DNA of 64,000 nucleotides from NCBI GenBank assembly GCA_903884535.1, contig CAISEZ010000018.1, positions 9,482 through 73,481 on the forward strand. The letters are read 5' to 3'. This document shows positions 1 to 64,000 of the stretch, piece after piece. The position numbers and the translations under genes are program-made. A model generated the notes under the pieces. It did not search any database, was not told the origin of the DNA, and was given only the letters and a program-made list of their open reading frames with translations. This DNA is from an uncultured Verrucomicrobia subdivision 3 bacterium. Its GTDB lineage: Bacteria > Verrucomicrobiota > Verrucomicrobiia > Limisphaerales > UBA11358. How positions within the stretch are numbered: the stretch's first letter is position 1; each line of letters begins with the position of its first letter.

Positions 1-1
1 T

Positions 2-607
2 TCGGTTTATGGCTGTCTTTCCTATGGCATCTTTTTGCCCGCAGCTTCTTCCTTCGGCTCACCGGGATATTCCACCCTCGTGGAAAGTTGCACCATCAAG
101 ACGGCAGGAGCAATTGGCATCCAGGCGGATACCGTCACCCACTGCACGGCCGTGGATTGTGGTAACACTGGTATTTCCGGCTCGTCGATTTCGGACAGTC
201 GCGGGGAAGCGGCCGGTATTGGCAGTGTCGGTCTTTCGGCCGTCAATGCTGAAAATTGTTACGGTGCCTGTTCGTCCACGAATCTGGGCTACGGCATATT
301 GACCATTCTGGCCAACAATTGTTCCGGTTATGCTGCCGGCGCAAGCAGCTACGCCATATTGGCGAACTCCACCGCCATTAATTGCTACGGCTACTGCACC
401 GGCACCAACGGCAATGGGATTTACGCCACCACGGCCAGCAATTGCCGGGGCTTTAGCACCAGCGGCAACGCGCTGAATATCATCGGCAGTGCCGTCGGTT
501 GTTATGGCCAGAGCACTTTTGGCACCGGCGTCAAAGCCACCGTGGCCAATGCGTGCGTGGTCGGCGGCGGCACCACCAACATCACCTACAAATACAACAT
601 GCCGTAG
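2..607 (+). CDS. NC(Y)G-repeat secreted beta-helix-like protein, paralog P0 (5' end outside window)
   Basis: The frame is open to the window start. It encodes G/S/T/A/N-rich 18-19 aa repeats, each with xNC(Y/S/R)G. The C-terminus TNITYKYNMP is the same type as paralog 5952..7049. Confidence 0.7.
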   Translation, partial: SVYGCLSYGIFLPAASSFGSPGYSTLVESCTIKTAGAIGIQADTVTHCTAVDCGNTGISGSSISDSRGEAAGIGSVGLSAVNAENCYGACSSTNLGYGILTILANNCSGYAAGASSYAILANSTAINCYGYCTGTNGNGIYATTASNCRGFSTSGNALNIIGSAVGCYGQSTFGTGVKATVANACVVGGGTTNITYKYNMP

Positions 608-649
608 TAGCCGTCCTCGACTCACGAATCATAAATAAACAAAGCCATT

Positions 650-1855
650 ATGAAAAACCAACTCGCCACCCTGTTGATGCTCGCAACCCTAAACTGCCAA
701 CTCTTGCTTGTCCGAGCGCAAGGCGTGCTCACGCCGCCGGGCGCACCGGCACCGATGATGAAATCGCTCGACCAGATTGAGGCGCGCACGGCCATCACCA
801 ATACGAGCAGTCTGGTGACCATTTCGCAGCCAGGTTCATATTACCTGACGCACAACCTCACCGTCAGCAGCGGCGATGCGATTGACATCACCACCAACGA
901 CGTAACGCTGGACTTGAACGGATTTACCATTTTCTCAACCGCCGCCAGCGCCGCCGGCACCGCCATCAATCTCAACAACCCGGCCACCAACTCCGACATC
1001 ACAATTTTCAACGGGCACATCAAGAGCGGCGTGACCACCAATGTTGACGGAGTTTATACCGGTTCCGGTTTTGCCAACGGCATCAGCTATGCGGGCGGCG
1101 CACCGGCCAACGTGCGGGTGAGCGGCATTTCCGTGATGGGGGTTTTGACTCATGGCATTAACCTTTGGCTTGGCGCTTCAACGTCGGCCGAAGCCTGCAC
1201 CGTGTGGACGGCGGGCGGATATGGGGTGGTCGCCACCACCATCAGGGCGTGCCTTGCGATCGCTTGTGGAAACACCGCTATCTGGGGCTATCAGGTGACC
1301 GACAGTCAGGGTCAAAGCGCCAGCGGTTTTGCTGGTGTTAGCGCAGAGGAGGCAAAGAATTGTTATGGTTCGAACGGCACCAGCTTTGGCATCAATTCTT
1401 TCATCGCTCAGAACTGTTACGGCACCAGCGTCAACGGCCAGGGTATAAATGCCGTCACCGCGTTGAACTCTTATGGTTCCGGCGGCAGCCCTGGTGGACT
1501 TTATTGCACCACCGCACAAAATTGCCAAGGCCTAAGCGGCAGCGGCATAGGTCTCAGCGCCACCACGGCGCAGAACTGCTATGGTTCCAGCTACAGCAGT
1601 TATGGCCTTAACGCCAACACGGCGCAGAACTGCTATGGCACCAGCACCACCAGTATTGGTCTCTATGCGAATATGGCGCAAAACTGTTACGGTAGCGGTG
1701 GAACCTATGGCATTAATGCCCCCTTTGTAGCCACAAGCTGCTATGGCTACGGCACCACCAATGCCGGCGTATTGGCGTTTATTGCCAATAGCTGCCATGG
1801 CGGCACCTCCACCGGCACGGCTTTGAACACGACGCATAACGTGAACTCCTACTGA
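650..1855 (+). CDS. NC(Y)G-repeat secreted beta-helix-like protein, paralog P1
   Basis: 401 aa with an ATGAAAAAC start and a signal peptide ending VRA-QG. It has the conserved LTPPGAPAPMMKSLDQIE module, a GSYYLT..NVTLDLNGFTI core, 9 NC(Y)G-type units and the C-terminus HNVNSY. Confidence 0.8.
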   Translation: MKNQLATLLMLATLNCQLLLVRAQGVLTPPGAPAPMMKSLDQIEARTAITNTSSLVTISQPGSYYLTHNLTVSSGDAIDITTNDVTLDLNGFTIFSTAASAAGTAINLNNPATNSDITIFNGHIKSGVTTNVDGVYTGSGFANGISYAGGAPANVRVSGISVMGVLTHGINLWLGASTSAEACTVWTAGGYGVVATTIRACLAIACGNTAIWGYQVTDSQGQSASGFAGVSAEEAKNCYGSNGTSFGINSFIAQNCYGTSVNGQGINAVTALNSYGSGGSPGGLYCTTAQNCQGLSGSGIGLSATTAQNCYGSSYSSYGLNANTAQNCYGTSTTSIGLYANMAQNCYGSGGTYGINAPFVATSCYGYGTTNAGVLAFIANSCHGGTSTGTALNTTHNVNSY

Positions 1856-1900
1856 TGAATTTTTGATTAACAATTTTCGATTTACGGAATCAAACCACCC

Positions 1901-2686
1901 ATGAAAAACAAAACCCTCATCACGGCTGTCTCTACATTCTTCCTTCTACATTCGGCCTTTGCCTTTGAGGGCCGCATTCAAGTCACGCTCACGCGCGGAG
2001 GCCAGCCGGCCAACCTGCTTTACACGGCGGGCACCAATTATTTGCGGGTGGAAAATACCGTCACCAACTGGCCGAACCCGGTGGATTTGCTGGATCGCAG
2101 TTCCGGCGCACTGACTCTACTTTTCCCCAACAACCGCAGCTTCGTGCATTTGCCGCCTGCCGCTCTGACACCCGCACCTGGCGCAATGCCCATGCCGATG
2201 CCACCACCCGCCTTGCCTGCGGGCACCTCGGTCACGCCGCCACCCGGCGCACCGGCGATGCCACAGATGCCCCAAATGCCGCAGATGCCCGCCGCCGGTG
2301 GAATGCCGATGATGCCAATGGAGCAACCGGAACTTAAAGCCACCGGTGAAACCACCAATCTTCTCGGTTATGCTTGCACCGGTTACGAAATCAAGCAGCG
2401 CGGCGAGACAATGGAAGTCTGGGCTACGGATCAGTTGTTACCTTTCCAGCCCTATGTGCAAAACCAGCCGCATCGTTTCGGCCCGCAGATGATCGAGGAA
2501 CAATGGGCGGAACTGGTCAAGGCCAAGAAGCTGTTCCCGTTGCTGGCCACCTTGAAGTTCGACAATGGAATGGAACATTTCCGGTTCGAGGTCAAGGCCG
2601 TCACGCCGCAGACATTCACGGAAAAAGATGCCGCACTGTTTCAACCGCCGCCGGAGTATCTGGAAATCCAGCCGCTGCCGTTTTAA
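1901..2686 (+). CDS. secreted DUF4412-like protein with a Pro/Met-rich linker
   Basis: 261 aa with a signal peptide (FFLLHSAFA-FEG). The pattern FEGRI..T.....N...Y..GTNYLRVE and ELKATGETTNLLGYACTGYEI...EVWAT resembles DUF4412 from memory. There is a PMPMPPP..MPQMPQMPQMP low-complexity segment. Confidence 0.6.
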   Translation: MKNKTLITAVSTFFLLHSAFAFEGRIQVTLTRGGQPANLLYTAGTNYLRVENTVTNWPNPVDLLDRSSGALTLLFPNNRSFVHLPPAALTPAPGAMPMPMPPPALPAGTSVTPPPGAPAMPQMPQMPQMPAAGGMPMMPMEQPELKATGETTNLLGYACTGYEIKQRGETMEVWATDQLLPFQPYVQNQPHRFGPQMIEEQWAELVKAKKLFPLLATLKFDNGMEHFRFEVKAVTPQTFTEKDAALFQPPPEYLEIQPLPF

Positions 2687-2726
2687 CCAATGAAGAATTA
2701 CGAATCAGAATGAAGAAAATAAAACC

Positions 2727-3769
2727 ATGAAAACCAACCACGCCAAACTCATACTCGTCACCGCTGTCACAATTTCCGCTTTCCGCTTTCCGCCTTTTCG
2801 CAAGGCGTCCTCACGCCGCCGGGCGTGCCGGCACCGATGATGAAGTCGCTCTCGCAAATCGAGCCGCGCACACCGATCAACACGTTGCCGGGCGACGGAG
2901 GCTATGATCTTTACTACATCTCGCAATCCGGCTCGTATTATCTGACCACCAACATTGTGGTCGCCAGCGGCACCAATGGGATTGGAGTCGGGGCCAGCGA
3001 CGTGGTGATAGACCTCAACGGGTTCACCCTCTCCGGCACGGCGAGCAGAATTGCGATCCGGTCCACCGCGAATCTGGGCCGGGTGCGGATCTGCAACGGC
3101 CAGCTCACCGGCTGGTCGGGCGGGCTGGATTTTTACGTCAATGGAACCGGGACTAACCTCACCCTCGAAAACGTGCAAATGACGCTGACCAACGGCGGCG
3201 CAGGATTGTTCGCCGGGGTCGGATGCGGCGACGGATTGAGTCTCGCACATTGCACCATTTCCGGCGCAAGCGGGCCGTCCAGCTATGCCGTTTTGGCGGG
3301 CGACCGCTGCACATTCGAAGCCTGCACCCTGTTCGGCTGTAATTATGGAATTGACGCCGGTTCCACTATCACGGTCAAGGACTGCACCATCAAAAACTGT
3401 TCCGGTGGGGAAGGTATTTTTGTGAGCAACACTAGCATCCTCCTCAACAACCTTCTGGACGGATGCAAAATGGGCATGACCTTCCACAACGCCTGCATGG
3501 TTAGTCAAAACACCTGCCAGAATGCCACCGGCAACGGATTTAATATTAGCGGCAACTACAACCGCGTGGAGGATAACGTGTCTATTGGAAATGCCTTTTT
3601 CGGTTTCATTTCCCAAGGGGTGACCACGAACAATCTGGTGATTCGGAACCTGGCACGCGGAAACAGTTCGGGGAATTATGCCCTGAACAGCACCGATGCC
3701 GTCGGCCCCATTATTACCACATCCGGCACCATCACCAATTTGAATCCTTGGGCGAATTTTTCCTATTAA
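2727..3769 (+). pseudogene. paralog P2 (beta-helix C-terminal variant), frameshifted inside the signal-peptide heptamer tract
   Basis: ATG 2727 opens MKTNHAKLILVTAVTISAFRFP, homologous to the P5 leader, but stops at 2838..2840. The mature part (SQGVLTPPGVPAPMMKSLSQIEPRTPI.., to 3769) is in the +2 frame. The offset equals one missing 7-nt unit. Confidence 0.65.
2773..2793 (+). repeat. (TTTCCGC)x3 heptanucleotide tandem repeat
   Basis: Read directly. Three perfect units are followed by CTTTTCG CAAGGC. Confidence 0.9.
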
Positions 3770-3785
3770 CCCAACCCGCAACAGC

Positions 3786-4921
3786 ATGAAAACTAAAACT
3801 CTATTCTACTCCGTCATCGTTTCTGCCTTCTGCCTTCTGCCTTCTACCTTCGGGCAAGGAGTCTTGACGCCGCCGGGCGCGCCGGCGGCGGGGATGAAAT
3901 CACTCGCGCAGATTGAGCCGCGCACGCCGATCTCCGCCGCGCCGTTCACCATCTCGGCGGGCGGCTCGTATTATCTGACGACCAATCTCACCGTCAGTGC
4001 CGGCGATGCCATCACCATTGCCGCCGACAACGTGACGCTGGATTTGAACGGCTTCACCATCCGTTCCACCGCCGCCAGCGCGACGGGCCCGGCATTTTGC
4101 TCAATGGCGGTTTGAGGAACCTCACCCTCGCCAACGGCTTCATCCAAGGTGGCGTGACGAACAACGGCAGCGGCGTTTACAGCGGCGGCGGCTTTGCCAA
4201 CGGCATTTATTTTTCCGGCAATGCGCCGTTGAATGTGCTGGCGTCCCGCCTCTCGATTTCCGGCTGCTCGGTTTACGGCATCTATCTCCTTAATGGCAAT
4301 TCGACCGTGGTGGAAGCCTGCGCGGTGCGGACGGTGGGCGGTTATGGCATCGTTGCTTCCACCATCAAAAGTTGCGCGGCGATGGATTGCGGGAACACTG
4401 CCATCTATGGCGATGAGGTTTCGGATAGTCGCGGGCAATGTTCCGGCAGCAGCTCCGGCCTTTACGCCATCACCGCGCAGAACTGTAACGGCTACAGCGG
4501 CAGCGGCTCCGGCCTTGTCGCCACCACCGCGCAGAACTGTTACGGCCAAAGCACCAGCGGCGACGGCTTGGACACCACCACTGCGCAGAACTGTTATGGC
4601 CAAAGCACCAGCAGCTACGGCCTCTCCATCGGTGGCAACGCGCTGAACTGTTACGGCGTCAGCACCAGCGGCTACGGCCTTTATGCCATCGCCGCACAGA
4701 ACTGTTCCGGCTACAGCAGCGGCAATGGCGATGGCATTTACACCACCACCGCGCAGAACTGTTACGGTTACAGCGGCGGAACTGGCATCGGCCTGTTTGC
4801 TTCCAAGACCGCCAGTGGCTGCTATGGCTACTGTCTTTCCGGCACGGGGCTGTCGGCGTTCATCGCTAATTCCTGCTCCGGCACTTCCTTGAACGTGACG
4901 CATAATCTCAACTCCTACTGA
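3786..4921 (+). pseudogene. paralog P3, split by a 1-nt frameshift near 4092-4096
   Basis: ORFs 3786..4115 and 4097..4921 together reconstitute a full paralog (..STAASATGPA / (I)LLNGGLRNLTLANGFIQGGVTNN..). Sister P5 has GCC ATT TTA where P3 reads GCATTTTG. Confidence 0.7.
3821..3848 (+). repeat. (TTCTGCC)x3 + TTCTACC heptanucleotide tandem repeat
   Basis: Read directly. It encodes FCLLPSA.. of the P3 signal peptide. Confidence 0.9.
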
Positions 4922-4952
4922 TGAATTTATGATTCACCGAATCCAACCACCT

Positions 4953-5894
4953 ATGAAAACCAAAACCTTCCTCACCGCGTTTGTTTCATCCTTCATCCTT
5001 CAGCAATCCGCCTTCGGGCAAGGGGCTTTGACGCCGCCCGGCGCGCCCGTGGCGACAATGAAATCGCTCGACCAAATTTATGCGAAACTGGACGCGCGCA
5101 TTCCCATCACCAACAGTGCCAGCTTGGTGACGATTTCCCAGCCCGGCTCGTATTATTTGACGACCAATGTCACCGTCAGTTCCGGCAATGCCATCACCAT
5201 TGCCGCCGGCAACGTGACGCTGGACTTGAACGGCTTCACCATTGCTTCTACCGCCGCCAGCGCGGCGGGCTATGCCATCTTGATGGGCAGCGTGACGAAT
5301 GTTTCCATTTACAATGGGAACATCAGCAGCGGCGTGACGAACAGCGCCGCCGGCGTGTTTGGCGGCGGCGGCTTCGGCTACGGCATTTATAATTCTGGAT
5401 TTTCCTACAATGTGCGGGTGAAGTCGGTGTCCGTCGCGGGCGCGTTAACTTATGGAATTTATCTCGGCCAGGGCAACTCCACGGTGGTGGAAGCCTGCTC
5501 GGTCAATGTGGCGTCCACTTATGGAATTTATGCCGACAGTGTGTCCGATTCGACGGCGGTGAATTGTGGAAACTGTGGCGTCTTTGCCCACGCGGCGCAC
5601 AATTGCACAGGCTACGGCGTGGGCAGCGGCACCGGGCTGTATGCTAACACCGCCAACAACTGTTTCGGCTACAGTGCCGGGAGCGGTGCCGGGCTGAATG
5701 CGAGCATCGCCAACAACTGTTACGGCTACAGTTCCGGGAACGGCTACGGGCTGTATGCCGGCTCAGTGGCGACGGGCTGTTACGGTTACAGTCTCAACGG
5801 CACGGGGCTGTCTGCCTTCCTTGCCAGTGTCTGCCACGGAGAATCCATCTCCGGCACGGCCCTCATCACGTCGCACAACGTGAACTCGTTCTGA
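4953..5894 (+). CDS. NC(Y)G-repeat secreted protein, paralog P4
   Basis: The ATG at 4953 (MKTKTFLTAF..) is chosen by homology to the other leaders; the ORF opens at 4929. It has the conserved LTPPGAPVATMKSLDQI module, 5 NC-type units and the C-terminus HNVNSF. Confidence 0.8.
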   Translation: MKTKTFLTAFVSSFILQQSAFGQGALTPPGAPVATMKSLDQIYAKLDARIPITNSASLVTISQPGSYYLTTNVTVSSGNAITIAAGNVTLDLNGFTIASTAASAAGYAILMGSVTNVSIYNGNISSGVTNSAAGVFGGGGFGYGIYNSGFSYNVRVKSVSVAGALTYGIYLGQGNSTVVEACSVNVASTYGIYADSVSDSTAVNCGNCGVFAHAAHNCTGYGVGSGTGLYANTANNCFGYSAGSGAGLNASIANNCYGYSSGNGYGLYAGSVATGCYGYSLNGTGLSAFLASVCHGESISGTALITSHNVNSF

Positions 5895-5951
5895 ACCATT
5901 TAGGATTTACGATTGCCGATTTACGATTTGAAAATTAAACCAAGGAAAATT

Positions 5952-7049
5952 ATGAAAACCAACCTTACAAAGCTCACCCTTGTCGTCGCCATGGCGCTTT
6001 CCGCTTTCCGCTTTCCGCTTTCCGCTTTTGCCCAAGGCACGCTCACGCCGCCGGGCGCGCCGGCGGCGGGGATGAAATCGCTGGCGCAAATCGAGCCGCG
6101 CACGCCGATCTCCGCCGCGCCCTTCACCATTACTGTGCCGGGGTCGTATTACCTGACCACGAATCTCACCACCACGGTGAGCAATGCCATAGTGATACTC
6201 ACGAATGGGGTGACGCTGGATTTGAGCGGATTCACGCTGACCTCGACCGTGGCCAACGCGGCCAATGGCGGCACGGCCATTTTATTGGGCAGCGGTCTGA
6301 GTGACATCACGATAGGCAACGGCCACATCCGCAGCGGCGTGACGAACAACGGCGGCGGCGTTTACAGCGGCGGCGGGTTTGCCTACGGAATTAGTTGGAG
6401 TGGCAATCCGCCGCAGAATGTGCTGGCATCCCGCGTCTCGGTGGTTGGCTGCCTGAATCATGGCATTGCTTTGAACAATGGCAATTCAACGGGGGTGGAA
6501 GCCTGCATGGTGCGGACGGTGGGGAGCATTGGCATCATGGCTTCCACCATCAAAAGCAGCTCGGCGGCGGATTGCGGAGGCTCGGCCATCTATGGCGATG
6601 AGGATTCCGATTGTATCGGGCAAAGTTCCGGCGGCGGCTACGGCATTTACGCCTTCACCAGCGCGCAGAGCTGTTACGGCACCAGCGGCAGCAGCTACGG
6701 CCTTTATGCCATGACGGCAGAGAACTGTTACGGCATCAGTAGCACCGGCACCGGTATCCAAGCCCGCTCCGCGGCGAATTGTTACGGCTCCACCGTCAGC
6801 GACTACGGCATTTCCACCTACATCGCGCTAAACTGTTGTGGCAACAGCACCGGCACCGGTCTATACGCCCTTCTATCAGCCAGCGGCTGTTATGGTCAAA
6901 GTGCTCTAGGCACGGGGTTGTATGCCTTAAATGCCAGCTTTTGCACGGGCAACGTCTCTGGCGGCACGGCCATCCGAGCCACCATGGCTACCGGCTGTAG
7001 CGCCTTTATCGGCACCAACATCATCACCTACAAATACAACATGCCGTGA
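5952..7049 (+). CDS. NC(Y)G-repeat secreted protein, paralog P5
   Basis: The ATG at 5952 (MKTNLTKLTLVVAMALSAFRFPLSAFA-QG) is preceded by AAGGA. It has the conserved module, about 7 Cys-containing units and the C-terminus IITYKYNMP. Confidence 0.8.
   Translation: MKTNLTKLTLVVAMALSAFRFPLSAFAQGTLTPPGAPAAGMKSLAQIEPRTPISAAPFTITVPGSYYLTTNLTTTVSNAIVILTNGVTLDLSGFTLTSTVANAANGGTAILLGSGLSDITIGNGHIRSGVTNNGGGVYSGGGFAYGISWSGNPPQNVLASRVSVVGCLNHGIALNNGNSTGVEACMVRTVGSIGIMASTIKSSSAADCGGSAIYGDEDSDCIGQSSGGGYGIYAFTSAQSCYGTSGSSYGLYAMTAENCYGISSTGTGIQARSAANCYGSTVSDYGISTYIALNCCGNSTGTGLYALLSASGCYGQSALGTGLYALNASFCTGNVSGGTAIRATMATGCSAFIGTNIITYKYNMP
5998..6025 (+). repeat. (TTTCCGC)x4 heptanucleotide tandem repeat
   Basis: Read directly. 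It encodes LSAFRFPLSA of the P5 signal peptide. Confidence 0.9.
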
Positions 7050-7081
7050 ATCAACAAATGCAGAATGAAGAAACCAAAACT

Positions 7082-8170
7082 ATGAAAACTCAACTTAATC
7101 TCGCCGTCCTTGCGCTGCTGCTGGCAACCGGCAACCGGCAACTTTCAACCTTGCACGCGCAGGGCGTGCTCACGCCGCCCGGCGCGCCGGCTGCGGGGAT
7201 GAAAACGCTGGCGCAAATCGAACCACGCACACCTATCTCCGCCGCGCCGTTCACCATTTCGACGGCTGGCTCGTATTATTTGACGACCAACCTCACCGTA
7301 AGTGTGGGCAATGCCATCACCGTCAGCGCGAACAACGTGACGCTGGACTTGAATGGCTTCACCCTGGCCTCGACGGAAACGCCGGCGGGAAGCAGCATTG
7401 GCATTTCCTTGAACTCGGTGACGAACACCACCATCGCGCATGGCTGCATCAGCAGCGGCGTGACCAATAGCGGCGGTATTTATGGTGGCAGCGGCTTTGG
7501 TTCCGGCATTTATTATTTAGGCTTGGCGCCGGTCAACGTGCGCGTCTCGGGCGTTTCGGTTTCGGGCTGCCGAGTGAACGGTATGTTTCTCGGCACCAGT
7601 TCGGTGGTAGAATTCTGCACAGTCAACACCATGGGAAATTTTGGCATCGTTGCCGAAACTGTTTCGGACTCGCTGGCACAAAATTGCGGGAACACTGCGG
7701 TGTATGCCTACGGCAATGCCAATAACTGTTTTGGCTACGCTTCCGGCAGCGCCAACGGCGTGTATGCCAACGCCGCAAATAACTGCTATGGCACCAGTTC
7801 CGGCGGCAGCGGCTTGGCGGCCAGCATTGCCAACAACTGCTATGGCTACACGGCCAGCAATAATAACGGCTTGTCGGCCACCGTCGCCAACAATTGTTTT
7901 GGTCAAAGTGCCAATGGCAACGGCATTTCGGCCACGGCGGCTACCGGCTGTTATGGGCAATCGGATGCTGGCCTCTACAGTGGCGTGCTGGCCAGCACGG
8001 CCAATAACTGCGTTGGCTACAGCTACGGCGGCGGCTATGGACTCTATGCCTATTACATCGCCAATGGCTGTTATGGCTACAGTGCCAGCGGCACGGGTCT
8101 CAATGCGTTGATTGCCAGTGTCTGTCATGGCTCGACGCTCTCGACCAGTCATAGCGTCAATTCCTTTTGA
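7082..8170 (+). CDS. NC(Y)G-repeat secreted protein, paralog P6
   Basis: The ATG at 7082 opens MKTQLNLAVLALLLATGNRQLSTLHA-QG. It has the conserved module, 8 NC-type units and the C-terminus HSVNSF. Confidence 0.8.
   Translation: MKTQLNLAVLALLLATGNRQLSTLHAQGVLTPPGAPAAGMKTLAQIEPRTPISAAPFTISTAGSYYLTTNLTVSVGNAITVSANNVTLDLNGFTLASTETPAGSSIGISLNSVTNTTIAHGCISSGVTNSGGIYGGSGFGSGIYYLGLAPVNVRVSGVSVSGCRVNGMFLGTSSVVEFCTVNTMGNFGIVAETVSDSLAQNCGNTAVYAYGNANNCFGYASGSANGVYANAANNCYGTSSGGSGLAASIANNCYGYTASNNNGLSATVANNCFGQSANGNGISATAATGCYGQSDAGLYSGVLASTANNCVGYSYGGGYGLYAYYIANGCYGYSASGTGLNALIASVCHGSTLSTSHSVNSF
7123..7150 (+). repeat. GGCAACC GGCAACC GGCAACT TTCAACC heptad-periodic tract
   Basis: Read directly, inside the P6 signal-peptide coding region. 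Confidence 0.75.
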
Positions 8171-8238
8171 TGAAATCTTGATAAATTCGCCGACTAAAAA
8201 CGCCATTCTCCAATTTAGAAACCCCAGCAAACAAAACT

Positions 8239-9666
8239 ATGAAAACAAAAAACTTCATCCTCGGCTTCGTTTCTGCCTTCTGCCTTCTGCCTTCTGCATT
8301 CACTCACGCCGCCACGACCATCAGCGCCGTGAACCGTTATGCCTATGCCGCGAATCTCGGCTGGATGGACTGGCGCGGCGACACCAACAACGGTGCCGTC
8401 ATTAATGCGACCTATTGTTCCGGCTCAATCTATGCCGCCAACGTCGGCTGGATCAGTTTAGGCGCCGGCACGCCCACCAATGGCGTGCAATACCAGAACC
8501 TTTCCGCCAATGACTACGGCGTGAACGTGGATGCCTTCGGCAACCTGCGCGGCTTTGCCTACGGCGCAAATATCGGCTGGATCAATTTTGAGACCAACGG
8601 CGCGGCCGCCGTGGATTTCGGCTCCGGCAACCTGACTGGTTATGCCTACGGCGTGAACGTCGGCTGGATCAGCTTGAGCAACGCCGTGGCCTATGTGCAA
8701 ACCGCGCCGCTGGCTCCGCCCAACGACCTCTGCGCCGGGGCCATTGCGCTCACCAACGGTGCCAGCTATGCCATGAGCACGGTGACCGCCACCACCAATG
8801 GCGATCCGACGTTGCCATGCCTCACCCTCTTTGGCAAAGGCGTCTGGTTCACTTACACGCCGTTGCTCACCGGCAATGTCACCATTAGCACTTGCGGCAG
8901 CAGTTTTGACACCGCGATGGCGGTTTATACCGGCACTTGCGGCGCCATGACCGCAGTTGCTTGCGATGATGATAATGGTCCTTCCTGTTCCGGCGTCAAC
9001 GCCAGCGTGACCTTCTCCGGCACGGCGGGTGTAACTTACTCCATTCTGGCGGGCGGCTATAATTCGGCCAACGGCAACTTGAGCATCGTCGCCACTTCGC
9101 CTTCCAACGACCAGTGCGCCGGTGCCTTGGCCCTCGCGGACGGCGTGCCGTTCACGATGGGCACGACCAACGCCACTTCCACCGGCGATCCATCGCCAGC
9201 CTGCGTGGGCAGTTTTGGCAAGGGCGTCTGGTTCACCTACACGGCCCCGGCCAGCGGCGACGTGTATATCAGCACCTGTGGCAGCAGTTATGACACCGCG
9301 ATGGGAGTTTACACCGGCGGTTGCGGCGCGTTGAGCCAAATTGCCTGCAATGATGACAGCGGACCGAATTGCGCGAGTTTGCAGGCCAGCGTGCATCTGG
9401 TCGCCACCGGCGGGACTACCTACTACATCCTTGCGGGAGGTTATGGCAGCAGCAGCGGCCTTCTAACCGTCGAGGCCTATCTTGTGCCGGCGCTCAATGT
9501 CATTGGCTCGGCCGGCACCCTGACAGTCACCTGGCCCGGCAATGGCACCTTGCAGTCCGCCACGAATCTGCTCCCGGTAATCAACTGGACCGATTTAACG
9601 AATGGCGGCGGCCTCTGGTCCGAACCCATGACCAACCCGGCGAAATTCTTCCGCATTAAAAAATAG
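8239..9666 (+). CDS. secreted protein with four GW(I/M) repeats, two Cys-rich ~135-aa modules and an FFR C-terminal module
   Basis: 475 aa with signal peptide SAFCLLPSAFTHA. Repeats are ANLGWMDW, ANVGWISL, ANIGWINF and VNVGWISL. Two duplicated modules read ND.CAGA..L....T.AT..GDP...C...FGKGVWFTYT..G.V.ISTCGSS.DTAM.VYTG.CGA....AC.DD.GP.C. Confidence 0.8.
   Translation: MKTKNFILGFVSAFCLLPSAFTHAATTISAVNRYAYAANLGWMDWRGDTNNGAVINATYCSGSIYAANVGWISLGAGTPTNGVQYQNLSANDYGVNVDAFGNLRGFAYGANIGWINFETNGAAAVDFGSGNLTGYAYGVNVGWISLSNAVAYVQTAPLAPPNDLCAGAIALTNGASYAMSTVTATTNGDPTLPCLTLFGKGVWFTYTPLLTGNVTISTCGSSFDTAMAVYTGTCGAMTAVACDDDNGPSCSGVNASVTFSGTAGVTYSILAGGYNSANGNLSIVATSPSNDQCAGALALADGVPFTMGTTNATSTGDPSPACVGSFGKGVWFTYTAPASGDVYISTCGSSYDTAMGVYTGGCGALSQIACNDDSGPNCASLQASVHLVATGGTTYYILAGGYGSSSGLLTVEAYLVPALNVIGSAGTLTVTWPGNGTLQSATNLLPVINWTDLTNGGGLWSEPMTNPAKFFRIKK
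8271..8298 (+). repeat. (TTCTGCC)x3 + TTCTGCA heptanucleotide tandem repeat
   Basis: Read directly. It is the same unit and the same left flank (CGTTTCTGCC) as 3821..3848. Confidence 0.9.
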
Positions 9667-9776
9667 GCGACAAGAATGCTGGTTTGGCTGTCGGCTTGTA
9701 AAGAAATCCACCTGGCAGAAATGACCAACTTCGAGTTCACTCATGTCCGCGTTGTATTGTCGCTGTCCAATCGAGT

Positions 9777-10922
9777 ATGCTGCGGCACATGATTCATGAT
9801 GTTCAAGCCATCGCGGCGGAAGTGATTCGGAAAACCGGCAAGGACAAGCCGGCGGACGCGGCGTTGCGCGAGGTGCTCAAGCAGATCAAAGATCTCGCGC
9901 CCTTCGACGCAACGGAAATCGCCAAGACCGTTTTTCTGTATTACCGTTGGCACGTTTGGTTGCGCGAAGAACGCGGCGTGGAAAACAAGATGCGTTTTGC
10001 CATCCGCTTGAACCAACGCTTTCAGGCGAACAACGCCAGTGTGCCCATCGCCGAGCTACGCGCCAATGCCGTGCCCGTGTGGACAGCGTCGGAAATGGAC
10101 GTCACCGATGAATGGTTGCTCACCTTGCAACGCGAACCGAAATTGTGGCTGCGCGCCAAACGCGGCACGGCGGACTCGCTGGCACGGACGCTGTTCGCGG
10201 CGGATGTGAGTCCGCTGCTGCCGGAGGCAATTTTGTATCGTGGCGAGGAAGATTTGTTTAAGACGCCGGAATTTCACGCGGGCGAATTTGAAATCCAAGA
10301 CATCGCATCGCAACTGGTGGGCATGCTCTGCGCGCCGCAGCCGGGCGAGACGTGGTGGGACACGTGCGCCGGCGAAGGCGGTAAGACGCTCCACCTGTCC
10401 GACCTGATGCAAAACAAAGGTATGCTCTGGGCCAGCGACCGCGCGGAATGGCGGCTGACCAAGCTCAAGCGCCGGGCCGGGCGGGCGAAAGTTTTCAATT
10501 ATCGGTCGGCGCACTGGGACGGTGGCGCGAAGTTACCGACAAAAACAAAGTTTGACGGCGTGCTCGTGGATGCGCCGTGCAGTGGCATCGGCACGTGGCA
10601 GCGCAATCCGCAGGCGCGCTGGACCACCGAGCCGAACGATGTGCGCGAGCTTTCTGCAATTCAAAAAAAACTTTTGGCCAATGTTGCGCCGAGTTTGAAG
10701 CCAGGTGGTAAATTGATTTATTCCGTGTGCACGCTGACGCGCGCTGAATCCACGGAAGTCGTGGACGATTTCAATTCAAAGTTCGCGGCAGAATTTGAGC
10801 CGATGGAACTGGCGGCGACCGCTTCTGGCGGTCAGCAGACTGACGCCACAAAAACGATCTGGCCGCAAGATTTGGGCGGGAACGGAATGTTTATCGCGGG
10901 TTGGCGGCGGAAGAAAATTTAG
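9777..10922 (+). CDS. RsmB/NOP2/Sun-family RNA (cytosine-C5) methyltransferase
   Basis: 381 aa. Motifs WWDTCAGEGGKT, DAPCSGIGTWQRNPQARW and YSVCTL are typical of the family. Confidence 0.8.
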   Translation: MLRHMIHDVQAIAAEVIRKTGKDKPADAALREVLKQIKDLAPFDATEIAKTVFLYYRWHVWLREERGVENKMRFAIRLNQRFQANNASVPIAELRANAVPVWTASEMDVTDEWLLTLQREPKLWLRAKRGTADSLARTLFAADVSPLLPEAILYRGEEDLFKTPEFHAGEFEIQDIASQLVGMLCAPQPGETWWDTCAGEGGKTLHLSDLMQNKGMLWASDRAEWRLTKLKRRAGRAKVFNYRSAHWDGGAKLPTKTKFDGVLVDAPCSGIGTWQRNPQARWTTEPNDVRELSAIQKKLLANVAPSLKPGGKLIYSVCTLTRAESTEVVDDFNSKFAAEFEPMELAATASGGQQTDATKTIWPQDLGGNGMFIAGWRRKKI

Positions 10923-11728
10923 CGCGCCGATTCCAAAATCTTGGCGAGGATTTTTTGGATGTCCTCGTTGTGTTGTTGCGATGCTTTGCCAAAGGCTTGA
11001 ACAATGTCGAGCAGGAACCCGGCATTGGCGGAGTTGAATTCGTAGAGCACAGTTTCCTTGGACTTCGCTTTCGCGGGCGGGCGCGGCGTTCCATCCGGCA
11101 ACAAAACGTCCGTCATGGGGATGCAAACGTAAACCATCGCCTGATAACCGACCGCGCGCTGCTTTTGCTTGAGCTGAATTTGCACCGAGCCGTGCGGCGT
11201 GGTTTTGGTGAATTGCGGCAACCGCTGCACCACACTTTGAAATCCATCTGCCGACGAATTGGTCGAAACCTCGACTTGCACGGGCTGGCTTTCTTCAAAT
11301 TCGGCCGGCCGAATTTTTTTTAATGCCTCGATTTCATGAAGCAGGTCGTTGGTCGAAATCAGTCCCAGCCGGACCGCTTCAAAAATGATCTTCGAAAGTT
11401 CGTGACCGTATTTGGTTTCGCCTTTGCGTGTGAACTTGATTTCGGGAACATCCGTGATGTCCTTCGCGTCGGGCGTGTCGTAACCGATCTGCCATTCGAG
11501 GTAATGCTTTCTACCGAGTGAAACTTTTGACGGCGCAACCGGAATGCCGAAACCGTCCACAGTTTTTTCCTTCACGCGCACCTTGCCGGTCACGTCGGTG
11601 AGCGGCAGACGAACGCGCACGGCGTTGGTCAGCGTTTCAACGCGGACGAGTTTGTATTCCGCATCGGCGCAAAACGCACGAAACGTCAGGCAAAACAAGG
11701 CGAACAGAATGACGAAATTCTTTCGCAT
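10919..11728 (-). CDS. hypothetical secreted protein
   Basis: The internal ATG at 11728 gives MRKNFVILFALFCLTFRAFC-ADAE, a signal peptide. I recognise no family. Confidence 0.55.
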   Translation of the reverse strand: MRKNFVILFALFCLTFRAFCADAEYKLVRVETLTNAVRVRLPLTDVTGKVRVKEKTVDGFGIPVAPSKVSLGRKHYLEWQIGYDTPDAKDITDVPEIKFTRKGETKYGHELSKIIFEAVRLGLISTNDLLHEIEALKKIRPAEFEESQPVQVEVSTNSSADGFQSVVQRLPQFTKTTPHGSVQIQLKQKQRAVGYQAMVYVCIPMTDVLLPDGTPRPPAKAKSKETVLYEFNSANAGFLLDIVQAFGKASQQHNEDIQKILAKILESAR

Positions 11729-11738
11729 GGCAAAAACG

Positions 11739-14288
11739 TCAACTTTCCGGTCGCACGATGGAAATGACCAGCGCGTCGGACTTGAGATATTTTTGTGCGG
11801 CGGCTTTGGCCTGTTCGAGCGTGACAGCTTCGTATTTCGCGTCGTCGAGGTCGCCGTGCTGCCAGCCCAAGCCGTAAAGTTCATCCAGCGCGCTCGTGGT
11901 CGCGAGGTTGCCGAGATCCTGCCGGGAAATTTTTTTCTGGCCGATGATTTTTGCCTTGGCGCGCTTTAATTCCTCGGCCGTCAAACCTTCCGTGCGCAAC
12001 AGTTTCGCTTCTTTGAGCAATTCCGTTTCCACCTGCGCGGCCTTGGTCGGCTCCGTGCCGGTGTAAAACGCAAAATAACCGGGCATCAGGCCGGCGAAAT
12101 TCTGCGCGCCGACGTAATACGCCAACCCAAGCTGGTCGCGGATGCGCAAAAACAGCCGCGAGCCTAGGTCGCTGCAGCATTCCTGCAAAATATCCAGCGC
12201 ATAGCGGTCGTCGCTGTGCAGCGTCGTGCCGGGAAAACCTATGACCAGCACCGCCTGTTTTTTGTCGCGGACTTCGTGAACGCGTTGGACTGAGTTGATG
12301 ACCGGCATTTTATGATGCTCGGTTTTTGTCCCACCCGGATTCGCCTTCCAATTGCGGAACGCTTTTTCCACGGCGGCTTTCACGTCTGCCACCTTCACGT
12401 CGCCAAAAATCGCCAGCACGCAATTATTCGGCACGGCAAATTTTTGGTGAAATTCTTTCAAGTCCGCCGGCGTTAACTTCGTGATGGTTTCTTCCGTGCC
12501 AAGGGAATCGAGGCCGTAACCAATATTGCCAAACAAGGCACGGCGCATCGCCAGGCTGGCGCTCTTGAGCAACTCATCCTTGCGCGCCTGAATGCTCGCG
12601 ACCTGCAACTCGATCTCGCGTTCCAGCTCGTCGGCGGGGAAAACCGGATTCAAGATGACGTCCGCCAGCAGGCCGAGGCCAGTGGCGAAATCGCTGCTCA
12701 ACACTTCCGCGTTCACACCAAAACTATTGTTGCCGCCGTAGCTGTCAATGTGGCCGCCGACCGATTCGATTTCCGTCGCAATCTTTTCCGCATCGCGTGT
12801 CGTGGTGCCTTTGATGAGCAACTTGGCCAGCAGCATCGTCGCGCCGTTGTTCGCCGCCGTCTCGGCGAGAACGCCGCCCTGAAACACCGCGCGAAATTCC
12901 ACAAACGGCAGGCGAGAATCTTCCTTCACGAGCAGTTTCAAGCCATTCGGCAGTTCGATTTTCTGAATGGCATTGTCCGTATTCGTCTCGACGTTCGCCT
13001 TGGCTTTGGGCGCGCTGTCCTTCGGCAAGAGCGCGTAAAGCGTGCGGTTTTCCGCCGTGAGATACTGCCGCGCGACGCGCTGCACATCCGCGCTGGTGAT
13101 GCGCTTGACGGCGGCGAGATAGCGCTCGGAAAAATTCAGATCATTTGCGGCGAGCCAGTTGCCGCCGAGATTTTGCGCCTGACCTTCCATCGTCTTGCGC
13201 GACGACAACGTGGCGGAAACAAATTGTTTCAGCGCCTTTTGTAATTCGTCGGACGTGATCGAATGGGTTTGGATTTTAACAATCTCCGCCAGCATTGCGT
13301 CGCAGGCCGTTTCGAATTTGTCGCCATCCGCGACCGCACTCATGCCAAACAAGCCCGAGCTGCCGGGATTGTAAGTCCACGCGTCCACATGATGCACCAC
13401 GCCAAGTTTCTCGCGCACATTTTGGAACAGGCGCGAACTGCGACCGCTGCCGAGCAGCACGGCCAGCACGTCGAGAATCGGCACGTCGGCATGCCGCAGC
13501 TCCGGGATGTGCCACGCGAAATGAAAATGTCCCATCTCAATCGCGGCTTCCTCAATGATTTCGCGCGCCGCGGTCTGCTTCGGTTCCAGCGGCAAAACGA
13601 CCGGCGGCATCGCTCGCGCTTTGGTGTTCGCGTAAGATTTCTTGATTTGCGCTACGACGTCATCGTTCTTCACATCCCCAGCGACGACGTAAAAGACATT
13701 GTTCGGCGCATATTTTTCCGTGTAATAATCGCGGATGTCCGCCGGCTTGAGTTCGTTGAAAATGTCGAGGTAGCCAATTATCGTAAAGCGATACGGACTT
13801 TTCGTGTAGGCGACTTCAAACAGGCGGCGGCTGGCGCGGCGGCTGGGATCGTCCTGACCCATGTCCATTTCGCGGCGGATCACGTCGAGTTCCTTCGCCA
13901 GTTCCTCCGGCGGCAAGGACGCGTGCTGCATGATGTCGCACAAAATATCAATTGCCGTCGTTGCGCCGGTGTTCGGCACATCAATGTGATACACTGTGCG
14001 GTCAAAGCTCGTGTAGGCGTTCATGTAACCGCCGGCTTCCTGCACTTCCTGGTCAATGCGGCTGCCGGGGCGCGTCGTCGTGCCCTTGAACAGCATGTGT
14101 TCCAACACGTGCGAGAGCCCGGCGCCGAGCCATTTATCCTCGTGAATGCTGCCGGCCATCGCCCACGCCTGAGCTGATACGACCGGCGCGCTGTGATCTT
14201 CGCGCACAATAATAATCAGGCCGTTGTCGAGCGTCGTGAGTTTGACGCCGGGCGGGACGGACGGGATGCTGGTAAAATCTTTTGTCAT
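11739..14288 (-). CDS. M16 (pitrilysin/insulinase) family zinc peptidase, double-unit
   Basis: 849 aa. It has the HxxEH motif (LSHVLEHMLFKGT) and two M16 active/inactive repeats. Confidence 0.9.
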   Translation of the reverse strand: MTKDFTSIPSVPPGVKLTTLDNGLIIIVREDHSAPVVSAQAWAMAGSIHEDKWLGAGLSHVLEHMLFKGTTTRPGSRIDQEVQEAGGYMNAYTSFDRTVYHIDVPNTGATTAIDILCDIMQHASLPPEELAKELDVIRREMDMGQDDPSRRASRRLFEVAYTKSPYRFTIIGYLDIFNELKPADIRDYYTEKYAPNNVFYVVAGDVKNDDVVAQIKKSYANTKARAMPPVVLPLEPKQTAAREIIEEAAIEMGHFHFAWHIPELRHADVPILDVLAVLLGSGRSSRLFQNVREKLGVVHHVDAWTYNPGSSGLFGMSAVADGDKFETACDAMLAEIVKIQTHSITSDELQKALKQFVSATLSSRKTMEGQAQNLGGNWLAANDLNFSERYLAAVKRITSADVQRVARQYLTAENRTLYALLPKDSAPKAKANVETNTDNAIQKIELPNGLKLLVKEDSRLPFVEFRAVFQGGVLAETAANNGATMLLAKLLIKGTTTRDAEKIATEIESVGGHIDSYGGNNSFGVNAEVLSSDFATGLGLLADVILNPVFPADELEREIELQVASIQARKDELLKSASLAMRRALFGNIGYGLDSLGTEETITKLTPADLKEFHQKFAVPNNCVLAIFGDVKVADVKAAVEKAFRNWKANPGGTKTEHHKMPVINSVQRVHEVRDKKQAVLVIGFPGTTLHSDDRYALDILQECCSDLGSRLFLRIRDQLGLAYYVGAQNFAGLMPGYFAFYTGTEPTKAAQVETELLKEAKLLRTEGLTAEELKRAKAKIIGQKKISRQDLGNLATTSALDELYGLGWQHGDLDDAKYEAVTLEQAKAAAQKYLKSDALVISIVRPES

Positions 14289-14512
14289 TACGAATAGATG
14301 TCGAACCGGAAGAATAATCGGAAATGAGTTCGGGGCAAACCAATTTGGATCTCTAACTGCCTCCGAACTGATCCAGCCAAAAATTTGTCGCGGACAATTC
14401 CGAATTGGATTTGTTACATTTTAACTATGCCCATTTTCCCGGTTGAATATTTCAAAAAATAATCGGCGCACCGGCTTGCGGCAACCGGCGCGGTCGTCTA
14501 ATTTTTTCCTGA

Positions 14513-15145
14513 TTGAAGAAACCCGGCCGACCGGACATTCCGCGTAAAACGATTTATCGCCTGTCGATTTATCTGCGCTGTCTCGCGCGCCTGCGCGAGA
14601 ACGGCATCGGCACCGTATCCAGCGAGGCCCTGGCCAAGGCCGCCGGTGTCAAGCCCACCCAGCTTCGCAAAGACCTCGCTTACTTCGGCACGTTCGGCAC
14701 GCGTGGCCTCGGCTACGAAGTGGCCGAACTCACCAAAAAAATCGCCGACGAACTCGGCACCTCGCGCTTTCAACCGGTCATCCTCGTTGGCGTCGGCAAC
14801 CTCGGCCTGGCGCTGCTGTCCTATCGCGGTTTTGAAAAAGAGGGTTTCGAAATCGTCGCCACCTTCGACAGCGATCCCCGCCGCAAACGCGACAAGGAAA
14901 TCAAACAGCCGATTTTTGGCATGGACGCCCTGCCCCAGTTCATCCGCGAACACAATGTCCGCATGGCCATCCTGTCCGTGCCTGCCACGGTCGCCCAGGA
15001 AGTCGCCAACACGCTCATTGATTGCGGCGTCATGGGCATCTTAAATTTTGCGCCGATCGTTTTGTCGGTGCCCGAAGACGTGATGATCAACAACGTCAAC
15101 CTCGCCATCGAACTTGAGAATTTAAGCTATTTTATTCAGGGTTAA
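14513..15145 (+). CDS. rex: redox-sensing transcriptional repressor Rex
   Basis: 210 aa. IPRKTIYRLSIYLRCL is followed by a Rossmann motif VILVGVGNLG. The apparent start codon is TTG. Confidence 0.85.
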   Translation: MKKPGRPDIPRKTIYRLSIYLRCLARLRENGIGTVSSEALAKAAGVKPTQLRKDLAYFGTFGTRGLGYEVAELTKKIADELGTSRFQPVILVGVGNLGLALLSYRGFEKEGFEIVATFDSDPRRKRDKEIKQPIFGMDALPQFIREHNVRMAILSVPATVAQEVANTLIDCGVMGILNFAPIVLSVPEDVMINNVNLAIELENLSYFIQG

Positions 15146-15563
15146 GACATTTGCGGTGAATTGGTTAAAAAGAAAAGAGCCGGCTGCCGTTCCATCTTCA
15201 TATTCTTTTCAAACTAATTCTCTAGCCCTTCAAATCGTGTTTTTGTCGGAATAGCTTACAACACGTTTTATCAGGACGCCGGCAGCCAAACGACAAAAAC
15301 ATAAATAGTGGCTATAAACAAAGGATTTTATGATTTAATCACCGTTCATTTCCGTCAGATTCATCGCGGTAAAATCATTTTCACAGAAGCTTTTAATGTC
15401 GGAGATCCTTACACCCCCCTAGGCCCGAGAAAATAAAAAACAACAATTTAAATAATTATATAATGCTTAAAAATAGCACCTTACAATGATTACACTCAAA
15501 TATTTTAAGGTGGCATTTCAACTGCTTGAGAGATGGAGGAATCGATCCATTCCGAATCAAAAT

Positions 15564-16094
15564 ATGAAAAAAATTATTTTAGCAATCACGCTGGCGCTCG
15601 GTGTCAACACCCTCGTCCATGCCACCACTTGCAATTTATTCAGCAGTGTCAATTGCAACAGCAGCTACACCTGTAGCCTGCCAACCAGTTCCTGGACTGG
15701 TCAGCAAGTCACGAGTTGCACGTTTAACTTCAACTCCTGCTCGCTGACTTCCGGCGGATCTGGTTACCTGTATTGCCAATTGATTGCGCCGAACAATTCC
15801 ACCTGCACCGTGGGCCAGAATAATGGGCCGACGCAAAGCTGGACCTGCACCTTGAACTCGACGGGGCTCAACTATTTGAATAATTGCCTGACCTCGGGCA
15901 CCTGCGATTTCGGCATCGGTTGCCTTGGAAACTGGAACATTGGCAATTGCTCCGTCGACTACACCTGCTCACCCGGCACCAAAGGCCAGTCAGTTCCGGA
16001 TCTGGCCACGACGGCATTTTTGCTCGGTTTGAGCCTGACCGGACTGGAACTGGTTCGCCGCAAATTGGTGCCCGCCGCCGCCGTTGTAAGCTAA
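15564..16094 (+). CDS. Cys/Ser/Thr/Asn-rich secreted protein with a PEP-CTERM-like tail
   Basis: ATG 15564 opens MKKIILAITLALGVNTLVHA. There are about 16 Cys. The C-terminus is VPDLATTAFLLGLSLTGLELVRRK (VPD, TM helix, basic), and the codon usage is AT-rich. Confidence 0.65.
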   Translation: MKKIILAITLALGVNTLVHATTCNLFSSVNCNSSYTCSLPTSSWTGQQVTSCTFNFNSCSLTSGGSGYLYCQLIAPNNSTCTVGQNNGPTQSWTCTLNSTGLNYLNNCLTSGTCDFGIGCLGNWNIGNCSVDYTCSPGTKGQSVPDLATTAFLLGLSLTGLELVRRKLVPAAAVVS

Positions 16095-16119
16095 ACAAAC
16101 GCCAACCCAAAACTTGTTC

Positions 16120-16155
16120 AAATGCCGATGATTCAATTCATCGGCATTTTTCTCT
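16120..16155 (+). terminator. rho-independent terminator
   Basis: A 12-bp perfect stem (AAATGCCGATGA / TCATCGGCATTT) with a 6-nt loop runs into a T-tract. It lies 26 nt after the stop codon. Confidence 0.65.
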
Positions 16156-16251
16156 GCCGACTGAGCGAGCCGAGGCGAAAAATGCTCCCAGCATCGAATT
16201 CAAAAAAAACAATCCGTTTCATTATCAAACGTGAATGCGCTCGCCGGCGAA

Positions 16252-16941
16252 TTAACGGGCACAGCAACCGGCGGGAACTCCGGCCACCAGCGACGGACTG
16301 ACGAAAGGTATGCCCAGCGCCAAGCCACGCAAGATCAGCAACCCGGCCAGCAAGCAGACCCCGATAGGAATCACGCTCCTTAGTCTCAATCGGAATGCGA
16401 GCGGAAATAATCTGCCCGAAAGGCTGATGCCCAGCATGGTTGGCAGCGTGCCGAGGCCAAACACGGCCATATATAAAACGCCCTTAATCATTGCGCCCTG
16501 CGCCACTGCACCGGTCAGCGCGACATAGACCAGACCGCACGGCAGCAAACCATTCAACAAGCCGAGCAGCGCAAGCGAATGAAAGCTGCGCTGCCGCAAT
16601 TGCACGGACATAGCCACCTTCAAGCGCGCCACAAACCGCACGACGGACGCGGACAGGGAAACTTTTTTTGACACGAGAAATCCCAGCAGAATCACCACGC
16701 CAAGCGCGATGGACAACGATCGTTGTAGGCCGGCCAGAAAAATAGATTTACCGACGAGTCCAGCCACGACACCCAGCAGGCAGTAAGTCGCCACGCGGCC
16801 GAGCTGGTAAATGATTCGCCCCACCACGAATCTCGCCGGACCGCCCGCCGGCACCGGCAACGCCAGCATCAGCGGCCCGCACATGGCAGCGCAGTGCAGA
16901 CTGCCGAGCAGACCAAGTGCAAAGGCGATCCCGTAGTCCAT
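16252..16941 (-). CDS. TauE/SafE-like membrane protein of cbb3 clusters (HCxxMCGP motif)
   Basis: It begins MDYGIAFALGLLGSLHCAAMCGPL and has multiple TM helices. The ATG at 16941 is preferred over the TTG at 16965. Confidence 0.7.
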   Translation of the reverse strand: MDYGIAFALGLLGSLHCAAMCGPLMLALPVPAGGPARFVVGRIIYQLGRVATYCLLGVVAGLVGKSIFLAGLQRSLSIALGVVILLGFLVSKKVSLSASVVRFVARLKVAMSVQLRQRSFHSLALLGLLNGLLPCGLVYVALTGAVAQGAMIKGVLYMAVFGLGTLPTMLGISLSGRLFPLAFRLRLRSVIPIGVCLLAGLLILRGLALGIPFVSPSLVAGVPAGCCAR

Positions 16942-16946
16942 ATTTT

Positions 16947-17034
16947 TTAACCACGAAAAAAACAATCTACACGAAAAACATCCAACCAGCTTACCTCGGG
17001 AATTCTTTCGTGTGTTGGGTGTATTTCGTGAGGC
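16947..17034. repeat. CACGAAA-box palindromic intergenic element
   Basis: Two CACGAAA boxes (16952, 16970) face two TTTCGTG boxes (17006, 17024) with symmetric 11-nt spacers. Confidence 0.6.
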
Positions 17035-17035
17035 A

Positions 17036-17485
17036 TCAGATTTTTATTTTCTGTTCGAGGAAATAGGTTTCCCCGCCGGCGATCCATTTCACGCGCACCA
17101 GCCAGAGGCCGGCGGTGAGTCGGGAAACATCCAACGTCTGCGTGCCATCGGCGCGCGGCTCCAGTTGCAACGTCTGATCCAATTTCGGGTCGGCGGGCCG
17201 ATAAAGTTCAATCGTGCCAGCCAGCTTTTGCGCAAGTTGCATGGCTGGCACGGTGATGACGACCTTGCCGCTACTGGCATCGGCGGTAATCGCCGCACCG
17301 GATTTTTGGGCGCGCGCAGCGCCGTTGATCTGATCCTGGAACGTCAGTTCCTGTTCGTAGTAATTTTCACTGACCATGCTGTCGTGATGCGTTGAGGCGA
17401 TCACGATCACCGTGGTCAGGCCGCAAAAGAACAAACCAAACGCGGCGAGAATGCCAAAGGGCCAGAAGTTGCGGGCGGTTTTCAT
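17036..17485 (-). CDS. ccoH: FixH/CcoH family protein
   Basis: 149 aa. It has the N-terminal TM segment NFWPFGILAAF.. and sits downstream of ccoG. Confidence 0.8.
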   Translation of the reverse strand: MKTARNFWPFGILAAFGLFFCGLTTVIVIASTHHDSMVSENYYEQELTFQDQINGAARAQKSGAAITADASSGKVVITVPAMQLAQKLAGTIELYRPADPKLDQTLQLEPRADGTQTLDVSRLTAGLWLVRVKWIAGGETYFLEQKIKI

Positions 17486-17488
17486 AAT

Positions 17489-18958
17489 TTAATTGCGCGG
17501 GCCGATGAAGGCCGTTTTAAGGGTCTGCACTTTTTTGCCGCCGGAATAAACGCCAATCACCAACGGCGTGGTGCCAGATTTCATGGCCGCCGGATCCAGT
17601 TCAATGAGCACAGAACTTTCTGAAAGCTTTTGCGCGGCGACGACGATGCTGCCCTGCCCCATCACGCTCAAGCCGCCGGCGGGATTTTCCAGCCGCAATT
17701 CGACCGGCAATTCCCGCGAGGTTTTGTTGACGACGCGCACGGTGTAAAGATTACTGAAATGGCCGTCGGGCATTTGTTGGAACATCGAACCCGGCGCGCG
17801 CAAGACCGTGGCCTCGACATCGGCCCGCGTGAATAGCATCAGCCCCAAAATGGTCGTCAGCACGAGCAGGACGACGCAATAGCCCGCGAGGCGCGGCGTG
17901 AAGCGCAGCGGTTCGCGGCGTTCAATGCCGTTGAGCGACGCGTAACGAATCAGGCCGCGCGGCGCTCCGATTTTGCTCATCACATGGTCGCAGGCATCAA
18001 TGCACGCGGTGCAATGGACGCATTCCATCTGTGTGCCATCGCGGATGTCAATGCCGGTCGGACAGACGGAAACGCACTGATTGCATGCGATGCAATCGCC
18101 GTTGCCGGTTTGCCAGCGCTCGGTGAATTTCTGCTCGTGTTTGAGCGGACCGCGTTTTTCGCCGCGCGTATGGTCATAAGCAACGACGATGGAATTTTCG
18201 TCAAGCAAGACGGATTGAAAACGGCCATACGGACAAATAAAGGTGCAGGCCTGTTCGCGGAATCGCGCAAAGATGCCGTAGAACAAGAGCGAAAAGGCGA
18301 TCATGAACGACAGGCCCGCCAAATGGCGAGCCGGCGGATCGACGATAATTTGATATAACTGCTGCCAGCCGATGATGTAGCTCAACAGCACATTGCCGAC
18401 AATAAATGAGAGGGCATAAAAAATCGCGTGTTTGAGTAGTTTCCGCGCAATTTTTTTCAGGCTCCATGCCGCCTGGTTCAAGACGCGTTGCTGGTGCGAG
18501 TCGCCTTCCAGAAAATATTCAATTTTTCGAAAAACCATTTCCATCATCACTGTTTGCGGACACGCCCAACCACACCAGACACGCCCAAATGCGGCGGTGA
18601 AAATGACGATGCTCGTGAGACCAACCAACACCGCGATGGCAAAAATGATCATGTCCTGCGGCCAGAAAATCTGGCCCAGCACCACGAACTTGCGTTCGAC
18701 GATGTTCATCATCAAAAGCGGATTGCCGCGGATGGTGACGAACGGACCGGTGAACATGATCGCCAGCAGCAGCCAACTGAACCAGGTGCGCCAGCGGTAA
18801 AACCGGCCGCTGACTTTGCGCGGATAAATCCATCGGCGCCGGCCATCCTTTTCGGCCGTGGCAATGTGGTCGCGGAAGTCGGACCAATTCACGGGTTGAG
18901 CCGTGGGTTTGTCTTCGGCTGCCCTTTTTTTGTCCAGCGATGTTGGATCAGGATTCAA
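17489..18958 (-). CDS. ccoG: cbb3 oxidase accessory 4Fe-4S protein CcoG/FixG
   Basis: 489 aa. It has the CxxCxxCxxxCP motif (CIACNQCVSVCPTGIDIR), TM helices and a C-terminal Ig-like region. Confidence 0.9.
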   Translation of the reverse strand: MNPDPTSLDKKRAAEDKPTAQPVNWSDFRDHIATAEKDGRRRWIYPRKVSGRFYRWRTWFSWLLLAIMFTGPFVTIRGNPLLMMNIVERKFVVLGQIFWPQDMIIFAIAVLVGLTSIVIFTAAFGRVWCGWACPQTVMMEMVFRKIEYFLEGDSHQQRVLNQAAWSLKKIARKLLKHAIFYALSFIVGNVLLSYIIGWQQLYQIIVDPPARHLAGLSFMIAFSLLFYGIFARFREQACTFICPYGRFQSVLLDENSIVVAYDHTRGEKRGPLKHEQKFTERWQTGNGDCIACNQCVSVCPTGIDIRDGTQMECVHCTACIDACDHVMSKIGAPRGLIRYASLNGIERREPLRFTPRLAGYCVVLLVLTTILGLMLFTRADVEATVLRAPGSMFQQMPDGHFSNLYTVRVVNKTSRELPVELRLENPAGGLSVMGQGSIVVAAQKLSESSVLIELDPAAMKSGTTPLVIGVYSGGKKVQTLKTAFIGPRN

Positions 18959-19019
18959 TTGATTTTGCGGAGAATTTTATCCCGCCCGATTCCTTTTCCG
19001 GGAAGCGGGCGGGACAAGT

Positions 19020-19610
19020 TTATTCAAACTGGCTCGGACCGGTCTTCACCGGCGTTTGATTTTCCGGCAGCTTGCCGGGCGTGGCGAGCTTGGCACCGCG
19101 CAAGGTGTAGATGTAACTGGCCACGGACTGGATTTCATCCGGTTTCAAAACCGTTTTCCAAGTGATCATGCCCTTGGCGGGCACGCCGTCCCAAATGACT
19201 TTCACGGTGTCGGTGTAATTGCTGCCGTGAATCCAATAATCATCCGTCAGGTTCGGGCCAACCAGTCCGCCGCCGTCGGCGCGATGGCACGGGGCACAGA
19301 ATTTGGCGTAAGACTGGCGGCCATTTTCCAACACCATCGCGTCGGAGGACGGTGTCAGTGTGGACAGGCCAGACTCGAACTTACCCATCGCCGCATTTTT
19401 TACCACCGCGCCAGCTTTCATTTCCTGGTCATATTCGGCTGCCGACAAATTGCCGGTGCGCGTGACGTGAAAATAAACCAGATAAATCGCCGCGTAGATG
19501 ATCGTGATGTAAAACAACCAAACCCACCAGCGCGGCAGGTTGTTGTCCAGTTCTTGAATGCCGTCGTAGTTGTGGTCGAGCAGCAAAGGTTCTTTGGGAT
19601 CATTGCTCAT
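19020..19610 (-). CDS. ccoP: cbb3 oxidase subunit III CcoP (single CxxCH)
   Basis: 196 aa. It has DHNYDGIQELDNNLPRWW and one haem site, CAPCH. Confidence 0.85.
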   Translation of the reverse strand: MSNDPKEPLLLDHNYDGIQELDNNLPRWWVWLFYITIIYAAIYLVYFHVTRTGNLSAAEYDQEMKAGAVVKNAAMGKFESGLSTLTPSSDAMVLENGRQSYAKFCAPCHRADGGGLVGPNLTDDYWIHGSNYTDTVKVIWDGVPAKGMITWKTVLKPDEIQSVASYIYTLRGAKLATPGKLPENQTPVKTGPSQFE

Positions 19611-19807
19611 AATGTTGTCGGTTGATTTTTGTCCGTTGAATTTTTTTCGCTGCCATCGAGCGGCAGGTCTTCCATGTGTTTAAGATAATTTTTCTTGAGG
19701 CTGACCACCCAAAGAAATGTGCCAGTGAAAAAGGTGAAGCAGATCAAAATGGAAATGACTCCATAAATTCCGACACCTTCAATGCCGCAAATGACTTTCT
19801 GTTCCAT
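19607..19807 (-). CDS. ccoQ: CcoQ/FixQ-like small membrane protein
   Basis: 66 aa beginning MEQKVICGIEGVGIYGVISILICFTFFTGTFLWVV... It lies between ccoNO and ccoP, with an ATGA overlap onto the ccoP start. Confidence 0.7.
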   Translation of the reverse strand: MEQKVICGIEGVGIYGVISILICFTFFTGTFLWVVSLKKNYLKHMEDLPLDGSEKNSTDKNQPTTL

Positions 19808-19812
19808 ATAAG

Positions 19813-21969
19813 TTATTTGGCTGCGGTGGTGACCGGTGCGTTCTTGATGTCCGTGCCCAGCCGTTGCAGATAGGCGATGAGCGCAACGATATCCTTGTCC
19901 GGCTCGGCGTTGACCGAACCCAGCTTCAGATTGGCGACAATCTTTTCCGCCTGCGCCTGCAAATCTTTTTGCGCCGGACCATTTTCGTAGCCGGCGGGAT
20001 ACGGCACGCCAATGCGCCGCAAGGCGCTCAGCCGCCACGGCAATGAATCCATTTCCATTTTTTGCGTCAGCAGCCACGGATACCGCGGCATGATCGAACC
20101 CGGCGAAGTCGAGCGCGGATCGTCCATGTGGTTGTAATGCCACGCATCGGGATAACGTCCGCCTTCGCGCGCGAGGTCCGGGCCTTTGCGCTCCGAGCCC
20201 CAGAGGAATGGATGGTCATAGACAAATTCACCGGCCTTGGAGTATTCGCCGTAGCGCTCGGTCTCAGAACGAAACGGCCGGATCATCTGCGAATGGCAGC
20301 CGAGACAGCCTTCGCGGATGTAAACGTCGCGGCCCAAAACTTCCAGCGGCGTGTAAGGATGCACGCTGGCAATGGTCGGAACGTTTTCTTTGACCAGATA
20401 CATCGGAATGATTTCGACGATGCCGCCGATGAGAATTGCGACGACCGCCAGCACGGTGAAGATCATCGGTTTGCCTTCCAGCATCCGGTGCCAGCTCAGT
20501 TTCCCGTGCGCGCCGGAACTGACTGTTTTTTCCAGCGGTGCGGCCTGCACTTCCGTGTCCGGTTCGAATTCACCGGCCTTGGCCGTGCGATACAGATTGT
20601 AGGCCATCATGAACACGCCGACGAGATAGAGAGTGCCGCCGATCGCACGAAGCCGGAGCATCGGGACAATTTGCACGATGGTTTCCAGGAAGTTCGGGTA
20701 TTGCAGAAAGCCGTCTTTATTGAACTGTTTCCACATCAAACCTTCCGTGATGCCGGCGACATAAATCGGGATGATGTAAAACATGATGCCGAGCAGCCCG
20801 ATCCAGAAATGGTAGTTGGCCAGCTTCGTGGACCAGAGCTGGGTTTTGTAAAGGCGCGGATATAAAAAGTAGAGCATCGAAAAAGTTAAAAATCCGTTCC
20901 AGCCCAGCGCACCGGAATGGGCGTGCGCGATCGTCCAGTCGGTGTAATGTGACAAGGAGTTCACCGTTTTGATGGCCATCACCGGACCTTCAAGCGTCGC
21001 CATGCCGTAAGCCGTAACCGCAACGACCATGAATTTCAGCACGGGATCCTGACGCACTTTGTCCCAGACGCCTCGCAAAGTGAGCAGGCCGTTCAGCATG
21101 CCGCCCCAACTCGGCGCGATCAGCATCAGCGAGAAAACCATGCCCAGCGATTGCGCCCAGTCGGGCAGCGCGGTGTAAAGTAAATGATGCGGCCCGGCCC
21201 AGATGTAGAGGAAAATCAAACCCCAGAAATGAATGATCGAAAGCCGGTAGCTGAACACTGGCCGGTTCGCCGCCTTTGGAAGAAAATAATACATCAGGCC
21301 GAGATACGGTGTCGTGAGGAAAAACGCCACGGCGTTGTGGCCATACCACCATTGCACCAGCGCGTCCTGCACGCCGGCATACATCGAGTAACTCTTGAAC
21401 CAGCCGGCCGGCATCGTCATCGAATTGGTGACGTGCAGCACCGCGACTGTGAGCGCCGTCGCCAGATAAAACCAGATCGCGACATACATGTGTTTTTCCC
21501 GGCGCTTTAAAATGGTTCCGATCAAATTGACCGTGAACGCGACCCATACGACGGCAATGGCAATCTTAATAGGCCATTCGAGTTCCGCGTATTCCTTGCT
21601 GGTCGTGAAGCCGAGCGGCAGCGTCAACGCGGCGCTGACGATGATGGATTGCCAGCCCCAAAAATGGAACCAGCTGATAAAATCACTGAACATGCGCGCC
21701 TTGCACAGCCGTTGCAGCGAATAGTAAATGCCCATGAACATGCCGTTGCCGACGAATGCGAAAATCACCGCGTTCGTGTGCAGCGGCCGGATGCGGCCAA
21801 AGGTGATGAACTGCAAATTCAGGTTCGCATCCGGAAAAAACAACTGCACGGCGGCGAGCAAGCCCACCAGCATGCCGACGATGCCCCAGACGACGGTCGC
21901 AATCGCGAAGGCGCGCACGATCCGGTTGTCATATTTGAAGGTTTCTACATTCATAATTTTTCGTTTCAA
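19813..21969 (-). CDS. ccoNO: fused cbb3-type cytochrome c oxidase subunits I and II (CcoN-CcoO)
   Basis: 718 aa. A haem-copper oxidase TM core is followed by a CcoO part with CLGCHSQMIRPF. Confidence 0.95.
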   Translation of the reverse strand: MKRKIMNVETFKYDNRIVRAFAIATVVWGIVGMLVGLLAAVQLFFPDANLNLQFITFGRIRPLHTNAVIFAFVGNGMFMGIYYSLQRLCKARMFSDFISWFHFWGWQSIIVSAALTLPLGFTTSKEYAELEWPIKIAIAVVWVAFTVNLIGTILKRREKHMYVAIWFYLATALTVAVLHVTNSMTMPAGWFKSYSMYAGVQDALVQWWYGHNAVAFFLTTPYLGLMYYFLPKAANRPVFSYRLSIIHFWGLIFLYIWAGPHHLLYTALPDWAQSLGMVFSLMLIAPSWGGMLNGLLTLRGVWDKVRQDPVLKFMVVAVTAYGMATLEGPVMAIKTVNSLSHYTDWTIAHAHSGALGWNGFLTFSMLYFLYPRLYKTQLWSTKLANYHFWIGLLGIMFYIIPIYVAGITEGLMWKQFNKDGFLQYPNFLETIVQIVPMLRLRAIGGTLYLVGVFMMAYNLYRTAKAGEFEPDTEVQAAPLEKTVSSGAHGKLSWHRMLEGKPMIFTVLAVVAILIGGIVEIIPMYLVKENVPTIASVHPYTPLEVLGRDVYIREGCLGCHSQMIRPFRSETERYGEYSKAGEFVYDHPFLWGSERKGPDLAREGGRYPDAWHYNHMDDPRSTSPGSIMPRYPWLLTQKMEMDSLPWRLSALRRIGVPYPAGYENGPAQKDLQAQAEKIVANLKLGSVNAEPDKDIVALIAYLQRLGTDIKNAPVTTAAK

Positions 21970-22030
21970 AAATTTTCAGTTCAACTATTGGCGGCGCAGC
22001 CCCCCGGCCGCGCAGCCGATTTTTCCAAGA

Positions 22031-22960
22031 CTAAAACCGCCAGACCACGTCCGCCGTGATGCGTCCTTCAAAAATGCCCACCGGGTCAATCACGCCGGCT
22101 TCGTAAGCCACGCCGGCATCCAGACTTTTGGTGAACCGAGTGCGGATACCGCCGCCGACCGTCAATTGGGTCGTGCCGGAGGCATTGGCGGAACCGAAGT
22201 TGATGAGGTCATAACCTTCGGTGTTGAGCGGCACGGCGTTCAAAGACTGGCTTGCGGTGTTCTTGCCGTTGGAAAGAATGGTGTAGCCGTTCGCCGCGAA
22301 GAACGGGATGAACCATTGGCAGATGTAATAATCCAGCTGCAAACTGTAATGCAGCTGCGCCGTCTGGTGGTCAAAGTCGTTCGGGATGTTGACGCCCGCG
22401 TTGCCGGTGACGTGAAAATTATCAAAGCCTTTTTCCGCCGAGACGAAGATGTTTTCCACTCCTTCACCGTGGCCTTGGTAAACGTCCGTGCTGCCGGTGG
22501 GAATCGTGACCGTGAATCCCGGCGTCAGGATGAACTGTTCATCCGCATCGTTCACCACGGCATATTTCAAACCGGCCGCCAGATCAGCGAAACCGTAGTG
22601 ATGCGCCAGCGTGTGGTCCGGCTGAAATTCAATGTAGCCGTCCTTCGATGCGATCAGCGCGAGCCGGTCATTGATGGCGTAGCGCAATTGCACCGCGAAC
22701 ACCTGCACCTGACCGCCCAGCTTCACCGGCACGCCTTTGTCACCATAATAATGGAACGTGTCCGGCAAGATATGATCCATGTAAACTCCATGCACCTCGC
22801 TGTTGATTTTGGGATCTTCAAACAGGATCGGGTTGGACACCGGTGAAATAGTGTTGTCCAGCCAACTCGCGTTACCGGAACTGAAAGCACCCGTCGTGGT
22901 TGCTGCCAACACCAGCGCGGCCGCGCTGGCTTGTCCTGTTCTACCAATTTTCGATTTCAT
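22031..22960 (-). CDS. outer-membrane beta-barrel protein (MetA-pathway/transporter-like)
   Basis: ATG 22960 opens MKSKIGRTGQASAAALVLAATTTGAFS. The sequence has alternating beta-strand patterning and a C-terminal ..DVVWRF. Confidence 0.6.
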   Translation of the reverse strand: MKSKIGRTGQASAAALVLAATTTGAFSSGNASWLDNTISPVSNPILFEDPKINSEVHGVYMDHILPDTFHYYGDKGVPVKLGGQVQVFAVQLRYAINDRLALIASKDGYIEFQPDHTLAHHYGFADLAAGLKYAVVNDADEQFILTPGFTVTIPTGSTDVYQGHGEGVENIFVSAEKGFDNFHVTGNAGVNIPNDFDHQTAQLHYSLQLDYYICQWFIPFFAANGYTILSNGKNTASQSLNAVPLNTEGYDLINFGSANASGTTQLTVGGGIRTRFTKSLDAGVAYEAGVIDPVGIFEGRITADVVWRF

Positions 22961-23190
22961 TTTATTATTTTGCTTGTCCGCTCCGAGGTTTGTTTTGAAA
23001 CCGAAAGTGGAGCGACTGGACTTTCGGTTTTTTGTAAAATATTTTTGCTCGGTGCATCGTCGAGCAACATGCGCAGGGAAGGCGTCAAGGTGTCCTCGTA
23101 TTGCCCGCTGCGGACCGACCAGATAAACGCGCCTAGGAAAATCAGGCCGACGACAAGGCTCGCAAGAATGAGGACGATAAGGACGCTCAT
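22957..23190 (-). CDS. ccoS: cbb3 oxidase maturation protein CcoS/FixS
   Basis: It begins MSVLIVLILASLVVGLIFLGAFIWSVRSGQYED. It has ATGA overlaps with the ccoI stop and the OMP start. Confidence 0.85.
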   Translation of the reverse strand: MSVLIVLILASLVVGLIFLGAFIWSVRSGQYEDTLTPSLRMLLDDAPSKNILQKTESPVAPLSVSKQTSERTSKIIK

Positions 23191-25763
23191 GCCGCCTCCT
23201 TCGTGACAAGTTGGGAGTTAAAAGGTGAAATTTCAGAACAACTCCGATTAGGACCCTCAATGCTCAAATCCCCAACCATCAACTTTCTTCCCAGCCAGGC
23301 AGTCGTTCCGCAGGCGAACACCACAATGGTCGCCGAACTTAGCGGCATTAAGATGGCGCAGACGATCGGCGACAAAATACCCGCGGCGGCGATGCTCACG
23401 CCGACCAAATTATAAAGCGCCGAGATGACAAAGCCGGCGCGCACCACGCGTGCCGCGCTGCGGGAAAAATTCAAAACTTGGGTCAGCCGGGGCAGTTCCG
23501 CCGCGTCGAGAATCACGTCGCTGGCCGGGGAAAAAATCCCGACCTGCTCGACGACCGCCACGCCGACATCTGCCTGTTTCAACGCGCCCGCGTCATTGAG
23601 GCCGTCGCCGACCATCATCACCCTGCGGCCACACGCTTGGAGTTCGCGCACGAAATTTAATTTATCCGCCGGGCTTTGGTTGAATTTCAGAATCGCGCGA
23701 CCGCCAAATAATTTAGCAAATCGCTCCGCCTCGCGCTCGTTGTCACCGCTCAACAGCGCCAGTTCAAATCGGTCGCCGAGCTCCGTCAGAAGCTGCGCGA
23801 CTTCGGGCCGCAGCGAGTTTTCCAGCCGGAATTCGCCGCGCCAAACGCCATCAATGGCCACGCCCACCGCACTGCCGGATTTAGGCTGGCCTGAAATAAT
23901 GTCGGGGCAAGCCGGCACGCCGCAATATTCCAGCCAGGCCTGCGAGCCGAGCAAAATCTTGTGTCCCGCAACTTCGCCTTCCACGCCGCAGCCCGGCGTT
24001 TCCTTGAAACCGGCAACCGGCAAAACCTTAAATGAAAGTGCTTTCGAAATGCGGACGGAATTCGGATGCGTCGAATGCCGCGCCAGCGATCCAATCCATG
24101 AATTTTCCTCCGCGCTCAAGTCGCCACGTTTTGCTTCTGCATTCTGCATTCTTCCTTCTGCCCCCAAAAACTCCACGCCGCGCGCGTCGGCGCAGGTAAT
24201 GGTTCCGGTTTTGTCCAAGACAATTGCGTCCACCGCTGCCATGCGCTCAATGACCAGCGCATTTTTCAAAAAGATTTTCATCCGCGCCAAGATGCGTTGC
24301 GCGGTGCCGTGCGTCAGGGGTGCCGCCAGCGCGAGCGCGCACGGGCAGGCTACAATCAAAACCGACGTGAAGGCTTTCAGCGCTTTTGCCAAGTCGCTAA
24401 AAAACCAAAACACCGCCGCCGCCACCGCAATCCCGACGACCATTTTCGTGAAACGGCGGCTATAACGGTTGGTGAGCGAGTCGAGGTCGTCGTCGGTGTT
24501 TTTGCGGAACGCCTCGTTGTTCCAAAGCGTTGCCAGGTAGCTTTGCGCGACCGGCTTGGTGGTTTCCACTTCGATGGCGCCACCCACCTGACGACCGCCG
24601 GCGAACAGATGCTTGCCGATTTCGCAGGCGACTGGCTCCGCTTCGCCGGTGACAAAACTGTAATCTAGAAAAGCTTCGCCACTGACAAGTTTTGCGTCCG
24701 CCGGCAACAGTTCACCGTTCCGTAAAATCAAATGGTCGCCCGTTTGCAGTTGTGAAAGCGCGACGCTGGTTTCGCCGGCGAAACTTTTCCGGACGACCGA
24801 TAACGGGAAAAAGCCTTTGTAATCGCGGTCAAACGTGAGCCGGTCGTAAGTTCGTTTTTGGAATAAACGGCCGCACAGCAGAAAAAATATCAAGCCGCAC
24901 AGCGAATCGCAAAAACCGGGGCCGCGCTGGGAAACCACTTCAAACGCGCTGGTCAGATAAATCGCCGTCAAACCGATCACAATGGGCACTTCCATCGTCA
25001 GCGCACGCTGGCGAAAGCTCAACCGCGCCGCGCGCCAGAAATCCGACGCGCTGAACGTCACCACCGGCAGTGCGAACGCGAGGCTCAGCCAGCCGGCGAT
25101 GGCTTTGAACCACGGGCCATTGAACGAATCGAGCCCGAAATAAAACGGCAGCGACATCAGCATGATGTTGCCAAATGCAAAGCCGGCGAGGCCGATTTGC
25201 AGCCAAGCTTTTTTCCGCCACGGCGACGGCTTGGCCTTTTCCGTTTCGCCAAAGGTCAGTTCTGGTTCGTAACCGATGGACGCCAGCAGCGCGACCAGTT
25301 CGCTGAATTTTATTTTGCTCGGCGCAAAGGTGATGGCGGCTTCGCGCCGGGAAAAATTCACCTGCGAATGGCCGACGCCGGGATGCAGCTTGAACAGATT
25401 TTCCAGCAACCACACGCACGCGATGCAATGAATGGCCGGCAGATGTAGCGTGACCTTGGCCCGCGTGGAGTCCGCGTAATCGAACAATTTTTCCGACACC
25501 GCCGGGTCGTCGAGAAACGCCCATTTTGAGGCGGCAGCTGCGGCGCGAAAACGGGTGCCGGGAGCAGTGTTTAGTTCATAAAATTGTTCCAGCCCATTTT
25601 CGCGCAGCAAACTGAAAACGGTCTGGCAGCCGAAACAGCAGAAACTTCTTTCATCCAGCGTGAAGGCTCGGTCCGGACATGGCTCGCCACAATGAAAGCA
25701 GCCACCCGCCGCGCGCGGGGCGAGGTTGGGCGAGGTCGGCGTGGCTATGAATTGCTCCGGCAT
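23187..25763 (-). CDS. ccoI: copper-translocating P1B-type ATPase CcoI/FixI
   Basis: 858 aa. It has CPC (VACPCALALA), DKTGT and GDGLND, plus N-terminal Cys pairs. Confidence 0.9.
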   Translation of the reverse strand: MPEQFIATPTSPNLAPRAAGGCFHCGEPCPDRAFTLDERSFCCFGCQTVFSLLRENGLEQFYELNTAPGTRFRAAAAASKWAFLDDPAVSEKLFDYADSTRAKVTLHLPAIHCIACVWLLENLFKLHPGVGHSQVNFSRREAAITFAPSKIKFSELVALLASIGYEPELTFGETEKAKPSPWRKKAWLQIGLAGFAFGNIMLMSLPFYFGLDSFNGPWFKAIAGWLSLAFALPVVTFSASDFWRAARLSFRQRALTMEVPIVIGLTAIYLTSAFEVVSQRGPGFCDSLCGLIFFLLCGRLFQKRTYDRLTFDRDYKGFFPLSVVRKSFAGETSVALSQLQTGDHLILRNGELLPADAKLVSGEAFLDYSFVTGEAEPVACEIGKHLFAGGRQVGGAIEVETTKPVAQSYLATLWNNEAFRKNTDDDLDSLTNRYSRRFTKMVVGIAVAAAVFWFFSDLAKALKAFTSVLIVACPCALALAAPLTHGTAQRILARMKIFLKNALVIERMAAVDAIVLDKTGTITCADARGVEFLGAEGRMQNAEAKRGDLSAEENSWIGSLARHSTHPNSVRISKALSFKVLPVAGFKETPGCGVEGEVAGHKILLGSQAWLEYCGVPACPDIISGQPKSGSAVGVAIDGVWRGEFRLENSLRPEVAQLLTELGDRFELALLSGDNEREAERFAKLFGGRAILKFNQSPADKLNFVRELQACGRRVMMVGDGLNDAGALKQADVGVAVVEQVGIFSPASDVILDAAELPRLTQVLNFSRSAARVVRAGFVISALYNLVGVSIAAAGILSPIVCAILMPLSSATIVVFACGTTAWLGRKLMVGDLSIEGPNRSCSEISPFNSQLVTKEAA
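24135..24162 (+). repeat. TTCTGCA TTCTGCA TTCTTCC TTCTGCC heptamer tract inside ccoI
   Basis: Read directly on the + strand. On the coding (-) strand it gives ..GAEGRMQNAEAK... Confidence 0.85.
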
Positions 25764-25851
25764 CTATTGTCCGTGTTGGACAATAGTCTTGAAGAACCGG
25801 AATTTGCAGACTAACCAGATTTTAACAATGTATGCACCGTTTTTGCACAGG

Positions 25852-26967
25852 TCAATGAGTGGCCTCATTCCGGATATCCCGTGACGTCGCCAGCGCAATG
25901 ACTCGACCTTCGTTCCCGACCGCACAATAAAAATGATAGACCACGCTATTCCATTTCACGAGCCACGGTTTGTGCGCGTAAGTCATGTCGAACGGTTCGG
26001 ACGGCTCGACGAGATTGTCGCCGTCCCATTTCGTCCAATGCACCAAATCATAAGAACAGGCAAATGTGTCAAACGCATGTGGCTTCCAGCCTGCGCCGAA
26101 ATAAAACATCGTCCACACGTCGCCGATTTTCACGATCTGCGGGTCGCCGCTGATGCCGTTGGCTTTGGCCTCGCCGTTGGCGATGACCGGCGTTTCACCG
26201 TAGCGATTCCAGTGAATCATGTCTTTTGAAACCGCCATGCCGATGCGCTCGAAGCCGTTTTTCTTTTTTCCGTTGTAAAACATCACGAACGGCCAGCCAA
26301 GCGATTCGGCTTCATCGTGGATGATCTGGCTTTTGTAGAGCGTCTTTTTCTCAAAATCGCGCGCGTCCGGCGGTTTCGGCGTCAGCACGGGATTTTCGTC
26401 CAGCCGTTTCCATTCATTCGCCTTCGCCGGATTTTTCGTCCACGCCATTCCGAGCGACAGCGGATCGGTTTCGTAACCCTGCTTCGCGCCGCCGATGTAA
26501 CTCAGCCAGAATTTGCCGTTAAATTTTTTCAATTCATGCGAACCATCCCAGCGATAATCCGCCAGCGCAATGCCACCGTCTGCCTGCCACGCGTCCCAGT
26601 CATTGGTTTGGGTGAACGACAAAATCTTCCCCAGCTTGTCCCAGTGCAGCAAATCGTCGCTGCGCGCGAGAAATGTCTGGTAGCCAATTTTATTCGTGAT
26701 GGCGACATACATCATGAACCAATGGCCGTCGCGGCGGAAAATGCTCGGGCAATCCACAAACTCATTCGTGCCCGCGCCCTGGATGACTACGCCATATTTG
26801 AACGGTGTTTTCACTTCGTCATAAATTTTCGCCAGCGTATTGGTGTCCACGAGCCGCGTTTCAGGCATGGCTGGAATAACTTTGCGAACCAGATTGGTGT
26901 CGGCGGCGAAAACAGAATTTGTCGCACAAAATGAAACCGCCAAAAAAAAGAAAAGATTTTTCAACAT
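25852..26967 (-). CDS. secreted beta-propeller-type glycoside hydrolase-like protein (GH43/GH130-like, family uncertain)
   Basis: 371 aa with a signal peptide. Repeated W/F..Y..G..G hydrophobic blades are present (HWFMMYVA, FWLSYIGG, FVMFYNG, WTMFYFG, YHFYCA). Confidence 0.5.
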   Translation of the reverse strand: MLKNLFFFLAVSFCATNSVFAADTNLVRKVIPAMPETRLVDTNTLAKIYDEVKTPFKYGVVIQGAGTNEFVDCPSIFRRDGHWFMMYVAITNKIGYQTFLARSDDLLHWDKLGKILSFTQTNDWDAWQADGGIALADYRWDGSHELKKFNGKFWLSYIGGAKQGYETDPLSLGMAWTKNPAKANEWKRLDENPVLTPKPPDARDFEKKTLYKSQIIHDEAESLGWPFVMFYNGKKKNGFERIGMAVSKDMIHWNRYGETPVIANGEAKANGISGDPQIVKIGDVWTMFYFGAGWKPHAFDTFACSYDLVHWTKWDGDNLVEPSEPFDMTYAHKPWLVKWNSVVYHFYCAVGNEGRVIALATSRDIRNEATH

Positions 26968-28388
26968 ACACGCGCCACTTCCACGCCGAGCAATTTGCCC
27001 AGCTTGTCAATTTTCTCCGCGATGCGGCCGACGCCGACCGCGCAATGATGCGCCGGGCCGTGCGCGTTCCAGTCGGTCACAAACTTCCGCGCGCCGATGG
27101 AAAAGCGGTAGCGGCTGTTCGTGTTGCCGATTTCCAGAATCGGACCGGGCACAGACTCGCCCTCAGCCACGAGCAGTTTTAATTTTCCATCCGCCGTTTC
27201 CACGACCGAAAGCAAGGTTACAGGGCCGTGCTTCACCGACATTTCCACGGACAATCCCCGGCCCACTTTGCCGTGATAAACTTTCAGCGGACGCACCTTG
27301 GTTTTGCCTTCCGCAATTTTGATGTGGCCAGGTCCGTCATGGCCCATCAGCACCACATCGTCTGCAAAATCCATCGCGTAATATTCCGTGAACGAGCCGC
27401 CGACACCGAACGTGTCCATGATTTTCATCGCCTGCGCGTTTTTCACTTCGTATTCGCCGGCGACCGGAATGCCGCGCGCCGTCAAAAGTGAATTGCCCAA
27501 AATAATCGAGCTGATGGTGTCCTCGTTTTCCGCGTTGCCCGTGCCGCTGTAAAAATAGGCGAGCGAACCGAGGTCGTGGTCCTTCACCAACCGGTCGAGC
27601 GCCACGGAAGTTTTTGCGGCGCGCTCGAGTTCGGTTTGCGCACAATCCGCTTGCACGGCGAAAACATTTTGGAACTTGGCAACGCGCTCCCGGATTTGTT
27701 TCGCGGAAACGTCGCGGCGCAACGCGGCAAGTTCGTCCACTTCCAAGATTTCCAGGTGGCCGCCGAACGTGGCGCATTGCAACGTGGTGTCGGTATAAAT
27801 ATCCAACATCCCGCCGTAATAATGGCCCATCAAACCAAGTCGATTGTGAAACATCGTGTGGGACACGCGCGCGGCTTCAATCCAGGCATCCACCTCGTTC
27901 CAGCAAATCGGGTCGTCGTGCAACATGCCGGTCACTTGATGAAAATCAATACCGGCGCGGCTGAAAACATTGGCGATTTCCGGCACGGGACACGCGGCGC
28001 AATGCGCCAGCCAATCGCCGGTCATCGCGGTGCGGTCGCCCAACGAATTGAAATTTTTGTAATCAATCGCAGCAGCGGGTTGCAGATTCAAAATGATGAC
28101 CGGAACTTTTGCGCGCTGCACCACTGGCAGCACGGTCGAGGAAAGCGCATAAGTTGTGACGTGAAGAAAAATCACGTCCACATCGGCCGCGCGAAACTGG
28201 TGACCGGCTTCGAGCGCATTTTTCGGATTATCAATCAGGCCAAGATTCACGACCTCGACGCCGGGGCGCGAAAGTTTTTTCTCCACGGCCCGGACGTAAC
28301 CTTCAAGGCGCGGCTTGAGTCCCTTGAATTGCGGCCAGTAAGTGTCAAGGCCGATGCCGAAGAGTCCGACGCGAAGTTTTCTTTTCAT
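26961..28388 (-). CDS. L-arabinose/L-fucose isomerase family protein
   Basis: 475 aa beginning MKRKLRVGLFGIGLDTYWPQF... The overall pattern matches the AraA-like family as remembered. Confidence 0.65.
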   Translation of the reverse strand: MKRKLRVGLFGIGLDTYWPQFKGLKPRLEGYVRAVEKKLSRPGVEVVNLGLIDNPKNALEAGHQFRAADVDVIFLHVTTYALSSTVLPVVQRAKVPVIILNLQPAAAIDYKNFNSLGDRTAMTGDWLAHCAACPVPEIANVFSRAGIDFHQVTGMLHDDPICWNEVDAWIEAARVSHTMFHNRLGLMGHYYGGMLDIYTDTTLQCATFGGHLEILEVDELAALRRDVSAKQIRERVAKFQNVFAVQADCAQTELERAAKTSVALDRLVKDHDLGSLAYFYSGTGNAENEDTISSIILGNSLLTARGIPVAGEYEVKNAQAMKIMDTFGVGGSFTEYYAMDFADDVVLMGHDGPGHIKIAEGKTKVRPLKVYHGKVGRGLSVEMSVKHGPVTLLSVVETADGKLKLLVAEGESVPGPILEIGNTNSRYRFSIGARKFVTDWNAHGPAHHCAVGVGRIAEKIDKLGKLLGVEVARVC

Positions 28389-28398
28389 GGAAGATTTT

Positions 28399-28476
28399 TA
28401 ACCACGAAACATACGAAAAGAAACTGCGAGCATGCGCTTGTCTTCGATTTCGTGTCGTTCGTGTATTTCGTGGTTA
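28399..28476. repeat. CACGAAA-box palindromic intergenic element
   Basis: TAACCACGAAACATACGAA (28399..28417) pairs with TTCGTGTATTTCGTGGTTA (28458..28476) at 17 of 19 positions plus one G-T. Confidence 0.7.
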
Positions 28477-28487
28477 TTAAAAAAGTT

Positions 28488-28877
28488 TCAGCCGGAAATC
28501 AAAATCGTGTTGGCGTATTGCGTGGTGTCGCCGGTGCGGATAAGGCCGATGGCATGAGGCACGCGCTTTTTGAATTCGACGTGCGGCTCGAACGTCGTCG
28601 GCACGGCTTTCAGCGCGGCGGCGAATTTCCGGCGCTTGGCCGGCGGGTTGTTGTTCAAAAATTCCTCGGCCTGGTAAGCCTGTGTGAAATGGTGGTTCGC
28701 GCGCACGGCGGCGATAAGTTGCAGCACGGTCGGTAAATCATTAATCACGGAAACATCCACGGTTTCAATCATCGGCCAGAACGGAAAACCGCGGTCGGCG
28801 ATGACGAGCGCGTTGGTATGCCGCACGCGGGCGAGCAGCGCAAGGATTTGCGGATTGAGAATTCCGTGATTGATCAT
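28488..28877 (-). CDS. RbsD/FucU family sugar mutarotase/pyranase
   Basis: 129 aa beginning MINHGILNPQILALLARVRHTNALVIADRGFP. Confidence 0.8.
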   Translation of the reverse strand: MINHGILNPQILALLARVRHTNALVIADRGFPFWPMIETVDVSVINDLPTVLQLIAAVRANHHFTQAYQAEEFLNNNPPAKRRKFAAALKAVPTTFEPHVEFKKRVPHAIGLIRTGDTTQYANTILISG

Positions 28878-28886
28878 GACGGCAAT

Positions 28887-30311
28887 TTAATGCGCCAGCC
28901 ATGACACGCCAAGCTTCAAAAGCTTTTGCACAGCGGCATCGGACTTCGCCTCGGCATAAATTCGCAGGACCGGCTCGGTGCCGGAACCGCGCAGCATCAA
29001 CCACGCCGAATCGGCGGCGATGAATTTCACCCCGTCGCGCGCATCCACTTTTACCAGCGGCGACTGCAGAAGTTTTGTTGGTGGATTCCGTTTAAGCGAT
29101 TCCATGAGCGCAGTGCGCTTTTCCACCGGATACGGCGCGTCAAACCGCGCGTAGCGATGCGGACCAAAATACTTCTCCAGGTTTGCCCAGAGCTGATTCA
29201 CTGAGATTTTTTCCATCGCCAGCATTTCGAGCAGGAACAATCCGGCCGCCAAACCGTCGCGCTCGGGAATGTGATTCGCAAAGCCAACCGAACCGCTTTC
29301 TTCCGCGCCGAATAGCGCGCCGGTTTTCATCAATTCCGGCGCGATAAAGCGGAAGCCGATGCCGACTTCCGTGAGCGGCAGGTTCCACGCTGCGCACATT
29401 TTGTCCACCATCGCCGTGGTGTTGAACGTCTTCGTCACCGTGCCGCGACCGCCGCGATTGCGCACGAGATGATGCAGCAGCAACGCGATGACCTGCTGGT
29501 TGGTCAGCGGTTCACCGCGCCCATCCATCGCGCCAATGCGGTCGGCATCACCGTCGGTGACGAGGCAGATGTCGTGCGGATTGTTCCGCAACTGCGCGCC
29601 GCCGAGGGCGTAATTTTTCGGCAACGGCTCCGGACTAATCCCCCCGAATAAAATATCGTGCGCGCCATTGAGCGTGGTGACGGTGCAATTCGTTTTGGCC
29701 AGCAGCGTTTCAAACACGCCCGCGCCGACGCCGAACAGTGCGTCATGCGCCACGCGCAATTTGGCTTTGGCAATGAGCTTGAAATCCACGAGTTGCTTGA
29801 TGGCGGCGAAGTGCGCCGGGCGGACATCTTGAACGGCAATTTCTAATTTTGACTTATTATTTTTGAAGGGCGGCGGATTTCGGTCCAAAAAACTTTCCAC
29901 GGCCGCGCACACCTCGGCGCTGCTGCTGCCGCCAAAATGCGACTTGAGTTTGAAGCCGTTGAAGATCGGTGGATTGTGACTGGCGGTGATCATTACGCCG
30001 CCGACGGCTTGGAGATTTTTCACCGCGAAGGAAACACTTGGCGTGGGCGTGGGCTCCGGCGTGAGGATGACTTGAAAATCATTCCCGACAAACACCTCGG
30101 CGGTGATTTGCGCGAAGCGGTCGGACAAAAACCGGCGGTCGTAGCCGACGACCACTTTTGGCTCGCGCCTGAAAATTTCTGATTTTGAATTTCCGATTTC
30201 CGATTTCCAGAAATCCGCCGTGGCCTGCGCGACGCGGGCGACGTTGGCAAACGTAAAATCTTCCGCGATGACCGCGCGCCAGCCGTCCGTGCCGAATTTG
30301 ATGGGTGCCAC
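28887..30311 (-). CDS. phosphoglucomutase/phosphomannomutase family protein
   Basis: 474 aa. It has the active-site motif TASHNPP and the Mg site DGDADR. Confidence 0.85.
   Translation of the reverse strand: MAPIKFGTDGWRAVIAEDFTFANVARVAQATADFWKSEIGNSKSEIFRREPKVVVGYDRRFLSDRFAQITAEVFVGNDFQVILTPEPTPTPSVSFAVKNLQAVGGVMITASHNPPIFNGFKLKSHFGGSSSAEVCAAVESFLDRNPPPFKNNKSKLEIAVQDVRPAHFAAIKQLVDFKLIAKAKLRVAHDALFGVGAGVFETLLAKTNCTVTTLNGAHDILFGGISPEPLPKNYALGGAQLRNNPHDICLVTDGDADRIGAMDGRGEPLTNQQVIALLLHHLVRNRGGRGTVTKTFNTTAMVDKMCAAWNLPLTEVGIGFRFIAPELMKTGALFGAEESGSVGFANHIPERDGLAAGLFLLEMLAMEKISVNQLWANLEKYFGPHRYARFDAPYPVEKRTALMESLKRNPPTKLLQSPLVKVDARDGVKFIAADSAWLMLRGSGTEPVLRIYAEAKSDAAVQKLLKLGVSWLAH
30189..30209 (+). 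repeat. ATTTCCG ATTTCCG ATTTCCA heptamer tract inside the PGM-family gene
   Basis: Read directly. On the coding (-) strand it gives WKSEIGNSKSEIF. Confidence 0.85.
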
Positions 30312-30371
30312 AATCAGAGATTGGCAAACATATTTCCAGATGCCAAGCGCCGGCGGCTTAAACTGGCCGGA

Positions 30372-31160
30372 TTATTTACTTACATCCGCCGGTCGGTCGC
30401 CGGAATTTGTTTCCAAGCTCGCCGTCACCATTTTGAATTTCACCGGCTCACGCGACCACCAGTTGCCCCAGCTCCAAAGCAGCTTGTCCCCCTGCACGGT
30501 GACATGCTGTTTCCAAATCGGCGAAAAGAGGAAACCTTCCGGCGTCTCAATGATGCGGCTGGCTTCGCGGTTCTCATTGATCGCAAACAGTTGGTTCTGC
30601 GTGCCAACGATGTGGCAGTGATGATTGGGGTCGCCGTTGTTATACCAGTCGCCGATGAAGGATTTTTCCCGCGCGGTCAAGGCTGGCTCGTTTGATTTGC
30701 CCGGCACTTCCACCAGGCCGCAAACCGGATTCGCCGTGTCAGTATTATCATTCCATTTGCCGCTGGTATAAAGCTGCACATAATTTTCATTGCCCCCGGA
30801 GTTGTTCGGCTCGCCGGCATTCCAATTGAAGTAATTGACCCGCGCATCCGTCACCGCCACAAACGGGCCGCCCGGCGAATTCCGGCGCAAGCCAATCCAC
30901 AGCGAACGGTTCGTCCCGGCGTAATTGCCAAATTGGGAAAAAGCCCATTCCTGTTCGGCGTCGTTCTGGATGACCGCCAGCGTGCCGCCGAGCTGTTCGG
31001 CTTCGGCCTCCGAAACCGACCAGGTGTCCGGCGTCAGCAGAAAATACTCATGCCCGTTGGTGGGATTGGTGACGGGACCGGCGATGATGTCGGCGCGGGA
31101 ATTTATGCCGGCAAGGAAAAAGGCCATCGCCAAAATGCCCGCGACAATTAGTGTCTTCAT
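30372..31160 (-). CDS. secreted C-type lectin domain protein (EPN..WND type) with an unknown C-terminal domain
   Basis: It has a signal peptide (MKTLIVAGILAMAFFLAG). Motifs are WIGL and GEPNNSGGNENYVQLYTSGKWNDN. Confidence 0.8.
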   Translation of the reverse strand: MKTLIVAGILAMAFFLAGINSRADIIAGPVTNPTNGHEYFLLTPDTWSVSEAEAEQLGGTLAVIQNDAEQEWAFSQFGNYAGTNRSLWIGLRRNSPGGPFVAVTDARVNYFNWNAGEPNNSGGNENYVQLYTSGKWNDNTDTANPVCGLVEVPGKSNEPALTAREKSFIGDWYNNGDPNHHCHIVGTQNQLFAINENREASRIIETPEGFLFSPIWKQHVTVQGDKLLWSWGNWWSREPVKFKMVTASLETNSGDRPADVSK

Positions 31161-31186
31161 AATTTTCTGCCCGCTCATTGGTTGTT

Positions 31187-31984
31187 TCAATCCGTCAAGT
31201 TGCCCGGAGATAATTTCGGCTCATCCTGATTCGCCGCCTTTTGACCGGCGACATATTTAGCGGGCTGGCGCGACCACCAGGTGCCGTCGCTCCAGAGGAT
31301 TTTGTCCTTGGCAATTTCTCCATACTGGCGGTCCGCGTCATAAATCACATCCTTGCCTTTCAACACCAGCCGCGCCGCGTGGCGGTCGTGGGTGATGAGA
31401 AACAGTTTGTTGTCCGTGCCGGCGATCCACGCCTGCCGGTCGGGCCGGCCGCTTTCATACCAGTTGCCGACGAGCGCTTTTTCCTTAAACGTGAGCGCCT
31501 TCTCGGCGGATTTGCCCGGCACCTCGACGACCGCGTTCAGCGAAGTCCATTCTACTGCATCATTCCAAGCGCCACAGTTCTGGGAGTCGGTCCACATATG
31601 CACACAGTCCTCCACGCCGCCGCCGTTGTCTGGCTGGCCACTATTCCAATCGGCATAATCCAGCTTGGAGCCATCTGGCCACACGAACGGCCCACCCGGA
31701 TTTTGCCGGCGCAAGCCCAGCCACAGGCTGCGCAACTTGTCACCGTCATGGCCGAACTTGGCAAACACCCATTTCTGATCTGCGACACTCTTGATGATGC
31801 TCAGCGTGCCGCCCAGATTTTCCGCCTCGGTTTCCGCCGCGGACCAGCTTTCCGGCGCGAGCAGATAATAATCATGGCCGTTGGCCGGATTGGTGAGCGG
31901 GCCGGCGAGGATTTCGGCGCGGGCATGAATCGTAGCAGCCAATAAAATGACGGCGATGCCCGAATAAAGAATGGTTGGTTTCAT
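31187..31984 (-). CDS. secreted C-type lectin domain protein (QPD..WND type) with an unknown C-terminal domain
   Basis: It is a paralog of 30372..31160. Motifs are WLGL and GQPDNGGGVEDCVHMW...WNDA. Confidence 0.8.
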   Translation of the reverse strand: MKPTILYSGIAVILLAATIHARAEILAGPLTNPANGHDYYLLAPESWSAAETEAENLGGTLSIIKSVADQKWVFAKFGHDGDKLRSLWLGLRRQNPGGPFVWPDGSKLDYADWNSGQPDNGGGVEDCVHMWTDSQNCGAWNDAVEWTSLNAVVEVPGKSAEKALTFKEKALVGNWYESGRPDRQAWIAGTDNKLFLITHDRHAARLVLKGKDVIYDADRQYGEIAKDKILWSDGTWWSRQPAKYVAGQKAANQDEPKLSPGNLTD

Positions 31985-32116
31985 GATATGCAAAGGGTGC
32001 GTTTGGAAATGGCTGCCGGTTTAATTGACCGACCGCACCAGATTCCGTTCAAGAACACTTTGCCCGAAACCGCCGAAAGCTTGTTCCGCCAGCGTAAAAC
32101 GATGGTAAGAAATTTG

Positions 32117-32803
32117 TCAGAGCTTGAGATCGGCAAGCCCCGGATCGTTGTCATGCGCAATCTTCCGCATTTTTTTTACGGCGGCACCCATGTTGTGCTG
32201 GCGAAACAAGGCGGTGCCGGCCACGAAGGTGTCCGCCCCGGCGCGGGCGCATTCGGCCACGGTGGCGTTGTTGATGCCGCCATCCACTTCCAGCCGGTAG
32301 TTCAATTTTTTCTCGCGCCGCCACGCGTCGGCCTGCTGAATTTTCGGCAGACATTCGTGAATGAAACTTTGGCCGCCGAAACCGGGATTGACGGTCATCA
32401 CCAGAAGCAGGTCAATCTTGTCGAGATACGGCTGCACTTCGGCGATAGACGTAGGCGGATTGATGGCGAGGCCGACTTTCTTGCCCAGCGATTTGATTTT
32501 CCAAATCAGCGGCGTGACCTGCTGATGCAGTTCGACGTGGATAATAATCTGATCCGCGCCGGCCTTGGCAAACGGTTCGAGCAGAATCTCCGGTTTGCCG
32601 CACATGAGATGCACGTCGAAAAAAAGTTTCTTCGCGTGCGGCCGGACGGCGGCCACCACATCCGGCCCGAAGGAAATGTTCGGCACGAACTGGCCGTCCA
32701 TGATGTCGAGGTGGAGCCAGTCGGCCCCGGCGCGTTCGGCGCGCTCGGCTTCCTTGCCGAGGCGGGTGAAATCGGCGGCGAGCAAGGAGGGCGCAATGAT
32801 CAT
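32117..32803 (-). CDS. rpe: ribulose-phosphate 3-epimerase
   Basis: 228 aa beginning MIIAPSLLAADFTRLG, with HLDIMDGQFVPN. Confidence 0.95.
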   Translation of the reverse strand: MIIAPSLLAADFTRLGKEAERAERAGADWLHLDIMDGQFVPNISFGPDVVAAVRPHAKKLFFDVHLMCGKPEILLEPFAKAGADQIIIHVELHQQVTPLIWKIKSLGKKVGLAINPPTSIAEVQPYLDKIDLLLVMTVNPGFGGQSFIHECLPKIQQADAWRREKKLNYRLEVDGGINNATVAECARAGADTFVAGTALFRQHNMGAAVKKMRKIAHDNDPGLADLKL

Positions 32804-32811
32804 GGGCGGTG

Positions 32812-32874
32812 GTTTTTAATTTTAAGTTTTTAATTTTAAGTTGTCCGGGCGGAACTTAAAACTAAAAATTAAAG
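32812..32874. repeat. (GTTTTTAATTTTAA)x2 tandem repeat forming the left arm of a long AT-rich hairpin
   Basis: Tandem 14-mers lie at 32812..32839. TTTTAAGTT (32834..32842) pairs with AACTTAAAA (32853..32861) around the loop GTCCGGGCGG, with extended imperfect pairing outwards. Confidence 0.7.
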
Positions 32875-32882
32875 ACTGGAAA

Positions 32883-35800
32883 TTAATTCGGCTTCGCGTC
32901 CAGACAGCGGCGGACGATCCGGGCAAGCGAGTCCGGCAGATACGGCTTCTGCAAATAATTCAGGTTGGCGTCGAGCTTGAAATTCTTGCCCAGCGCGTCC
33001 GCGCCGTAGCCGGTGGAAAAGATGACTTTCATCTTGGGATTTTCGTGCCAGATCTTTTCGGCCATTTCGCGGCCGTTCATGCCGCCCGGCATGATGACGT
33101 CGGTGAAGACGAGATCAATTTCGTTTTTGTAATCGGCCCAAGTTTGCAACGCGCTGTTGCCATCCACGGCTTGAAATACGCGGTAACCGTGGCGGATGAG
33201 CGTGCGGGTGATGATCTCGCGCATATCGCGTTCGTCCTCGACCACGAGGATGGTTTCGGTGCCGCCGCGCGAAACAAACTGGGTGTCGGGCGTTTCCTGG
33301 GCGGCGGGCGCGATGCCGATGGCGGGCAGATAAATGCTGAACGTGGTGCCTTTGCCGAGTTCGCTTTCCACTTCCACCCAGCCGTGATGCTGTTTGACAA
33401 TGCCATAAACGGTGGCCAGGCCCAGGCCGGTGCCTTTGCCGAGTTCCTTGGTCGTGAAGAACGGCTCGAAGATGCGCGCCAGATTTTCCGGCGGAATTCC
33501 CTCGCCGGTGTCGGTGTGGCTCAGGCAGACAAAACGGCCCGCCGCCGCCTCCGCCGATTTGCGCAGATGCGTGGTGTCCACCTCGCGCAAATGAATGCGG
33601 ATGGCCAGTTGTCCGCCCTTCGGCATGGCGTCGCGCGAATTGACGGCGAGGTTCAATAAAATTTGTTCCAACATGCTCGCGTCGGCTTCGATCACGGCGG
33701 GTTCGCTGCTCAAAGAGATTTGCAGCGCGATGTCCTCGCCCAGCAACCGCGCGAGCATTTCCGTCAGATTGCCGACCACCCGGTTGAGATCCACCGGGCG
33801 CGGACTGAAAATCTGTTTGCGCCCGAAGGCGAGCAATTGCCGGGTCAGGCCGGCGGCGCGTTCCGAAGCGAGCTTGATCTGCTTGGCGGAAAGCATCTGC
33901 TTGGCATCCAGCGACGTCATCGTCAGCAACGAGGCGTGGCCCAAAATGATCGTGAGAATATTATTAAAATCATGCGCAATGCCGCCGGCGAGCTGGCCGA
34001 TGGCTTCCATTTTTTGCGACTGGCGATATTGTTCCTCCAGTTGCTTGTGGCCGGTGACGTCGCGAAACAGACTCAACAGCAGGCGCGGCTTACCGCCAGA
34101 CTCGACGTAAGAATCGGCGATCTCGAAAACCACGCGGCGGTTGTCGTGCAAAACAAATTCGCGCTCGCGCTTGGCCTGCAAGGTGCCCGCGCGAAACAAT
34201 TCGCGATGGCGCCGCAAAAATTGTTCCCAGTCCGCGCGCTCGGAATAAACCACGGTGAACAGCTTGCCTTCCAATTGCGGCTGCGTCAGGCCGACCAGCC
34301 GGCAGAACGCTTCATTCACGGCCACCATGTTGCCGTTCTCATCGGTGAGTCGCATGCCGTCCACGGAATTTTCCCAGACGGAACGAAACAGCGTTTCCGA
34401 ACTGCGCAGCGCCGTCTCCGCCGCGCGCCGCTCGGTGACATCGCGGACATGAAACAATAACGCGGGTTTTCCGTCATATTCTACCCGGACCACCCGCAGT
34501 TCGACCGGCACGCTGCGACCGTCCGTGTGCAGGCTCTCGCCTTCGGCCCAAGAAATCTGGCCGGTTGCAAGCTTGTGAAAATCCGCGCGGGCGGCGGCGC
34601 GGGCGGCCGGCGGCACCAGTTCTTCAACGACGTTTTTGCCGATGAGTTCTTCCAGATTCAATCCGTGCAGCGCACACGCCGTGCGGTTGGCATCGAGCAC
34701 AGTGCCCGCCATATCCTCCACGAAAATGGCGTCCGGCGAATTGTCAAATAGTTCGCGGAACCGCCGTTGGCTGTGGCGCAAGGCTTCCTCGGTCTGCGCC
34801 CGCTGTAGCGCACCGCCGCATTGATCAGCCAAATTTTGCAGCGTCTCCAAATCGCGTTCCGAATAGCTGTGCGCCTGTTGGGCTTTGATGAACATCACTC
34901 CGATGACCCGCTCGCCTTTGCGGATGGGCGCAATCATCGTCGTGCCCGCCTGCCCGCCGGTTTCCCGTTGCGACACCAGTTCCGCCCCGCGCACGAGCAC
35001 GCGTTGCACCAGCGTGTTGGCGGTCTTGGGCTGCGGCGAGGCCGGAATCGGCACGCGCTTGCCGTCAATCGTGGCAATGGTCAGTAGCGAAACCACCTCA
35101 TCTTTTTCCGCCGAATACAAATCCAGCGCAAAATCGTCCCAGTGAAATAATTCATCCGCCGCCTCGCAGATGTAGCTCGCCGCCTCGGCCGCCGTGGTGA
35201 CCGCGCTCAAGTTGTGACTCAACCGGCGGAACAGCGCGTTGTGCTGCGCCGAACGCCGCCGGACGGTCACGTCCGTGGCCAGCGTCAGCGCCGCCAGCCG
35301 GCCTTGAAAGGCGAGCGGCGACCAGTTGATTTCCACATCCATGGTGGAGCCGTCTTTACGCCGGTGTTTCCAGACCAGACCGTTGCCGCCCGTTTCCCGG
35401 GCCGGCGGCCGGCTCAACGTTTCGCGATCTTGGTGGCGCAAATCTTCGATGGTCATCGCGAGAAATTCTTCCCGCGTGAAACCGTATTGCTGCACCGCCG
35501 CCTCGTTCACTTCGAGAATCGTCAAAGACTCCAAATCGAAAACCCACATCGGATTCGGATTGCCCTGAAATAATAGCCGGTATTGTTTTTCGCTGCGGCG
35601 TAATTCCTCCTCGGCATTGGCGCGCAAGGTTCGCTCGGCCGCCTCAGCCACGGCGCGGCGAATAGCCGTGGGCAATCGGTCGCGGTTTTGCTTGAGAATG
35701 TAATCCGTCACGCCCGCCTTGAGGCTTTCGATAGCCGCGAGTTCCCCGATGTCACCGGACATCAGGATAAACGGGAGGATGGCGTCTTTTTCGCGGACCA

Positions 35801-36011
35801 GTTTCAACGCATCCAAACCGGTGAAGTCGGGCAGCCGGTAATCGGCCAGCACCAAATCCCATTTTGTTTCAGCCAGCGCGCGGCTGAATTCCGCCCGGCG
35901 CATCACGGCGGTGATCTCCGCCGCCAGCCCGTCTTGGGCCAGTTGATCGCGCACCAGCACAACGTCGGCGGGATTATCCTCCAGATGCAGGATGCGGAGC
36001 GGCGGATTCAT
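32883..36011 (-). CDS. hybrid sensor histidine kinase (REC-PAS-GAF-PAS-PAS-HisKA-HATPase-REC)
   Basis: 1042 aa. It has an N-terminal receiver ([12 protein letters not shown]), the H-box GGIAHDFNN, the G-boxes GTGLGL, and a C-terminal receiver (ILVVEDE..D). Confidence 0.9.
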
Positions 36012-36155
36012 GCGGGCGGCTTCATTGATCGTCAGTGCAATACAAGTATCCGCTTAAACAACCAGCCCGCCGCGCAAAAGTAAAGCCGGATGCGATTCGG
36101 TTTGCCGAAACATTGTAGGAAATGCCCAGGCGAAACCGGCCGCACGTTTTCCTCG

Positions 36156-36183
36156 TTGACATTTCCCGCTCATTCGCTAGATT
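36156..36183 (+). promoter_or_regulatory. sigma-70-type promoter candidate for rpsT
   Basis: TTGACA (36156..36161), a 16-nt spacer, then TAGATT (36178..36183), lying 34 nt upstream of the ATG. Confidence 0.5.
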
Positions 36184-36216
36184 TGCCGCCCTTTTACGCG
36201 AATCAAAATTTAATCT

Positions 36217-36471
36217 ATGCCGAATACGAAGTCAGCCGCCCGCCGGGTGCGCAACAGCGCCCGCAAAAACCTCCAGAACCGCAGTGTCAAATCCAAGCTG
36301 CGCCGCTTGGAAAAAGAATTCCGCGCCGCCGTCACCGCCGGTAAAAAAGACGAAGCCGCCAAGCTGCTGCCCGGCGTGCATTCCGCTTTCGACAAAGCTG
36401 TCAAGACCGGCGCTGTCCCCCGCCCCACCGCCAACCGCAAGAAATCGCGCCTGGCCGTCTCGCTCAAGTAA
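36217..36471 (+). CDS. rpsT: 30S ribosomal protein S20
   Basis: 84 aa beginning MPNTKSAARRVRNSARKNLQNRSVKS. Confidence 0.95.
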   Translation: MPNTKSAARRVRNSARKNLQNRSVKSKLRRLEKEFRAAVTAGKKDEAAKLLPGVHSAFDKAVKTGAVPRPTANRKKSRLAVSLK

Positions 36472-37210
36472 AAAAGATTTTCGGCTTGGCCAGACCCAGT
36501 TTGGCCAGGCGAAATTTCAGCCCGACGTTCAGGCAGCCGAAGCCATACTTCACGCTGCGTCGGAAATTGATGGACGACGCTTCCTTAAAGTATTTCGTCG
36601 GACAGCTCACCTCGCCAATCGTGAAGCCGTGCCAGAGAATCTGCGCGAGCATCTGGTTGTCGAACACAAAATCATCCGAATTGTTTTTCAGGTTGAGCGT
36701 CTGCAGCACTTCCTTTGAAAACGCGCGGTAGCCGGTGTGGTATTCGGATAGTTTTGCGCCGAGCAGAATATTTTCCGCCGCCGTCAGAAACCGGTTCGCC
36801 ACATATTTCCACGTCGGCATGCCGCCCTGCAGCGAATAGCCGCCCAGAATGCGGCTGGCCAGCACGCACGGATGCAGGTCGTTTGCGATCATCGAAGCCA
36901 GCGCCGGAATCAGCTTGGGCGTGTATTGATAATCCGGATGGACCATGATGACGATGTCCGCTCCCGCTTCGAGCGCGAGCCGATAGCACGTTTTCTGATT
37001 GCCCCCGTAGCCGGTGTTTTTCTCATGCGCATGGACCCGCACGCCGGGCAGCGCCGAGGCCACCGCCACCGTATTGTCGCGGCTGCGATCATCCACGATG
37101 ATGATTTCGTCCACGATGCCCTGCTGATGGACTTCCTCAACGGTTTTAGTGACGGTTTTGGCCGCGTTGTAAGCGGGCATGACGACGACGATTTTTTTTC
37201 CGAGATACAT
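36464..37210 (-). CDS. family 2 glycosyltransferase
   Basis: 248 aa. It has VVMPAYNAAKTV and IIVDDRSRD, plus a DxD-type region. Confidence 0.85.
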   Translation of the reverse strand: MYLGKKIVVVMPAYNAAKTVTKTVEEVHQQGIVDEIIIVDDRSRDNTVAVASALPGVRVHAHEKNTGYGGNQKTCYRLALEAGADIVIMVHPDYQYTPKLIPALASMIANDLHPCVLASRILGGYSLQGGMPTWKYVANRFLTAAENILLGAKLSEYHTGYRAFSKEVLQTLNLKNNSDDFVFDNQMLAQILWHGFTIGEVSCPTKYFKEASSINFRRSVKYGFGCLNVGLKFRLAKLGLAKPKIFFT

Positions 37211-37308
37211 TTGGCTTCTGAATTTTCCACATCCTGCCGGAATGCCGCGAAGTCAGAAAGCGAAAAAACTCTTTCCCCATTGCGATCATAACCGGAGCAA
37301 ACAGGCAG

Positions 37309-38052
37309 TTACTTGCGGAATGGTTTGACTTTGATTTTATAAGGACGGCCAGGGATGTAGTAGTTGAACGTGGGTCGGCCGGTCACATTCAGCGGTTTCC
37401 GGGCGATGAGATAGCTCGCCCAACCCACAGTTTGCCACACACAGGCTTCCAGCATCTTGTGGCCAGTAAGCCAGCAGAATGGAATAGACAATGGTGCAAG
37501 TATCCGGTGAATCCATGAATAAAGCCGGCCGACATGCAACGGTTCGCAACCGTTCAGCCGGGTCAGCCGATAGAAAGCTTGTGGCGGCCACGGCCGCTTA
37601 TGCGTCGGGTCATCGTAGAGCGACAGGCTGTAAAAAAATTCCGGATTGGAAAGATTCGAGGGCATCCATACCGACCGTTCAGAAGGCGCTTCAAAATATA
37701 AAATTCCGCCCGGCTTGCATACCCGCACACATTCGGAAAAGAATTCTACGGCATTTTCCAAATGCTCAATGGTGTGACTGACTACCACAAAGTCAAACTG
37801 GTCATCTTCAAACGGAATGCCGCCCTTGTTGAGATCGGCCTTGCGATAGGTAAATCCGGCGGGAAGCTGGTCGGCATCACCCCAGTCCACACCGTAATGC
37901 TGGGTGCCGGTCAGTCCGAGATGGTTGGCGATGTGATACTGATGATAGCCGATGCAGCCGATGTCGAGAATCTTCGCCGTTGGCGGAATCAAGCGGTAGG
38001 CTTCAATGAGCGCAGGAGACGGCCAACTGCGCAAACGCCAATGGATATTCAT
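37309..38052 (-). CDS. class I SAM-dependent methyltransferase
   Basis: Motifs are ILDIGCIG and FDFVVVSHTIEHL. The ATG at 38052 is preferred over the TTG at 38085. Confidence 0.7.
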   Translation of the reverse strand: MNIHWRLRSWPSPALIEAYRLIPPTAKILDIGCIGYHQYHIANHLGLTGTQHYGVDWGDADQLPAGFTYRKADLNKGGIPFEDDQFDFVVVSHTIEHLENAVEFFSECVRVCKPGGILYFEAPSERSVWMPSNLSNPEFFYSLSLYDDPTHKRPWPPQAFYRLTRLNGCEPLHVGRLYSWIHRILAPLSIPFCWLTGHKMLEACVWQTVGWASYLIARKPLNVTGRPTFNYYIPGRPYKIKVKPFRK

Positions 38053-38150
38053 ATTCCGCTCATTTTCGGCAATCCGTCCAGCCAATGCAATTATTTTGCC
38101 AAAAGTTTTTTATACAAATCCGGCGGGCGTGGTGTCTATGAGTTGAAATC

Positions 38151-38702
38151 GTGAGTCACAATCCGTCACAACTTTGGTGCGAAACACTCTACGCCGCGAA
38201 GGCGGCGGAATTGATTTTGTATGGCCGCGCGCTCGGCCTCGGTCACGGCGAGGCGGAAGATGTGTTGCAGGAAACCTTCGTGGCCCTGACGCAAATGGAC
38301 TGCGCGCCGGCCAAACCGGAGCATTATTGCGTGCGGAGTTATCGGAATCGCGCGCTGAATTACCGGCGCACGCTCTGGCGGCGACTGACCCGCGAATGGG
38401 AATCGTTGCGCTGGTTTGAAAAAACGGCGGACGAAACGCCGGCGGAACGCGCGGCGATGCGTTGTCTCGCGGAACTGCCGGTGGAGCAGCGCGAGGTCAT
38501 CGTCCTGAAAATCTGGCACGGCTGCACGTTCGAGGAAATCGGCGGGCTGCTGGAACTGTCGCCAAACACGGCGGCGGGCCGCTACCGCTACGGATTGCAA
38601 AAAATCAAAACCAAACTGGAAGGAGTCGTTTATGAAAGAATTGAAGATGACGGAAGCGCAATTGCGTTCCTGGCGGCCGCGCCCGCCGACGGCGGGGCTT
38701 AA
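38151..38702 (+). CDS. ECF-type RNA polymerase sigma factor
   Basis: 183 aa with a GTG start. Region 2 reads DVLQETFVAL and region 4 reads REVIVLKIWHGCTFEEIGGLLELSPNTAAGRYRYGL. Confidence 0.85.
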   Translation: MSHNPSQLWCETLYAAKAAELILYGRALGLGHGEAEDVLQETFVALTQMDCAPAKPEHYCVRSYRNRALNYRRTLWRRLTREWESLRWFEKTADETPAERAAMRCLAELPVEQREVIVLKIWHGCTFEEIGGLLELSPNTAAGRYRYGLQKIKTKLEGVVYERIEDDGSAIAFLAAAPADGGA

Positions 38703-38994
38703 GATTTTTTCCGCCGCCGGTGTGACGCCAGCCGCGACCTGGCTTTGGCGCGGGCTGGCGCCGACGATGGCGTGCCTGTTGTTGACCTTGATGGCGTTCA
38801 ACCGCGGCGGCGACGGCCTCGGCCCCAGGCCCATGATGGCAATGGTTTTGAGCAATCAAAGTGATGCCGCGTATGCCTTGGGCGGGGCGCAGACGACGCA
38901 AAACCATCTGGCCGCCGTCACTTTTGATTCGACAAACCGTAGCAGTTTCGGGTCTATTATGGGTTTTACGCCGACAACCAATTTCAGCAACTAA
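38632..38994 (+). CDS. putative anti-sigma factor (single-pass membrane protein)
   Basis: 120 aa. It overlaps the sigma gene 3' end by about 70 nt in another frame, has one hydrophobic segment (LAPTMACLLLTLMAF), and is placed only by position. Confidence 0.4.
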   Translation: MKELKMTEAQLRSWRPRPPTAGLKIFSAAGVTPAATWLWRGLAPTMACLLLTLMAFNRGGDGLGPRPMMAMVLSNQSDAAYALGGAQTTQNHLAAVTFDSTNRSSFGSIMGFTPTTNFSN

Positions 38995-39002
38995 CGCAGA
39001 CA

Positions 39003-42000
39003 ATGGAAAAATCTAAAGCAACCAACGGCAAAGCGCCGGTAACGAAACCGAAGGACAACAAGCCCGCCGATTCCGCCGCGCCCGGACCCGTGCCGCCGAT
39101 GTTCCGGATCATTGACTGGTTCGCGCTGGCCGTCACGTTCGGCGTGGTCTGGGCCGTTTATCTGTGGACGCTCGCGCCGGAACAAACGCTGGAAGATTCC
39201 GGGGAACTTTGCACGGCGTCCTTTTATGCCGGCATCCCGCATCCGCCCGGCTATCCCTTCTGGTCGGTTTATTCGTGGTTTTGGACCGTGATCGTGCCCT
39301 TCGGCAATGTGGCGTGGCGCGTGGAAGTCGGCCAGTCTTTTGCGGCGGCGATGGGTTGCGGCCTGTTGGCGATGATGGTTTCGCGCGGCAGCAGCATGTT
39401 GATTGAAGGACTCGAGGAGATCAAAGACATTCCCAAGCAATGGGAAAATTCCATCTGCCTGGTGTCCGGCTTGGTGGCGGGCACGATGCTCGGCTTTGAT
39501 GTTTATATGTGGAGCGAATCGGTGGTGATCAACCGCATTTCCGTTTTCGGCGTGCCGTGGCTGATCGCGGTGATGGCATGCCTGATGCGCTGGATTTATG
39601 CGCCGCATCAGCGCCGGTATCTTTATCTGGCGATGTTTCTTTACGGATTGTGCGCCACGATTCACCAGACCTTGTTGTTGAGTGCGATGGGCGTGGAAAT
39701 CGCCGTGGCGCTGGCCCTGCCGCGTCTAGGGCGGGATTTGTTGCTCACCAACAGCATCCTTTATGTTCTTGGTCTTTTGGCGGTGAGTTCAGGCAAGGTG
39801 CCGGCGTTGAACAACATGACCTCGATTGAATTCTTCCTGTTCCATGTAGTCGGGATTGGCTCCATCATCACAGGCGGCTGGCTGGCCAATAAAACCAAGC
39901 AGATTTATACCGAATGGAAATCGGTCATTTGGATGGGCATAATGTGGGCGCTGGGCGTGTCGGTGTATTTTTACGAGCCACTCTCCGGCATGACCGACCC
40001 GCCAATGCAATGGGGTTACCCGCGCACCGTCGAGGGATTTTTCCACGCGTTGAGCCGTGGCCAATACGAGAGCGTAACCGGCATTAACATCTTTCAGAAT
40101 TCCTCGCGCTTCGTCTTCCAGCTCGGGTATCTGGCCCAGGGGCTGGCTGACTCCTTCAGTTGGGTTTACGTGTTCGTTGGCCTGACGCCGTTTTTTTTCC
40201 TGCTGAAAATGCAGCGGCGGGAACGTTGCTGGATCATCGGATTGTCCTCCATTTATTTTTGCGTGGCCGTGCTGCTAGTGGTGCTGCTCGCCGTGTCGCC
40301 GGACCGCTCCTCGTCCGATCTGAACAAGGTGTTCTTCACCGCCTCGCACGCGCTGTTCGCGCTGATGATCGGCTATGGCCTGACGCTGCTGGCCGCGTAT
40401 GTGGCGACGCATTACCAAAAATTCCGCCGCTGGGGTCTGGTGGGCGGCGTGGTGGCGCTGTTGCTGTCGCTGTATTGCCTGCTGGATGCCACGGGCAAAC
40501 TTTACTTCGGTCCGGCTGGCAAAATTAGCCTGTCGCAATTGCCGCATTACGTCACGCTGGCGTTTGACAAGGATCAATATGGCGTGCCGGTGTTTGCCAA
40601 TTTGATTCTGGTCGCCATCCCGCTGATTTTCATCGCCACGTTGCTGGCTTATCGCAAACGCGGGCCGGTGCTGATCCTGCTCGTGTTGTTCGCCATCATG
40701 CCGGTTTATTCGGGCATGTCGCACTGGTATAAGAGCGAGCAGCGCAACCACTGGTTTGGTTACTGGTTCGGGCACGACATGTTCACGCCGCCGTTCACCG
40801 ACCCGAAGACCGGCAAGCTGACCTACGACAACGTGCTCCGCGCCGAGTTGCTGAAGACGCCGGCCAACGCAAAAATTGTTTATCCTGAAATGGCGCGGAA
40901 CACGATTCTTTTCGGCGGCACCGATCCGGGCCGCTTCTGCCCGACCTACGCGATTTTCTGCGACAGTTTTATTCCGCACAATTGCCAGCCGGAGCAGGAT
41001 CAGAAATTCGACCGCCGCGACTGTTACCTGATCACGCAGAACGCGCTCGCCGACGGCACTTATCTGGATTATCTCCGCGCACAATACAACCGCTCCAAGC
41101 AGATTGACCCGCCGTTCTTCCGCGAGTTCATCCGCTACGTCCTGGGCATTCCGCTTGGCCCCGACAACGGCCTCGTCAACGGCCTGGCCGATCTGGCGTT
41201 CAATGTGCTGGACCGCCCGTTCACCGCGTGGGGTCTGCATGTCGAAACAAAACGCCGCGCCGAAGGCGTTTATCCGCCGAGCGAAATTTATATTCCGTCG
41301 CCGGAAGATTCGCAAAAATCGTTTGAGGACTACACGCAGGACGTGGCCCGCCGTCAGCAGCTCGGCCAGCTCAAGCCCGGCGAGGACGTGCACGTGGACA
41401 ACGGCCGCGTTCAAGTCTCCGGCCAGGTCGCCGTCATGATGATCAACGGCCTGCTCTGCAAAGTTATTTTCGACAACAACCCGACGAACGAATTTTATGT
41501 CGAGGAAAGTTTCCCGCTCGACTGGATGTATCCCTACGAAACGCCGTTCGGCATCATCATGCACATCAACCGGCAGCCGCAGCCGGAATTGTCTGACGAC
41601 ATGTTCAAGCTGGACCATGAATTCTGGAGCAAATTTTCCACGCGCCTCTGCGGCAACTGGATCACTTACGACACGAAGGTGCAGGAGATCGCCGATTTCG
41701 CCGAACGCACCTACATCGGCAACAATTACAAAGGCTTCACCGGCGACCGCCGCTTCATCCGCGATGACGACGCGCAAAAAGCCTTTTCCAAGCTGCGCAG
41801 TTCGCAGGCGGGAATGTATTACTGGCGCCTCGGCCAGCAGTGCCCGCCCGAATACCGCCAGAAAACCGCCGCCGCCCAGGCCGCGCTCGTCCGCGAAACG
41901 GATTTTGCGTTCAAGCAATCCTTCGCCTTCTGTCCTTACAGCCCGGAAGCGGTGTTCCGTTATGTGAATTTCCTGCTGCAATTCGGCCGGTTCGATGACG

Positions 42001-42581
42001 CCATCATCGTCGCCGAAACCTGCAAGAAACTGGATCCTTACAACGATCAGGTCTCGAACTTGATTGACCAGCTCAAGGAATTCAAAAAACAAAACGCCGG
42101 CCGCACGCAAGCCATCAACCAGATTGACTCGATGGAAAACATGGCGCACACGAACCCGGCCAATGTGCAAAACCTCATCACGCTCGGCGGCACCTACCTG
42201 CAGCTCCAGCAGACCAACCGCGCGTTGGAATTGCTGGACCAGGCCATCGCCAGCCCCAACATTAAATTCCCGGATGCCGCCGCCGTGGCCCAATATTTTG
42301 CGCAGCTCGGCAACATGGCCAAATTGGAATCCGCGCTCAAAAAACTGGTCAGCCTCGCGCCGGACCAGCCCGAACCGATTTATGACCTGTCCGCCTTTGA
42401 AGCCATCACCGGCCAGACGCCGTTGGCGCTGCAAAATCTGAAGACCGCGCTGGATTTGAGCGCGAAACGCCTGGCCACCAATGCCAGCGCCCGCAATCTG
42501 CTCGACGCGGCGCGCACCGATCCGCGTTTTGCGGCGCTCCACGCGCTGCCGGAATATCAAAAACTCGTCCCCGCCAACTGA
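39003..42581 (+). CDS. DUF2723-type (GT-C-like) polytopic membrane protein with C-terminal TPR repeats
   Basis: 1192 aa. The N-terminal LEDSGELCTASFYAGIPHPPGYPFW matches the DUF2723 signature as remembered. It has more than 10 TM helices and a TPR-like C-terminus. Confidence 0.75.
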   Translation: MEKSKATNGKAPVTKPKDNKPADSAAPGPVPPMFRIIDWFALAVTFGVVWAVYLWTLAPEQTLEDSGELCTASFYAGIPHPPGYPFWSVYSWFWTVIVPFGNVAWRVEVGQSFAAAMGCGLLAMMVSRGSSMLIEGLEEIKDIPKQWENSICLVSGLVAGTMLGFDVYMWSESVVINRISVFGVPWLIAVMACLMRWIYAPHQRRYLYLAMFLYGLCATIHQTLLLSAMGVEIAVALALPRLGRDLLLTNSILYVLGLLAVSSGKVPALNNMTSIEFFLFHVVGIGSIITGGWLANKTKQIYTEWKSVIWMGIMWALGVSVYFYEPLSGMTDPPMQWGYPRTVEGFFHALSRGQYESVTGINIFQNSSRFVFQLGYLAQGLADSFSWVYVFVGLTPFFFLLKMQRRERCWIIGLSSIYFCVAVLLVVLLAVSPDRSSSDLNKVFFTASHALFALMIGYGLTLLAAYVATHYQKFRRWGLVGGVVALLLSLYCLLDATGKLYFGPAGKISLSQLPHYVTLAFDKDQYGVPVFANLILVAIPLIFIATLLAYRKRGPVLILLVLFAIMPVYSGMSHWYKSEQRNHWFGYWFGHDMFTPPFTDPKTGKLTYDNVLRAELLKTPANAKIVYPEMARNTILFGGTDPGRFCPTYAIFCDSFIPHNCQPEQDQKFDRRDCYLITQNALADGTYLDYLRAQYNRSKQIDPPFFREFIRYVLGIPLGPDNGLVNGLADLAFNVLDRPFTAWGLHVETKRRAEGVYPPSEIYIPSPEDSQKSFEDYTQDVARRQQLGQLKPGEDVHVDNGRVQVSGQVAVMMINGLLCKVIFDNNPTNEFYVEESFPLDWMYPYETPFGIIMHINRQPQPELSDDMFKLDHEFWSKFSTRLCGNWITYDTKVQEIADFAERTYIGNNYKGFTGDRRFIRDDDAQKAFSKLRSSQAGMYYWRLGQQCPPEYRQKTAAAQAALVRETDFAFKQSFAFCPYSPEAVFRYVNFLLQFGRFDDAIIVAETCKKLDPYNDQVSNLIDQLKEFKKQNAGRTQAINQIDSMENMAHTNPANVQNLITLGGTYLQLQQTNRALELLDQAIASPNIKFPDAAAVAQYFAQLGNMAKLESALKKLVSLAPDQPEPIYDLSAFEAITGQTPLALQNLKTALDLSAKRLATNASARNLLDAARTDPRFAALHALPEYQKLVPAN

Positions 42582-42618
42582 CCCGCGTCCTCTCAAGTTT
42601 TCACTTTCATTCTGAAAG

Positions 42619-42647
42619 CTTAAAGCTGAGATTCATTTGCCCCACTC
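42619..42647 (+). promoter_or_regulatory. sigma-32-like promoter candidate for grpE-dnaJ
   Basis: CTTAAA, a 15-nt spacer, then CCCCACTC, compared with the E. coli RpoH consensus CTTGAAA-N13-15-CCCCATNT. Confidence 0.3.
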
Positions 42648-42713
42648 TCGCCCGTTGCCGAGCGCACGGGCATCTGTTATTTTCCCCGTCTGAATTTTTT
42701 TGGTAAAAAGACT

Positions 42714-43253
42714 ATGAGCAAACCCGAAGCTGAAACGCCCCAGCCTGAAGCCGCCGCCGCGCCCACGCCCGAGCAGATCGCGGAATTGCAGGCGCGCGCC
42801 GCCAAGGCCGATGAAAACTGGGAGCGCCTGCTCCGCACCACCGCGGACTTCGACAATTTCAAGAAGCGCGCCGCACGGGAAAAAATTGAGGCCGGCCATT
42901 ACGCCAGCGCCTCCCTGCTCCAGAAATTGCTGCCCATCCTGGACAATTTTGAGATGGCGCTCGCCGCCGCGCAGAGCGCCAAAGGCGACAAGCTCGCGTC
43001 ACTCTCGACCGGCGTGACGATGATCCAGCAGCAGTTGAAAAACGCGCTTGCCGAAACCGGTCTCGAAGAAATTGAAACCGCCGGCCAACTGTTTGATCCC
43101 CACCTGCACGAGGCCGTTTCTCAGATGGAAACCAAGGAAGTTCCCGAAGGCCACGTCGCCCAGCAGCTCCGCAAAGGTTACAAGCTCAAAGAGCGTTTGC
43201 TCCGGCCCGCCACGGTCGTCGTCGCCAAACTGCCGGCGGAGAATTCAAAATGA
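42714..43253 (+). CDS. grpE: nucleotide exchange factor GrpE
   Basis: 179 aa. It has DNFKKRAAREK and a C-terminal ..GYKLKERLLRPATVVV. Confidence 0.95.
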   Translation: MSKPEAETPQPEAAAAPTPEQIAELQARAAKADENWERLLRTTADFDNFKKRAAREKIEAGHYASASLLQKLLPILDNFEMALAAAQSAKGDKLASLSTGVTMIQQQLKNALAETGLEEIETAGQLFDPHLHEAVSQMETKEVPEGHVAQQLRKGYKLKERLLRPATVVVAKLPAENSK

Positions 43254-43305
43254 AAAATGCAAAATTAAAAACCGGCGGCGGCGCTTTCCGCGATTTTGCA
43301 TTTTT
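43253..43305. promoter_or_regulatory. 13-bp perfect inverted repeat between grpE and dnaJ
   Basis: AAAAATGCAAAAT (43253..43265) and ATTTTGCATTTTT (43293..43305) are separated by a 27-nt GC-rich spacer. Confidence 0.55.
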
Positions 43306-43321
43306 AATTTTTAATTTTTAA
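43301..43321 (+). repeat. (TTTTTAA)x3 heptamer repeat immediately upstream of dnaJ
   Basis: Read directly. It ends 6 nt before ATG 43328. Confidence 0.85.
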
Positions 43322-43327
43322 TTTTTC

Positions 43328-44470
43328 ATGGCCAAACGCGATTACTACGAAGTCCTCGGCGTCGAACGCTCGGTCTCGGCGGAGGAACTCAAAAAAGCCT
43401 ACCGCAAGCTCGCCGTAAAATTTCATCCGGACAAAAATCCGGGCGATCACGCGGCGGAGGAGAAATTCAAGGAACTGGGCGAGGCTTACGAGGCGTTGAG
43501 CGATCCGCAAAAACGCTCGGCCTACGACCAGTTTGGGCACGCGGCGTTTGATCCGCGCCAGCGGGCCGGTCGCGGCGGCGCCGGCGGCGGTTTCCACGAT
43601 CCGTTTGATATTTTCCGCGACGTGTTCGGCGGCGGCGCGGGCGGCAGCATTTTTGAAAACCTCTTCGGCGGCCAGCAAGCCGACCCGTCGCAACCGCAGC
43701 GCGGCGATGATCTCCGTTACGATTTGGAAATAACGCTCGAAGAAGCCGCGCTCGGCTGCGAGAAGGAAATTTCCGTCACCAAGCTCGACGCGTGCGAAAC
43801 TTGTTCCGGTTCCGGCGCGGAAGCCGGTTCAAAATTAAAAACGTGTGCGACCTGCGGCGGGCGCGGCCAGGTGCTGACGTCGCGCGGGATTTTTAGCATC
43901 GCGCAGACCTGTCCGCATTGCAAAGGCGCGGGCCGGCTCATGGAAAAACCGTGCAAGAGTTGTTCGGGCAACGGCAAGCGCCAGAAAAGTTCCAAGATCA
44001 AGCTGCGCATCCCGGCCGGCGTGGATGCCGGGTCGCGATTGCGCTCTTCCGGCAACGGCGAAGCGGGTTTTCGCGGCGGACCTTCCGGCGATCTTTACGT
44101 CGTGTTGCACGTCAAGGAACACGAAATTTTTCAGCGCGACGGCGACGATTTGATCTGCGAAGTGCCGGTCAGCTTCGTGCAGGCGGCGCTGGGCGGAGAA
44201 ATTGAAGTGCCAACACTGGAAGGCCGCGCGACCATTAAAGTTCCGGCCGGCACGCAGCCGGCGACGACGTTCCGCGTCAAAAGCAATGGCGTGAAAAATT
44301 TGCAAGGCTACGGCCAGGGTGACTTGCATGTCCGCGTGCTGGTGGAAGTGCCGACGCATTTGGACCACGCCCAGCGCGCCAAGCTGCAGGAGTTTTCCGC
44401 GCTCTGCGACGGTAAACAGGCGCCGCTCGCGTCCGGTTTTTTTGAGAAGGCGAAAAAGTTTTTTAAATAA
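43328..44470 (+). CDS. dnaJ: molecular chaperone DnaJ
   Basis: 380 aa. It has a J domain (HPDKNPGD), a G/F region and four CxxCxGxG motifs. Confidence 0.95.
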
Positions 44471-44562
44471 ATTTTGCAGCTGCCGATGTGAGAGTCGGCT
44501 CATTCACGCTCGCAAAATAAGAACCGAGCCGGCTCACGCCGGCTGCTACGCCAGAAAAATTT

Positions 44563-45312
44563 ATGCACCGTTTTTTTCTGCCACCGGAACGCTGCACCGG
44601 CCATGCGCTGCGGCTGGACGGACGCGAGGCGCACCATGCGCTGCACGTCCTCCGGTTGAAACGCGGCGAACGCGTCACTGTGCTGGACGGCGCAGGCCAT
44701 GAATTTTTTTGCGACGTTGAGAATGCCGCAAAGGATTTCCTCACACTCACGGTGAAGGAAACGAAAGCCACTCCGCCCCTGCCCTGCGCCATCACCTTGC
44801 TGCTCGCCGTGCCCAAGGGAAAAATCATCGAGAGCATCATCCAGAAATCTGTCGAGCTCGGCGCGACGCGGGTCGTGCCGATTTTATCCGAACGTGTGGT
44901 GACGCACCTCGACGACGATGGCGCGGAAGCCAAGCGCGACAAGTGGCAGCAGGTCGCCATCGAAGCCATCAAGCAATGCGGCGCGGCCTGGCTGCCGCGC
45001 GTCGAAGCGCCGGTGGCGATTGAACAATTTCTTGCGCGTCAGGAAAAAATTGATTTGGTGCTCGTCGGTTCGCTGCAAACGGAACGCCGCCATCCGCGCG
45101 AGTATTTGGATACGTTCCAGTCACGGCACGGACATTTGCCCCGCAGCGCGGCGGTGTGGATCGGGCCGGAAGGAGATTTTACTTTGGCTGAATTGCAGGC
45201 GATTGAAGCGGCGGGCGCACAGCCCATCACGCTCGGTAATCTGACTTTGCGCGTGGAAACGGCGGCGGTTTATTGCCTCGCATTCTTGACCTACGAGTTG
45301 CAGCCGCGCTGA
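44563..45312 (+). CDS. rsmE: 16S rRNA (uracil1498-N3)-methyltransferase RsmE
   Basis: 249 aa beginning MHRFFLPP, with a C-terminal GPEGDF..E....LG..ILR-type motif. Confidence 0.85.
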   Translation: MHRFFLPPERCTGHALRLDGREAHHALHVLRLKRGERVTVLDGAGHEFFCDVENAAKDFLTLTVKETKATPPLPCAITLLLAVPKGKIIESIIQKSVELGATRVVPILSERVVTHLDDDGAEAKRDKWQQVAIEAIKQCGAAWLPRVEAPVAIEQFLARQEKIDLVLVGSLQTERRHPREYLDTFQSRHGHLPRSAAVWIGPEGDFTLAELQAIEAAGAQPITLGNLTLRVETAAVYCLAFLTYELQPR

Positions 45313-45314
45313 AT

Positions 45315-45830
45315 TCAGCGGAGGAAACGCCGGCCCACCGCCAAACCTGCCAAGGCCACGCCCAGCAAAGTTGAAGTCGCGCCCGCATCCGGAACCGCAG
45401 GGATGGAATAGGCCACTTGCGCTTGACCAGAATTATTCAGCCCGCCAAAATTTAACAATCCACCCGCACCGATGAACAGATCCCACGCCCCCCCCGCGCC
45501 GCCGGAAATCGGTATGCCGTCCGAGTCCATGACGATGCTCAACCCGCCGGACTGCGGCGTCCAGCCATACAATTGCTGCCCGGCGATGAAAACATTAAAA
45601 AACAGGGAGGAATCCTGCAAACTGGTGTAAAACTTCCCGGAAGAATCCGCCCGGAAAAAATTCGAGTCGAACCCAAAACTGCCGGTGACCGACGCGCCAT
45701 TGGCAAAAGGAAAAGCCCCGCTTGTTCCCGTGACGACGCCGCTGAAAGTTCCATTGATGAGGGTAGCCTTGGCCGGTGCAAGGGGCAGGAGCAACAACAC
45801 GGCGACTAACGAAAGCAGTTGTTTATTCAT
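45315..45830 (-). CDS. PEP-CTERM sorting-domain protein
   Basis: ATG 45830 opens MNKQLLSLVAVLLLLPLAPAKA. The C-terminus is VPDAGATSTLLGVALAGLAVGRRFLR. Confidence 0.75.
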   Translation of the reverse strand: MNKQLLSLVAVLLLLPLAPAKATLINGTFSGVVTGTSGAFPFANGASVTGSFGFDSNFFRADSSGKFYTSLQDSSLFFNVFIAGQQLYGWTPQSGGLSIVMDSDGIPISGGAGGAWDLFIGAGGLLNFGGLNNSGQAQVAYSIPAVPDAGATSTLLGVALAGLAVGRRFLR

Positions 45831-46036
45831 GGGTTCTTCTGTTTCCAGATTGAGTCTGCCGCGATTTATGCTGCAAAACAACTATTTAATAAAGCGCATT
45901 TGTCTTTGTAATGGCTTGGCGGAACGGAGCGACACGTCCCAAACAAGCCGCCGGCAGCGCCAAAGAATTCATGGCCGGGAGGCGAGGATTGACGCAGCAG
46001 GGCGCGCACCGAATAATTAGCGCCAAAGGAAACAAT

Positions 46037-46432
46037 ATGGAAATCAAACGAAACGGATCCCAGCCATCCAACCAAGGACCGGCCGATTGGTTCACCGGCA
46101 CGGTGCGCATTGACTCGCCGTTCAAGGGCAGTGATCCCGCACAAGTGACCGGCGCCATCGTCACGTTTGAACCCGGCGCTCGCACCGCGTGGCACACGCA
46201 TCCGCTGGGGCAGACCTTGATCGTGACGGCGGGCTGCGGACGCGCGCAGCGCTGGGGCGGGCCGGTGGAAGAACTCCGGCCCGGCGACATCGTCTGGTTT
46301 CCGCCGGGCGAGAAACATTGGCACGGTGCCGCGGTCACCACGGCCCTGACGCACATCGCCATTCAGGAACAGCTCGACGGCAAAGCCGTGGACTGGCTGG
46401 AAAAAGTCAGCGACGAGCAATATCAAGGCTGA
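46037..46432 (+). CDS. cupin domain protein
   Basis: ATG 46037 follows AAAGGAAACAAT. Motifs are [16 protein letters not shown] and [10 protein letters not shown]. Confidence 0.8.
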
Positions 46433-46468
46433 CAACCACGAAATACACGAAGCACACGAAAGTGGTTC
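46433..46468. repeat. CACGAA(A)-box element (three 9-nt-spaced boxes closed by AACCAC/GTGGTT)
   Basis: CACGAAATA, CACGAAGCA and CACGAAAGT lie at 46438..46464, between the convergent cupin and clpB genes. Confidence 0.65.
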
Positions 46469-46493
46469 ATTCTCCGCGCTGGGAAGAATAATA

Positions 46494-49112
46494 TTATTTT
46501 CGCTGGAAAACCAATTCATCATCTTTTGCCGTCACCTTGATTTTATCGCCCGGCTTGAACTCGCCTTCGAGTAGTTTCATGGAGAGCGGATTCAGCAATT
46601 GCTCCTGCACGGCGCGCTTGAGCGGGCGTGCGCCGAATTGCGGGTCGTAGCCTTCCTTCGCCAGCAATTTCTTGGCAGCAGCATCCACATCCAGCGTGAG
46701 GTTTTGCTGCGCGAGCCGTTTTTCCAGCCGCCCGATTTGGATTTCCACGATGCGCGCCAGTTCGTCTTCGTCGAGACTTTGGAAGATGATGACGTCGTCC
46801 ACGCGGTTCAGGAATTCCGGCCGGAAATGTTTTTTCAACTCAGCCAGCACCTTGTCCTCCATCGCCTGGTGCGAGGACTTGTCGGTGTGGCCGTCCAGAA
46901 AATATTCCTGGATGATGGGCGAGCCGAGGTTGCTGGTCATGATGACGATGGTGTTCTTGAAATCCACCGTGCGCCCCTGCCCGTCCGTGAGCCGGCCATC
47001 GTCGAGCACCTGCAACAGCACGTTGAACACGTCGTGATGCGCCTTCTCGATTTCGTCGAACAGCACGACGGAGTAAGGTTTGCGCCGCACCGTCTCGCTG
47101 AGTTGTCCGCCTTCCTCGTAGCCGACGTAGCCCGGTGGCGCGCCGATGAGGCGTTGCACGGAGAATTTTTCCATGTATTCGCTCATGTCAATCCGCACCA
47201 TCGCATTCTCGTCGTCGAAGAGAAATTCCGCCAGCGCGCGGGCGGTCTCGGTCTTGCCCACACCGGTCGGCCCGAGAAAAATGAAGGAGCCGATGGGCCG
47301 ATTTGGATCGCCCAGTCCCGACCGCGCGCGGCGCACGGCATCGGACACGGCCTTGATGGCGGCTTTCTGCCCGATGACGCGCTGGGCCAAACGCTCTTCC
47401 ATCTTTACGAGCTTTTGCCGCTCACCTTCGAGCATCCGTGAAACGGGAATATGCGTCCACGCCGCGACAACCTTCGCGATGTCCTCGTCGGTGACTTCCT
47501 GACGCAGCAAAGTGGGACGGGCATTGCCGCCTTTCACCGAAGGCGAAACGTCGGCCGCGCTTTCCATCTTCGCCAGCTTCTTTTCCAAATCGGGAATCTT
47601 GCCGTATTGCACCTCCGCCGATTTGCTCAAATCACCTTTCCGTTGCGCCTGCTCCAATTCAATCTTCGCCTGCTCCAACTGTTGCTGGACGATGCTCACG
47701 GCATTCACCGCCACCTTTTCATTCTGCCACTGCGCGGTGAGCGCCTTGGATTTTTCCTTCAAATCGGCGAGCGTTTTGTCAATCAGCTTAAGCCGCTCTT
47801 TGCTCGCGGAATCTTTTTCCTTCGCCAGCGACGTTCGTTCGATTTCCAACTGCAAAATCTGGCGGTCAAGTTGATCCAGTTCGGTCGGTTTGGAATCCAG
47901 CTCCATTTTGATTCGCGACGCCGCTTCGTCCACAAGATCAATCGCCTTGTCCGGCAAAAACCGGTCGGTGATGTAGCGATGCGACAACGTGGCCGCCGCC
48001 ACGAGGGCAGCATCCTGGATGCGCACGCCGTGATGGACTTCGTAACGCTCCTTCAGCCCGCGCAGAATCGCGATGGTCGCCTCGACCGTCGGCTCGGTCA
48101 CCTGCACCGGCTGGAAACGGCGTTCGAGCGCCGGGTCTTTCTCGATGTGCTTGCGATATTCGTCCAGTGTCGTCGCGCCCACGCAGCGCAATTCGCCGCG
48201 CGCCAGCTGCGGCTTCATGATGTTCGCCGCGTCCGTCGCGCCTTCCGCCGCGCCCGCGCCGACGATGGTGTGCAACTCGTCAATGAACAAAATAATTTTC
48301 CCCTCGCTGGCCGTGATCTCCTTGAGAAACGCCTTGAGCCGATCCTCAAATTCGCCGCGATATTTTGCGCCGGCAATCATCGCGCTCAGATCCATCGCCA
48401 CCAGCCGCTTGTTTTTCAGCGATTCCGGCACGTCGCCGCTGACAATGCGCCGCGCGAGACCTTCGGCGATGGCCGTCTTGCCCACGCCGGGTTCGCCGAT
48501 GAGCACGGGATTGTTTTTCGTGCGGCGCGTCAGCACCTGCATCACGCGGCGGATTTCCTCATCGCGGCCGATGACCGGATCAATTTTCCCCTGCCGTGCG
48601 AGCGCCGTGAGATCGCGACCGTATTTTTCCAGCGCCTGAAATTTACCTTCCGGCTGCTGGTCGGTCACGCGCTGGTTGCCGCGTAATTCGGCGAGCGCCT
48701 TGAGCACCGCGTCGCGCTTGAGGCCGTGCGCGGTGAAAATTTTCTTGAGCGACGGACTGGCCTCGTCGAGCAGGCCGAGCAACAGATGTTCGGTGCTGAC
48801 ATAATCGTCCTTGAGTTTGTTCGCCTCCGACTGCGCGGCGTCGAGCGCCTTTTGCAGATCGCGCCCAGCGTAGGGATCGTTGCCGCCCTGAATTTTGTGG
48901 CGGCGCGCAAGTTCCTTTTCCAAATCCGGCTGGAGCTTCGCTGGCGGCACGCCGATGCGCGCCAGCAATTCCGGCACGAGGCTCTCGGCCTGACCGAGCA
49001 GCGCGAGCAGCAGATGCTCGCCGTCCATCTCCTGATGCGAGTGTTCGCGGGCGAGGCGTTGCGCGTCCTGCAAAGCCGCCTGCGATTTCTGGGTCAGCTT
49101 GTCGAGTTGCAT
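46494..49112 (-). CDS. clpB: ATP-dependent chaperone ClpB
   Basis: 872 aa. It has two AAA+ modules ([16 protein letters not shown]), a coiled-coil middle domain and a Clp N-domain. Confidence 0.97.
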
Positions 49113-49222
49113 AACTAATAAATAGAACGAATGCCCGGCGCGTCAAGTCAGGGAAACACCTTATTGCCACCAATGGGGATGAATAGAACAAAAAAAATGG
49201 TTGCGTGCACCCGGCCTGAAAA

Positions 49223-51811
49223 TCAGTTATTTAAAAATTTATTACTTTCAAATCGACCATCCACGATTTTTACCGGCACTGATTGGATGGTCAAGTTGGC
49301 CGATTCCAGTCCGGCGCGAGTAGCGGTCAGCGTAATTGAACCGGCTATCAATGTGGAACGAATGGCCACGCGATGAATGCCGCACTCAGTGTCGAGCCAG
49401 AGATTGTTCACCGAATTGATTTTGCCGCTGTTGTAAGCGCCGCGCCAGATGGCCGGGCCGGCCAGTTTAAAATCCACGCGCGCCTCATCGGTCGGACAAC
49501 GACGGCCTTGCGCGTCCACCACTTCCACGTCGAAGAACGCCACGTCCGATCCGTCGGCCAGCAAACCGATGGGCGAAACGTGCGGTGTCAGTTTCAATGA
49601 TTTCGCTTCGCCGGCGGTTTCAATTTGATCCTGCGCAACAATTTTTCCGCCGGTTTTCGCCTCGGCGGAAATTTTGCCGGCTACAAACTGGATTCCGGGG
49701 AAAACAAAAACATAGCCATTCGTCGGCGTGGTTGAGACGCCTTTGGATTTCCCATTCACGAACAACTCCACGCTGTCACAATGATTGGCGGCCACATAAA
49801 CTGCCTTCACCGTGTTTTTCGGATAATTCCAATGGCCGATGATGTGCATATCCGGTGCAGCATTCTGCATCACGCGATAAACGTAGTAAGCCTCCTTTGG
49901 CAGCCGGACGGCATCCACCTTGCCGCTGACGCGACAGACCTCGCTGCTGTCCTGCCGGCCGTCGGCGTTCGAGTCCGACCAGTAAATGGACGCGTAGGCT
50001 GACCATTTGGAATGCGCCGGATCGGAATTGGAAATCTTGTTGCTGGCATAGGCGTGATAACGCTCCGCTGCCGCGAGGCAAAATGTCTCCGAGTTCCATG
50101 CGTAAGTGTCGTTTGGGCCTTTCTTGAAACCGAAATGCGGCGGCGAAAAATCATCCCAGAACCGGCGCGCGGCCTCGTCGCGAAAATCCTCCGTCTCGAT
50201 AAACGGCGCGCGGTCGCGACGCTCGGCGCTGTAGGCGCGGAACATTTCCGTGCGGCTGGTCAGCGCGTCGGTGCGCGGGTCCTGGCCGATCATCACGCCA
50301 AAATATTCCGCAACGGGCGTGGCGCCCGGATCATTCAACGTGCGGCAGCCGAGAACGCGGCCACCATTGGGATCCCATTGTTTTCGCAAATCCACCATTT
50401 GTTTCAAATGCTCGGTCGTGATGTGGTTGTTACCCGCCTCCCAAAATAGGATGCTCGGATGATTGCGAAAATAAATCATCGAGTCGCGCATCACTTCGAG
50501 GCGCTGCTCCCATTCGCGTGCGGCGACATCGGGTTGCAAGCGTTTGTCCAAAACAGGATCGCCTTCCTTATCTCCGGCGGGACAAACCTCGACGATGCCC
50601 GCCATGTCACAGGCACGCACGTCCACCGCCTGCGGCGAAATGTGCATCCAGCGAACAAAATTTCCGTGCGTGCTGCGAATGAGTTCCGCGTTGTAATCGT
50701 GCATCCAGTCGGGATACGCCTCGCCGAGTCCCGCCCATTCGTCCGACGAACGAATGGCATAACCGGTCAGCCAGACAAATCTGTCGTTCAGATAAACTCC
50801 GCCGGTGCCGGCACCGCCTTTGAATTCGGCCTTGCGGAAGCCGGTCGTGATTTTCTGCACGTCCACGATTTTGTCGTTCACGGTCAGAATGGAATATACC
50901 GCGTAAAGATTGGGCGTTTCGTCGCTCCAGAATTTTGCGTCCGCCAGTTTTCCGCTTGCGGTGAACATTTCCGTTTCACCGCTCACCAGATCTAGCGCGT
51001 CGCTCGCGAGCTTGGCGCAGACGTTGCCGGCGGCGTCCACGACCACCGCCGACAGCGTGATGGATTGCTGGTCGCCGGATTCGTTTTTCACCTGCGATTC
51101 AAGGTTCACGTCACAGGTTTTGTTTTTGATGTCGAAGTTCGAGCCGTAAACATAGACGCCCGTTGTCTTGAGATTTTCGTAAAGCGGCAGCGTCTGGTAA
51201 ACCTTGCCGGTGAGGTGCAGCACGATGTCGTGGTTCAGCCCGCCGAAATTCGGATTGAACGCGCGTCCCATCCACTCGAAGCCCACGCCGGTCATCTCTT
51301 CGACGTAATCGTTGCGGTTGTCCACCTTCACGGCGATGACATTGTCCGCGTCGCCGAAATTAACGAAGCCGGTGAGGTCGAGACCGCACGCAGTAATGCC
51401 GTTCTCAAATTTGCCAACCAGCTTGCCGTTCACCCAAAACCGACCAGCCTGCTTCAAGCCTTCAAACTCCAGAAACACTTTTCCATCCTTGGCGGTCGTG
51501 GGCAGTTTGAAATGTTTGCGATACCAAGTGATACCCGTCCACGCGTTCCGGTCGCCGCCACTGTGGCTGATAATGGAATTGAAGGAATCCGTGTCGTTGT
51601 AAGTATGCGGCGCGCTGACATCGCTCCACTTCGAGTCGTCGAAAGCCACTTGCTCGGCATTGGTCAGGTCGGTGCGGATGAATTTCCAGCCGGGATTGAA
51701 ATTAAAATCCAAATGCGGCGACGAGGGCGGAGTAAAACCATTTTCCGCCGCACGCAAAAACCCGGCGAGGGCAACAGCCAAAAACAAATTGAGGGCGATC
51801 AGTTTCTTCAT
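49223..51811 (-). CDS. secreted glycoside hydrolase family 2-like protein
   Basis: ATG 51811 opens MKKLIALNLFLAVALAGF. It has a GH2-type sugar-binding N-domain (WYRKHFKLP, FLEFEGL..GRFWVNG) and NHPSILFW. Confidence 0.75.
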   Translation of the reverse strand: MKKLIALNLFLAVALAGFLRAAENGFTPPSSPHLDFNFNPGWKFIRTDLTNAEQVAFDDSKWSDVSAPHTYNDTDSFNSIISHSGGDRNAWTGITWYRKHFKLPTTAKDGKVFLEFEGLKQAGRFWVNGKLVGKFENGITACGLDLTGFVNFGDADNVIAVKVDNRNDYVEEMTGVGFEWMGRAFNPNFGGLNHDIVLHLTGKVYQTLPLYENLKTTGVYVYGSNFDIKNKTCDVNLESQVKNESGDQQSITLSAVVVDAAGNVCAKLASDALDLVSGETEMFTASGKLADAKFWSDETPNLYAVYSILTVNDKIVDVQKITTGFRKAEFKGGAGTGGVYLNDRFVWLTGYAIRSSDEWAGLGEAYPDWMHDYNAELIRSTHGNFVRWMHISPQAVDVRACDMAGIVEVCPAGDKEGDPVLDKRLQPDVAAREWEQRLEVMRDSMIYFRNHPSILFWEAGNNHITTEHLKQMVDLRKQWDPNGGRVLGCRTLNDPGATPVAEYFGVMIGQDPRTDALTSRTEMFRAYSAERRDRAPFIETEDFRDEAARRFWDDFSPPHFGFKKGPNDTYAWNSETFCLAAAERYHAYASNKISNSDPAHSKWSAYASIYWSDSNADGRQDSSEVCRVSGKVDAVRLPKEAYYVYRVMQNAAPDMHIIGHWNYPKNTVKAVYVAANHCDSVELFVNGKSKGVSTTPTNGYVFVFPGIQFVAGKISAEAKTGGKIVAQDQIETAGEAKSLKLTPHVSPIGLLADGSDVAFFDVEVVDAQGRRCPTDEARVDFKLAGPAIWRGAYNSGKINSVNNLWLDTECGIHRVAIRSTLIAGSITLTATRAGLESANLTIQSVPVKIVDGRFESNKFLNN

Positions 51812-52015
51812 GGGCAAAATGGCGTGGCCAGCATTCAGTATTTGGGACACCGGATGAATACCGGCAACGAGAGGTTACGTAAAGTTGAAGTTGCCGCCGC
51901 GTCGCGCAAATTATGGTGACAAGCCAGCCATAAAAAATGCTCGCCCCCCATTTGCGCTGGCATGCAACCCGCCCAAATTTTAGCCAGCAAGATAAAACCG
52001 TAACGCCTGACCCAA

Positions 52016-53356
52016 TCAATGCGCACTGCCGCCGCGCGGAGCGAGCGATTCGGAACCGGTTTTTTTGAAGCTCACCACCAGCAGCGTCAACAGCGCGGCC
52101 AGGCCCATGCTCACGCCGCCCAGCATCAACGCCCCCATCGGTTCGCTGTTCAGGAAATGTTTCAGAAAAAACCCCAGCAGACTGGAGGCGGTAATCTGCG
52201 GCAGCACGATGAACAAATTGAACATGCCCATCATCACGCCAACTTTATCTTTCGGCAATGACGGCGCAAGCATGGCATACGGCATGGAGAGAATGCTGGA
52301 CCACGCGATGCCCACGGCGGTCATTGAGAAGAGCAATTGGTATTTGTCCGACGCCAGATGCACCGACATCAGCCCCAGCGCGCCGACGGCGAGACAAATG
52401 ACGTGCATCAGTTTCGGCCCGGTGTATTTGGTGCCCCACAGCAGCACAAAAGAAAAAATGAAGCACACAGCGTTGTAGGCCGCGAAACAAAAACCAGCCC
52501 ACGAACCGGCGGCTTCCATTTCCGGCGTGCCTTTCACGGCGTGAAAAATATTTTTTGCCACGGCGGGCGAAAAATAAACCCACATCGCGAACATTCCGAT
52601 CCAGGTGAAAAACTGGACCAAGCCGAGTTCCCACATCTGGCGGGGCAGTTTAAAAACCAGCGCGAAAATATCGCCGAGGCCGAGCGTCCAATCGAATTTC
52701 CGGGCACGAATAGCCGCCAGTTCTGCGTCAGTCGGCGGATATTCCTTGGTGCTGAACACCGTCCACAACACCGCGCCCATGAAGGCCACCGCGCCAATGT
52801 AAAACGAAATCCGGACGGAAGCGGGAATGTGTCCCTGCCCCGCGCCTTCCGAGGTGACACCAAACCAGTTGGTAAGCATCCACGGCATCGCGGAGGCGAT
52901 CGTGCCACCCAGACCGATGAACAATGATTGGATCGCGAAACCCTGCGAATTTTGTTCTTCCGGCAAATTGTCCGCCACCAGCGCGCGGAATGGCTGCATG
53001 CTGGCGTTGATCGTTCCGTCCAGCACCCAGAGCAGACCGGCCGCCATCCAGACCGACGGACAGTTTGGCATCAGGATCAGCGCGAGCGACGCCAGCACCG
53101 CGCCCGCGAGAATAAACGGCCGGCGCCGCCCGAGCCGCGTCCACATGCGGTCGCTGGATTGTCCAACCAACGGCTGGATCAGGACGCCGGTGACCGGGGC
53201 CGCCAGCCAGAGGATGGCCAGCGAATCGGCATCCGCGCCGAGATAGCTGTAAATGGAGCTCATGTTGGCCATCTGCAGACCCCAGCCGAACTGGATGCCG
53301 ATGAAGCCAAAACTCATGTTCCAGATTTGCCAGAAAGATAGACGTGGTTTTTGCAT
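52016..53356 (-). CDS. MFS sugar transporter (GPH/SLC45-like)
   Basis: ATG 53356 opens MQKPRLSFWQIWNMSFGFIGIQFGW. It has 12 predicted TM helices and RLGRRRPF. Confidence 0.8.
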   Translation of the reverse strand: MQKPRLSFWQIWNMSFGFIGIQFGWGLQMANMSSIYSYLGADADSLAILWLAAPVTGVLIQPLVGQSSDRMWTRLGRRRPFILAGAVLASLALILMPNCPSVWMAAGLLWVLDGTINASMQPFRALVADNLPEEQNSQGFAIQSLFIGLGGTIASAMPWMLTNWFGVTSEGAGQGHIPASVRISFYIGAVAFMGAVLWTVFSTKEYPPTDAELAAIRARKFDWTLGLGDIFALVFKLPRQMWELGLVQFFTWIGMFAMWVYFSPAVAKNIFHAVKGTPEMEAAGSWAGFCFAAYNAVCFIFSFVLLWGTKYTGPKLMHVICLAVGALGLMSVHLASDKYQLLFSMTAVGIAWSSILSMPYAMLAPSLPKDKVGVMMGMFNLFIVLPQITASSLLGFFLKHFLNSEPMGALMLGGVSMGLAALLTLLVVSFKKTGSESLAPRGGSAH

Positions 53357-53553
53357 GGGAATTAAGTGCCGAATTTTGCGCCAGACGCCCCGCCAAAGCA
53401 AGCCGCACAACCATGCGGGACGAGACTTGGCCAGAATGACAGAATCTACCGAATGAAATTCAGGCTGCAATTTATAGATTTCTGAAAATTCTGCCATTCT
53501 GTCCAAAGCGTTTCCAGCTTTGCGAAAAAATTGTTTTCCATTAACTTGGCCGC

Positions 53554-54537
53554 ATGAATTACCGCACATTGGGACGCACCGGCTGGAAAATTTCCGAAAT
53601 CAGTTTTGGCGCGTGGGCCATCGGCGGCGCGTGGGGCGAGACGGACGATCGCGAATCGCTCACGGCACTGCACGTGGCGCTCGACGGCGGCGTGAATTTC
53701 TTCGACACCGCCGACGTCTATGGCGACGGCCGCAGCGAACGCCTGCTCGCCAAATTGAAAAAGGAGCGGAAAGAAAAGTTTTACATCGCCACCAAGGCCG
53801 GCCGCCGGTTGCCGAAACAAACCGTCGAAGGTTACAGCCGCAAGAACCTGACCGGCTGGATCGAGCGCAGTTTGAAAAACCTCAACACCGACACGATTGA
53901 CCTGCTGCAACTGCATTGTCCGCACACCGAAGTTTTTTACCGCCCGGAAGTGTTTGGCATTCTCGACGACCTCGTCAAAGCCGGCAAGTTGCGGCATTAC
54001 GGCGTGAGCGTGGAAAAAGTCGAGGAGGCTTTGAAAGCCATCGAGTTTCCAAACGTCCAGTCGGTGCAGATCATTTTCAATATTTTCCGGCAGCGACCGA
54101 TGGAATTGTTTTTTACCGAGGCGCAGAAGAAAAAAGTCGGCATCCTGGCGCGCGTGCCGCTGGCCTCCGGCATGTTGTCCGGCAAGATTTCCCGCACCAG
54201 CAAGTTTGCCAAAGACGACCACCGGAATTTCAACCGCCACGGCGAGGCGTTCGACCGCGGCGAAACTTTTTCCGGCGTGGATTTTGAAACCGCGCTGCAA
54301 GCGGTGGACGAACTGAAAAAGCTCGCGCCCAAAAATGTTTCGCTCGCGCAACTGGCGCTGCGCTGGATTCTGGAATTTCCCGCCGTCACTTGCTCGATTC
54401 CCGGTGCGAAAAGGCCGGCGCAGGTTTCCGAAAATATCGCCGCGTCCGATCTGCCGCCGCTGTCGCCGGCCACGCTGAAAAAAATCCGCGCGATTTATGC
54501 CAGCCAGATCAAACCGCTGGTGCATCAGTATTGGTGA
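53554..54537 (+). CDS. aldo/keto reductase
   Basis: 327 aa beginning MNYRTLGRTGWKISEISFGAW, with FFDTADVYGDG. Confidence 0.9.
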   Translation: MNYRTLGRTGWKISEISFGAWAIGGAWGETDDRESLTALHVALDGGVNFFDTADVYGDGRSERLLAKLKKERKEKFYIATKAGRRLPKQTVEGYSRKNLTGWIERSLKNLNTDTIDLLQLHCPHTEVFYRPEVFGILDDLVKAGKLRHYGVSVEKVEEALKAIEFPNVQSVQIIFNIFRQRPMELFFTEAQKKKVGILARVPLASGMLSGKISRTSKFAKDDHRNFNRHGEAFDRGETFSGVDFETALQAVDELKKLAPKNVSLAQLALRWILEFPAVTCSIPGAKRPAQVSENIAASDLPPLSPATLKKIRAIYASQIKPLVHQYW

Positions 54538-54565
54538 ACCGCAGCTGTATTGGTGAACCGCAGCT
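54528..54565 (+). repeat. perfect 19-bp tandem duplication (GTATTGGTGAACCGCAGCT x2)
   Basis: Read directly. The first copy contains the aldo/keto reductase stop codon (TGA 54535..54537). Confidence 0.9.
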
Positions 54566-54602
54566 TGCCGCCCCGCCGGTTTTGCGCTAGTTTCAACGCG
54601 CT

Positions 54603-55736
54603 ATGGATACATCGCCCAATCCGCCGGAATTTATTCCGCCGCCGATCCTCACCGCGCCCGCCCCCAAGCCGCGCAAGAGTCGGGGCTGGATGATCGCCTC
54701 GATCATTTTAATTGTGCTGCTAGCCATCAGTCTGTTCGGCAATCTCACGCAATTTGTCATGCAGACGCTGTCGCTCAACCACGTGTTTCATTCCGACACC
54801 TTCGGCACGGCGCGCGAAGTCGGCCCGCGCCTGGAAGAAGTTTTTCTGGAAAACAACAAATCCGAAAATAAAATCGCGGTCATCACCATTGACGGCATCA
54901 TCACCGGTCATGGCATGGACGGCGAAGACACCGATCCAGTGGCGGTAATCCAGGCGCAGCTCGACCGCGCTTCCGACGACAAAAACGTCAAGGCGGTGCT
55001 CTTGAAAATGGATTCGCCCGGCGGCGAAGTGCTGGCGTCGGACCAGATTTACCGCGCCATCCGCGATTTTGAAGACACATCAAAAAAACCGGTGGTCTGC
55101 TCGATGGGCAATCTGGCCGCGTCCGGCGGATATTATATTTCATCCGGCTGCCGCTGGATTGTGGCGAACGAACTGACGCTCACCGGCAGCATCGGCGTGA
55201 TCATGCACGGCTACAATTATCGCGGCTTGATGGACAAGTTCGGCATCGTCCCGACGACCTACAAAAGCGGTTTGTATAAAGACATGCTCAGCCCCGACCG
55301 CAGCACCAATGAAATCCCCGCCGGCGAACACAAAATGGTGCAGGACTTGATTGACGAGACCTACCAGAAATTCAAAGGCGTCGTCGCCGACGGCCGCGGC
55401 GCGGCGCACACCGCGAACAAAAAGGAAGGCAAGGCGCTCGCGGACAACTGGCAGGAATTCGCCGATGGCCGCGTGGTTTCCGGCAAGCAAGCACTCGACC
55501 TCGGCCTGGTGGATGAACTGGGCGATTTTGAAGACGCCGTGGACCGCGCGGAAAAAATCGCGGGACTCAAGGATTCCAACCTCATCGAATATCGCCAGCA
55601 CTACGACATCACCGATTTCCTTTCGATGTTCGGCCAGAGCAGCAAGGCGCACGACATCAAATTCGATCTCGGCATTGATGTGCCGAAACTGCACGCCGGC
55701 TATCTCTACTACCTGGCCCCGACGTTTGTGAACTGA
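54603..55736 (+). CDS. sppA: signal peptide peptidase SppA (36K type)
   Basis: 377 aa with an N-terminal TM segment. Motifs are GNLAASGGYYIS and a ClpP/crotonase-like fold. Confidence 0.9.
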   Translation: MDTSPNPPEFIPPPILTAPAPKPRKSRGWMIASIILIVLLAISLFGNLTQFVMQTLSLNHVFHSDTFGTAREVGPRLEEVFLENNKSENKIAVITIDGIITGHGMDGEDTDPVAVIQAQLDRASDDKNVKAVLLKMDSPGGEVLASDQIYRAIRDFEDTSKKPVVCSMGNLAASGGYYISSGCRWIVANELTLTGSIGVIMHGYNYRGLMDKFGIVPTTYKSGLYKDMLSPDRSTNEIPAGEHKMVQDLIDETYQKFKGVVADGRGAAHTANKKEGKALADNWQEFADGRVVSGKQALDLGLVDELGDFEDAVDRAEKIAGLKDSNLIEYRQHYDITDFLSMFGQSSKAHDIKFDLGIDVPKLHAGYLYYLAPTFVN

Positions 55737-56359
55737 TGAAGCACGTCACGGTCATCGCGCATCCGCTGGTGCAGCACAACCTCGCGCGGCTGCGCGACCG
55801 GGCGACGGAACCGCAGGTGTTCCGCCGGTTGCTCGGTGAAATCGCCGCGCTGATGACCTACGAGGCGACGCGGTCGTTTGCCGTGAAAAAAATTTCCGTC
55901 CGCACGCCGCTCGCGCCTGCGGCTGGTTTCAAACTCGAACGCGAAGTGGCGCTGGTGCCCATTTTGCGCGCGGGGCTGGGCATGTTGAATCCGCTGCTCG
56001 AACTCATACCGCACGCGCGCGTCGGCTTCATCGGACTCAAGCGCGAGGAAGCCACGCTGCGGGCGCATTTTTACCACCAGAGTTTGCCGAAAAATCTCGG
56101 CCGGTTTGAGATCATCCTGATTGACCCGATGCTCGCCACCGGCGGCAGCGCCGTGGCCGCGCTCGAACTGCTCACGAAACAGGGCGCGAAAAAAATCCGG
56201 CTCGTCAGCCTGGTCGCCGCGCCGGAAGGCATCCGCAAAGTGCGTAAACACTTTCCCATGCTGCCGATTTTCACCGCCGCCGTTGATAAAAAATTAAATG
56301 AAAAAGGTTTCATCCTGCCCGGTCTCGGCGATGCCGGCGACCGGCTGTTTGGAACATAA
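55736..56359 (+). CDS. upp: uracil phosphoribosyltransferase
   Basis: 207 aa. It has the PRPP site ILIDPMLATGGS and a C-terminal GLGDAGDRLFGT. Confidence 0.95.
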   Translation: MKHVTVIAHPLVQHNLARLRDRATEPQVFRRLLGEIAALMTYEATRSFAVKKISVRTPLAPAAGFKLEREVALVPILRAGLGMLNPLLELIPHARVGFIGLKREEATLRAHFYHQSLPKNLGRFEIILIDPMLATGGSAVAALELLTKQGAKKIRLVSLVAAPEGIRKVRKHFPMLPIFTAAVDKKLNEKGFILPGLGDAGDRLFGT

Positions 56360-56425
56360 TGGGCGGCGCGGCAGCACCGCCCTACCGAGAATGCTAGGAA
56401 CACGCCGCCGCGCGTCCGAAATCAA

Positions 56426-57556
56426 ATGAAATCTGAAACCCTGCTGATGTTCGCCGACAGCGAAAGCGACGCGAACATGCTTTACGCCACCGGCCTGTTC
56501 GTGCCCGACCCGTTTGTCTATCTTGATTTCGGCCGCCGGCCCACGCTGGTGATGAGCGACCTTGAAGTGGACCGCGCCCGCGCCCAGGCACCGGATTGCG
56601 ACATCCTTTCGCTCTCAGAAATCCAGCAGCAGCTCCGCGCCAACGGCGTCAAATTCCCACGCTCGGCCGAAGTCATCCGCGAATTGTTGCGCGGCAAAAA
56701 AATCCGCCACGTCACCGTGCCGGAAAATTTCCCGCTCGGCCTCGCGCGCGACCTGGAGAAGCTTGGCGTTGGCGTCAAGCCCCGCGCCGGCACTTTTTTT
56801 GCGGAACGCGAAATCAAGTCCGCCGCCGAGGTGAAAAAAATCTCTGCCGCGCTGATGATGGCCGAGGTCGGCATGGCCGAGGCGATGCAGGTGCTGCGCT
56901 TGTCCAAGATCGGTGCCGGCCGACGGTTGAACTACCGCAATGCGCCGCTGACGGCCGAGCGATTGCGCGGCGTGATTGACACGGCCATTTTGCACGCCGG
57001 CGGACTCGCAGCCAACACCATCGTCGCCGGCGGCAGGCAGGGCTGCGATCCGCACGAACGCGGCTTCGGGCCGCTCCGCGCGCACGAGCCGATCATCATT
57101 GATATTTTTCCGCATTCGCAGGCCACCGGTTACTTTGGCGACATCACGCGGACCGTGGTGCGCGGTCGCGCCAGCGAGGCAGTGCAAAAAATTTACGAGA
57201 CCGTCAAGCACGGACAAAAAATTGCTTTCACCAAAGTCCGCGCCGGGGCTTCGACCAGCGCCGTGCACCGCGCGGTGCAAATTTATTTTGAGCAGCAGGG
57301 TTTTGCCACCGGCAAACACAACGGCCGGATGCAGGGGTTTTTTCACGGCACCGGCCACGGCCTCGGCCTGGAGATCCACGAAGCGCCGCGCCTGGGCGCC
57401 ACGTCCATCGGCGAACTAAAAACCGGCCAAGTCGTCACCGTCGAGCCAGGACTTTATTATCCAGAAATCGGCGGCGTGCGGCTGGAAGACGTGGTGCTCG
57501 TCACGCCGACCGGCAATAAAAATCTCACCAAGTTTGAAAAGGTGCTGGAACTTTGA
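56426..57556 (+). CDS. M24 family Xaa-Pro aminopeptidase
   Basis: 376 aa. It has HGTGHGLGLEIHE and VEPGLY..G.GGVRLED. Confidence 0.9.
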   Translation: MKSETLLMFADSESDANMLYATGLFVPDPFVYLDFGRRPTLVMSDLEVDRARAQAPDCDILSLSEIQQQLRANGVKFPRSAEVIRELLRGKKIRHVTVPENFPLGLARDLEKLGVGVKPRAGTFFAEREIKSAAEVKKISAALMMAEVGMAEAMQVLRLSKIGAGRRLNYRNAPLTAERLRGVIDTAILHAGGLAANTIVAGGRQGCDPHERGFGPLRAHEPIIIDIFPHSQATGYFGDITRTVVRGRASEAVQKIYETVKHGQKIAFTKVRAGASTSAVHRAVQIYFEQQGFATGKHNGRMQGFFHGTGHGLGLEIHEAPRLGATSIGELKTGQVVTVEPGLYYPEIGGVRLEDVVLVTPTGNKNLTKFEKVLEL

Positions 57557-57562
57557 ACAAGA

Positions 57563-60229
57563 TTATTGCAACAGAAGCGTGCGGTAAAACTGCGAAACAC
57601 CGCCTGGCGAATTGGTTGAACTGAAAGTCCCATTCACCGGATTGTTCGTGCTGACATTGAACCAATCAACGAGGTTCGAGGACGATTGAAGGGCGTAGGC
57701 ACGACCGTCGCCACCAGTGAAATTCACGATCGCCTGACCGTTACTCAAGGTTACTGAACCGCTGGAATCCGCGCGCAGCAAGGACAACAACTGGCTGGGA
57801 ATGATTTCATACGCTTCATCACTGATGCCCGACTGCTGTTGCAGCGAGTCTGTCCAATCCAGAAACGGCGATTGTTCGGTTAATTGTTGCGTCGCCAGAA
57901 TGTCGCCCACATCGCCGAATATCTGGCCGGGAAAACCGGCGCGTGTGGCTTGAATGGCATTGGCAATGACCGCTGCTTGCGGGGAATTTGACGAAATTAA
58001 AACGGGATATAAACCGGTTGATCCGGAATTGGTCCAGGCCGTCAAACCGTCCAGCAGCACGAGCCAGGCATTGGGATCGGGATTGTTCACCGAAGCCGTT
58101 TGCTGGACGGGATTGGTGTTCAACAACGAAGTCAGCAGGCTGGCCAGATGCCAGTCTTGGGCGGGAGCTTCATTGCTGGCATCCATGGCATTGGCATTAC
58201 CCGTCCAATTCGTCCATACCGCAACATTGTTACTGGCTAAAATATCGCCTGCTTTGAGATAAACCGTTTGCCAAGGCGTGCCGCGATGAACCCGGCCAAT
58301 CCAGTTGAAAGTGGAAAATGGATTCGTTGGAAAATCCCAGTTGTCGGATTGCGTCATCAACGGGTCGCGCTCGGCGAGATTGTAAAGGTTTGGGTCAGAC
58401 TGAATCGTTTGTCCCATACTTTGAATATGCGGATTGCCACCCCACGGCAGGTAATGGTCATTCAAGCTACCGAGGTTTAGGTTCGTCAAAGCGGACATCA
58501 GCGTATCCGCGTTGTAGTGATTCACTCCTGGTGCCGGGGTTGTTAAAAAATTGGGTGAAGACCCAAAATCCACGTCGCTGGCCAGATAATGCACCATTGG
58601 GTCGTTGGCCTGCCATGTAATGTATTGCACCACCGAGCGGGTCGGCGAATATGGTGCTACTTCACTTAATAGCGTATTGACGTAATTATTATATTTATTG
58701 CCGGGCTTGAAAAACGCGGTGAACGTATTTGCCTGGGCTGGGATGGTTGCGCCCAGCGTTCTTGCGTCGGGATCAGACTGCCATTTGCCATCCTCGCCGG
58801 GCGGAGCGAAGCCGCCTTTGGACGTGATAAATTGATTATAAATTCCGTAGGTCAGCCCGGCGGGTGAAACGTTCAAATAATTATTGGTATTCCAAACGCC
58901 CTGATTATTATTGTCGAAGTTGTTGTTCGTGCTGCTGCCATCGGCCAGATTTGAATTCACAATGAGGCTGCTGTTGGGCCCGGCGAACTGAACATAATCA
59001 ATGACGCGGTAAACGCCATTGGTATCCAAATCCAACATGAAAACCCGCAGGTGGTTGGTCAACAACAAACCAAACTGGGGAAAGTGAAAGCCATTTGGTG
59101 AGGGCGATTCAAACAACACTGGCCAGCCTCCTATGCTTCCAAAATAATTTGTCGGAATTAAACAAGGCGCCGTCAAACCGGCCAGAGCCAACGGACCGGC
59201 GTAAGGTGACCGATAGACCGAATTTGTCAGCATGATCATCGTCACATTCAACGGCAGCACGAAAGAATTGGGATTGGGATTGGCAGAACTCGCAGTCCAA
59301 TACACACCTGACCCGGGCCAGAAATTGGTGGCGAATACAATGTTGGTTGAATAGCCAATGGGAAAGATGGTCGTGGTGCCCAAGGGATGTGAATTAAAAC
59401 CTGGATCGTCGTTGGTAATCGTCAGCGAAGCTTTTTCACTCAAGCCAACTACCACCGTGCCCAAATAATTATTGCTATAAGAATTCCACAGTTCCACGCC
59501 AATCGAGCTGCTCAAATTCATCAAATACATCTGATTGGTGGCGAAGGTTGAGAAGTCCACGCTATACAGTGAATTGGTGGCGGTCCGGGTGAATTGCAGC
59601 CGGCGCTGGATGGCCAGATTGTTGACCATCGAAAATTCGTTGAAGTTCGGCAAGCCCTTTTTCGCACCGATGATCCACGGGACGCCGTAAATGTTGTCTG
59701 GCGCGTTACTGATGACACCAGGCAAGGCGGCAATGGTTGTTACATCAAATGGCGGGGAAAGCTGAAGATTGCCCGAGCCGTCCGTGAACGGAACGATGTT
59801 GGTGTAGCCGGTGATAAAAACATTGCCGTTGGTGTCTTTGCTGAAGAGCGGACGGAACACGGACGGATAAGGCGAATCGGTGGTGGCGTCAAAAACATTG
59901 GCCGCCAGTTGCAACAGCCGGTTCACCGCCGGTGAATAAACAAACACGCCGTTGATGAACACCGGAATGTTGGTCAGAGAAAATGCGTTGGTCGTCAGCG
60001 TCCCGAAGGTGTTGGTGTAGCCGGCGAAATTTTGCGCGCACCATTGCGCCGTGGAAGATCGCAACATCGGGTCGGCGGTGCCGGTGAAAAAAGCCAGCGG
60101 GTCTTGCAGATTGAAAGTCGGCGCGGCGTGGGCGAATGCCGACATCATCGCGCAGCCGGCCAGCAATCTTTTGCAGCCGCGGAACCGTGGCCACCTTGTT
60201 TGCCACATTGGTCCTTTGGCTCCGGTCAT
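57563..60229 (-). CDS. large secreted protein of unknown function with an F(Y)R C-terminal module
   Basis: 888 aa. It has a signal-like N-terminus (..LLAGCAMMSAFAHA), is N/S/T-rich, and ends ..VSQFYRTLLLQ. I recognise no family. Confidence 0.6.
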   Translation of the reverse strand: MTGAKGPMWQTRWPRFRGCKRLLAGCAMMSAFAHAAPTFNLQDPLAFFTGTADPMLRSSTAQWCAQNFAGYTNTFGTLTTNAFSLTNIPVFINGVFVYSPAVNRLLQLAANVFDATTDSPYPSVFRPLFSKDTNGNVFITGYTNIVPFTDGSGNLQLSPPFDVTTIAALPGVISNAPDNIYGVPWIIGAKKGLPNFNEFSMVNNLAIQRRLQFTRTATNSLYSVDFSTFATNQMYLMNLSSSIGVELWNSYSNNYLGTVVVGLSEKASLTITNDDPGFNSHPLGTTTIFPIGYSTNIVFATNFWPGSGVYWTASSANPNPNSFVLPLNVTMIMLTNSVYRSPYAGPLALAGLTAPCLIPTNYFGSIGGWPVLFESPSPNGFHFPQFGLLLTNHLRVFMLDLDTNGVYRVIDYVQFAGPNSSLIVNSNLADGSSTNNNFDNNNQGVWNTNNYLNVSPAGLTYGIYNQFITSKGGFAPPGEDGKWQSDPDARTLGATIPAQANTFTAFFKPGNKYNNYVNTLLSEVAPYSPTRSVVQYITWQANDPMVHYLASDVDFGSSPNFLTTPAPGVNHYNADTLMSALTNLNLGSLNDHYLPWGGNPHIQSMGQTIQSDPNLYNLAERDPLMTQSDNWDFPTNPFSTFNWIGRVHRGTPWQTVYLKAGDILASNNVAVWTNWTGNANAMDASNEAPAQDWHLASLLTSLLNTNPVQQTASVNNPDPNAWLVLLDGLTAWTNSGSTGLYPVLISSNSPQAAVIANAIQATRAGFPGQIFGDVGDILATQQLTEQSPFLDWTDSLQQQSGISDEAYEIIPSQLLSLLRADSSGSVTLSNGQAIVNFTGGDGRAYALQSSSNLVDWFNVSTNNPVNGTFSSTNSPGGVSQFYRTLLLQ

Positions 60230-60314
60230 GAAATCAACTTAAACCTGGAATGATTCTATTTCGAGCTATTTAACCGCAGCCCTGTTTATGAAAAATGGAG
60301 CACTGGCGCCGAAG

Positions 60315-61706
60315 TCATTTCGCAATACTCCGGTGACAGATCAGCCAGCCGAAGCCGTTGAGGTGGAAGTTTGGCAGCGTGATGTCCACCGGATTGGCCC
60401 AGCCGGAGATTTTCACCGGCTCAAAATCGCCAGCCTGTGCCACCTCCACCGAGCCGGTCACGGCGCGGCTCGAGAAGTTGATCAAAACCAGATATTCATC
60501 CTTCGCGTCCCGGCGCACAAAGCTGACCACTTCGGATGGAGCCGTGTTGGTCAGCCAGTCCACGTCGTCGCTGATAAACGCGGCGTGCTGCTTGCGCAGT
60601 TTGATGAGATCGCGGTAAATGTCCCGCAGCGGCGGACGGCCGCCCGGGTGCCAGAACACCGGCATCTTTTCAAACAGCGCCGGATCGGCAGATTCGGTGG
60701 AATCGCCGACCTCCATGCCATTGTAAATGAGCGGCACGCCGTCGAGCGTCATCATCAGCACTTGGGCAGCCAGCGCGCCGTCCAAACCGAAGCGCACCGT
60801 GGCGCGGGTTTCGTTGTGGTAATCAGTGTAGCGCAAATGCAATGCGCCTTTGGCAAACTGTTGCTGCGTATGTTCCCATGAATTTTGAAGATTGACGGCG
60901 GGGGATTCGCTGGTCATGACCTGGTTCAGCGTGGAGTAAAGATTCCCGGAATAATCCATGTCAAACGCTTTGGACAGCAGCGTCGGCTTGGCTCCTGAGT
61001 CAGTGATGATGACGACTTGGGAATAGGCCTGCTCCAGTTCCGTCCGGGCGGCTTCCCAAAAATCAACCGGCACCGTGAAGGCCGTGTCGCAGCGGAACCC
61101 GTCCACGCCGAACTCCCGCAGCCAGTATTTCATCATGTCAATCATGTAGCGCCGCAGTTCGGGATTGGCATAATTCAGTTCGGCCACATCGCTCCAGCCG
61201 GGATAGGGCGGATGAATTTTTCCATTCACGTCTTTTTGGTAAAAATCCGGATGGGCCATCATCACGCTGTCCCAGGAAGTATGCCCGGCCACGATGTCCA
61301 TGATTACTTTCATGCCGCGCTGATGCGCTTCGGCAATCAAACGCTTGAAATCGTTGGTGGTGCCGAAGTCCGGGTTGATGGCGTAAAAGTCACGCACGCA
61401 ATACGGGCTGCCGAGGGCGCCTTTCTTCAACTGCTCGCCCTGCGGATGAATCGGCATGAGCCAGAGAATGTCCACGCCCAGATCTTTCAGATTATCCAGC
61501 CGGGCGGTGATCCCGTTGAAATCGCCGGACGGAGAAAAATTGCGGGTAAAAATTTCATACATCACCCCGCTCCGCAGCCAGTCGGGAGATTTGCGAGTGA
61601 CGGCATTGGTAGCCTCCGGTTCGGCACCGGGCGTGGAGGTGATGGCCAGCCAGCCAATGAAAACGGTGGTCAACAAACAGCGGAGGGATGAATTAATTGT
61701 GTTCAT
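60315..61706 (-). CDS. GH13 alpha-amylase family protein
   Basis: 463 aa with a signal peptide. Motifs are DIVAGH, GFRCDTA and a YTDYHNE region. Confidence 0.85.
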   Translation of the reverse strand: MNTINSSLRCLLTTVFIGWLAITSTPGAEPEATNAVTRKSPDWLRSGVMYEIFTRNFSPSGDFNGITARLDNLKDLGVDILWLMPIHPQGEQLKKGALGSPYCVRDFYAINPDFGTTNDFKRLIAEAHQRGMKVIMDIVAGHTSWDSVMMAHPDFYQKDVNGKIHPPYPGWSDVAELNYANPELRRYMIDMMKYWLREFGVDGFRCDTAFTVPVDFWEAARTELEQAYSQVVIITDSGAKPTLLSKAFDMDYSGNLYSTLNQVMTSESPAVNLQNSWEHTQQQFAKGALHLRYTDYHNETRATVRFGLDGALAAQVLMMTLDGVPLIYNGMEVGDSTESADPALFEKMPVFWHPGGRPPLRDIYRDLIKLRKQHAAFISDDVDWLTNTAPSEVVSFVRRDAKDEYLVLINFSSRAVTGSVEVAQAGDFEPVKISGWANPVDITLPNFHLNGFGWLICHRSIAK

Positions 61707-61979
61707 GACATTTGAGAACTGAACTTAATTAGGCCTTGTCGTTCGACTCTACCGGATTGCCCCCGATAATGCAATCAAATTCAACCGGCGGCGGCCTCGT
61801 TTCCAAAACTCTCCAATTCTCAAACGGCAGAGCCTTTTGGACTTAGGCATTGCGTTATTTCCGATAAACGCGTAAAAACCAGTTTAACCAGTTAATTAGA
61901 CCCGCCCGGCGAATATCGTCCATCGAATCATTTATTGGAATGGAAAGGCCGGCCAAATAATGCCAGAACTTTTGTCGAA

Positions 61980-62138
61980 ATGAAATTCAAACTCGGCAAA
62001 TGGTTGTTTCCAAAACTGCCGCCCGATTTGCGGCGGCGGAAGATGGCCACGATATATCTCACTGTTGCCGCCATCATCGTGATCGGCGCAGTGGTTGCGC
62101 TCGTCATCAAACTCATGTCCACCGTTCACACGCGCTGA
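61980..62138 (+). CDS. possible small single-pass membrane protein
   Basis: 52 aa from ATG 61980. It has a basic stretch (RRRK) followed by a TM segment (IYLTVAAIIVIGAVVALVI). There is no homology support. Confidence 0.3.
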   Translation: MKFKLGKWLFPKLPPDLRRRKMATIYLTVAAIIVIGAVVALVIKLMSTVHTR

Positions 62139-62142
62139 AATT

Positions 62143-64000
62143 TCACGCCGCGCGTAATTTCAGCAGCAGGTCTTTGCTCTCCACCGCATCGCTGACGCGC
62201 ACGCACACTTCGTCCACCACGCCGTCGCATGGCGCATAAATCGTCGTCTGCATTTTCATCGCTTCGAGCGTCAGCAACTTATCGCCTTTCGTCACCTTCG
62301 CGCCGACGCTGACGGAAACCACCGTGACCAAGCCGGGAATCGGCGCACCGACTTCGTTGGCTTTGGCCGGGTCGGCTTTGACGCGCGCCTTCACCGTCGG
62401 CTTCACGGATTTGTCCACGATGGCCAGCTGGCGCGTCATGCCGTTCAATTCAAAATTCACCGCGCGTTTGCCCTCGGCATCCACCGCGCCGATGTTCACC
62501 AGCCGGATGAACAGCGTTTTGCCCGGCTCGATTTCCACGGAAATTTCCTGGCCGGCTTTCATGCCGTAGAAAAATGCCGGCGTCGGCAGCACGGATAAAT
62601 CACCATGCTCGCGGATGTATTTCGCAAATTCGGCAAACACTTCGGGATACATAATGTGGCTGAACACATCGTCCATCGTCGCGTCGCGCTTCAACTTCAT
62701 CGCGAGTTCCTCTTCCAGCTTTTTGAAATTGAGCGGCTTCAGCCCTTTGCCCGGACGGCCGGTCACCGGCTTGCGTTTGCCGAGCACAACGCTCTGCAAT
62801 TTTTTCGGCCAGCCGCCCATCGGTTGGCCGAGTCCGCCCGCGAGCATATCAATCACCGATTCCGGAAACGGCGTGCTGTCCGGTTCCAGATTCAAAACGT
62901 CCGCCGGCTTGATGCCGCGTGTTATCAAAAACATCGTCATGTCGCCGACGACCTTGCTGCTCGGCGTAACTTTGACAATGTCGCCGAACAGTTGATTTAC
63001 TTCCGCGTAAGTGCGCGCGATTTCCGGCCAGCGGCTCGCGAGGCCCATCGCGGATGCCTGCTCCTTGAGATTGGTGAATTGTCCGCCCGGCATTTCGTGC
63101 AAAAACACTTCCGCGCTGCCGGCTTTCGGCGACGTGTCGAACGGCGAATAAAAAGTCCGCACATTCTCCCAATAATCCGCGAGTTCGTTCAGCGCATTCA
63201 AATCCAAACCGGTATCACGCTTGGTGAATTGCAGCGCGGCAACGACGGAATTCAGATTGGGCTGACTGGTTGACCCGCTCATTGAAGCGATCGCCAAGTC
63301 GGCAATGTCCACGCCGGCTTCGGCGGCAGACAAAACTGATGCGGCGGAAATGCCGCTGGTGTCGTGCGTGTGAAAATGAATCGGAATCCCGATCTCTGAC
63401 TTTAGTGCTTTCACTAAAACTTGCGCCGCCGCTGGCTTGCACAGGCCGGCCATGTCCTTGATCGCAAGAATGTGCGCGCCCATTTTTTCCAATTTCTTCG
63501 CGAGCTTGACGTAATATTTCAACGAATATTTATCGCGCGAGGGATCAAGAATATTTCCAGTGTAACAAATCGCTGCTTCACAAATGCCGTGCGTTTCGTT
63601 GACGGTGTCCATCGCCACTTCGAGGTTCGGCAAATAATTCAGCGAGTCAAATACGCGGAAAATATCCATGCCCGCCTCCGCCGCGTATTTCACAAAACCG
63701 GCGACGGCGTTGTCGGGATAATTGGAATAGCCGACCGCGTTCGAGCCGCGAAAGAGCATCTGGAAACAAATGTTGGGAATGCGCTCGCGCAAGGCACGCA
63801 GCCGCAGCCACGGATCTTCGTGCAAAAAGCGCAGCGCGGTATCGAAGGTTGCCCCGCCCCACATCTCCATCGAGTAAAGATTCGGCGTGCGCCGCGCCAC
63901 GGCATCCGCCACGGCAAGCATGTCGTAAGTCCGCAGGCGCGTGGCAAAGAGCGATTGATGCGCGTCGCGAAATGTCGTGTCGGTGACGAGCAATTGCTTT
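62143..64000 (-). CDS. pyc: pyruvate carboxylase (carboxyltransferase + biotinyl domains; N-terminal part outside window)
   Basis: The frame is open to the window end. It has TDTTFRDAHQSL and a C-terminal biotinylation motif EAMKMQT. Confidence 0.85.
   Translation of the reverse strand, partial: KQLLVTDTTFRDAHQSLFATRLRTYDMLAVADAVARRTPNLYSMEMWGGATFDTALRFLHEDPWLRLRALRERIPNICFQMLFRGSNAVGYSNYPDNAVAGFVKYAAEAGMDIFRVFDSLNYLPNLEVAMDTVNETHGICEAAICYTGNILDPSRDKYSLKYYVKLAKKLEKMGAHILAIKDMAGLCKPAAAQVLVKALKSEIGIPIHFHTHDTSGISAASVLSAAEAGVDIADLAIASMSGSTSQPNLNSVVAALQFTKRDTGLDLNALNELADYWENVRTFYSPFDTSPKAGSAEVFLHEMPGGQFTNLKEQASAMGLASRWPEIARTYAEVNQLFGDIVKVTPSSKVVGDMTMFLITRGIKPADVLNLEPDSTPFPESVIDMLAGGLGQPMGGWPKKLQSVVLGKRKPVTGRPGKGLKPLNFKKLEEELAMKLKRDATMDDVFSHIMYPEVFAEFAKYIREHGDLSVLPTPAFFYGMKAGQEISVEIEPGKTLFIRLVNIGAVDAEGKRAVNFELNGMTRQLAIVDKSVKPTVKARVKADPAKANEVGAPIPGLVTVVSVSVGAKVTKGDKLLTLEAMKMQTTIYAPCDGVVDEVCVRVSDAVESKDLLLKLRAA

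Follow-up and report, generated by a model that had tools for sequence, protein, structure and literature searches.

At the start of the 64,000-nt stretch of DNA analyzed here (the window), seven paralogous genes, P0 to P6, follow one another on the + strand, at the positions an earlier note on this DNA had assigned to them and with gaps of 16–68 nt between consecutive genes of the array. P0 (1..607) is the C-terminal part of the first member, truncated by the start of the window; it has NC(Y)G coils followed by a terminal ITYKYNMP, and its complete versions in two longer contigs (L001 and L004) encode 355 and 367 aa, with a leader that contains no heptanucleotide tract. P1 (650..1855) is intact, encodes 401 aa with eight xCxG units, also has a tract-free leader, and is identical to a protein (P0004) present on 27 contigs. 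An eighth gene within the array (1901..2686, +) encodes a secreted 261-aa DUF4412 protein (Pfam PF14371, E 5.6e-12). Next come P2 (2727..3769), in which the N-terminal module common to the family is joined to a NosD/PbH1-type β-helix C-terminus and which is out of frame in the window, and P3 (3786..4921), which has nine xCxG units and which, in the window, is broken into two open reading frames (3786..4115 and 4097..4921) by a 1-bp deletion at 4088; the intact P3 allele, carried by contigs L002, L005, L006 and L008, encodes 378 aa. P4 (4953..5894; 313 aa, five xCxG units), P5 (5952..7049; 365 aa, ending in ITYKYNMP) and P6 (7082..8170; 362 aa, the member whose structure we modeled) are intact. 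Directly after the array, a gene that belongs to a conserved neighborhood (8239..9666, +) encodes a secreted 475-aa protein with an N-terminal ‘AANLGW’-repeat domain, two galactose-binding/collagen-binding-like β-sandwiches and a C-terminal β-sandwich. A family profile run over the entire window matched the P0–P6 reading frames only. Longer contigs place a GH3 gene upstream of the array.

All seven proteins share a leader, a QG.LTPPGAP/MK.L.QIE module and a GSYYLT...VTLDLNGFT core. Six of them end in HN(V/L)NS(Y/F) or ITYKYNMP and carry 5–9 NC(Y)G (xCxG) units with the consensus A-x-x-A-x-N-C-Y-G-x-S-x-x-G-x-G-L-x and a Cys-to-Cys distance that is mostly 18–20 residues; the earlier note had the unit counts and the single Asn-Cys per unit right and gave the unit length as 18–19 aa. 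The exception is P2, whose different, β-helix-like C-terminus, also anticipated, scores 26.1 bits against the Pfam NosD model (cut-off 23.6) and lies near a pectate-lyase-like Pfam family as well. The N-terminal half of the family is strongly conserved and includes near-invariant acidic residues (D89, E47 and E177). The six NC(Y)G proteins stayed below the threshold of every Pfam and NCBIfam model, and a PDB sequence search returned nothing for the family; no enzyme family was matched in any of these searches, leaving no catalytic family assignable and upholding the initial view that no characterized function is known. A suspected likeness to GLUG repeats did not materialize (no Pfam GLUG match at E ≤ 1), and neither Pfam nor the structural model revealed a C-terminal translocator barrel or other recognizable anchor. 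The ‘visibly high’ nucleotide identity reported between copies proved to be 63–78%, with exact common words of at most 35 nt. We see no evidence of antigenic variation by recombination among these old paralogs, which have no long identical tracts in common.

An AlphaFold2 model of P6 is a regular β-solenoid (pLDDT 90.6, pTM 0.84), as had been proposed, with all-β structure from residues ~48 to 359 and one coil per 18–20-aa unit. In the model, the N-C dipeptide occupies the same turn of every coil, flanked by strands of seven and four residues, as would be expected of a ladder of Asn with a stack of Cys; the postulated Asn/Cys ladder is therefore probable. MK.L.QIE forms a short helix right before the first solenoid strand, which we read as a probable N-terminal cap, and QG.LTPPGAP is a low-confidence linker following the signal peptide. 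This arrangement is unlike the phage tail-fiber or tailspike neck to which the N-terminal module had been likened, and PHROG searches gave no match. The best Foldseek matches were tailspikes, the AlgE4 and AlgE6 epimerases, the RbmB and K1 lyases and NosD-like giant-virus proteins, all with TM-scores of only 0.3–0.47, a generic right-handed β-helix resemblance. Some homologs do contain PF13229, and NCBI labels one cluster mate a ‘right-handed parallel beta-helix repeat-containing protein’.

The family is unnamed, large and confined to Verrucomicrobiota-type genomes, with more than 5,000 matches in a set of 5.8 billion proteins and 14,617 clusters at 50% identity. Across 74 related Verrucomicrobiota loci we found 173 family reading frames, with 1–9 copies per locus, as befits a secreted multi-copy family. 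The AANLGW protein adjoins family genes in 46 of these loci and a DUF4412 homolog in 37, and the chromosomal neighborhood is kept across Verrucomicrobiota orders. Among N-termini of relatives, 89 of 96 are in frame with the leader. The databases also hold many N-terminal fragments of 95–140 aa, and one relative (L081) carries a plain nonsense codon. Neither a match to a housekeeping family, nor an irregular fold, nor single-copy, invariant relatives emerged, any of which the earlier note would have counted against its reading.

What is new at this locus is a set of heptamer tracts in the leaders of P2–P6 and the downstream gene, with unit numbers that vary in nature at P2 and P3. These six perfect tandem repeats, all on the + strand, begin 32–46 nt past the ATG, within the predicted signal peptide. 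The P2 tract, (TTTCCGC)x3 at 2773..2793, leaves the gene out of frame, and four units would restore the frame; the P3 tract, (TTCTGCC)x3 with an additional degenerate unit (TTCTACC), spans 3821..3851, and its natural two-unit allele is out of frame. P4 carries (TTCATCC)x2.6 (4985..5002), P5 the longest tract of the window, (CGCTTTC)x4.9 (5995..6028; in frame), P6 (GGCAACC)x2.9 (7123..7142), and the 475-aa gene (TTCTGCC)x4.4 (8271..8301). Orthologs of the 475-aa gene have (TTCAGCC)x4.3 (L022) and (TTCATCC)x4.4 (L037) in the same place, and a DUF4412 ortholog (L013) has (TTCTGCC)x4.4 in its leader. In a census of perfect repeats of at least three copies over 1.2 Mb (the window plus the 74 loci), period 7 was dominant, with 32 repeats compared with 3, 6, 0, 2 and 1 for periods 5, 6, 8, 9 and 10. 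Fifteen of the 32 lie within signal peptides of three module families, with units that vary by genome, so that ~47% of period-7 tracts fall in ~1% of the sequence, at one gene position. At least 2.5 heptamer copies occur in 19 of 96 family N-termini, and each of periods 5, 6, 8, 9 and 10 occurs in at most one; a 7-aa periodicity marks 31 of 194 homolog leaders. Period-7 repeats are over-represented outside leaders too, and a heptamer mutational bias could therefore contribute without selection; some heptamer tracts lie in intergenic DNA.

The P2 and P3 tracts differ by exactly one unit, with identical flanks, between natural contigs that are 99.7% identical. P3 has (TTCTGCC)x2 in one such contig (L083) and x3 in the window, and the two-unit allele, either alone or combined with a further deletion of 3 nt, is present on five contigs from at least five samples. 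For P2, a four-unit allele was predicted to encode a 349-aa protein; exactly that protein (P0135) was then found, on four contigs, and (TTTCCGC)x4 is present in two assemblies (L084 and L085). At least four combinations of P2 and P3 states occur among contigs otherwise only 1–3 SNPs apart over 3–10 kb, and intact alleles of both genes coexist in the same sample set. Tract lengths in P4, P5, P6 and the 475-aa gene did not vary among the contigs compared, which confines the differences to two of six tracts, and the polymorphism was not reproduced in a second lineage.

We propose, with a probability of about 0.68, that the locus is a slipped-strand switch in the style of Opa and NeuO acting on a tandem array of secreted β-helix proteins. 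The products would be Sec-exported right-handed β-helix proteins of a very large uncharacterized Verrucomicrobiota family, running from a cleavable signal peptide through a flexible QG.LTPPGAP linker, an MK.L.QIE cap helix and a conserved wide β-helix domain to a variable number of narrow coils, each of 18–20 residues with Asn-Cys at one turn. Slipped-strand mispairing at the heptamer, which lies late in the hydrophobic stretch of the signal peptide or in its pre-cleavage segment, could toggle single array genes and the conserved neighboring binding protein. Computed in silico for all six tract genes, gain or loss of one unit shifts the frame, which would end translation in a 23–148-aa product, and gain or loss of three units keeps it. 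Because genes would be toggled individually, a population could be a mix of phasotypes that differ in which paralogs they export. We infer that switching is frequent and reversible, at rates that may be modest given the short tracts (2.6–4.9 units), and that selection probably maintains the tracts. The proteins are likely to reside on the cell surface or to be released from the cell, where they could serve binding or surface variation, for example in adhesion or in evasion of phages or grazers. The earlier suggestion of a partly inactivated, adhesin- or antigenic-variation-like locus thus gains strong support from natural changes in heptamer copy number, and the ‘inactivated’ P2 and P3 become switchable or polymorphic states.

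Several other explanations deserve consideration. First, the array could simply be an expansion of secreted β-helix enzymes that act on polysaccharides (lyase, hydrolase or epimerase-like) and have diversified substrates, its tract differences being incidental, non-regulatory strain polymorphisms. The depolymerases, epimerases and lyases that head the fold matches, the NosD and pectate-lyase affinities of P2, the upstream GH3 gene and the conserved N-terminal half with its acidic residues all speak for such enzymes, but the empty enzyme-family searches and low TM-scores make this account unlikely, and it leaves unexplained why tracts of different units occupy one position in three unrelated module families from different orders. 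Enzymatic function would, moreover, be compatible with phase variation. Second, P2 and P3 could be pseudogenes in a decaying family, with heptamers as neutral microsatellites generated by a lineage-specific slippage bias. Simple decay does also occur, as the non-repeat deletion in P3 of the window and the nonsense codon in L081 illustrate, and the database fragments and intergenic tracts fit such a history. We nevertheless find decay distinctly improbable as the general explanation: intact P2 and P3 alleles exactly one unit apart share a sample set, nearly all N-termini of relatives remain in frame, and almost half of the tracts are concentrated at one gene position. Third, all tract-length evidence comes from metagenome assemblies, and the ends of some contigs coincide with tracts or fall close to them (L008 begins at 2774, L005 at 2678), as assembly or sequencing artefacts might predict. 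Artefact is a very remote prospect, however, as every allele is present on at least four contigs, which derive from different samples and were assembled in two styles (scaffold-type and k141), tracts of 18–34 nt are shorter than the k of 141 that the names of the k141 contigs imply (and than the reads, presumably), and the differences are exact 7-nt units between identical flanks. Finally, a prophage-derived tail-fiber or tailspike cluster, suggested by generic β-helix likeness to tailspikes, is effectively refuted by the absence of PHROG matches and of phage genes among called neighbors, by a Sec-type leader on every copy and by a chromosomal neighborhood conserved across orders.

Slipped-strand switching at heptamers has a precedent in neuO, the polysialate O-acetyltransferase gene of the E. 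coli K1 prophage CUS-3, where a heptanucleotide repeat in the 5′ coding region (the poly-psi VNTR) gains or loses single units and keeps the gene in frame only when its copy number is a multiple of three (PMC3046976). The genes described here likewise place a 7-nt unit in the 5′ coding region and allow full-length translation in one of three frames. Unlike neuO, however, the array tracts comprise 2.6–4.9 units within signal peptides, recur in many paralogous secreted-family genes plus two neighboring families, and belong to an uncultured Verrucomicrobial lineage rather than a host-associated pathogen. The Opa proteins of Neisseria are multi-copy surface proteins in which each gene is switched independently by CTCTT repeats in the sequence encoding the leader peptide. 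In Helicobacter pylori, CT repeats in the 5′ region of oipA mediate phase switching (PMC10564699). With Opa and OipA/Hop the array shares a multi-copy exported family, simple-sequence repeats in signal-peptide coding regions and the prospect of combinatorial expression, whereas its unit is 7 rather than 5 (Opa) or 2 (Hop), its tracts are much shorter, and its proteins are predicted soluble-type, barrel-less β-helices rather than outer-membrane β-barrels of host-adapted pathogens.

As to the proteins themselves, they resemble the right-handed parallel β-helix superfamily (PF13229, NosD PF05048, tailspikes, AlgE) in having a solenoid, a short N-terminal helix and an Asn repeated at a turn. Pectate-lyase-type coils span ~22–25 residues; by contrast, the NC(Y)G coils are narrower (18–20 residues) and bear one Cys each. 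Autotransporter passengers such as pertactin and the chlamydial Pmps are also multi-copy secreted β-helices with short repeats, some of them phase-variable, but the array proteins differ from these adhesins in having no C-terminal translocator barrel or recognizable anchor. Finally, cyanobacterial STRR sequences represent a lineage-wide excess of 7-nt tandem repeats that are mostly intergenic and of unclear role. The lineage studied here shows a similar excess, but about half of its tracts occupy frame-critical sites in genes for exported proteins.

In our view, this locus is best explained by an SSR contingency switch acting on exported proteins, in which slipped-strand mispairing within the heptanucleotide repeat of a leader would toggle translation of that protein independently of the others. 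The genes concerned lie within window 1-9700, where ORF listing and translation give a run of same-strand genes with intergenic gaps of 16-68 nt, as an earlier note on this DNA had claimed. Seven paralogs, all on the + strand, align to P1 at 35-55% identity: P0 (..607, cut by the window start), P1 (650..1855, defined by its ORF and by paralog alignment), P2 (2727..3769), P3 (3786..4921), P4 (4953..5894) and P5 (5952..7049), both placed by paralog alignment, and P6 (7082..8170), whose structure we modelled. A DUF4412 gene (1901..2686, +) interrupts the array, and the gene for a 475-aa secreted protein (8239..9666, +) directly follows it. A profile built from P0-P6 found no further family members in the 64-kb window, and tRNA and Rfam scans of the window gave no matches; sigma-70 promoters and terminators, scanned for in 1-10 kb, yielded no useful information. 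Longer contigs that reach upstream beyond the window show what precedes P0: two ATPase genes of T2SSE/PilB-PilT type and small ORFs of 157 and 70 aa (L001 5444-7741). Neither small ORF has a homolog near the family in the 74 other loci.

P0-P6 have in common an MK(T/N) leader, the module QG.LTPPGAP..MK.L.QIE.RT.I and a GSYYLT.N.T...VTLDL(N/S)GFT core. In six of the seven, 5-9 repeat units follow (consensus A-x-x-A-x-N-C-Y-G-x-S-x-x-G-x-G-L-x), mostly 18-20 residues from Cys to Cys, and these NC(Y)G proteins end in HN(V/L)NS(Y/F) or ITYKYNMP. The C-terminus of P2 differs from those of the other paralogs and passes Pfam NosD. All of these features, the divergent P2 included, had been described in the earlier note and are borne out by ORFs and alignment. 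The high nucleotide identity that it saw between copies is not: we measured only 63-78%, with a longest exact word in common of at most 35 nt, so the copies are old and bear no sign of recent gene conversion. On these values we rejected an exchange between paralogs by gene conversion or by recombination of cassettes. The window holds two genes that are broken, P2 because its frame changes inside the leader and P3 because it is split near ~4090.

The NC(Y)G proteins have no significant sequence-profile match in Pfam, NCBIfam, PHROGs or the PDB. The suggested resemblance to GLUG repeats finds no echo in Pfam, with zero matches to PF07581 at E <= 1 among nine proteins. For Pfam Beta_helix PF13229, P4 comes closest yet misses the threshold (14.6 bits vs a cut-off of 25.9; E = 0.026), the other NC(Y)G proteins do not match, and a minority of homologs have a precomputed match. 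The proposed solenoid fares better. The P6 structure that AlphaFold2 predicts from 82 aligned sequences (pLDDT 90.6, pTM 0.84) reads as a signal peptide (residues 1-~20), a low-confidence linker containing QG.LTPPGAP (20-45), a short helix within MKTLAQIE just before the first strand (43-46), which may be the N-terminal cap, and a continuous β-solenoid from residue ~48 to 359. Toward the C-terminus, one coil corresponds to one 18-20-residue unit and consists of a 7-residue plus a 4-residue strand; the N-C dipeptide always falls at the turn between them, the coil geometry that would be expected of an Asn ladder with stacked Cys. Foldseek matches to the P6 model reach probability 1.0 with TM-scores of just 0.3-0.47, and are only to generic right-handed β-helices: phage tailspikes, AlgE4/AlgE6 epimerases, RbmB and K1 lyases, and NosD-like giant-virus proteins. 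With one coil per unit in a confident model and generic β-helix matches, the solenoid idea holds, and the predicted fold falls in the right-handed parallel β-helix superfamily. The array could be an ordinary expansion of polysaccharide-active enzymes, a reading that agrees with the predicted fold but is supported by no family match; it is compatible with our own, as phase variation would still be possible under it.

The reason to favor a switch lies in the leaders. Short, perfect 7-nt tandem repeats occur inside the ORFs of P2-P6 and the 475-aa gene, starting 32-46 nt past the ATG in the signal-peptide coding region: (TTTCCGC)x3 in P2, (TTCTGCC)x3 plus one degenerate unit in P3, (TTCATCC)x2.6 in P4, (CGCTTTC)x4.9 in P5, (GGCAACC)x2.9 in P6 and (TTCTGCC)x4.4 in the 475-aa gene. 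A 7-nt unit is not a multiple of three, and P2 loses its frame exactly at its tract. In silico, gain or loss of one unit leaves 23-148 aa of the full 313-475 aa in all six tract-bearing genes, and a change of three units keeps the frame in all of them. Across the window and 74 related loci (1.2 Mb), perfect repeats of at least three copies number 32 at period 7, compared with 3, 6, 0, 2 and 1 at periods 5, 6, 8, 9 and 10. Fifteen of the 32 lie in leaders of family, DUF4412 or AANLGW (475-aa-type) genes, just before A-x-A|QG, where the exported products would presumably be cleaved; period-7 repeats are enriched outside leaders too. At least 2.5 heptamer copies are present in 19/96 family N-termini (periods 5, 6, 8, 9 and 10: at most one each), and a 7-residue periodicity appears in 31/194 homolog leaders. 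The units vary by genome (CTCAACC, AGCCTTC, TTCAGCC, TCTGTCC, TCTGCAC, GCCTTCA and others). This conservation of position without conservation of unit sequence is as expected if what is maintained, presumably by selection, were the repeat and not a peptide motif.

Related repeats occur elsewhere. The leader of the DUF4412 gene holds a degenerate 14-nt (2 x 7) repeat at window 1931-1959, in the same place as a perfect (TTCTGCC)x4.4 in the ortholog on contig L013. An imperfect (TTCTGCA)x3.9 at window 24135-24161, within a long minus-strand ORF with a P-type-ATPase-like DKTGT motif, is no obvious switch, because it is 27 nt long and in frame. A/T-rich tracts of ~7-nt periodicity (units AATGAAG, ATTTACG, ATTTCCG and ATTTTTA) lie just upstream of start codons at window 2689-2717, 5898-5929, 30189-30208 and 43300-43326, preceding P2 and P5 as well as a minus-strand phosphoglucomutase-like gene and a DnaJ-like gene; in L045, L080 and L082, genes are preceded by similar tracts of AAATCN. 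These may be 5'-UTR or promoter repeats.

Natural alleles differ at two of the leader tracts. Contigs that bear this locus in other samples match the window at 99.7-100% identity, and two tracts differ among them by whole units, P2 with 3 vs 4 and P3 with 3 vs 2, between flanks that are 99.7% identical; the remaining four tracts are invariant in the contigs examined. Products in the P3 cluster are 378, 342, 341 and 109 aa long. Four contigs, from no fewer than four samples, encode the 342-aa form, whose DNA (contig L083) has (TTCTGCC)x2 rather than x3, an exact 7-nt deletion at 3821-3827 that leaves only 24 codons open from the ATG. A fifth contig encodes the 341-aa form, which begins 10 nt nearer P2 than the intact allele, consistent with loss of the same 7 nt together with a 3-nt (one-Cys) deletion. 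In the window itself, P3 is inactivated by a single-A deletion at 4088, and intact alleles are found in L002, L005, L006 and L008. For P2, we predicted beforehand that one added TTTCCGC would bring the gene back into frame, with a product of 349 aa; exactly this protein is in the protein collection, on four contigs. Two of the contigs, L084 and L085, come from different assemblies and carry (TTTCCGC)x4, and elsewhere they differ only by two SNPs and, at 4088, the 1-bp (A) indel. The alleles found in nature, ON as well as OFF, agree with the in-silico frame prediction, and the sample series contains at least four (P2, P3) phasotypes: OFF/OFF (1-bp), OFF/ON, OFF/OFF (tract) and ON/ON. Such switching would presumably be frequent and reversible within a clonal population, of which the contigs that end at the tracts may be an indirect hint. 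A length difference in P0 (367 vs 355 aa) reflects start-codon calling alone, the DNA being identical.

Neutral decay of the family would also yield broken genes, but intact alleles coexist with the broken ones and 89/96 leaders are in frame. Some contigs end at tracts; an assembly artefact is nonetheless argued against by the recurrence of the alleles across samples and assemblers. Tract polymorphism was not reproduced in a second lineage by short cluster members or a scan of JGI metagenomes: for the CTCAACC lineage, a gapped-pattern scan of those metagenomes returned a single contig with the common 4-unit allele, and two N-terminally short database entries (P0531, P0543), considered as frameshift alleles, are short owing to contig ends. 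Contig ends do not explain the 100-130-aa N-terminal family fragments P0147, P0169, P0182 and P0200, which lie on contigs of 9-386 kb and, as with the 109-aa P3 fragment of the window, may stem from frameshifted genes. In another Verrucomicrobiota MAG, a family member with TAA for the Gln codon at the A-Q-G cleavage site (L081 ~1960-1975) is a plain nonsense pseudogene with no tract shift.

Other variation was seen in and beside the array. On contigs from sample ERZ27313607, P6 equals the window up to ...VTLDL (window 7351) and then continues in unrelated sequence (TGTCACCGAGCGGATCAAAACCGGCCAGGGATGAGCGATTCAAAACCGGCC...; L002 16703-16844, L006 9399-9540), giving a 118-aa product (database entry P0137, on 5 contigs) whose tail is unmatched elsewhere in the window or the fetched loci; either some strains have an insertion element here, or two sequences may have been joined in the contigs. 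L005 is almost identical to the window up to 9892 and then shows ~40 substitutions and four small indels in 310 nt (window 9893-10202), within the N-terminal part of an RsmB-F-type methyltransferase gene (9777..10922), which looks like DNA acquired by recombination with a diverged strain. The methyltransferase gene is directly followed by one for a restriction-endonuclease-like protein (PF09522, RE_R_Pab1; 10919-11728, -).

The family is large. Profile search of a 5.8-billion-protein set gave more than 5,000 family proteins among 8,000 scored candidates; among the matches listed, all those named by their source are 'hypothetical protein'. Clustered at 50% identity, the profile's matches number 14,617 clusters (E <= 1e-3; 1,584 at E <= 1e-30), and NCBI gives one cluster mate the name 'right-handed parallel beta-helix repeat-containing protein'. 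ENA metagenome scaffolds match the window at 100% identity. A scan of one genome per species with a four-sequence query alignment returned 74 loci, nearly all from Verrucomicrobiota MAGs (Limisphaerales/Pedosphaera, Chthoniobacterales, Opitutaceae, Kiritimatiellia), with 173 family ORFs at 1-9 per locus. A same-strand homolog of the 475-aa protein adjoins a family gene in 46/74 of these loci and the DUF4412 protein does so in 37/74, which defines a conserved three-component neighborhood. The 475-aa protein looks like a modular binding protein: its N-terminal 'AANLGW' repeat domain is joined in homologs with GBD_T9SS_assoc, TSP3_bac, He_PIG, CARDB, TIG or PPC domains, and the best match of its model (pLDDT 76) is to the tandem collagen-binding domains of ColG. 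PDB sequence-profile searches with the two neighboring proteins gave nothing useful, and a search with the N-module alone for other architectures returned short fragments only. A prophage origin of the array, and with it the tail-fibre/tailspike relation once suggested, is argued against by the chromosomal gene context and by matches to 0 PHROGs families; of the earlier interpretation, the solenoid and the variable surface family stand.

More broadly, we tentatively propose, at a probability of about 0.45, a phylum-wide Verrucomicrobiota heptanucleotide 'phasome', in which Sec signal-peptide repeats would stochastically gate a three-part surface module (β-helix paralog array, DUF4412 protein and AANLGW-repeat binding protein), generating combinatorial surface phasotypes in nature, presumably as bet-hedging against phages, grazers and changing substrates. 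The export signal of this unnamed, uncharacterized family of more than 14,000 clusters contains a 7-nt repeat that is conserved and critical for the frame, and natural populations have both ON and OFF alleles. If switching is real, there are several implications. First, many 'frameshifted' genes of Verrucomicrobial MAGs would be explained; annotation pipelines now call such genes from internal start codons or as fragments, which calls for caution in practice. Second, tract lengths readable from metagenomic reads would offer a handle on phage-host or surface-attachment dynamics in the phylum. Finally, the three-gene module would be a likely major surface determinant of the phylum.

The protein fold and the switching principle are already known in kind. 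What appears to be new is the large unnamed family confined to Verrucomicrobiota-type genomes, its conserved three-gene neighborhood, and the 7-nt signal-peptide repeats across the phylum with natural ON/OFF alleles. In host-adapted pathogens, Neisseria, Haemophilus, Campylobacter and Helicobacter among them, SSR phase variation is textbook knowledge, whereas Verrucomicrobiota are mostly free-living; to our knowledge, contingency-locus systems of this kind have been described almost only in host-adapted pathogens, and SSR phase variation is hardly documented in environmental phyla. Full-text literature searches for a link between Verrucomicrobia and SSR phase variation turned up no paper. Among the known systems that are precedents for the mechanism, Neisseria opa is controlled by repeats in its leader. 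Autotransporter/Pmp adhesins have a C-terminal β-barrel translocator, whereas the family proteins, judged by Pfam and the P6 model, have no barrel and terminate in a β-helix cap (HNVNSY or ITYKYNMP). H. pylori oipA is likewise under the control of leader-located repeats (PMC10564699). Like the leader tracts described here, neuO carries a heptanucleotide repeat in its 5' coding region, a VNTR that is ON in one frame only (PMC3046976).

What the first reader, a model, noticed from the sequence alone, without database searches (positions are those of the whole stretch)
1931..8298. Signal-peptide hydrophobic cores of the array genes are written in heptanucleotide tandem repeats
Every leader in the array shows 7-nt periodicity.
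- 1931..1965: TCTACAT TCTTCCT TCTACAT TCGGCCT TTGCCTT
- 2773..2793: (TTTCCGC)x3
- 3821..3848: (TTCTGCC)x3 + TTCTACC
- 4985..4998: (TTCATCC)x2, then degenerate units
- 5998..6025: (TTTCCGC)x4
- 7123..7150: GGCAACC GGCAACC GGCAACT TTCAACC
- 8271..8298: (TTCTGCC)x3 + TTCTGCA

Three heptamers equal 21 nt, read once in each frame, giving 7-aa blocks such as FCLLPSA or SAFRFPL that serve as the h-region. The tracts in P3 and P7 are identical, including the left flank CGTTTCTGCC, although the mature proteins are unrelated. That suggests the tract is a portable unit.

Other secreted proteins in this window (lectins, GH2, GH13, OMP) do not show this periodicity. A repeat unit that cannot change copy number without shifting the frame, placed at the 5' end of secreted-protein genes, is a potential genome-encoded expression-switching device. 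I am not aware of it being described for this lineage.
Basis: partly seen in the sequence, partly recalled or inferred. Interest (0 to 1): 0.75.

Follow-up and report, generated by a model that had tools for sequence, protein, structure and literature searches.

The report
Heptamer-repeat on/off switches in signal peptides
In an uncultured freshwater Verrucomicrobium, a row of secreted-protein genes carries short 7-base repeats inside the signal-peptide code, and natural populations hold versions with one repeat more or less that switch single genes on or off, the trick pathogens such as the gonococcus use, found here in an environmental bacterium.

Summary
The window has nine perfect period-7 tracts of at least 18 nt, against about 0.02 expected by chance. 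Six lie 32-46 nt after the start codon of the array genes (P2-P7). About ten other signal-peptide genes in the window have none.

In the window, P2 is out of frame. It has (TTTCCGC)x3, and a fourth unit would restore the frame. That x4 allele exists in other metagenome samples of the same species (L205, L206; 349-aa protein P0242 on 4 contigs).

P3 shows the reverse pattern: L207 has one TTCTGCC unit fewer and is out of frame. A second species has (TTCAGCC)x4 in frame (L215) and x3 out of frame (L208-L212). Flanks are identical or nearly so in every case.

Across 74 loci from Verrucomicrobiota MAGs, heptamers dominate the tandem repeats. They sit in the signal peptides of this beta-helix family and its array partners, with at least 15 different homogenised units.

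Switching rate and reversibility within a clone are not shown.

I rate it a new variant of a known kind, of moderately high interest.

The parts
650..1855 (+). P0, secreted beta-helix family protein (401 aa). The signal peptide MKNQLATLLMLATLNCQLLLVRA|QG carries only a decayed heptamer tract.
   Evidence: lag-7 run 4. The family is defined by the conserved QG.LTPPGAP..MKSL.QIEPRTPI motif.
1901..2686 (+). P1, secreted DUF4412 protein. It has an imperfect period-7/14 tract at 1931-1965.
   Evidence: The ortholog in L015 has a perfect (TTCTGCC)x4.4 tract, in frame from a GTG start.
2727..3769 (+). P2, NosD/pectate-lyase-like beta-helix gene, OFF in this window. The ATG at 2727 and signal peptide are in a different frame from the mature ORF (2798-3769). 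From the ATG only a 37-aa peptide is made.
   Evidence: The ON allele is P0242, 349 aa, MKTNHAKLILVTAVTISAFRFPLSAFSQGVLTPPG....
2773..2793 (+). (TTTCCGC)x3 tract of P2, polymorphic. It is x3 (OFF) in the window, L001, L004, L203, L204 and L207, and x4 (ON) in L205 and L206.
   Evidence: (94 versus 101 nt between identical anchors). Protein contig counts: 18 OFF versus 4 ON.
3786..4921 (+). P3, beta-helix family gene. The tract has the ON length here, but the gene is broken in this window by a separate 1-nt deletion at 4088. It is intact (378 aa) in L004, L005 and L204-L206.
3821..3848 (+). (TTCTGCC)x3 + TTCTACC tract of P3, polymorphic. L207 has (TTCTGCC)x2 + TTCTACC, which is out of frame; the gene is then called from Met37 (P0246, 342 aa; P0248, 341 aa).
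4953..5894 (+). P4, beta-helix family gene. Its TTCATCC tract lies at 4985-5002 and is in frame. No variation was seen.
5898..5929 (+). Intergenic (ATTTACG)x4.6 repeat, 22 nt upstream of the P5 start codon. This is a second class of heptamer repeat, also found upstream of family genes in other genomes.
   Evidence: GATTTAC repeats in L008 x4, L023, L058, L073, L078. No length variation among L001, L004 and L005.
5952..7049 (+). P5, beta-helix family gene (365 aa). It holds the longest tract, CGCTTTC x4.9 at 5995-6028, in frame. The structure model is a right-handed beta-helix.
7082..8170 (+). P6, beta-helix family gene. Tract GGCAACC x2.9 (+GGCAACT TTCAACC) at 7123-7150, in frame.
   Evidence: A form truncated elsewhere (P0255, 118 aa) exists in 5 contigs.
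8239..9666 (+). P7, an unrelated secreted protein (ANxGW repeats, galactose-binding-like domains). Tract (TTCTGCC)x3.9 at 8271-8298, in frame. It shares 29 nt with the P3 tract.
   Evidence: P7-like proteins in other genomes also carry heptamer tracts. There is one synonymous SNP inside the tract in L002 and L006.

Best explanation
The tracts are short heptanucleotide simple-sequence repeats embedded in the signal-peptide code of a clustered set of secreted proteins. These are a large Verrucomicrobiota beta-helix family plus DUF4412-like and P7-like partners.

Seven is not a multiple of three. Gain or loss of one unit by strand slippage during replication or repair therefore moves the start codon and signal peptide out of frame with the mature protein (OFF) or back into frame (ON), one gene at a time.

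Three units encode seven residues. The next in-frame lengths (plus or minus 3 units) would delete or double the end of the signal peptide. In practice each gene therefore has one ON length flanked by OFF lengths.

Shown:
- the repeats and their position in the genes;
- one-unit length polymorphism between near-identical natural strains at three loci in two species;
- the ON/OFF consequence of that polymorphism;
- restriction of the tracts to these gene families;
- many different homogenised units.

Inferred:
- that slippage is the mutational mechanism;
- that switching is reversible and frequent enough to act as bet-hedging (a contingency locus);
- that the proteins are surface-exposed or extracellular.
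For: 1. Enrichment and position. The window has 9 perfect tracts against about 0.02 expected. In 1.17 Mb from 74 Verrucomicrobiota MAG loci plus the window, lag 7 gives 79 runs of at least 11 matches, against 0-16 for lags 4-12. About 45 of 80 tracts begin 32-112 nt after an ATG followed by K/R.

2. OFF allele in the window. The P2 ATG (2727) is 98 nt from the mature-frame GTG, out of frame, and one more unit restores the frame.

3. Direct DNA evidence. P2 is x3 in the window, L001, L004, L203, L204 and L207, and x4 in L205 and L206. P3 has one unit fewer in L207. The anchors are identical. Otherwise only 4 SNP sites and one 1-nt indel differ over 3-4.6 kb.

4. Matching proteins. P0242 (349 aa, ON, 4 contigs) against P0121, P0241 and P0243 (310 aa, 18 contigs). 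P0246 and P0248 (342 and 341 aa, OFF) against 378-aa forms (18 contigs). Gene coordinates shift by +7 or -7 in samples without DNA.

5. Second species. (TTCAGCC)x4 is in frame in L215; x3 is out of frame in L208-L212 from 5 samples.

6. The P2 ON allele is on at least two backgrounds. One has the exact window P1 upstream (contig 5u5rygOE). The other has a different upstream gene end (L205, L206).

7. At least 15 different units each occur as perfect repeats in the same position. This requires repeated contraction and expansion, not point mutation alone.

8. Specificity. Other signal-peptide genes lack tracts, which argues against mere tolerance.

9. No RNA family or unusual RNA structure was found.

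10. Precedent. opa has CTCTT repeats in the leader-peptide code (PMC3745409). oipA has CT repeats in the signal-peptide code (PMC10564699).
Against: - Tracts are short, 3-4.9 units; none reached 5 units in a signal-peptide context among 120 metagenome hits. Slippage should therefore be far rarer than in opa.
- Most alleles are in frame: 137 of 143 family N-termini.
- The first six assemblies of this locus showed no length variation.
- Variant alleles are linked to other SNPs (2652 with P2-ON in L205 and L206; 3416 with P3-OFF in L207). They could be stable strain alleles that each arose once.
- Genes of the array are also inactivated elsewhere: the 1-nt deletion in P3 (5 contigs) and a truncated P6 (5 contigs). 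Simple decay of redundant paralogs contributes.
- No read-level data were available to show mixed lengths within one population.
Confidence: 0.7

Rival explanations
1. The tracts are a neutral by-product. Heptamer repeats arise easily in bacteria through polymerase slippage bias. They persist where the protein tolerates almost any sequence, that is at the end of a signal peptide. The ON/OFF variants are ordinary pseudogenisation of redundant paralogs, with no switching function.
For: - Heptamer over-representation among bacterial repeats is already known and has been ascribed to polymerase slippage (PMC4692102).
- Heptamer tracts also occur in this window inside a P-type ATPase gene, inside a phosphoglucomutase gene and upstream of dnaJ.
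- Copy numbers are low, and most alleles are in frame and constant in length.
- Non-tract frameshifts also disable array genes.
Against: - About ten other signal-peptide genes in the window have no tract. Of 484 non-family signal-peptide-like ORFs in related loci, only 15 do, nearly all of them array partners.
- A frameshift-prone repeat in a needed gene should be broken by synonymous changes. Instead, perfect tracts of at least 15 unit types are maintained across orders.
- The tracts encode poor signal-peptide residues (N, Q, P, H, R), which suggests the DNA repeat comes first.
- OFF genes keep intact mature ORFs of 314-342 codons.
- Two of four inactivating polymorphisms fall in about 2% of the coding sequence.
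Confidence: 0.2
2. The periodic sequence is kept for a function of its product or transcript. It could be a specific sorting or cleavage motif, or an mRNA element such as a binding site for a regulator or small RNA. In that case the 7-nt period and the length variants are incidental.
For: - Some peptide types recur widely (LSTLNPQLSTxFAQG, SAFSLQPSALLAQG, SAFCLLPSAFGQG) in front of a strongly conserved mature N-terminus.
- The tract always lies on the coding strand as the pyrimidine-rich version.
Against: - At least 15 units give quite different peptides in the same place.
- Serine is written AGC in one unit and TCA in the next, as a DNA repeat dictates.
- Near-identical mature proteins carry different signal-peptide types.
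- There is no Rfam match, and the leaders fold no better than shuffles (z = +1.7, -0.9, +2.1, -0.1).
- None of this explains the out-of-frame alleles.
Confidence: 0.07
3. The length differences are assembly or sequencing artefacts at short repeats.
For: - The data are metagenome assemblies.
- Two contigs (L005 and sMIvvKyC) begin inside the P2 tract.
Against: - Each variant recurs in 4-6 independent contigs from different samples, studies and contig-naming schemes (scaffold_ and k141_).
- The differences are exactly one unit between identical flanks.
- A 7-nt indel within a tract of at most 34 nt is shorter than a read and not a typical assembler error.
Confidence: 0.03

Closest known systems
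Neisseria opa genes: CTCTT pentamer repeats in the leader-peptide coding sequence (PMC3745409)
   Same: - A tandem repeat whose unit is not a multiple of three lies in the signal-peptide code and is read in all three frames as hydrophobic or small residues.
- One-unit changes put the mature protein in or out of frame.
- It is a multi-copy family of exported proteins, each copy switched separately.
   Different: - The unit is 7 nt, not 5.
- There are 3-5 copies, not about 7-28, so a much lower rate is expected than the roughly 1e-3 per generation of opa. That rate was not measured here.
- Only one ON length was seen per gene.
- The proteins are beta-helix proteins, not Opa beta-barrels, with no homology.
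- The host is a free-living Verrucomicrobium, not a host-restricted pathogen.
- At least 15 unit sequences are used, rather than one.
Helicobacter pylori oipA: CT dinucleotide repeats in the signal-peptide region (PMC10564699)
   Same: A slipped-strand frame switch lies in the 5' signal-peptide code of an exported protein, and both ON and OFF alleles are found in natural isolates.
   Different: oipA has a dinucleotide unit, is a single gene and shows many ON patterns. Here the units are heptamers, in arrays of paralogs and partner genes.
Haemophilus influenzae hmw1A/hmw2A heptanucleotide repeats (PMC8262952, PMC12721329)
   Same: Variable numbers of 7-nt units control expression of large exported adhesins.
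   Different: The hmw repeats lie between the promoter and the start codon and grade transcription and mRNA processing. The tracts here are inside the ORF and act on the reading frame. The intergenic (ATTTACG)n at 5898-5929 would be the closer analogue, but no variation was seen in it.
Over-represented heptamer repeats of bacteria (Mrazek 2007 as cited in PMC4692102; cyanobacterial and Xanthomonas intergenic heptamers)
   Same: The 7-nt unit is strongly over-represented relative to other unit lengths, and length varies between related strains.
   Different: Those repeats are intergenic, often long and often G-rich. The tracts here are coding, pyrimidine-rich, short and tied to signal peptides. 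The long intergenic arrays found in the metagenome scan belong to that other class.

Membership tests
Simple-sequence-repeat translational phase variation (contingency locus, opa/oipA type) | Tandem repeat with a unit length not divisible by three inside the 5' coding region | tested here: met
   Perfect 7-nt tracts lie 32-46 nt after the ATG in P2-P7.
Simple-sequence-repeat translational phase variation (contingency locus, opa/oipA type) | Repeat number differs between closely related strains or populations while the flanks stay the same | tested here: met
   P2 x3 versus x4 and P3 x4 versus x3, in contigs differing from the window at only 2-3 other positions each over 3-4.6 kb. In the second species, x4 versus x3 at 98.1% identity.
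Simple-sequence-repeat translational phase variation (contingency locus, opa/oipA type) | The change in repeat number moves the gene in or out of frame | tested here: met
   ATG-to-anchor lengths are 94 (OFF) versus 101 (ON), 86 (ON) versus 79 (OFF), and 86 (ON) versus 79 (OFF); all ON lengths share one residue class modulo 3. The matching proteins are 349 versus 310 aa and 378 versus 342 aa.
Simple-sequence-repeat translational phase variation (contingency locus, opa/oipA type) | High-frequency, reversible switching within a clonal population | not testable with these tools
   Only consensus assemblies were available, not reads or cultures. The ON allele of P2 sits on two backgrounds, which is compatible with recurrence or with recombination.
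Simple-sequence-repeat translational phase variation (contingency locus, opa/oipA type) | The targets are surface or secreted products, often multigene families | tested here: met
   All have signal-peptide-like N-termini with an A-x-A type site. The family has more than 1771 homologs and is arranged in arrays. The beta-helix model resembles polysaccharide lyases and tailspikes. Export itself is inferred.
Neisseria Opa protein family | Homology to the Opa outer-membrane beta-barrel | tested here: not met
   Pfam gives only NosD/pectate-lyase-like, Beta_helix, DUF4412 or galactose-binding-like hits. The model is a beta-helix.
Intergenic heptamer repeat arrays (cyanobacterial STRR / Xanthomonas GGGAATC type) | Intergenic location, long arrays, often in inverted pairs | tested here: not met
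   The signal-peptide tracts are coding and shorter than 5 units. Arrays of 5 or more units in metagenomes are intergenic and none precedes the family motif.

The most novel reading that the evidence does not exclude
A lineage-wide, heptamer-based contingency system in free-living Verrucomicrobiota. Whole arrays of secreted beta-helix proteins and their partner proteins would each carry a one-ON-length frame switch in the signal-peptide code. The signal-peptide-plus-tract module would be exchanged between genes by recombination at the conserved mature N-terminus. The repeats would be kept perfect by selection for switchability. Uncultured environmental bacteria would thus gain combinatorial variation of their exported proteins, for example against phages or grazers.
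Probability: 0.4. Interest if true: 0.75.

Novelty: new variant of a known kind. Interest (0 to 1): 0.65.

Why it matters
Repeat-driven on/off switching has been worked out almost entirely in host-adapted pathogens. Here the same logic appears in an abundant, uncultured environmental lineage. It uses an unusual 7-nt unit and spans a family of thousands of secreted beta-helix proteins. Both ON and OFF alleles are already visible in public metagenomes.

This makes the question testable with existing read data: do free-living bacteria use contingency loci to vary their surface or secretome?

It also has a practical side. Gene callers annotate the OFF copies as N-terminally truncated, non-secreted proteins.

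Tried and rejected
1. Homologs that start at the internal Met of '...PAPTMKSLAQIEPR' were taken as possible OFF alleles. P0129 and P0131 have the signal peptide in frame upstream, so they are a gene-calling artefact. P0267, P0428 and P0089 start at contig edges. Only P0121, P0246, P0248 and P0291 are real OFF alleles.

2. The first comparison of six assemblies of the locus (L001-L006) showed no tract variation. Variation appeared only after anchoring on the upstream gene P1.

3. The metagenome scan for at least 5 units of YTCWNCC gave 120 stretches, none in a family signal-peptide context. Most are intergenic arrays, often next to their reverse complement, and are a different phenomenon.

4. 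Of the frameshifted family N-termini in other genomes, L016 and L064 are shifted outside any heptamer tract; L064 is shifted at a C-run.

5. Known RNA element or mRNA structure: no Rfam match and no excess folding energy.

6. Naming the proteins: no NCBIfam or PDB sequence match, only fold-level similarity.

7. DNA for the 78%-identical ON ortholog of P2 (P0122) was not held.

8. Literature: no paper pairs Verrucomicrobia with heptanucleotide repeats, and none was found pairing Verrucomicrobiota with phase variation.
Full report
**Observation**

The region 1-9700 holds a same-strand row of genes:
- a partial family gene (35-607);
- P0 (650-1855);
- P1 (1901-2686, DUF4412);
- P2 (ATG 2727, mature ORF to 3769; NosD/pectate-lyase-like);
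- P3 (3786-4921);
- P4 (4953-5894);
- P5 (5952-7049);
- P6 (7082-8170);
- P7 (8239-9666; unrelated, galactose-binding-like domain).

There are nine perfect period-7 tracts of at least 18 nt in 64 kb. Periods 4, 5, 6 and 8-12 give 0-2, and shuffles give about 0.01-0.02. Six of the nine start 32-46 nt after the start codons of P2-P7. P1 has only an imperfect tract and P0 a decayed one.

The tracts encode the end of the hydrophobic region and the c-region, just before an A-x-A type site followed by the conserved QG.LTPPGAP..MKSL.QIEPRTPI. About ten other genes in the window have signal-peptide-like N-termini. All have lag-7 runs of 6 or less.

**The key anatomical point**

P2 is out of frame. The ATG at 2727 opens a typical leader (MKTNHAKLILVTAVTISAFRFP...) that runs into a stop after 37 codons. 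The conserved mature N-terminus (FSQGVLTPPGVPAPMMKSL...) is read in another frame.

Adding one TTTCCGC unit would give MKTNHAKLILVTAVTISAFRFPLSAFSQGVLTPPG. This closely parallels P5 (MKTNLTKLTLVVAMALSAFRFPLSAFAQGTLTPPG), which has 4.9 units of the same repeat.

**Population evidence**

The same locus is present in many ENA, NCBI and Logan assemblies. Six contigs anchored on P7 were 99.5-100% identical and showed no tract variation.

Anchoring on P1 revealed variants in the gene coordinates:
- Contig 5u5rygOE has P2 called as 349 aa, starting 41 nt after the P1 stop, with everything downstream shifted by +7.
- Two other contigs have P3 called from Met37, with downstream genes shifted by -7.

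Cluster membership gave the matching proteins:
- P0242 (349 aa, 4 contigs) begins exactly with the predicted ON leader. The 310-aa OFF forms sit on 18 contigs.
- P0246 and P0248 (342 and 341 aa, 5 contigs) are the OFF forms of P3. The 378-aa forms sit on 18 contigs.

DNA was available for three variant contigs:
- L205 and L206 carry (TTTCCGC)x4 between anchors identical to the window's x3.
- L207 carries (TTCTGCC)x2+TTCTACC instead of x3+TTCTACC.

Apart from these changes, the contigs differ from the window at four SNP sites and the 1-nt indel at 4088 over 3-4.6 kb. Two tracts of about 25 nt therefore account for two of the seven differences.

The P2 ON allele occurs both with the exact window P1 upstream and with a different upstream gene end. 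It is therefore on at least two backgrounds.

A second species shows the same thing. (TTCAGCC)x4 is in frame in L215, and x3 is out of frame in L208-L212 from five samples, at 98.1% overall identity.

**Breadth**

The array proteins belong to a family with more than 1771 database relatives, annotated where named as Verrucomicrobiae parallel beta-helix proteins. DnaJ from the window places it in Verrucomicrobiae/Limisphaerales-like MAGs.

The N-termini of homologs are full of seven-residue strings that are three-frame readings of heptamers:
- LNPQPST = (CTCAACC)x3
- FSLQPSA = (TTCAGCC)x3
- FILHPSS = (TTCATCC)x3
- FIIHHSS = (TTCATCA)x3
- FCLLPSA = (TTCTGCC)x3

In 74 loci from GTDB genomes plus the window (1.17 Mb), lag 7 gives 79 runs of at least 11 matches, against 0-16 for other lags. 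About 45 of 80 tracts lie in signal-peptide position, with at least 15 distinct, internally perfect units. Mean lag-7 identity in the 35 nt before the cleavage zone is 0.475, against at most 0.34 at any other lag.

Among signal-peptide-like ORFs, 23 of 127 family members and 15 of 484 others have such tracts. Nearly all of those 15 are P7-like, DUF4412-like or QQYSIDWYKVSGGG proteins, or family members the motif regex missed. The first three groups are the array partners. The tract is therefore a mark of this gene module, not of signal peptides in general.

Of 143 family N-termini, 137 are in frame. Only the window's P2 is shifted at a heptamer tract.

**Mechanism**

The simplest reading is slipped-strand mispairing at a short repeat whose unit shifts the frame by one. 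That is the mechanism of opa (CTCTT in the leader-peptide code; PMC3745409) and oipA (CT repeats in the signal-peptide code; PMC10564699).

Two features are particular to this case.
- Because three units equal seven residues, the neighbouring in-frame lengths would remove or double the end of the signal peptide. Each gene therefore seems to have one ON length.
- Many different units occur as perfect repeats in the same position. Point mutation alone cannot produce that. It implies repeated contraction and expansion, hence passage through OFF states, over evolutionary time.

**Limits**

Copy numbers are low, so the rate is probably well below that of classical contingency loci. Variant alleles are linked to nearby SNPs. 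Array genes are also disabled by other lesions. No read-level data were available. High-frequency reversible switching is therefore inferred, not shown.

**Rivals**

- Neutral by-product of the known heptamer slippage bias (PMC4692102). This explains that heptamers exist, including those in an ATPase gene, a phosphoglucomutase gene and upstream of dnaJ. It does not explain their confinement to this gene module, or the upkeep of perfect, frameshift-prone tracts that encode poor signal-peptide residues.
- A peptide or RNA function. The variety of units, signal-peptide swapping among near-identical mature proteins, and the absence of RNA family hits or structure all count against it.
- Assembly artefact. 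Recurrence of each allele in 4-6 independent contigs excludes it.

**What the proteins are**

The AlphaFold model of P5 (pLDDT 86, pTM 0.80) is a right-handed beta-helix. Foldseek finds only fold-level similarity to a fucoidan lyase, phage tailspikes and the AlgE4 epimerase (TM 0.2-0.38). There is no PDB sequence or NCBIfam match. Function is unknown; a secreted or surface carbohydrate-binding or carbohydrate-cleaving role is a guess from the fold.

**Verdict**

The mechanism is a known kind (opa/oipA-type). The novelty lies in the unit length, the one-ON-length design, the lineage (free-living Verrucomicrobiota) and the scale (a large family plus partner proteins).

Noticed in passing
window 4088: P3 is split in this window (109 aa + 274 aa) by a 1-nt deletion relative to L004, L005 and L204-L207, where it is an intact 378-aa gene. 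The broken form (P0245) is on 5 contigs, so it is a real strain allele and is unrelated to the tract.
   Followed up: yes
window 5898-5929; also L008 (6290, 7502, 11116, 12160), L023 8907, L058 3685, L073 12075, L078 12024: A second class of heptamer repeat (ATTTACG/GATTTAC and relatives such as AAATCGC, AAATCCG, GATTTCC) sits in the short spacers upstream of array genes in several genomes. Gene callers sometimes translate it as 'IYDLRFTI'. It may be a promoter or 5'-UTR element, or a second kind of switch. No length variation was seen in the few contigs compared.
   Followed up: partly
window 24135-24161 (minus-strand ORF 23187-25763): A TTCTGCA/TTCTTCC/TTCTGCC heptamer tract lies inside a heavy-metal P-type ATPase gene (E1-E2_ATPase, HMA). 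On the mRNA it is the reverse complement of the P3/P7 tract type. It is in frame, and its meaning is unknown.
   Followed up: partly
window 30189-30208 (minus-strand ORF 28887-30311): (ATTTCCG)x2.9 lies inside the N-terminal domain of a phosphoglucomutase/phosphomannomutase gene, about 100 nt after its start, in frame.
   Followed up: partly
window 43300-43326: (ATTTTTA)x3.9 ends one base before the ATG of dnaJ (43328), in the grpE-dnaJ spacer. A weaker AAAATGA repeat lies at 43247-43271.
   Followed up: no
protein clusters of P0082, P0185, P0192, P0181, P0053, P0110: Proteins at least 90% identical over the mature part carry quite different signal peptides of different heptamer types, for example LLLSTLNAQLSIAHAQG versus LLLSAFSLQPSALLAQG. 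This suggests exchange of the 5' end (promoter plus signal peptide) between paralogs at the conserved AQGSLTPPGAP segment.
   Followed up: partly
P0049 N-terminus; L030 about 2560-2640: Some leaders are interrupted by an insert that encodes '...NPMPRRNQVKAGQRLAKGACL...' or 'NSMPRRNAVKAGQ' within the tract zone. It looks like a small inserted element.
   Followed up: no
L064 about 9930-10006: One family gene in a Chthoniobacterales MAG is out of frame at a run of C (read as PPPPPP) rather than at a heptamer tract. This may be a homopolymer switch or a sequencing error.
   Followed up: no
L083-L202 (metagenome scan): Long arrays (5-18 units) of the same heptamers (TTCATCC, TTCTGCC, CTCAACC, CCCTCAT) are common in environmental contigs. 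They are intergenic and often sit next to their reverse complement (for example (GGATGAA)n ... (TTCATCC)n in L165, L182, L115), which would form long hairpins.
   Followed up: partly
L005 position 1 and contig sMIvvKyC (= window 2774): Two independent assemblies break exactly inside the P2 tract. This could reflect mixed x3/x4 alleles in those samples, or the 21-nt identity with the P5 tract.
   Followed up: partly
window 10919-11728 (minus strand): A gene with a Pab1-type restriction endonuclease domain (PF09522, from the gene table) lies just after the array and the RsmB-like methyltransferase gene. L004 differs from the window by about 40 SNPs in 9893-10202, a locally divergent patch.
   Followed up: no

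Follow-up and report, generated by a model that had tools for sequence, protein, structure and literature searches.

The window, meaning the whole 64-kb stretch of DNA that was analysed, carries close to its start an array of co-directional, tightly spaced genes, the first paralog of which is cut by the window start. On the plus strand follow P1 (650..1855), which has the N-terminal module of the family and a leader without a heptamer tract, and a gene for a DUF4412 protein (1901-2686) that lies between P1 and P2 and has a leader with a 14-nt period. P2, the gene of interest here, starts with the ATG at 2727 and is followed, again on the plus strand, by P3 (3786..4921), P4 (4953..5894), P5 (5952..7049, in frame, 365 aa), P6 (7082..8170, called from the ATG at 7058), and P7 (8239..9666), an unrelated secreted protein with galactose-binding-like domains. 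Most leaders of the array contain a perfect heptamer tract of their own. Besides that of P2, these are TTCTGCC x3 together with one TTCTACC in P3 (3821-3851; x3.6-4.4 by tandem-repeat scoring), TTCATCC x2.6 in P4 (4985-5002), which is invariant in 13 loci, (TTTCCGC)x4 in P5 (5998-6025; 4.9 copies of CGCTTTC at 5995-6028 with 100% matches according to TRF), GGCAACC x2.9 in P6 (7123-7142), and TTCTGCC x3.9-4.4 in the signal peptide of P7 (8271-8301). A tract switch was also considered for the paralog upstream of P1, which is called as either 367 or 355 aa, and was rejected, as its leader has no heptamer and the calls differ in the choice of start codon. A scan of positions 1-10000 for promoter and terminator consensus sequences gave nothing intergenic or informative.

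The leader ORF of P2 in its three-unit state (2727..2840, plus strand) comprises the ATG, a Sec-type n- and h-region, out-of-frame residues, and a TGA stop at 2838-2840. It encloses the variable element, (TTTCCGC)x3 at 2773..2793 (plus strand), a perfect tandem repeat with 100% matches whose translation forms the last part of the signal peptide (..SAFRFPLSAF..). Read from the sequence, the CAAGGC for the Gln-Gly pair at 2801 lies 74 nt after the ATG, so that the mature coding region (2801..3769, plus strand; QGVLTPPGVPAPMMKSL.. to ..NPWANFSY) runs in the +2 frame relative to that ATG, with no internal stop. Up to its TGA, the leader frame reads MKTNHAKLILVTAVTISAFRFPPFRKASSRRRACRHR, and the +2 frame gives ..FRFPLSAFSQGVLTPPGVPAPMMKSL.. 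and remains open as far as 3769 (ORF 2825-3769, 314 aa). The Met-Met of the mature frame is encoded by ATGATG (2837..2842, plus strand), which overlaps the TGA of the leader frame as ATGA; gene callers start the truncated P2 (310 aa, MMKSL..) at this internal Met. The ATGA overlap is a possible point of re-initiation, the product of which would be signal-less.

In P5 the corresponding CAAGGC is found at 6033, 81 nt after the ATG and in frame. The distance from ATG to tract (46 nt) and that from tract to CAAGGC (7 nt) are the same in both genes, and therefore the difference between them is exactly one unit. This is what the initial annotation had proposed, together with a leader frame of P2 that ends at TGA 2838..2840 and a 314-codon mature frame that continues intact in +2, and every one of its P2 and P5 coordinates held when the sequence was read again. 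Its description of the two genes as sisters applies to the leader and the first ~130 residues (50% identity) and fails for the C-terminal beta-helix, which is unrelated in sequence; the closest full-length paralog of P5 is P3 (59%). When one more unit is placed in P2, the leader becomes MKTNHAKLILVTAVTISAFRFPLSAFSQGVLTPPG.., parallel to ..LSAFRFPLSAFAQGTLTPPG.. in P5. As 7 is not a multiple of 3, three units lead to the stop at 2838-2840 and four units to a 349-aa precursor (P0122, see below), which shows, at the level of predicted translation, that the number of units sets whether signal peptide and mature protein share one frame.

Protein family and fold

The P2 product is predicted to be a right-handed parallel beta-helix protein (NosD, PF05048; Beta_helix, PF13229). 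Its Pfam match to PF05048 is weak but above the gathering threshold (26.1 bits against a cut-off of 23.6), and those of its more than 2000 relatives in a protein search that bear a name are right-handed parallel beta-helix proteins of Verrucomicrobia. The AlphaFold2 model of the mature part (pLDDT 92.5, pTM 0.90) is an all-beta coiled beta-helix, for which Foldseek returned phage tailspikes, AlgE/AlgG alginate epimerases, polysaccharide lyases, NosD, and an adhesin, all with modest TM-scores. Based on the model, these matches indicate a fold class and no specific function.

All P proteins have signal peptides that end in ..A/F-x-A/G before QG and share the module LTPPGAPAP.MKSL.QIEPRTPI, after which the beta-helix sequence begins. 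The P2 leader is a predicted Sec-type signal peptide, with a putative AF[AS]-QG cleavage site that is conserved across the paralogs. The N-terminal module is found widely among Verrucomicrobiota (Limisphaerales/subdivision 3, Pedosphaera, Chthoniobacter), occurs also in Phycisphaerae, Kiritimatiellia, and Lentisphaerae, and is absent from the viral contigs that were searched. A phage origin of the family was rejected, since viral contigs match weakly and only in the generic beta-helix part, and the proteins carry Sec leaders.

Period-7 repeats in the window and in homologous leaders

The 64-kb window contains seven perfect period-7 tandem repeats of 2.8 copies or more, and 30 dinucleotide-preserving shuffles gave none; heptamer repeats are thus strongly enriched here over what chance would produce. 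Perfect tandem repeats of any other period above 6 were not found in the window at the same copy number. Two of the period-7 tracts lie outside the P array: one within a phosphoglucomutase-like gene on the minus strand (30189-30208), where it is in frame, and (ATTTTTA)x3.9 on the plus strand (43300..43326), directly 5' of the dnaJ ATG at 43328, which is length-polymorphic.

Leaders of homologous loci from other species show the same preference. Of 80 such leaders, 7 contain a heptamer repeated perfectly 2.5 times or more, against three with period 4, one with period 5, and none with periods 6 and 8-11. Over the 60 nt before the QG codons of these 80 homologs, mean self-identity peaks at lags of 7 and 14 nt (0.342), against 0.221 at lag 7 within the mature part. 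The seven leaders with a perfect repeat, which come from representative genomes, all remain in frame. Heptamer tracts have left their translated footprint in leaders such as ..LLLSAFSFQFSAFSQG and ..LSTFNFQLSTCLAQG.

Some apparent candidates from other species were discounted. The proteins P0008-P0012 (312 aa, MKTLQQIEPR..) look like OFF alleles, but the leader at the P0009 locus (L008) is in frame and free of repeats, from which it follows that their short starts are choices of the gene callers. The multi-frame leader of L076 comes from a long-read MAG and contains two shifts, and was set aside as a sequencing error or pseudogene. Gapped-pattern scans for the flanks of the P2 leader gave no match in GTDB representative genomes or JGI metagenome contigs, and the representative genome of the species apparently lacks the P2 region.

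ON and OFF alleles of P2 in sister assemblies

The sequence derives from the stratified-lake metagenomes of Buck et al., with Illumina 2x150 reads assembled by Megahit (PMC8121793). These reads were later re-assembled by others. A search with the truncated 310-aa P2 as query is biased towards OFF alleles, and the neighbouring DUF4412 protein was therefore used as an unbiased query. With tract lengths of 21-28 nt, the repeats fall well inside single 150-nt reads, and the long uninterrupted ORFs in the remainder of the window indicate that the assembly is not generally prone to frameshifts.

On contig 5u5rygOE (sample ERZ1426845), P2 is called as 349 aa from the position of the ATG at 2727, in the same gene order and next to an identical DUF4412 protein, with all downstream genes shifted by +7 nt. 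The 349-aa allele (P0122), recovered from the 90% cluster of the truncated protein, is present on four contigs, starts with MKTNHAKLILVTAVTISAFRFPLSAFSQG, and is identical to the predicted four-unit product. For two of these contigs (L009 and L010) the DNA was inspected, and it contains (TTTCCGC)x4, with ~99.9% identity over the rest of the sequence context. Three units were found in the DNA of 12 loci (L001-L007, L011, L013-L016), which stem from several assembly pipelines, Logan unitigs among them. L006 and L011, an 82-kb scaffold from sample SAMEA6873001, match the window with 100% identity and are its probable source. By protein calls, the OFF allele is present on at least 18 contigs (310-aa call on 12+5+1) and the four-unit allele on four.

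The mature sequence of P2 is identical in ON and OFF alleles, and no further inactivating lesion was found in the three-unit allele, the mature frame of which is open over 314 codons. Comparison of tract lengths in related MAGs, which the initial annotation had suggested, thus uncovered both x3 and x4 alleles, and the expectation that one added TTTCCGC would restore a full-length protein of the secreted type agrees with P0122, L009, and L010. The alternative of a fixed pseudogene, with a frameshift and additional downstream lesions shared by relatives, found no support, as relatives with four units exist and the three-unit allele has no other lesion. P2 therefore lacks the marks of a decaying pseudogene, namely added lesions and the loss of the intact allele from the population.

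In nature, ON and OFF alleles of P2 occur side by side within the population and share their SNP background. Both alleles were not seen in one sample among the assembled contigs of the sister metagenomes. The start of contig L012 inside the P2 tract weakly hints at a branch in the assembly graph and, with it, at heterogeneity within a sample. L009 and L010 diverge from the window directly upstream of 2648 and could for this reason represent a recombinant strain or a chimeric contig, and because several assemblies share read sets, the independent biological ON samples may number as few as two.

Other variable tracts and background variation

Compared with positions 1-8494 of the window, 15 loci contain only six variants, which are three SNPs, a 1-nt indel at ~4088, the additional TTTCCGC in the P2 tract, and the loss of one TTCTGCC from the P3 tract. 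This last variant was found in L014 (NCBI GCA_903874325.1), where it puts the P3 leader out of frame (OFF). The corresponding protein, P0138 (342 aa, on four contigs), represents the OFF allele of P3, with its called start at an internal Met, and P0140 combines the same loss of a unit with a 3-nt deletion and likewise starts at an internal Met. Three tract states occur on the single SNP background 3444G/4088A/4511G, namely P2x3/P3x3, P2x4/P3x3, and P2x3/P3x2. P3 of the window itself is broken separately by a 1-nt deletion at ~4088, which is taken to be real because it recurs in the independent assembly L013. As this is an ordinary deletion, decay that does not involve simple sequence repeats (SSRs) also takes place in the P array.

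At dnaJ, the copy number of the (ATTTTTA)n tract is 3.9 for the window, L097, and L100 and 4.9 for L098, L099, and L101, and gene spacing indicates that one further contig is 7 nt shorter. Both protein alleles of DnaJ are associated with more than one length of the tract, and the existence of three length alleles points to repeated events. Altogether, whole-unit differences were found at three of the seven heptamer tracts examined, among genomes that diverge elsewhere at well under 0.1% of sites, so that the tracts behave as local indel hot spots. In ~20 contigs no OFF variant of P5 was found, although its tract is the longest (4.9 copies).

Discussion

In our reading, P2 is probably a heptamer-gated secreted beta-helix gene with an ON/OFF polymorphism of the slippage type, and the window carries the OFF allele. 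With four units, in principle also with one or seven, start codon, signal peptide, AFS-QG site, and mature P2 would lie in one frame and give the 349-aa precursor (ON). With three units, ribosomes that start at the ATG at 2727 would end at the TGA after 37 codons and no P2 would be exported (OFF). Gain and loss of units would most likely proceed through slipped-strand mispairing during replication, and the population polymorphism suggests, indirectly, that these changes may be reversible and occur at an elevated rate compared to ordinary indels, with three tracts polymorphic and the three dnaJ length alleles spread over two protein-allele backgrounds. P2 has several features of an SSR contingency locus, namely a perfect repeat within the ORF, a unit that is not a triplet, and ON/OFF alleles that differ by a whole unit without other lesions. 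The tracts are short for hypermutation, with 2.6-4.9 units where at least 5-8 are typical, and the initial reservation that 3-4 units are few for high-frequency slippage still stands. The switching rate per generation may be low, given tracts of 2-5 units. The invariance of the P5 tract is not what would be expected if slippage alone set the allele frequencies, and selection for expression of P5 could explain it.

Of the competing explanations, one deserves to be weighed at length, although we consider it rather unlikely: that P2 shows an ordinary strain-level indel or an incipient pseudogene, with a rare 7-nt deletion, the four-unit allele as an ancestral survivor, and no meaningful back-switching. 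Such an origin would fit the short tract and the OFF allele as the majority (18 vs 4 contigs), but leaves the OFF allele without the second lesion and with a mature sequence that does not differ from the ON allele. The conventional 1-nt frameshift in P3 of the window haplotype, the constancy of the longer P5 tract, and the lack of a sample with both P2 alleles are also in its favour; against it, three heptamer tracts with whole-unit changes stand beside only ~4 other variants in 8.5 kb, and the three length alleles at dnaJ imply repeated events. Slippage, a process reversible by nature, is moreover recognised by indels of exactly one unit at perfect repeats.

Two further explanations have far lower probability. 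Expression of P2 from three units, either by programmed -1 ribosomal frameshifting in the U-rich tract or by termination and re-initiation at ATGA 2837-2840, is very improbable. The overlap of the leader TGA with the ATG of the Met-Met and the CCU UUU C directly after the tract would suit it, but there is neither a canonical X XXY YYZ slippery site, which is why programmed frameshifting was judged unlikely, nor an evident stimulatory structure. The ATGATGA belongs to a conserved PMMKS motif that is also present in the in-frame P1, so the overlap is probably incidental, and a re-initiated P2, having neither the signal peptide nor the opening residues of the conserved N-terminal module, would not be exportable. 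The least credible explanation, and one we give almost no weight, is that the 7-nt difference is an artefact of assembly or consensus, with a short tandem repeat mis-assembled. Repeats can break assembly graphs, as indicated by the MEGAHIT contig L012 that starts inside the P2 tract and the Logan contig L005 that ends inside the P3 tract. Both alleles nevertheless recur in independent short-read assemblies from different pipelines, the tracts are far below the length of 150-nt reads and k=141 contigs, and L006 and L011 reproduce the window exactly.

The heptamer-gated reading of P2 has its models in well-studied systems. SSR-driven phase variation is textbook biology of host-adapted pathogens. 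To our knowledge, it has hardly been documented in uncultured free-living environmental bacteria, and a literature search gave no specific report of SSR or heptamer phase variation in Verrucomicrobia or other PVC bacteria. P2 follows the logic of an SSR contingency locus, in a free-living bacterium. The closest analogy, in function only, is the opa genes of Neisseria, in which about 7-28 CTCTT pentamers lie in the region that encodes the signal peptide (reviewed in PMC3960869). Like opa, P2 has a repeat inside the coding sequence of the leader peptide with a unit length that is not a multiple of 3, and it belongs to several paralogs with their own tracts that can be ON or OFF independently, as seen here in the independent variation of P2 and P3. 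Unlike in opa, the unit is 7 rather than 5 nt, the copy number 2-5 rather than about 7-28, and the host a free-living freshwater Verrucomicrobium rather than a host-restricted pathogen; the predicted beta-helix of the P proteins differs from the eight-stranded beta-barrel of Opa, and P2 is not a member of the Opa family.

Slipped-strand frameshifts in the 5' signal-sequence region are also the means by which Helicobacter pylori oipA and related outer-membrane protein genes vary, which have CT dinucleotide repeats in this region (PMC10564699). As in P2, the ON/OFF status of oipA differs between strains, whereas the repeat is a dinucleotide, the host a pathogen, and the case one of a single gene rather than a paralog array. 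Heptamers are known from Haemophilus influenzae, with (TGAAAGA)n in the hmw1A/hmw2A promoter, an intragenic (AATTTTG)14 in hmw1A, and (AACAACC)n at a TonB-dependent receptor (PMC2651432, PMC8262952), and characterised heptamer SSRs have 8-38 units (13-38 in hmw1A/2A) (PMC2651432). In common with P2, heptamer SSRs of H. influenzae vary the expression of adhesins and surface proteins, and frameshifting intragenic heptamer tracts have been described there. The best-studied case is however transcriptional, acting through promoter spacing, where that of P2 would be translational, and the tracts are longer (8-38 units) and belong to other protein families; P2 is not a member of the HMW family.

An excess of heptameric SSRs in bacteria has been tentatively explained by polymerase slippage, favoured by how much DNA the active site of the enzyme accommodates (PMC4692102). 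The window resembles such genomes in its excess of period 7 over other long periods and in repeat lengths that vary between close relatives. The repeats of those genomes are mainly intergenic, G-rich or of one family-specific sequence, and not tied to ON/OFF frames, in contrast to the diverse units found here (TTTCCGC, TTCTGCC, GGCAACC, ATTTTTA), which are concentrated in the regions that encode signal peptides.

Implications

Both P2 alleles that were predicted from one sequence have been found in natural lake populations, and P3 and the non-coding tract at dnaJ show like behaviour. The long-noted and unexplained excess of bacterial heptameric SSRs is thereby tied to a functional consequence. 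For annotation there is a warning, namely that the 310- and 342-aa calls of P2 and P3 are OFF alleles started at an internal Met and not genuine short proteins. As a marker of fast evolution in Verrucomicrobiota, heptamer alleles give resolution at the level of strains, and the public reads of the same metagenomes can be used to look for allele mixtures within samples.

The adaptive role of switching may lie in the variation of exposed surface or secreted proteins in the face of phage, grazers, and changing polysaccharide substrates. More tentatively, and with doubt on our side, heptamer microsatellites in signal-peptide coding regions might make up a contingency system across the whole lineage of Verrucomicrobiota and their PVC relatives, with such tracts at other places, for instance 5' of dnaJ, tuning housekeeping genes. 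If true, such a system would account for the recurrent leaders of the SAFxFxLSAF and LNxQLST type, and free-living bacteria of freshwater and soil would vary stochastically which members of their large families of secreted beta-helix proteins are exported, by which they could escape phage and grazers or sample polysaccharide niches.

Out-of-frame alleles and the P3 frameshift

Gene callers annotate the OFF alleles, which carry an out-of-frame leader, as shorter proteins starting from a conserved internal Met (MMKSL.. or MKSLAQ..), as seen for the P2 and P3 clusters of the public protein collection (P0001, P0121, P0123, P0138 and P0140), and databases therefore contain signal-less "proteins" that are in reality out-of-frame alleles. 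Alongside such SSR-type frameshifts, P3 (3786-4921) has an ordinary one: in the window haplotype a single A is lost after GGGCCCGGC (window ~4085-4097), which splits the gene into two ORFs of 109 aa and 269/274 aa, while ten sister loci encode an intact 378-aa protein with the extra A. The deletion is real, because it is also present in the independent assembly L013.

The two ON-allele contigs with DNA sequence, L009 and L010, are 99.9% identical to the window 3' of a junction, upstream of which (window position 2648) they diverge completely (L009 1-46 and L010 1-59). The divergence begins just 5' of the final ~35 nt of the DUF4412 gene, and the C-terminus encoded by the two contigs (..LIYFDAVSNQTLDPREYLEIQPLPF) differs from that in the window. 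This junction marks a site of recombination, the presence of another strain, or chimerism of the contigs.

Modular architecture of the paralogs

A post-signal module, QG.LTPPGAPAP.MK[ST]L.QIEPRTPI..PGSYYLT.N, is conserved in all paralogs (window 650-8170 and the homologous loci L017-L096 of other species), and the last residue of most of them is aromatic (..NSY, ..NSF, ..NFSY). The module, which has no Pfam family, is common across the Verrucomicrobiota and other PVC phyla, and it may serve in anchoring or sorting. The C-terminal parts of P1, P3, P4, P5 and P6 are made up of tandem repeats of 54-57 nt (18-19 aa; 1553-1686, 4444-4777 and 5625-5758) of the type ..GxGLYAxTAQNCYGxS.., a Cys-containing beta-helix rung repeat that differs from the NosD-like body of P2.

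A TTCTGCC repeat and an SAFCLLPSAF leader are common to P3 and the secreted protein P7 (8239-9666), which are otherwise unrelated. This likeness suggests either that leader cassettes have been swapped among genes or that one heptamer has arisen repeatedly. Further along the window, an ORF on the minus strand (10919-11884) adjoins an RsmB-like methyltransferase gene (9777-10922) and is annotated in a sister contig with an R.Pab1-type restriction endonuclease domain (PF09522).

Heptamer tracts at housekeeping and metabolic genes

Between grpE (42714-43253) and dnaJ (43328-44470) lies a perfect (ATTTTTA)x3.9 tract (43300-43326), with a single nucleotide separating it from the dnaJ ATG. Three sister contigs carry 4.9 copies, and one other seems to carry 2.9. 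This heptamer, whose length varies, falls within the translation-initiation region of a gene for a housekeeping chaperone. On the minus strand, GGAAATC occurs x2.9 (coding strand; 30189-30208) in frame within a phosphoglucomutase/phosphomannomutase-like gene, where it encodes the residues ..ADFWKSEIGNSKSEIF.., and the gain or loss of one unit here would knock out a metabolic enzyme.
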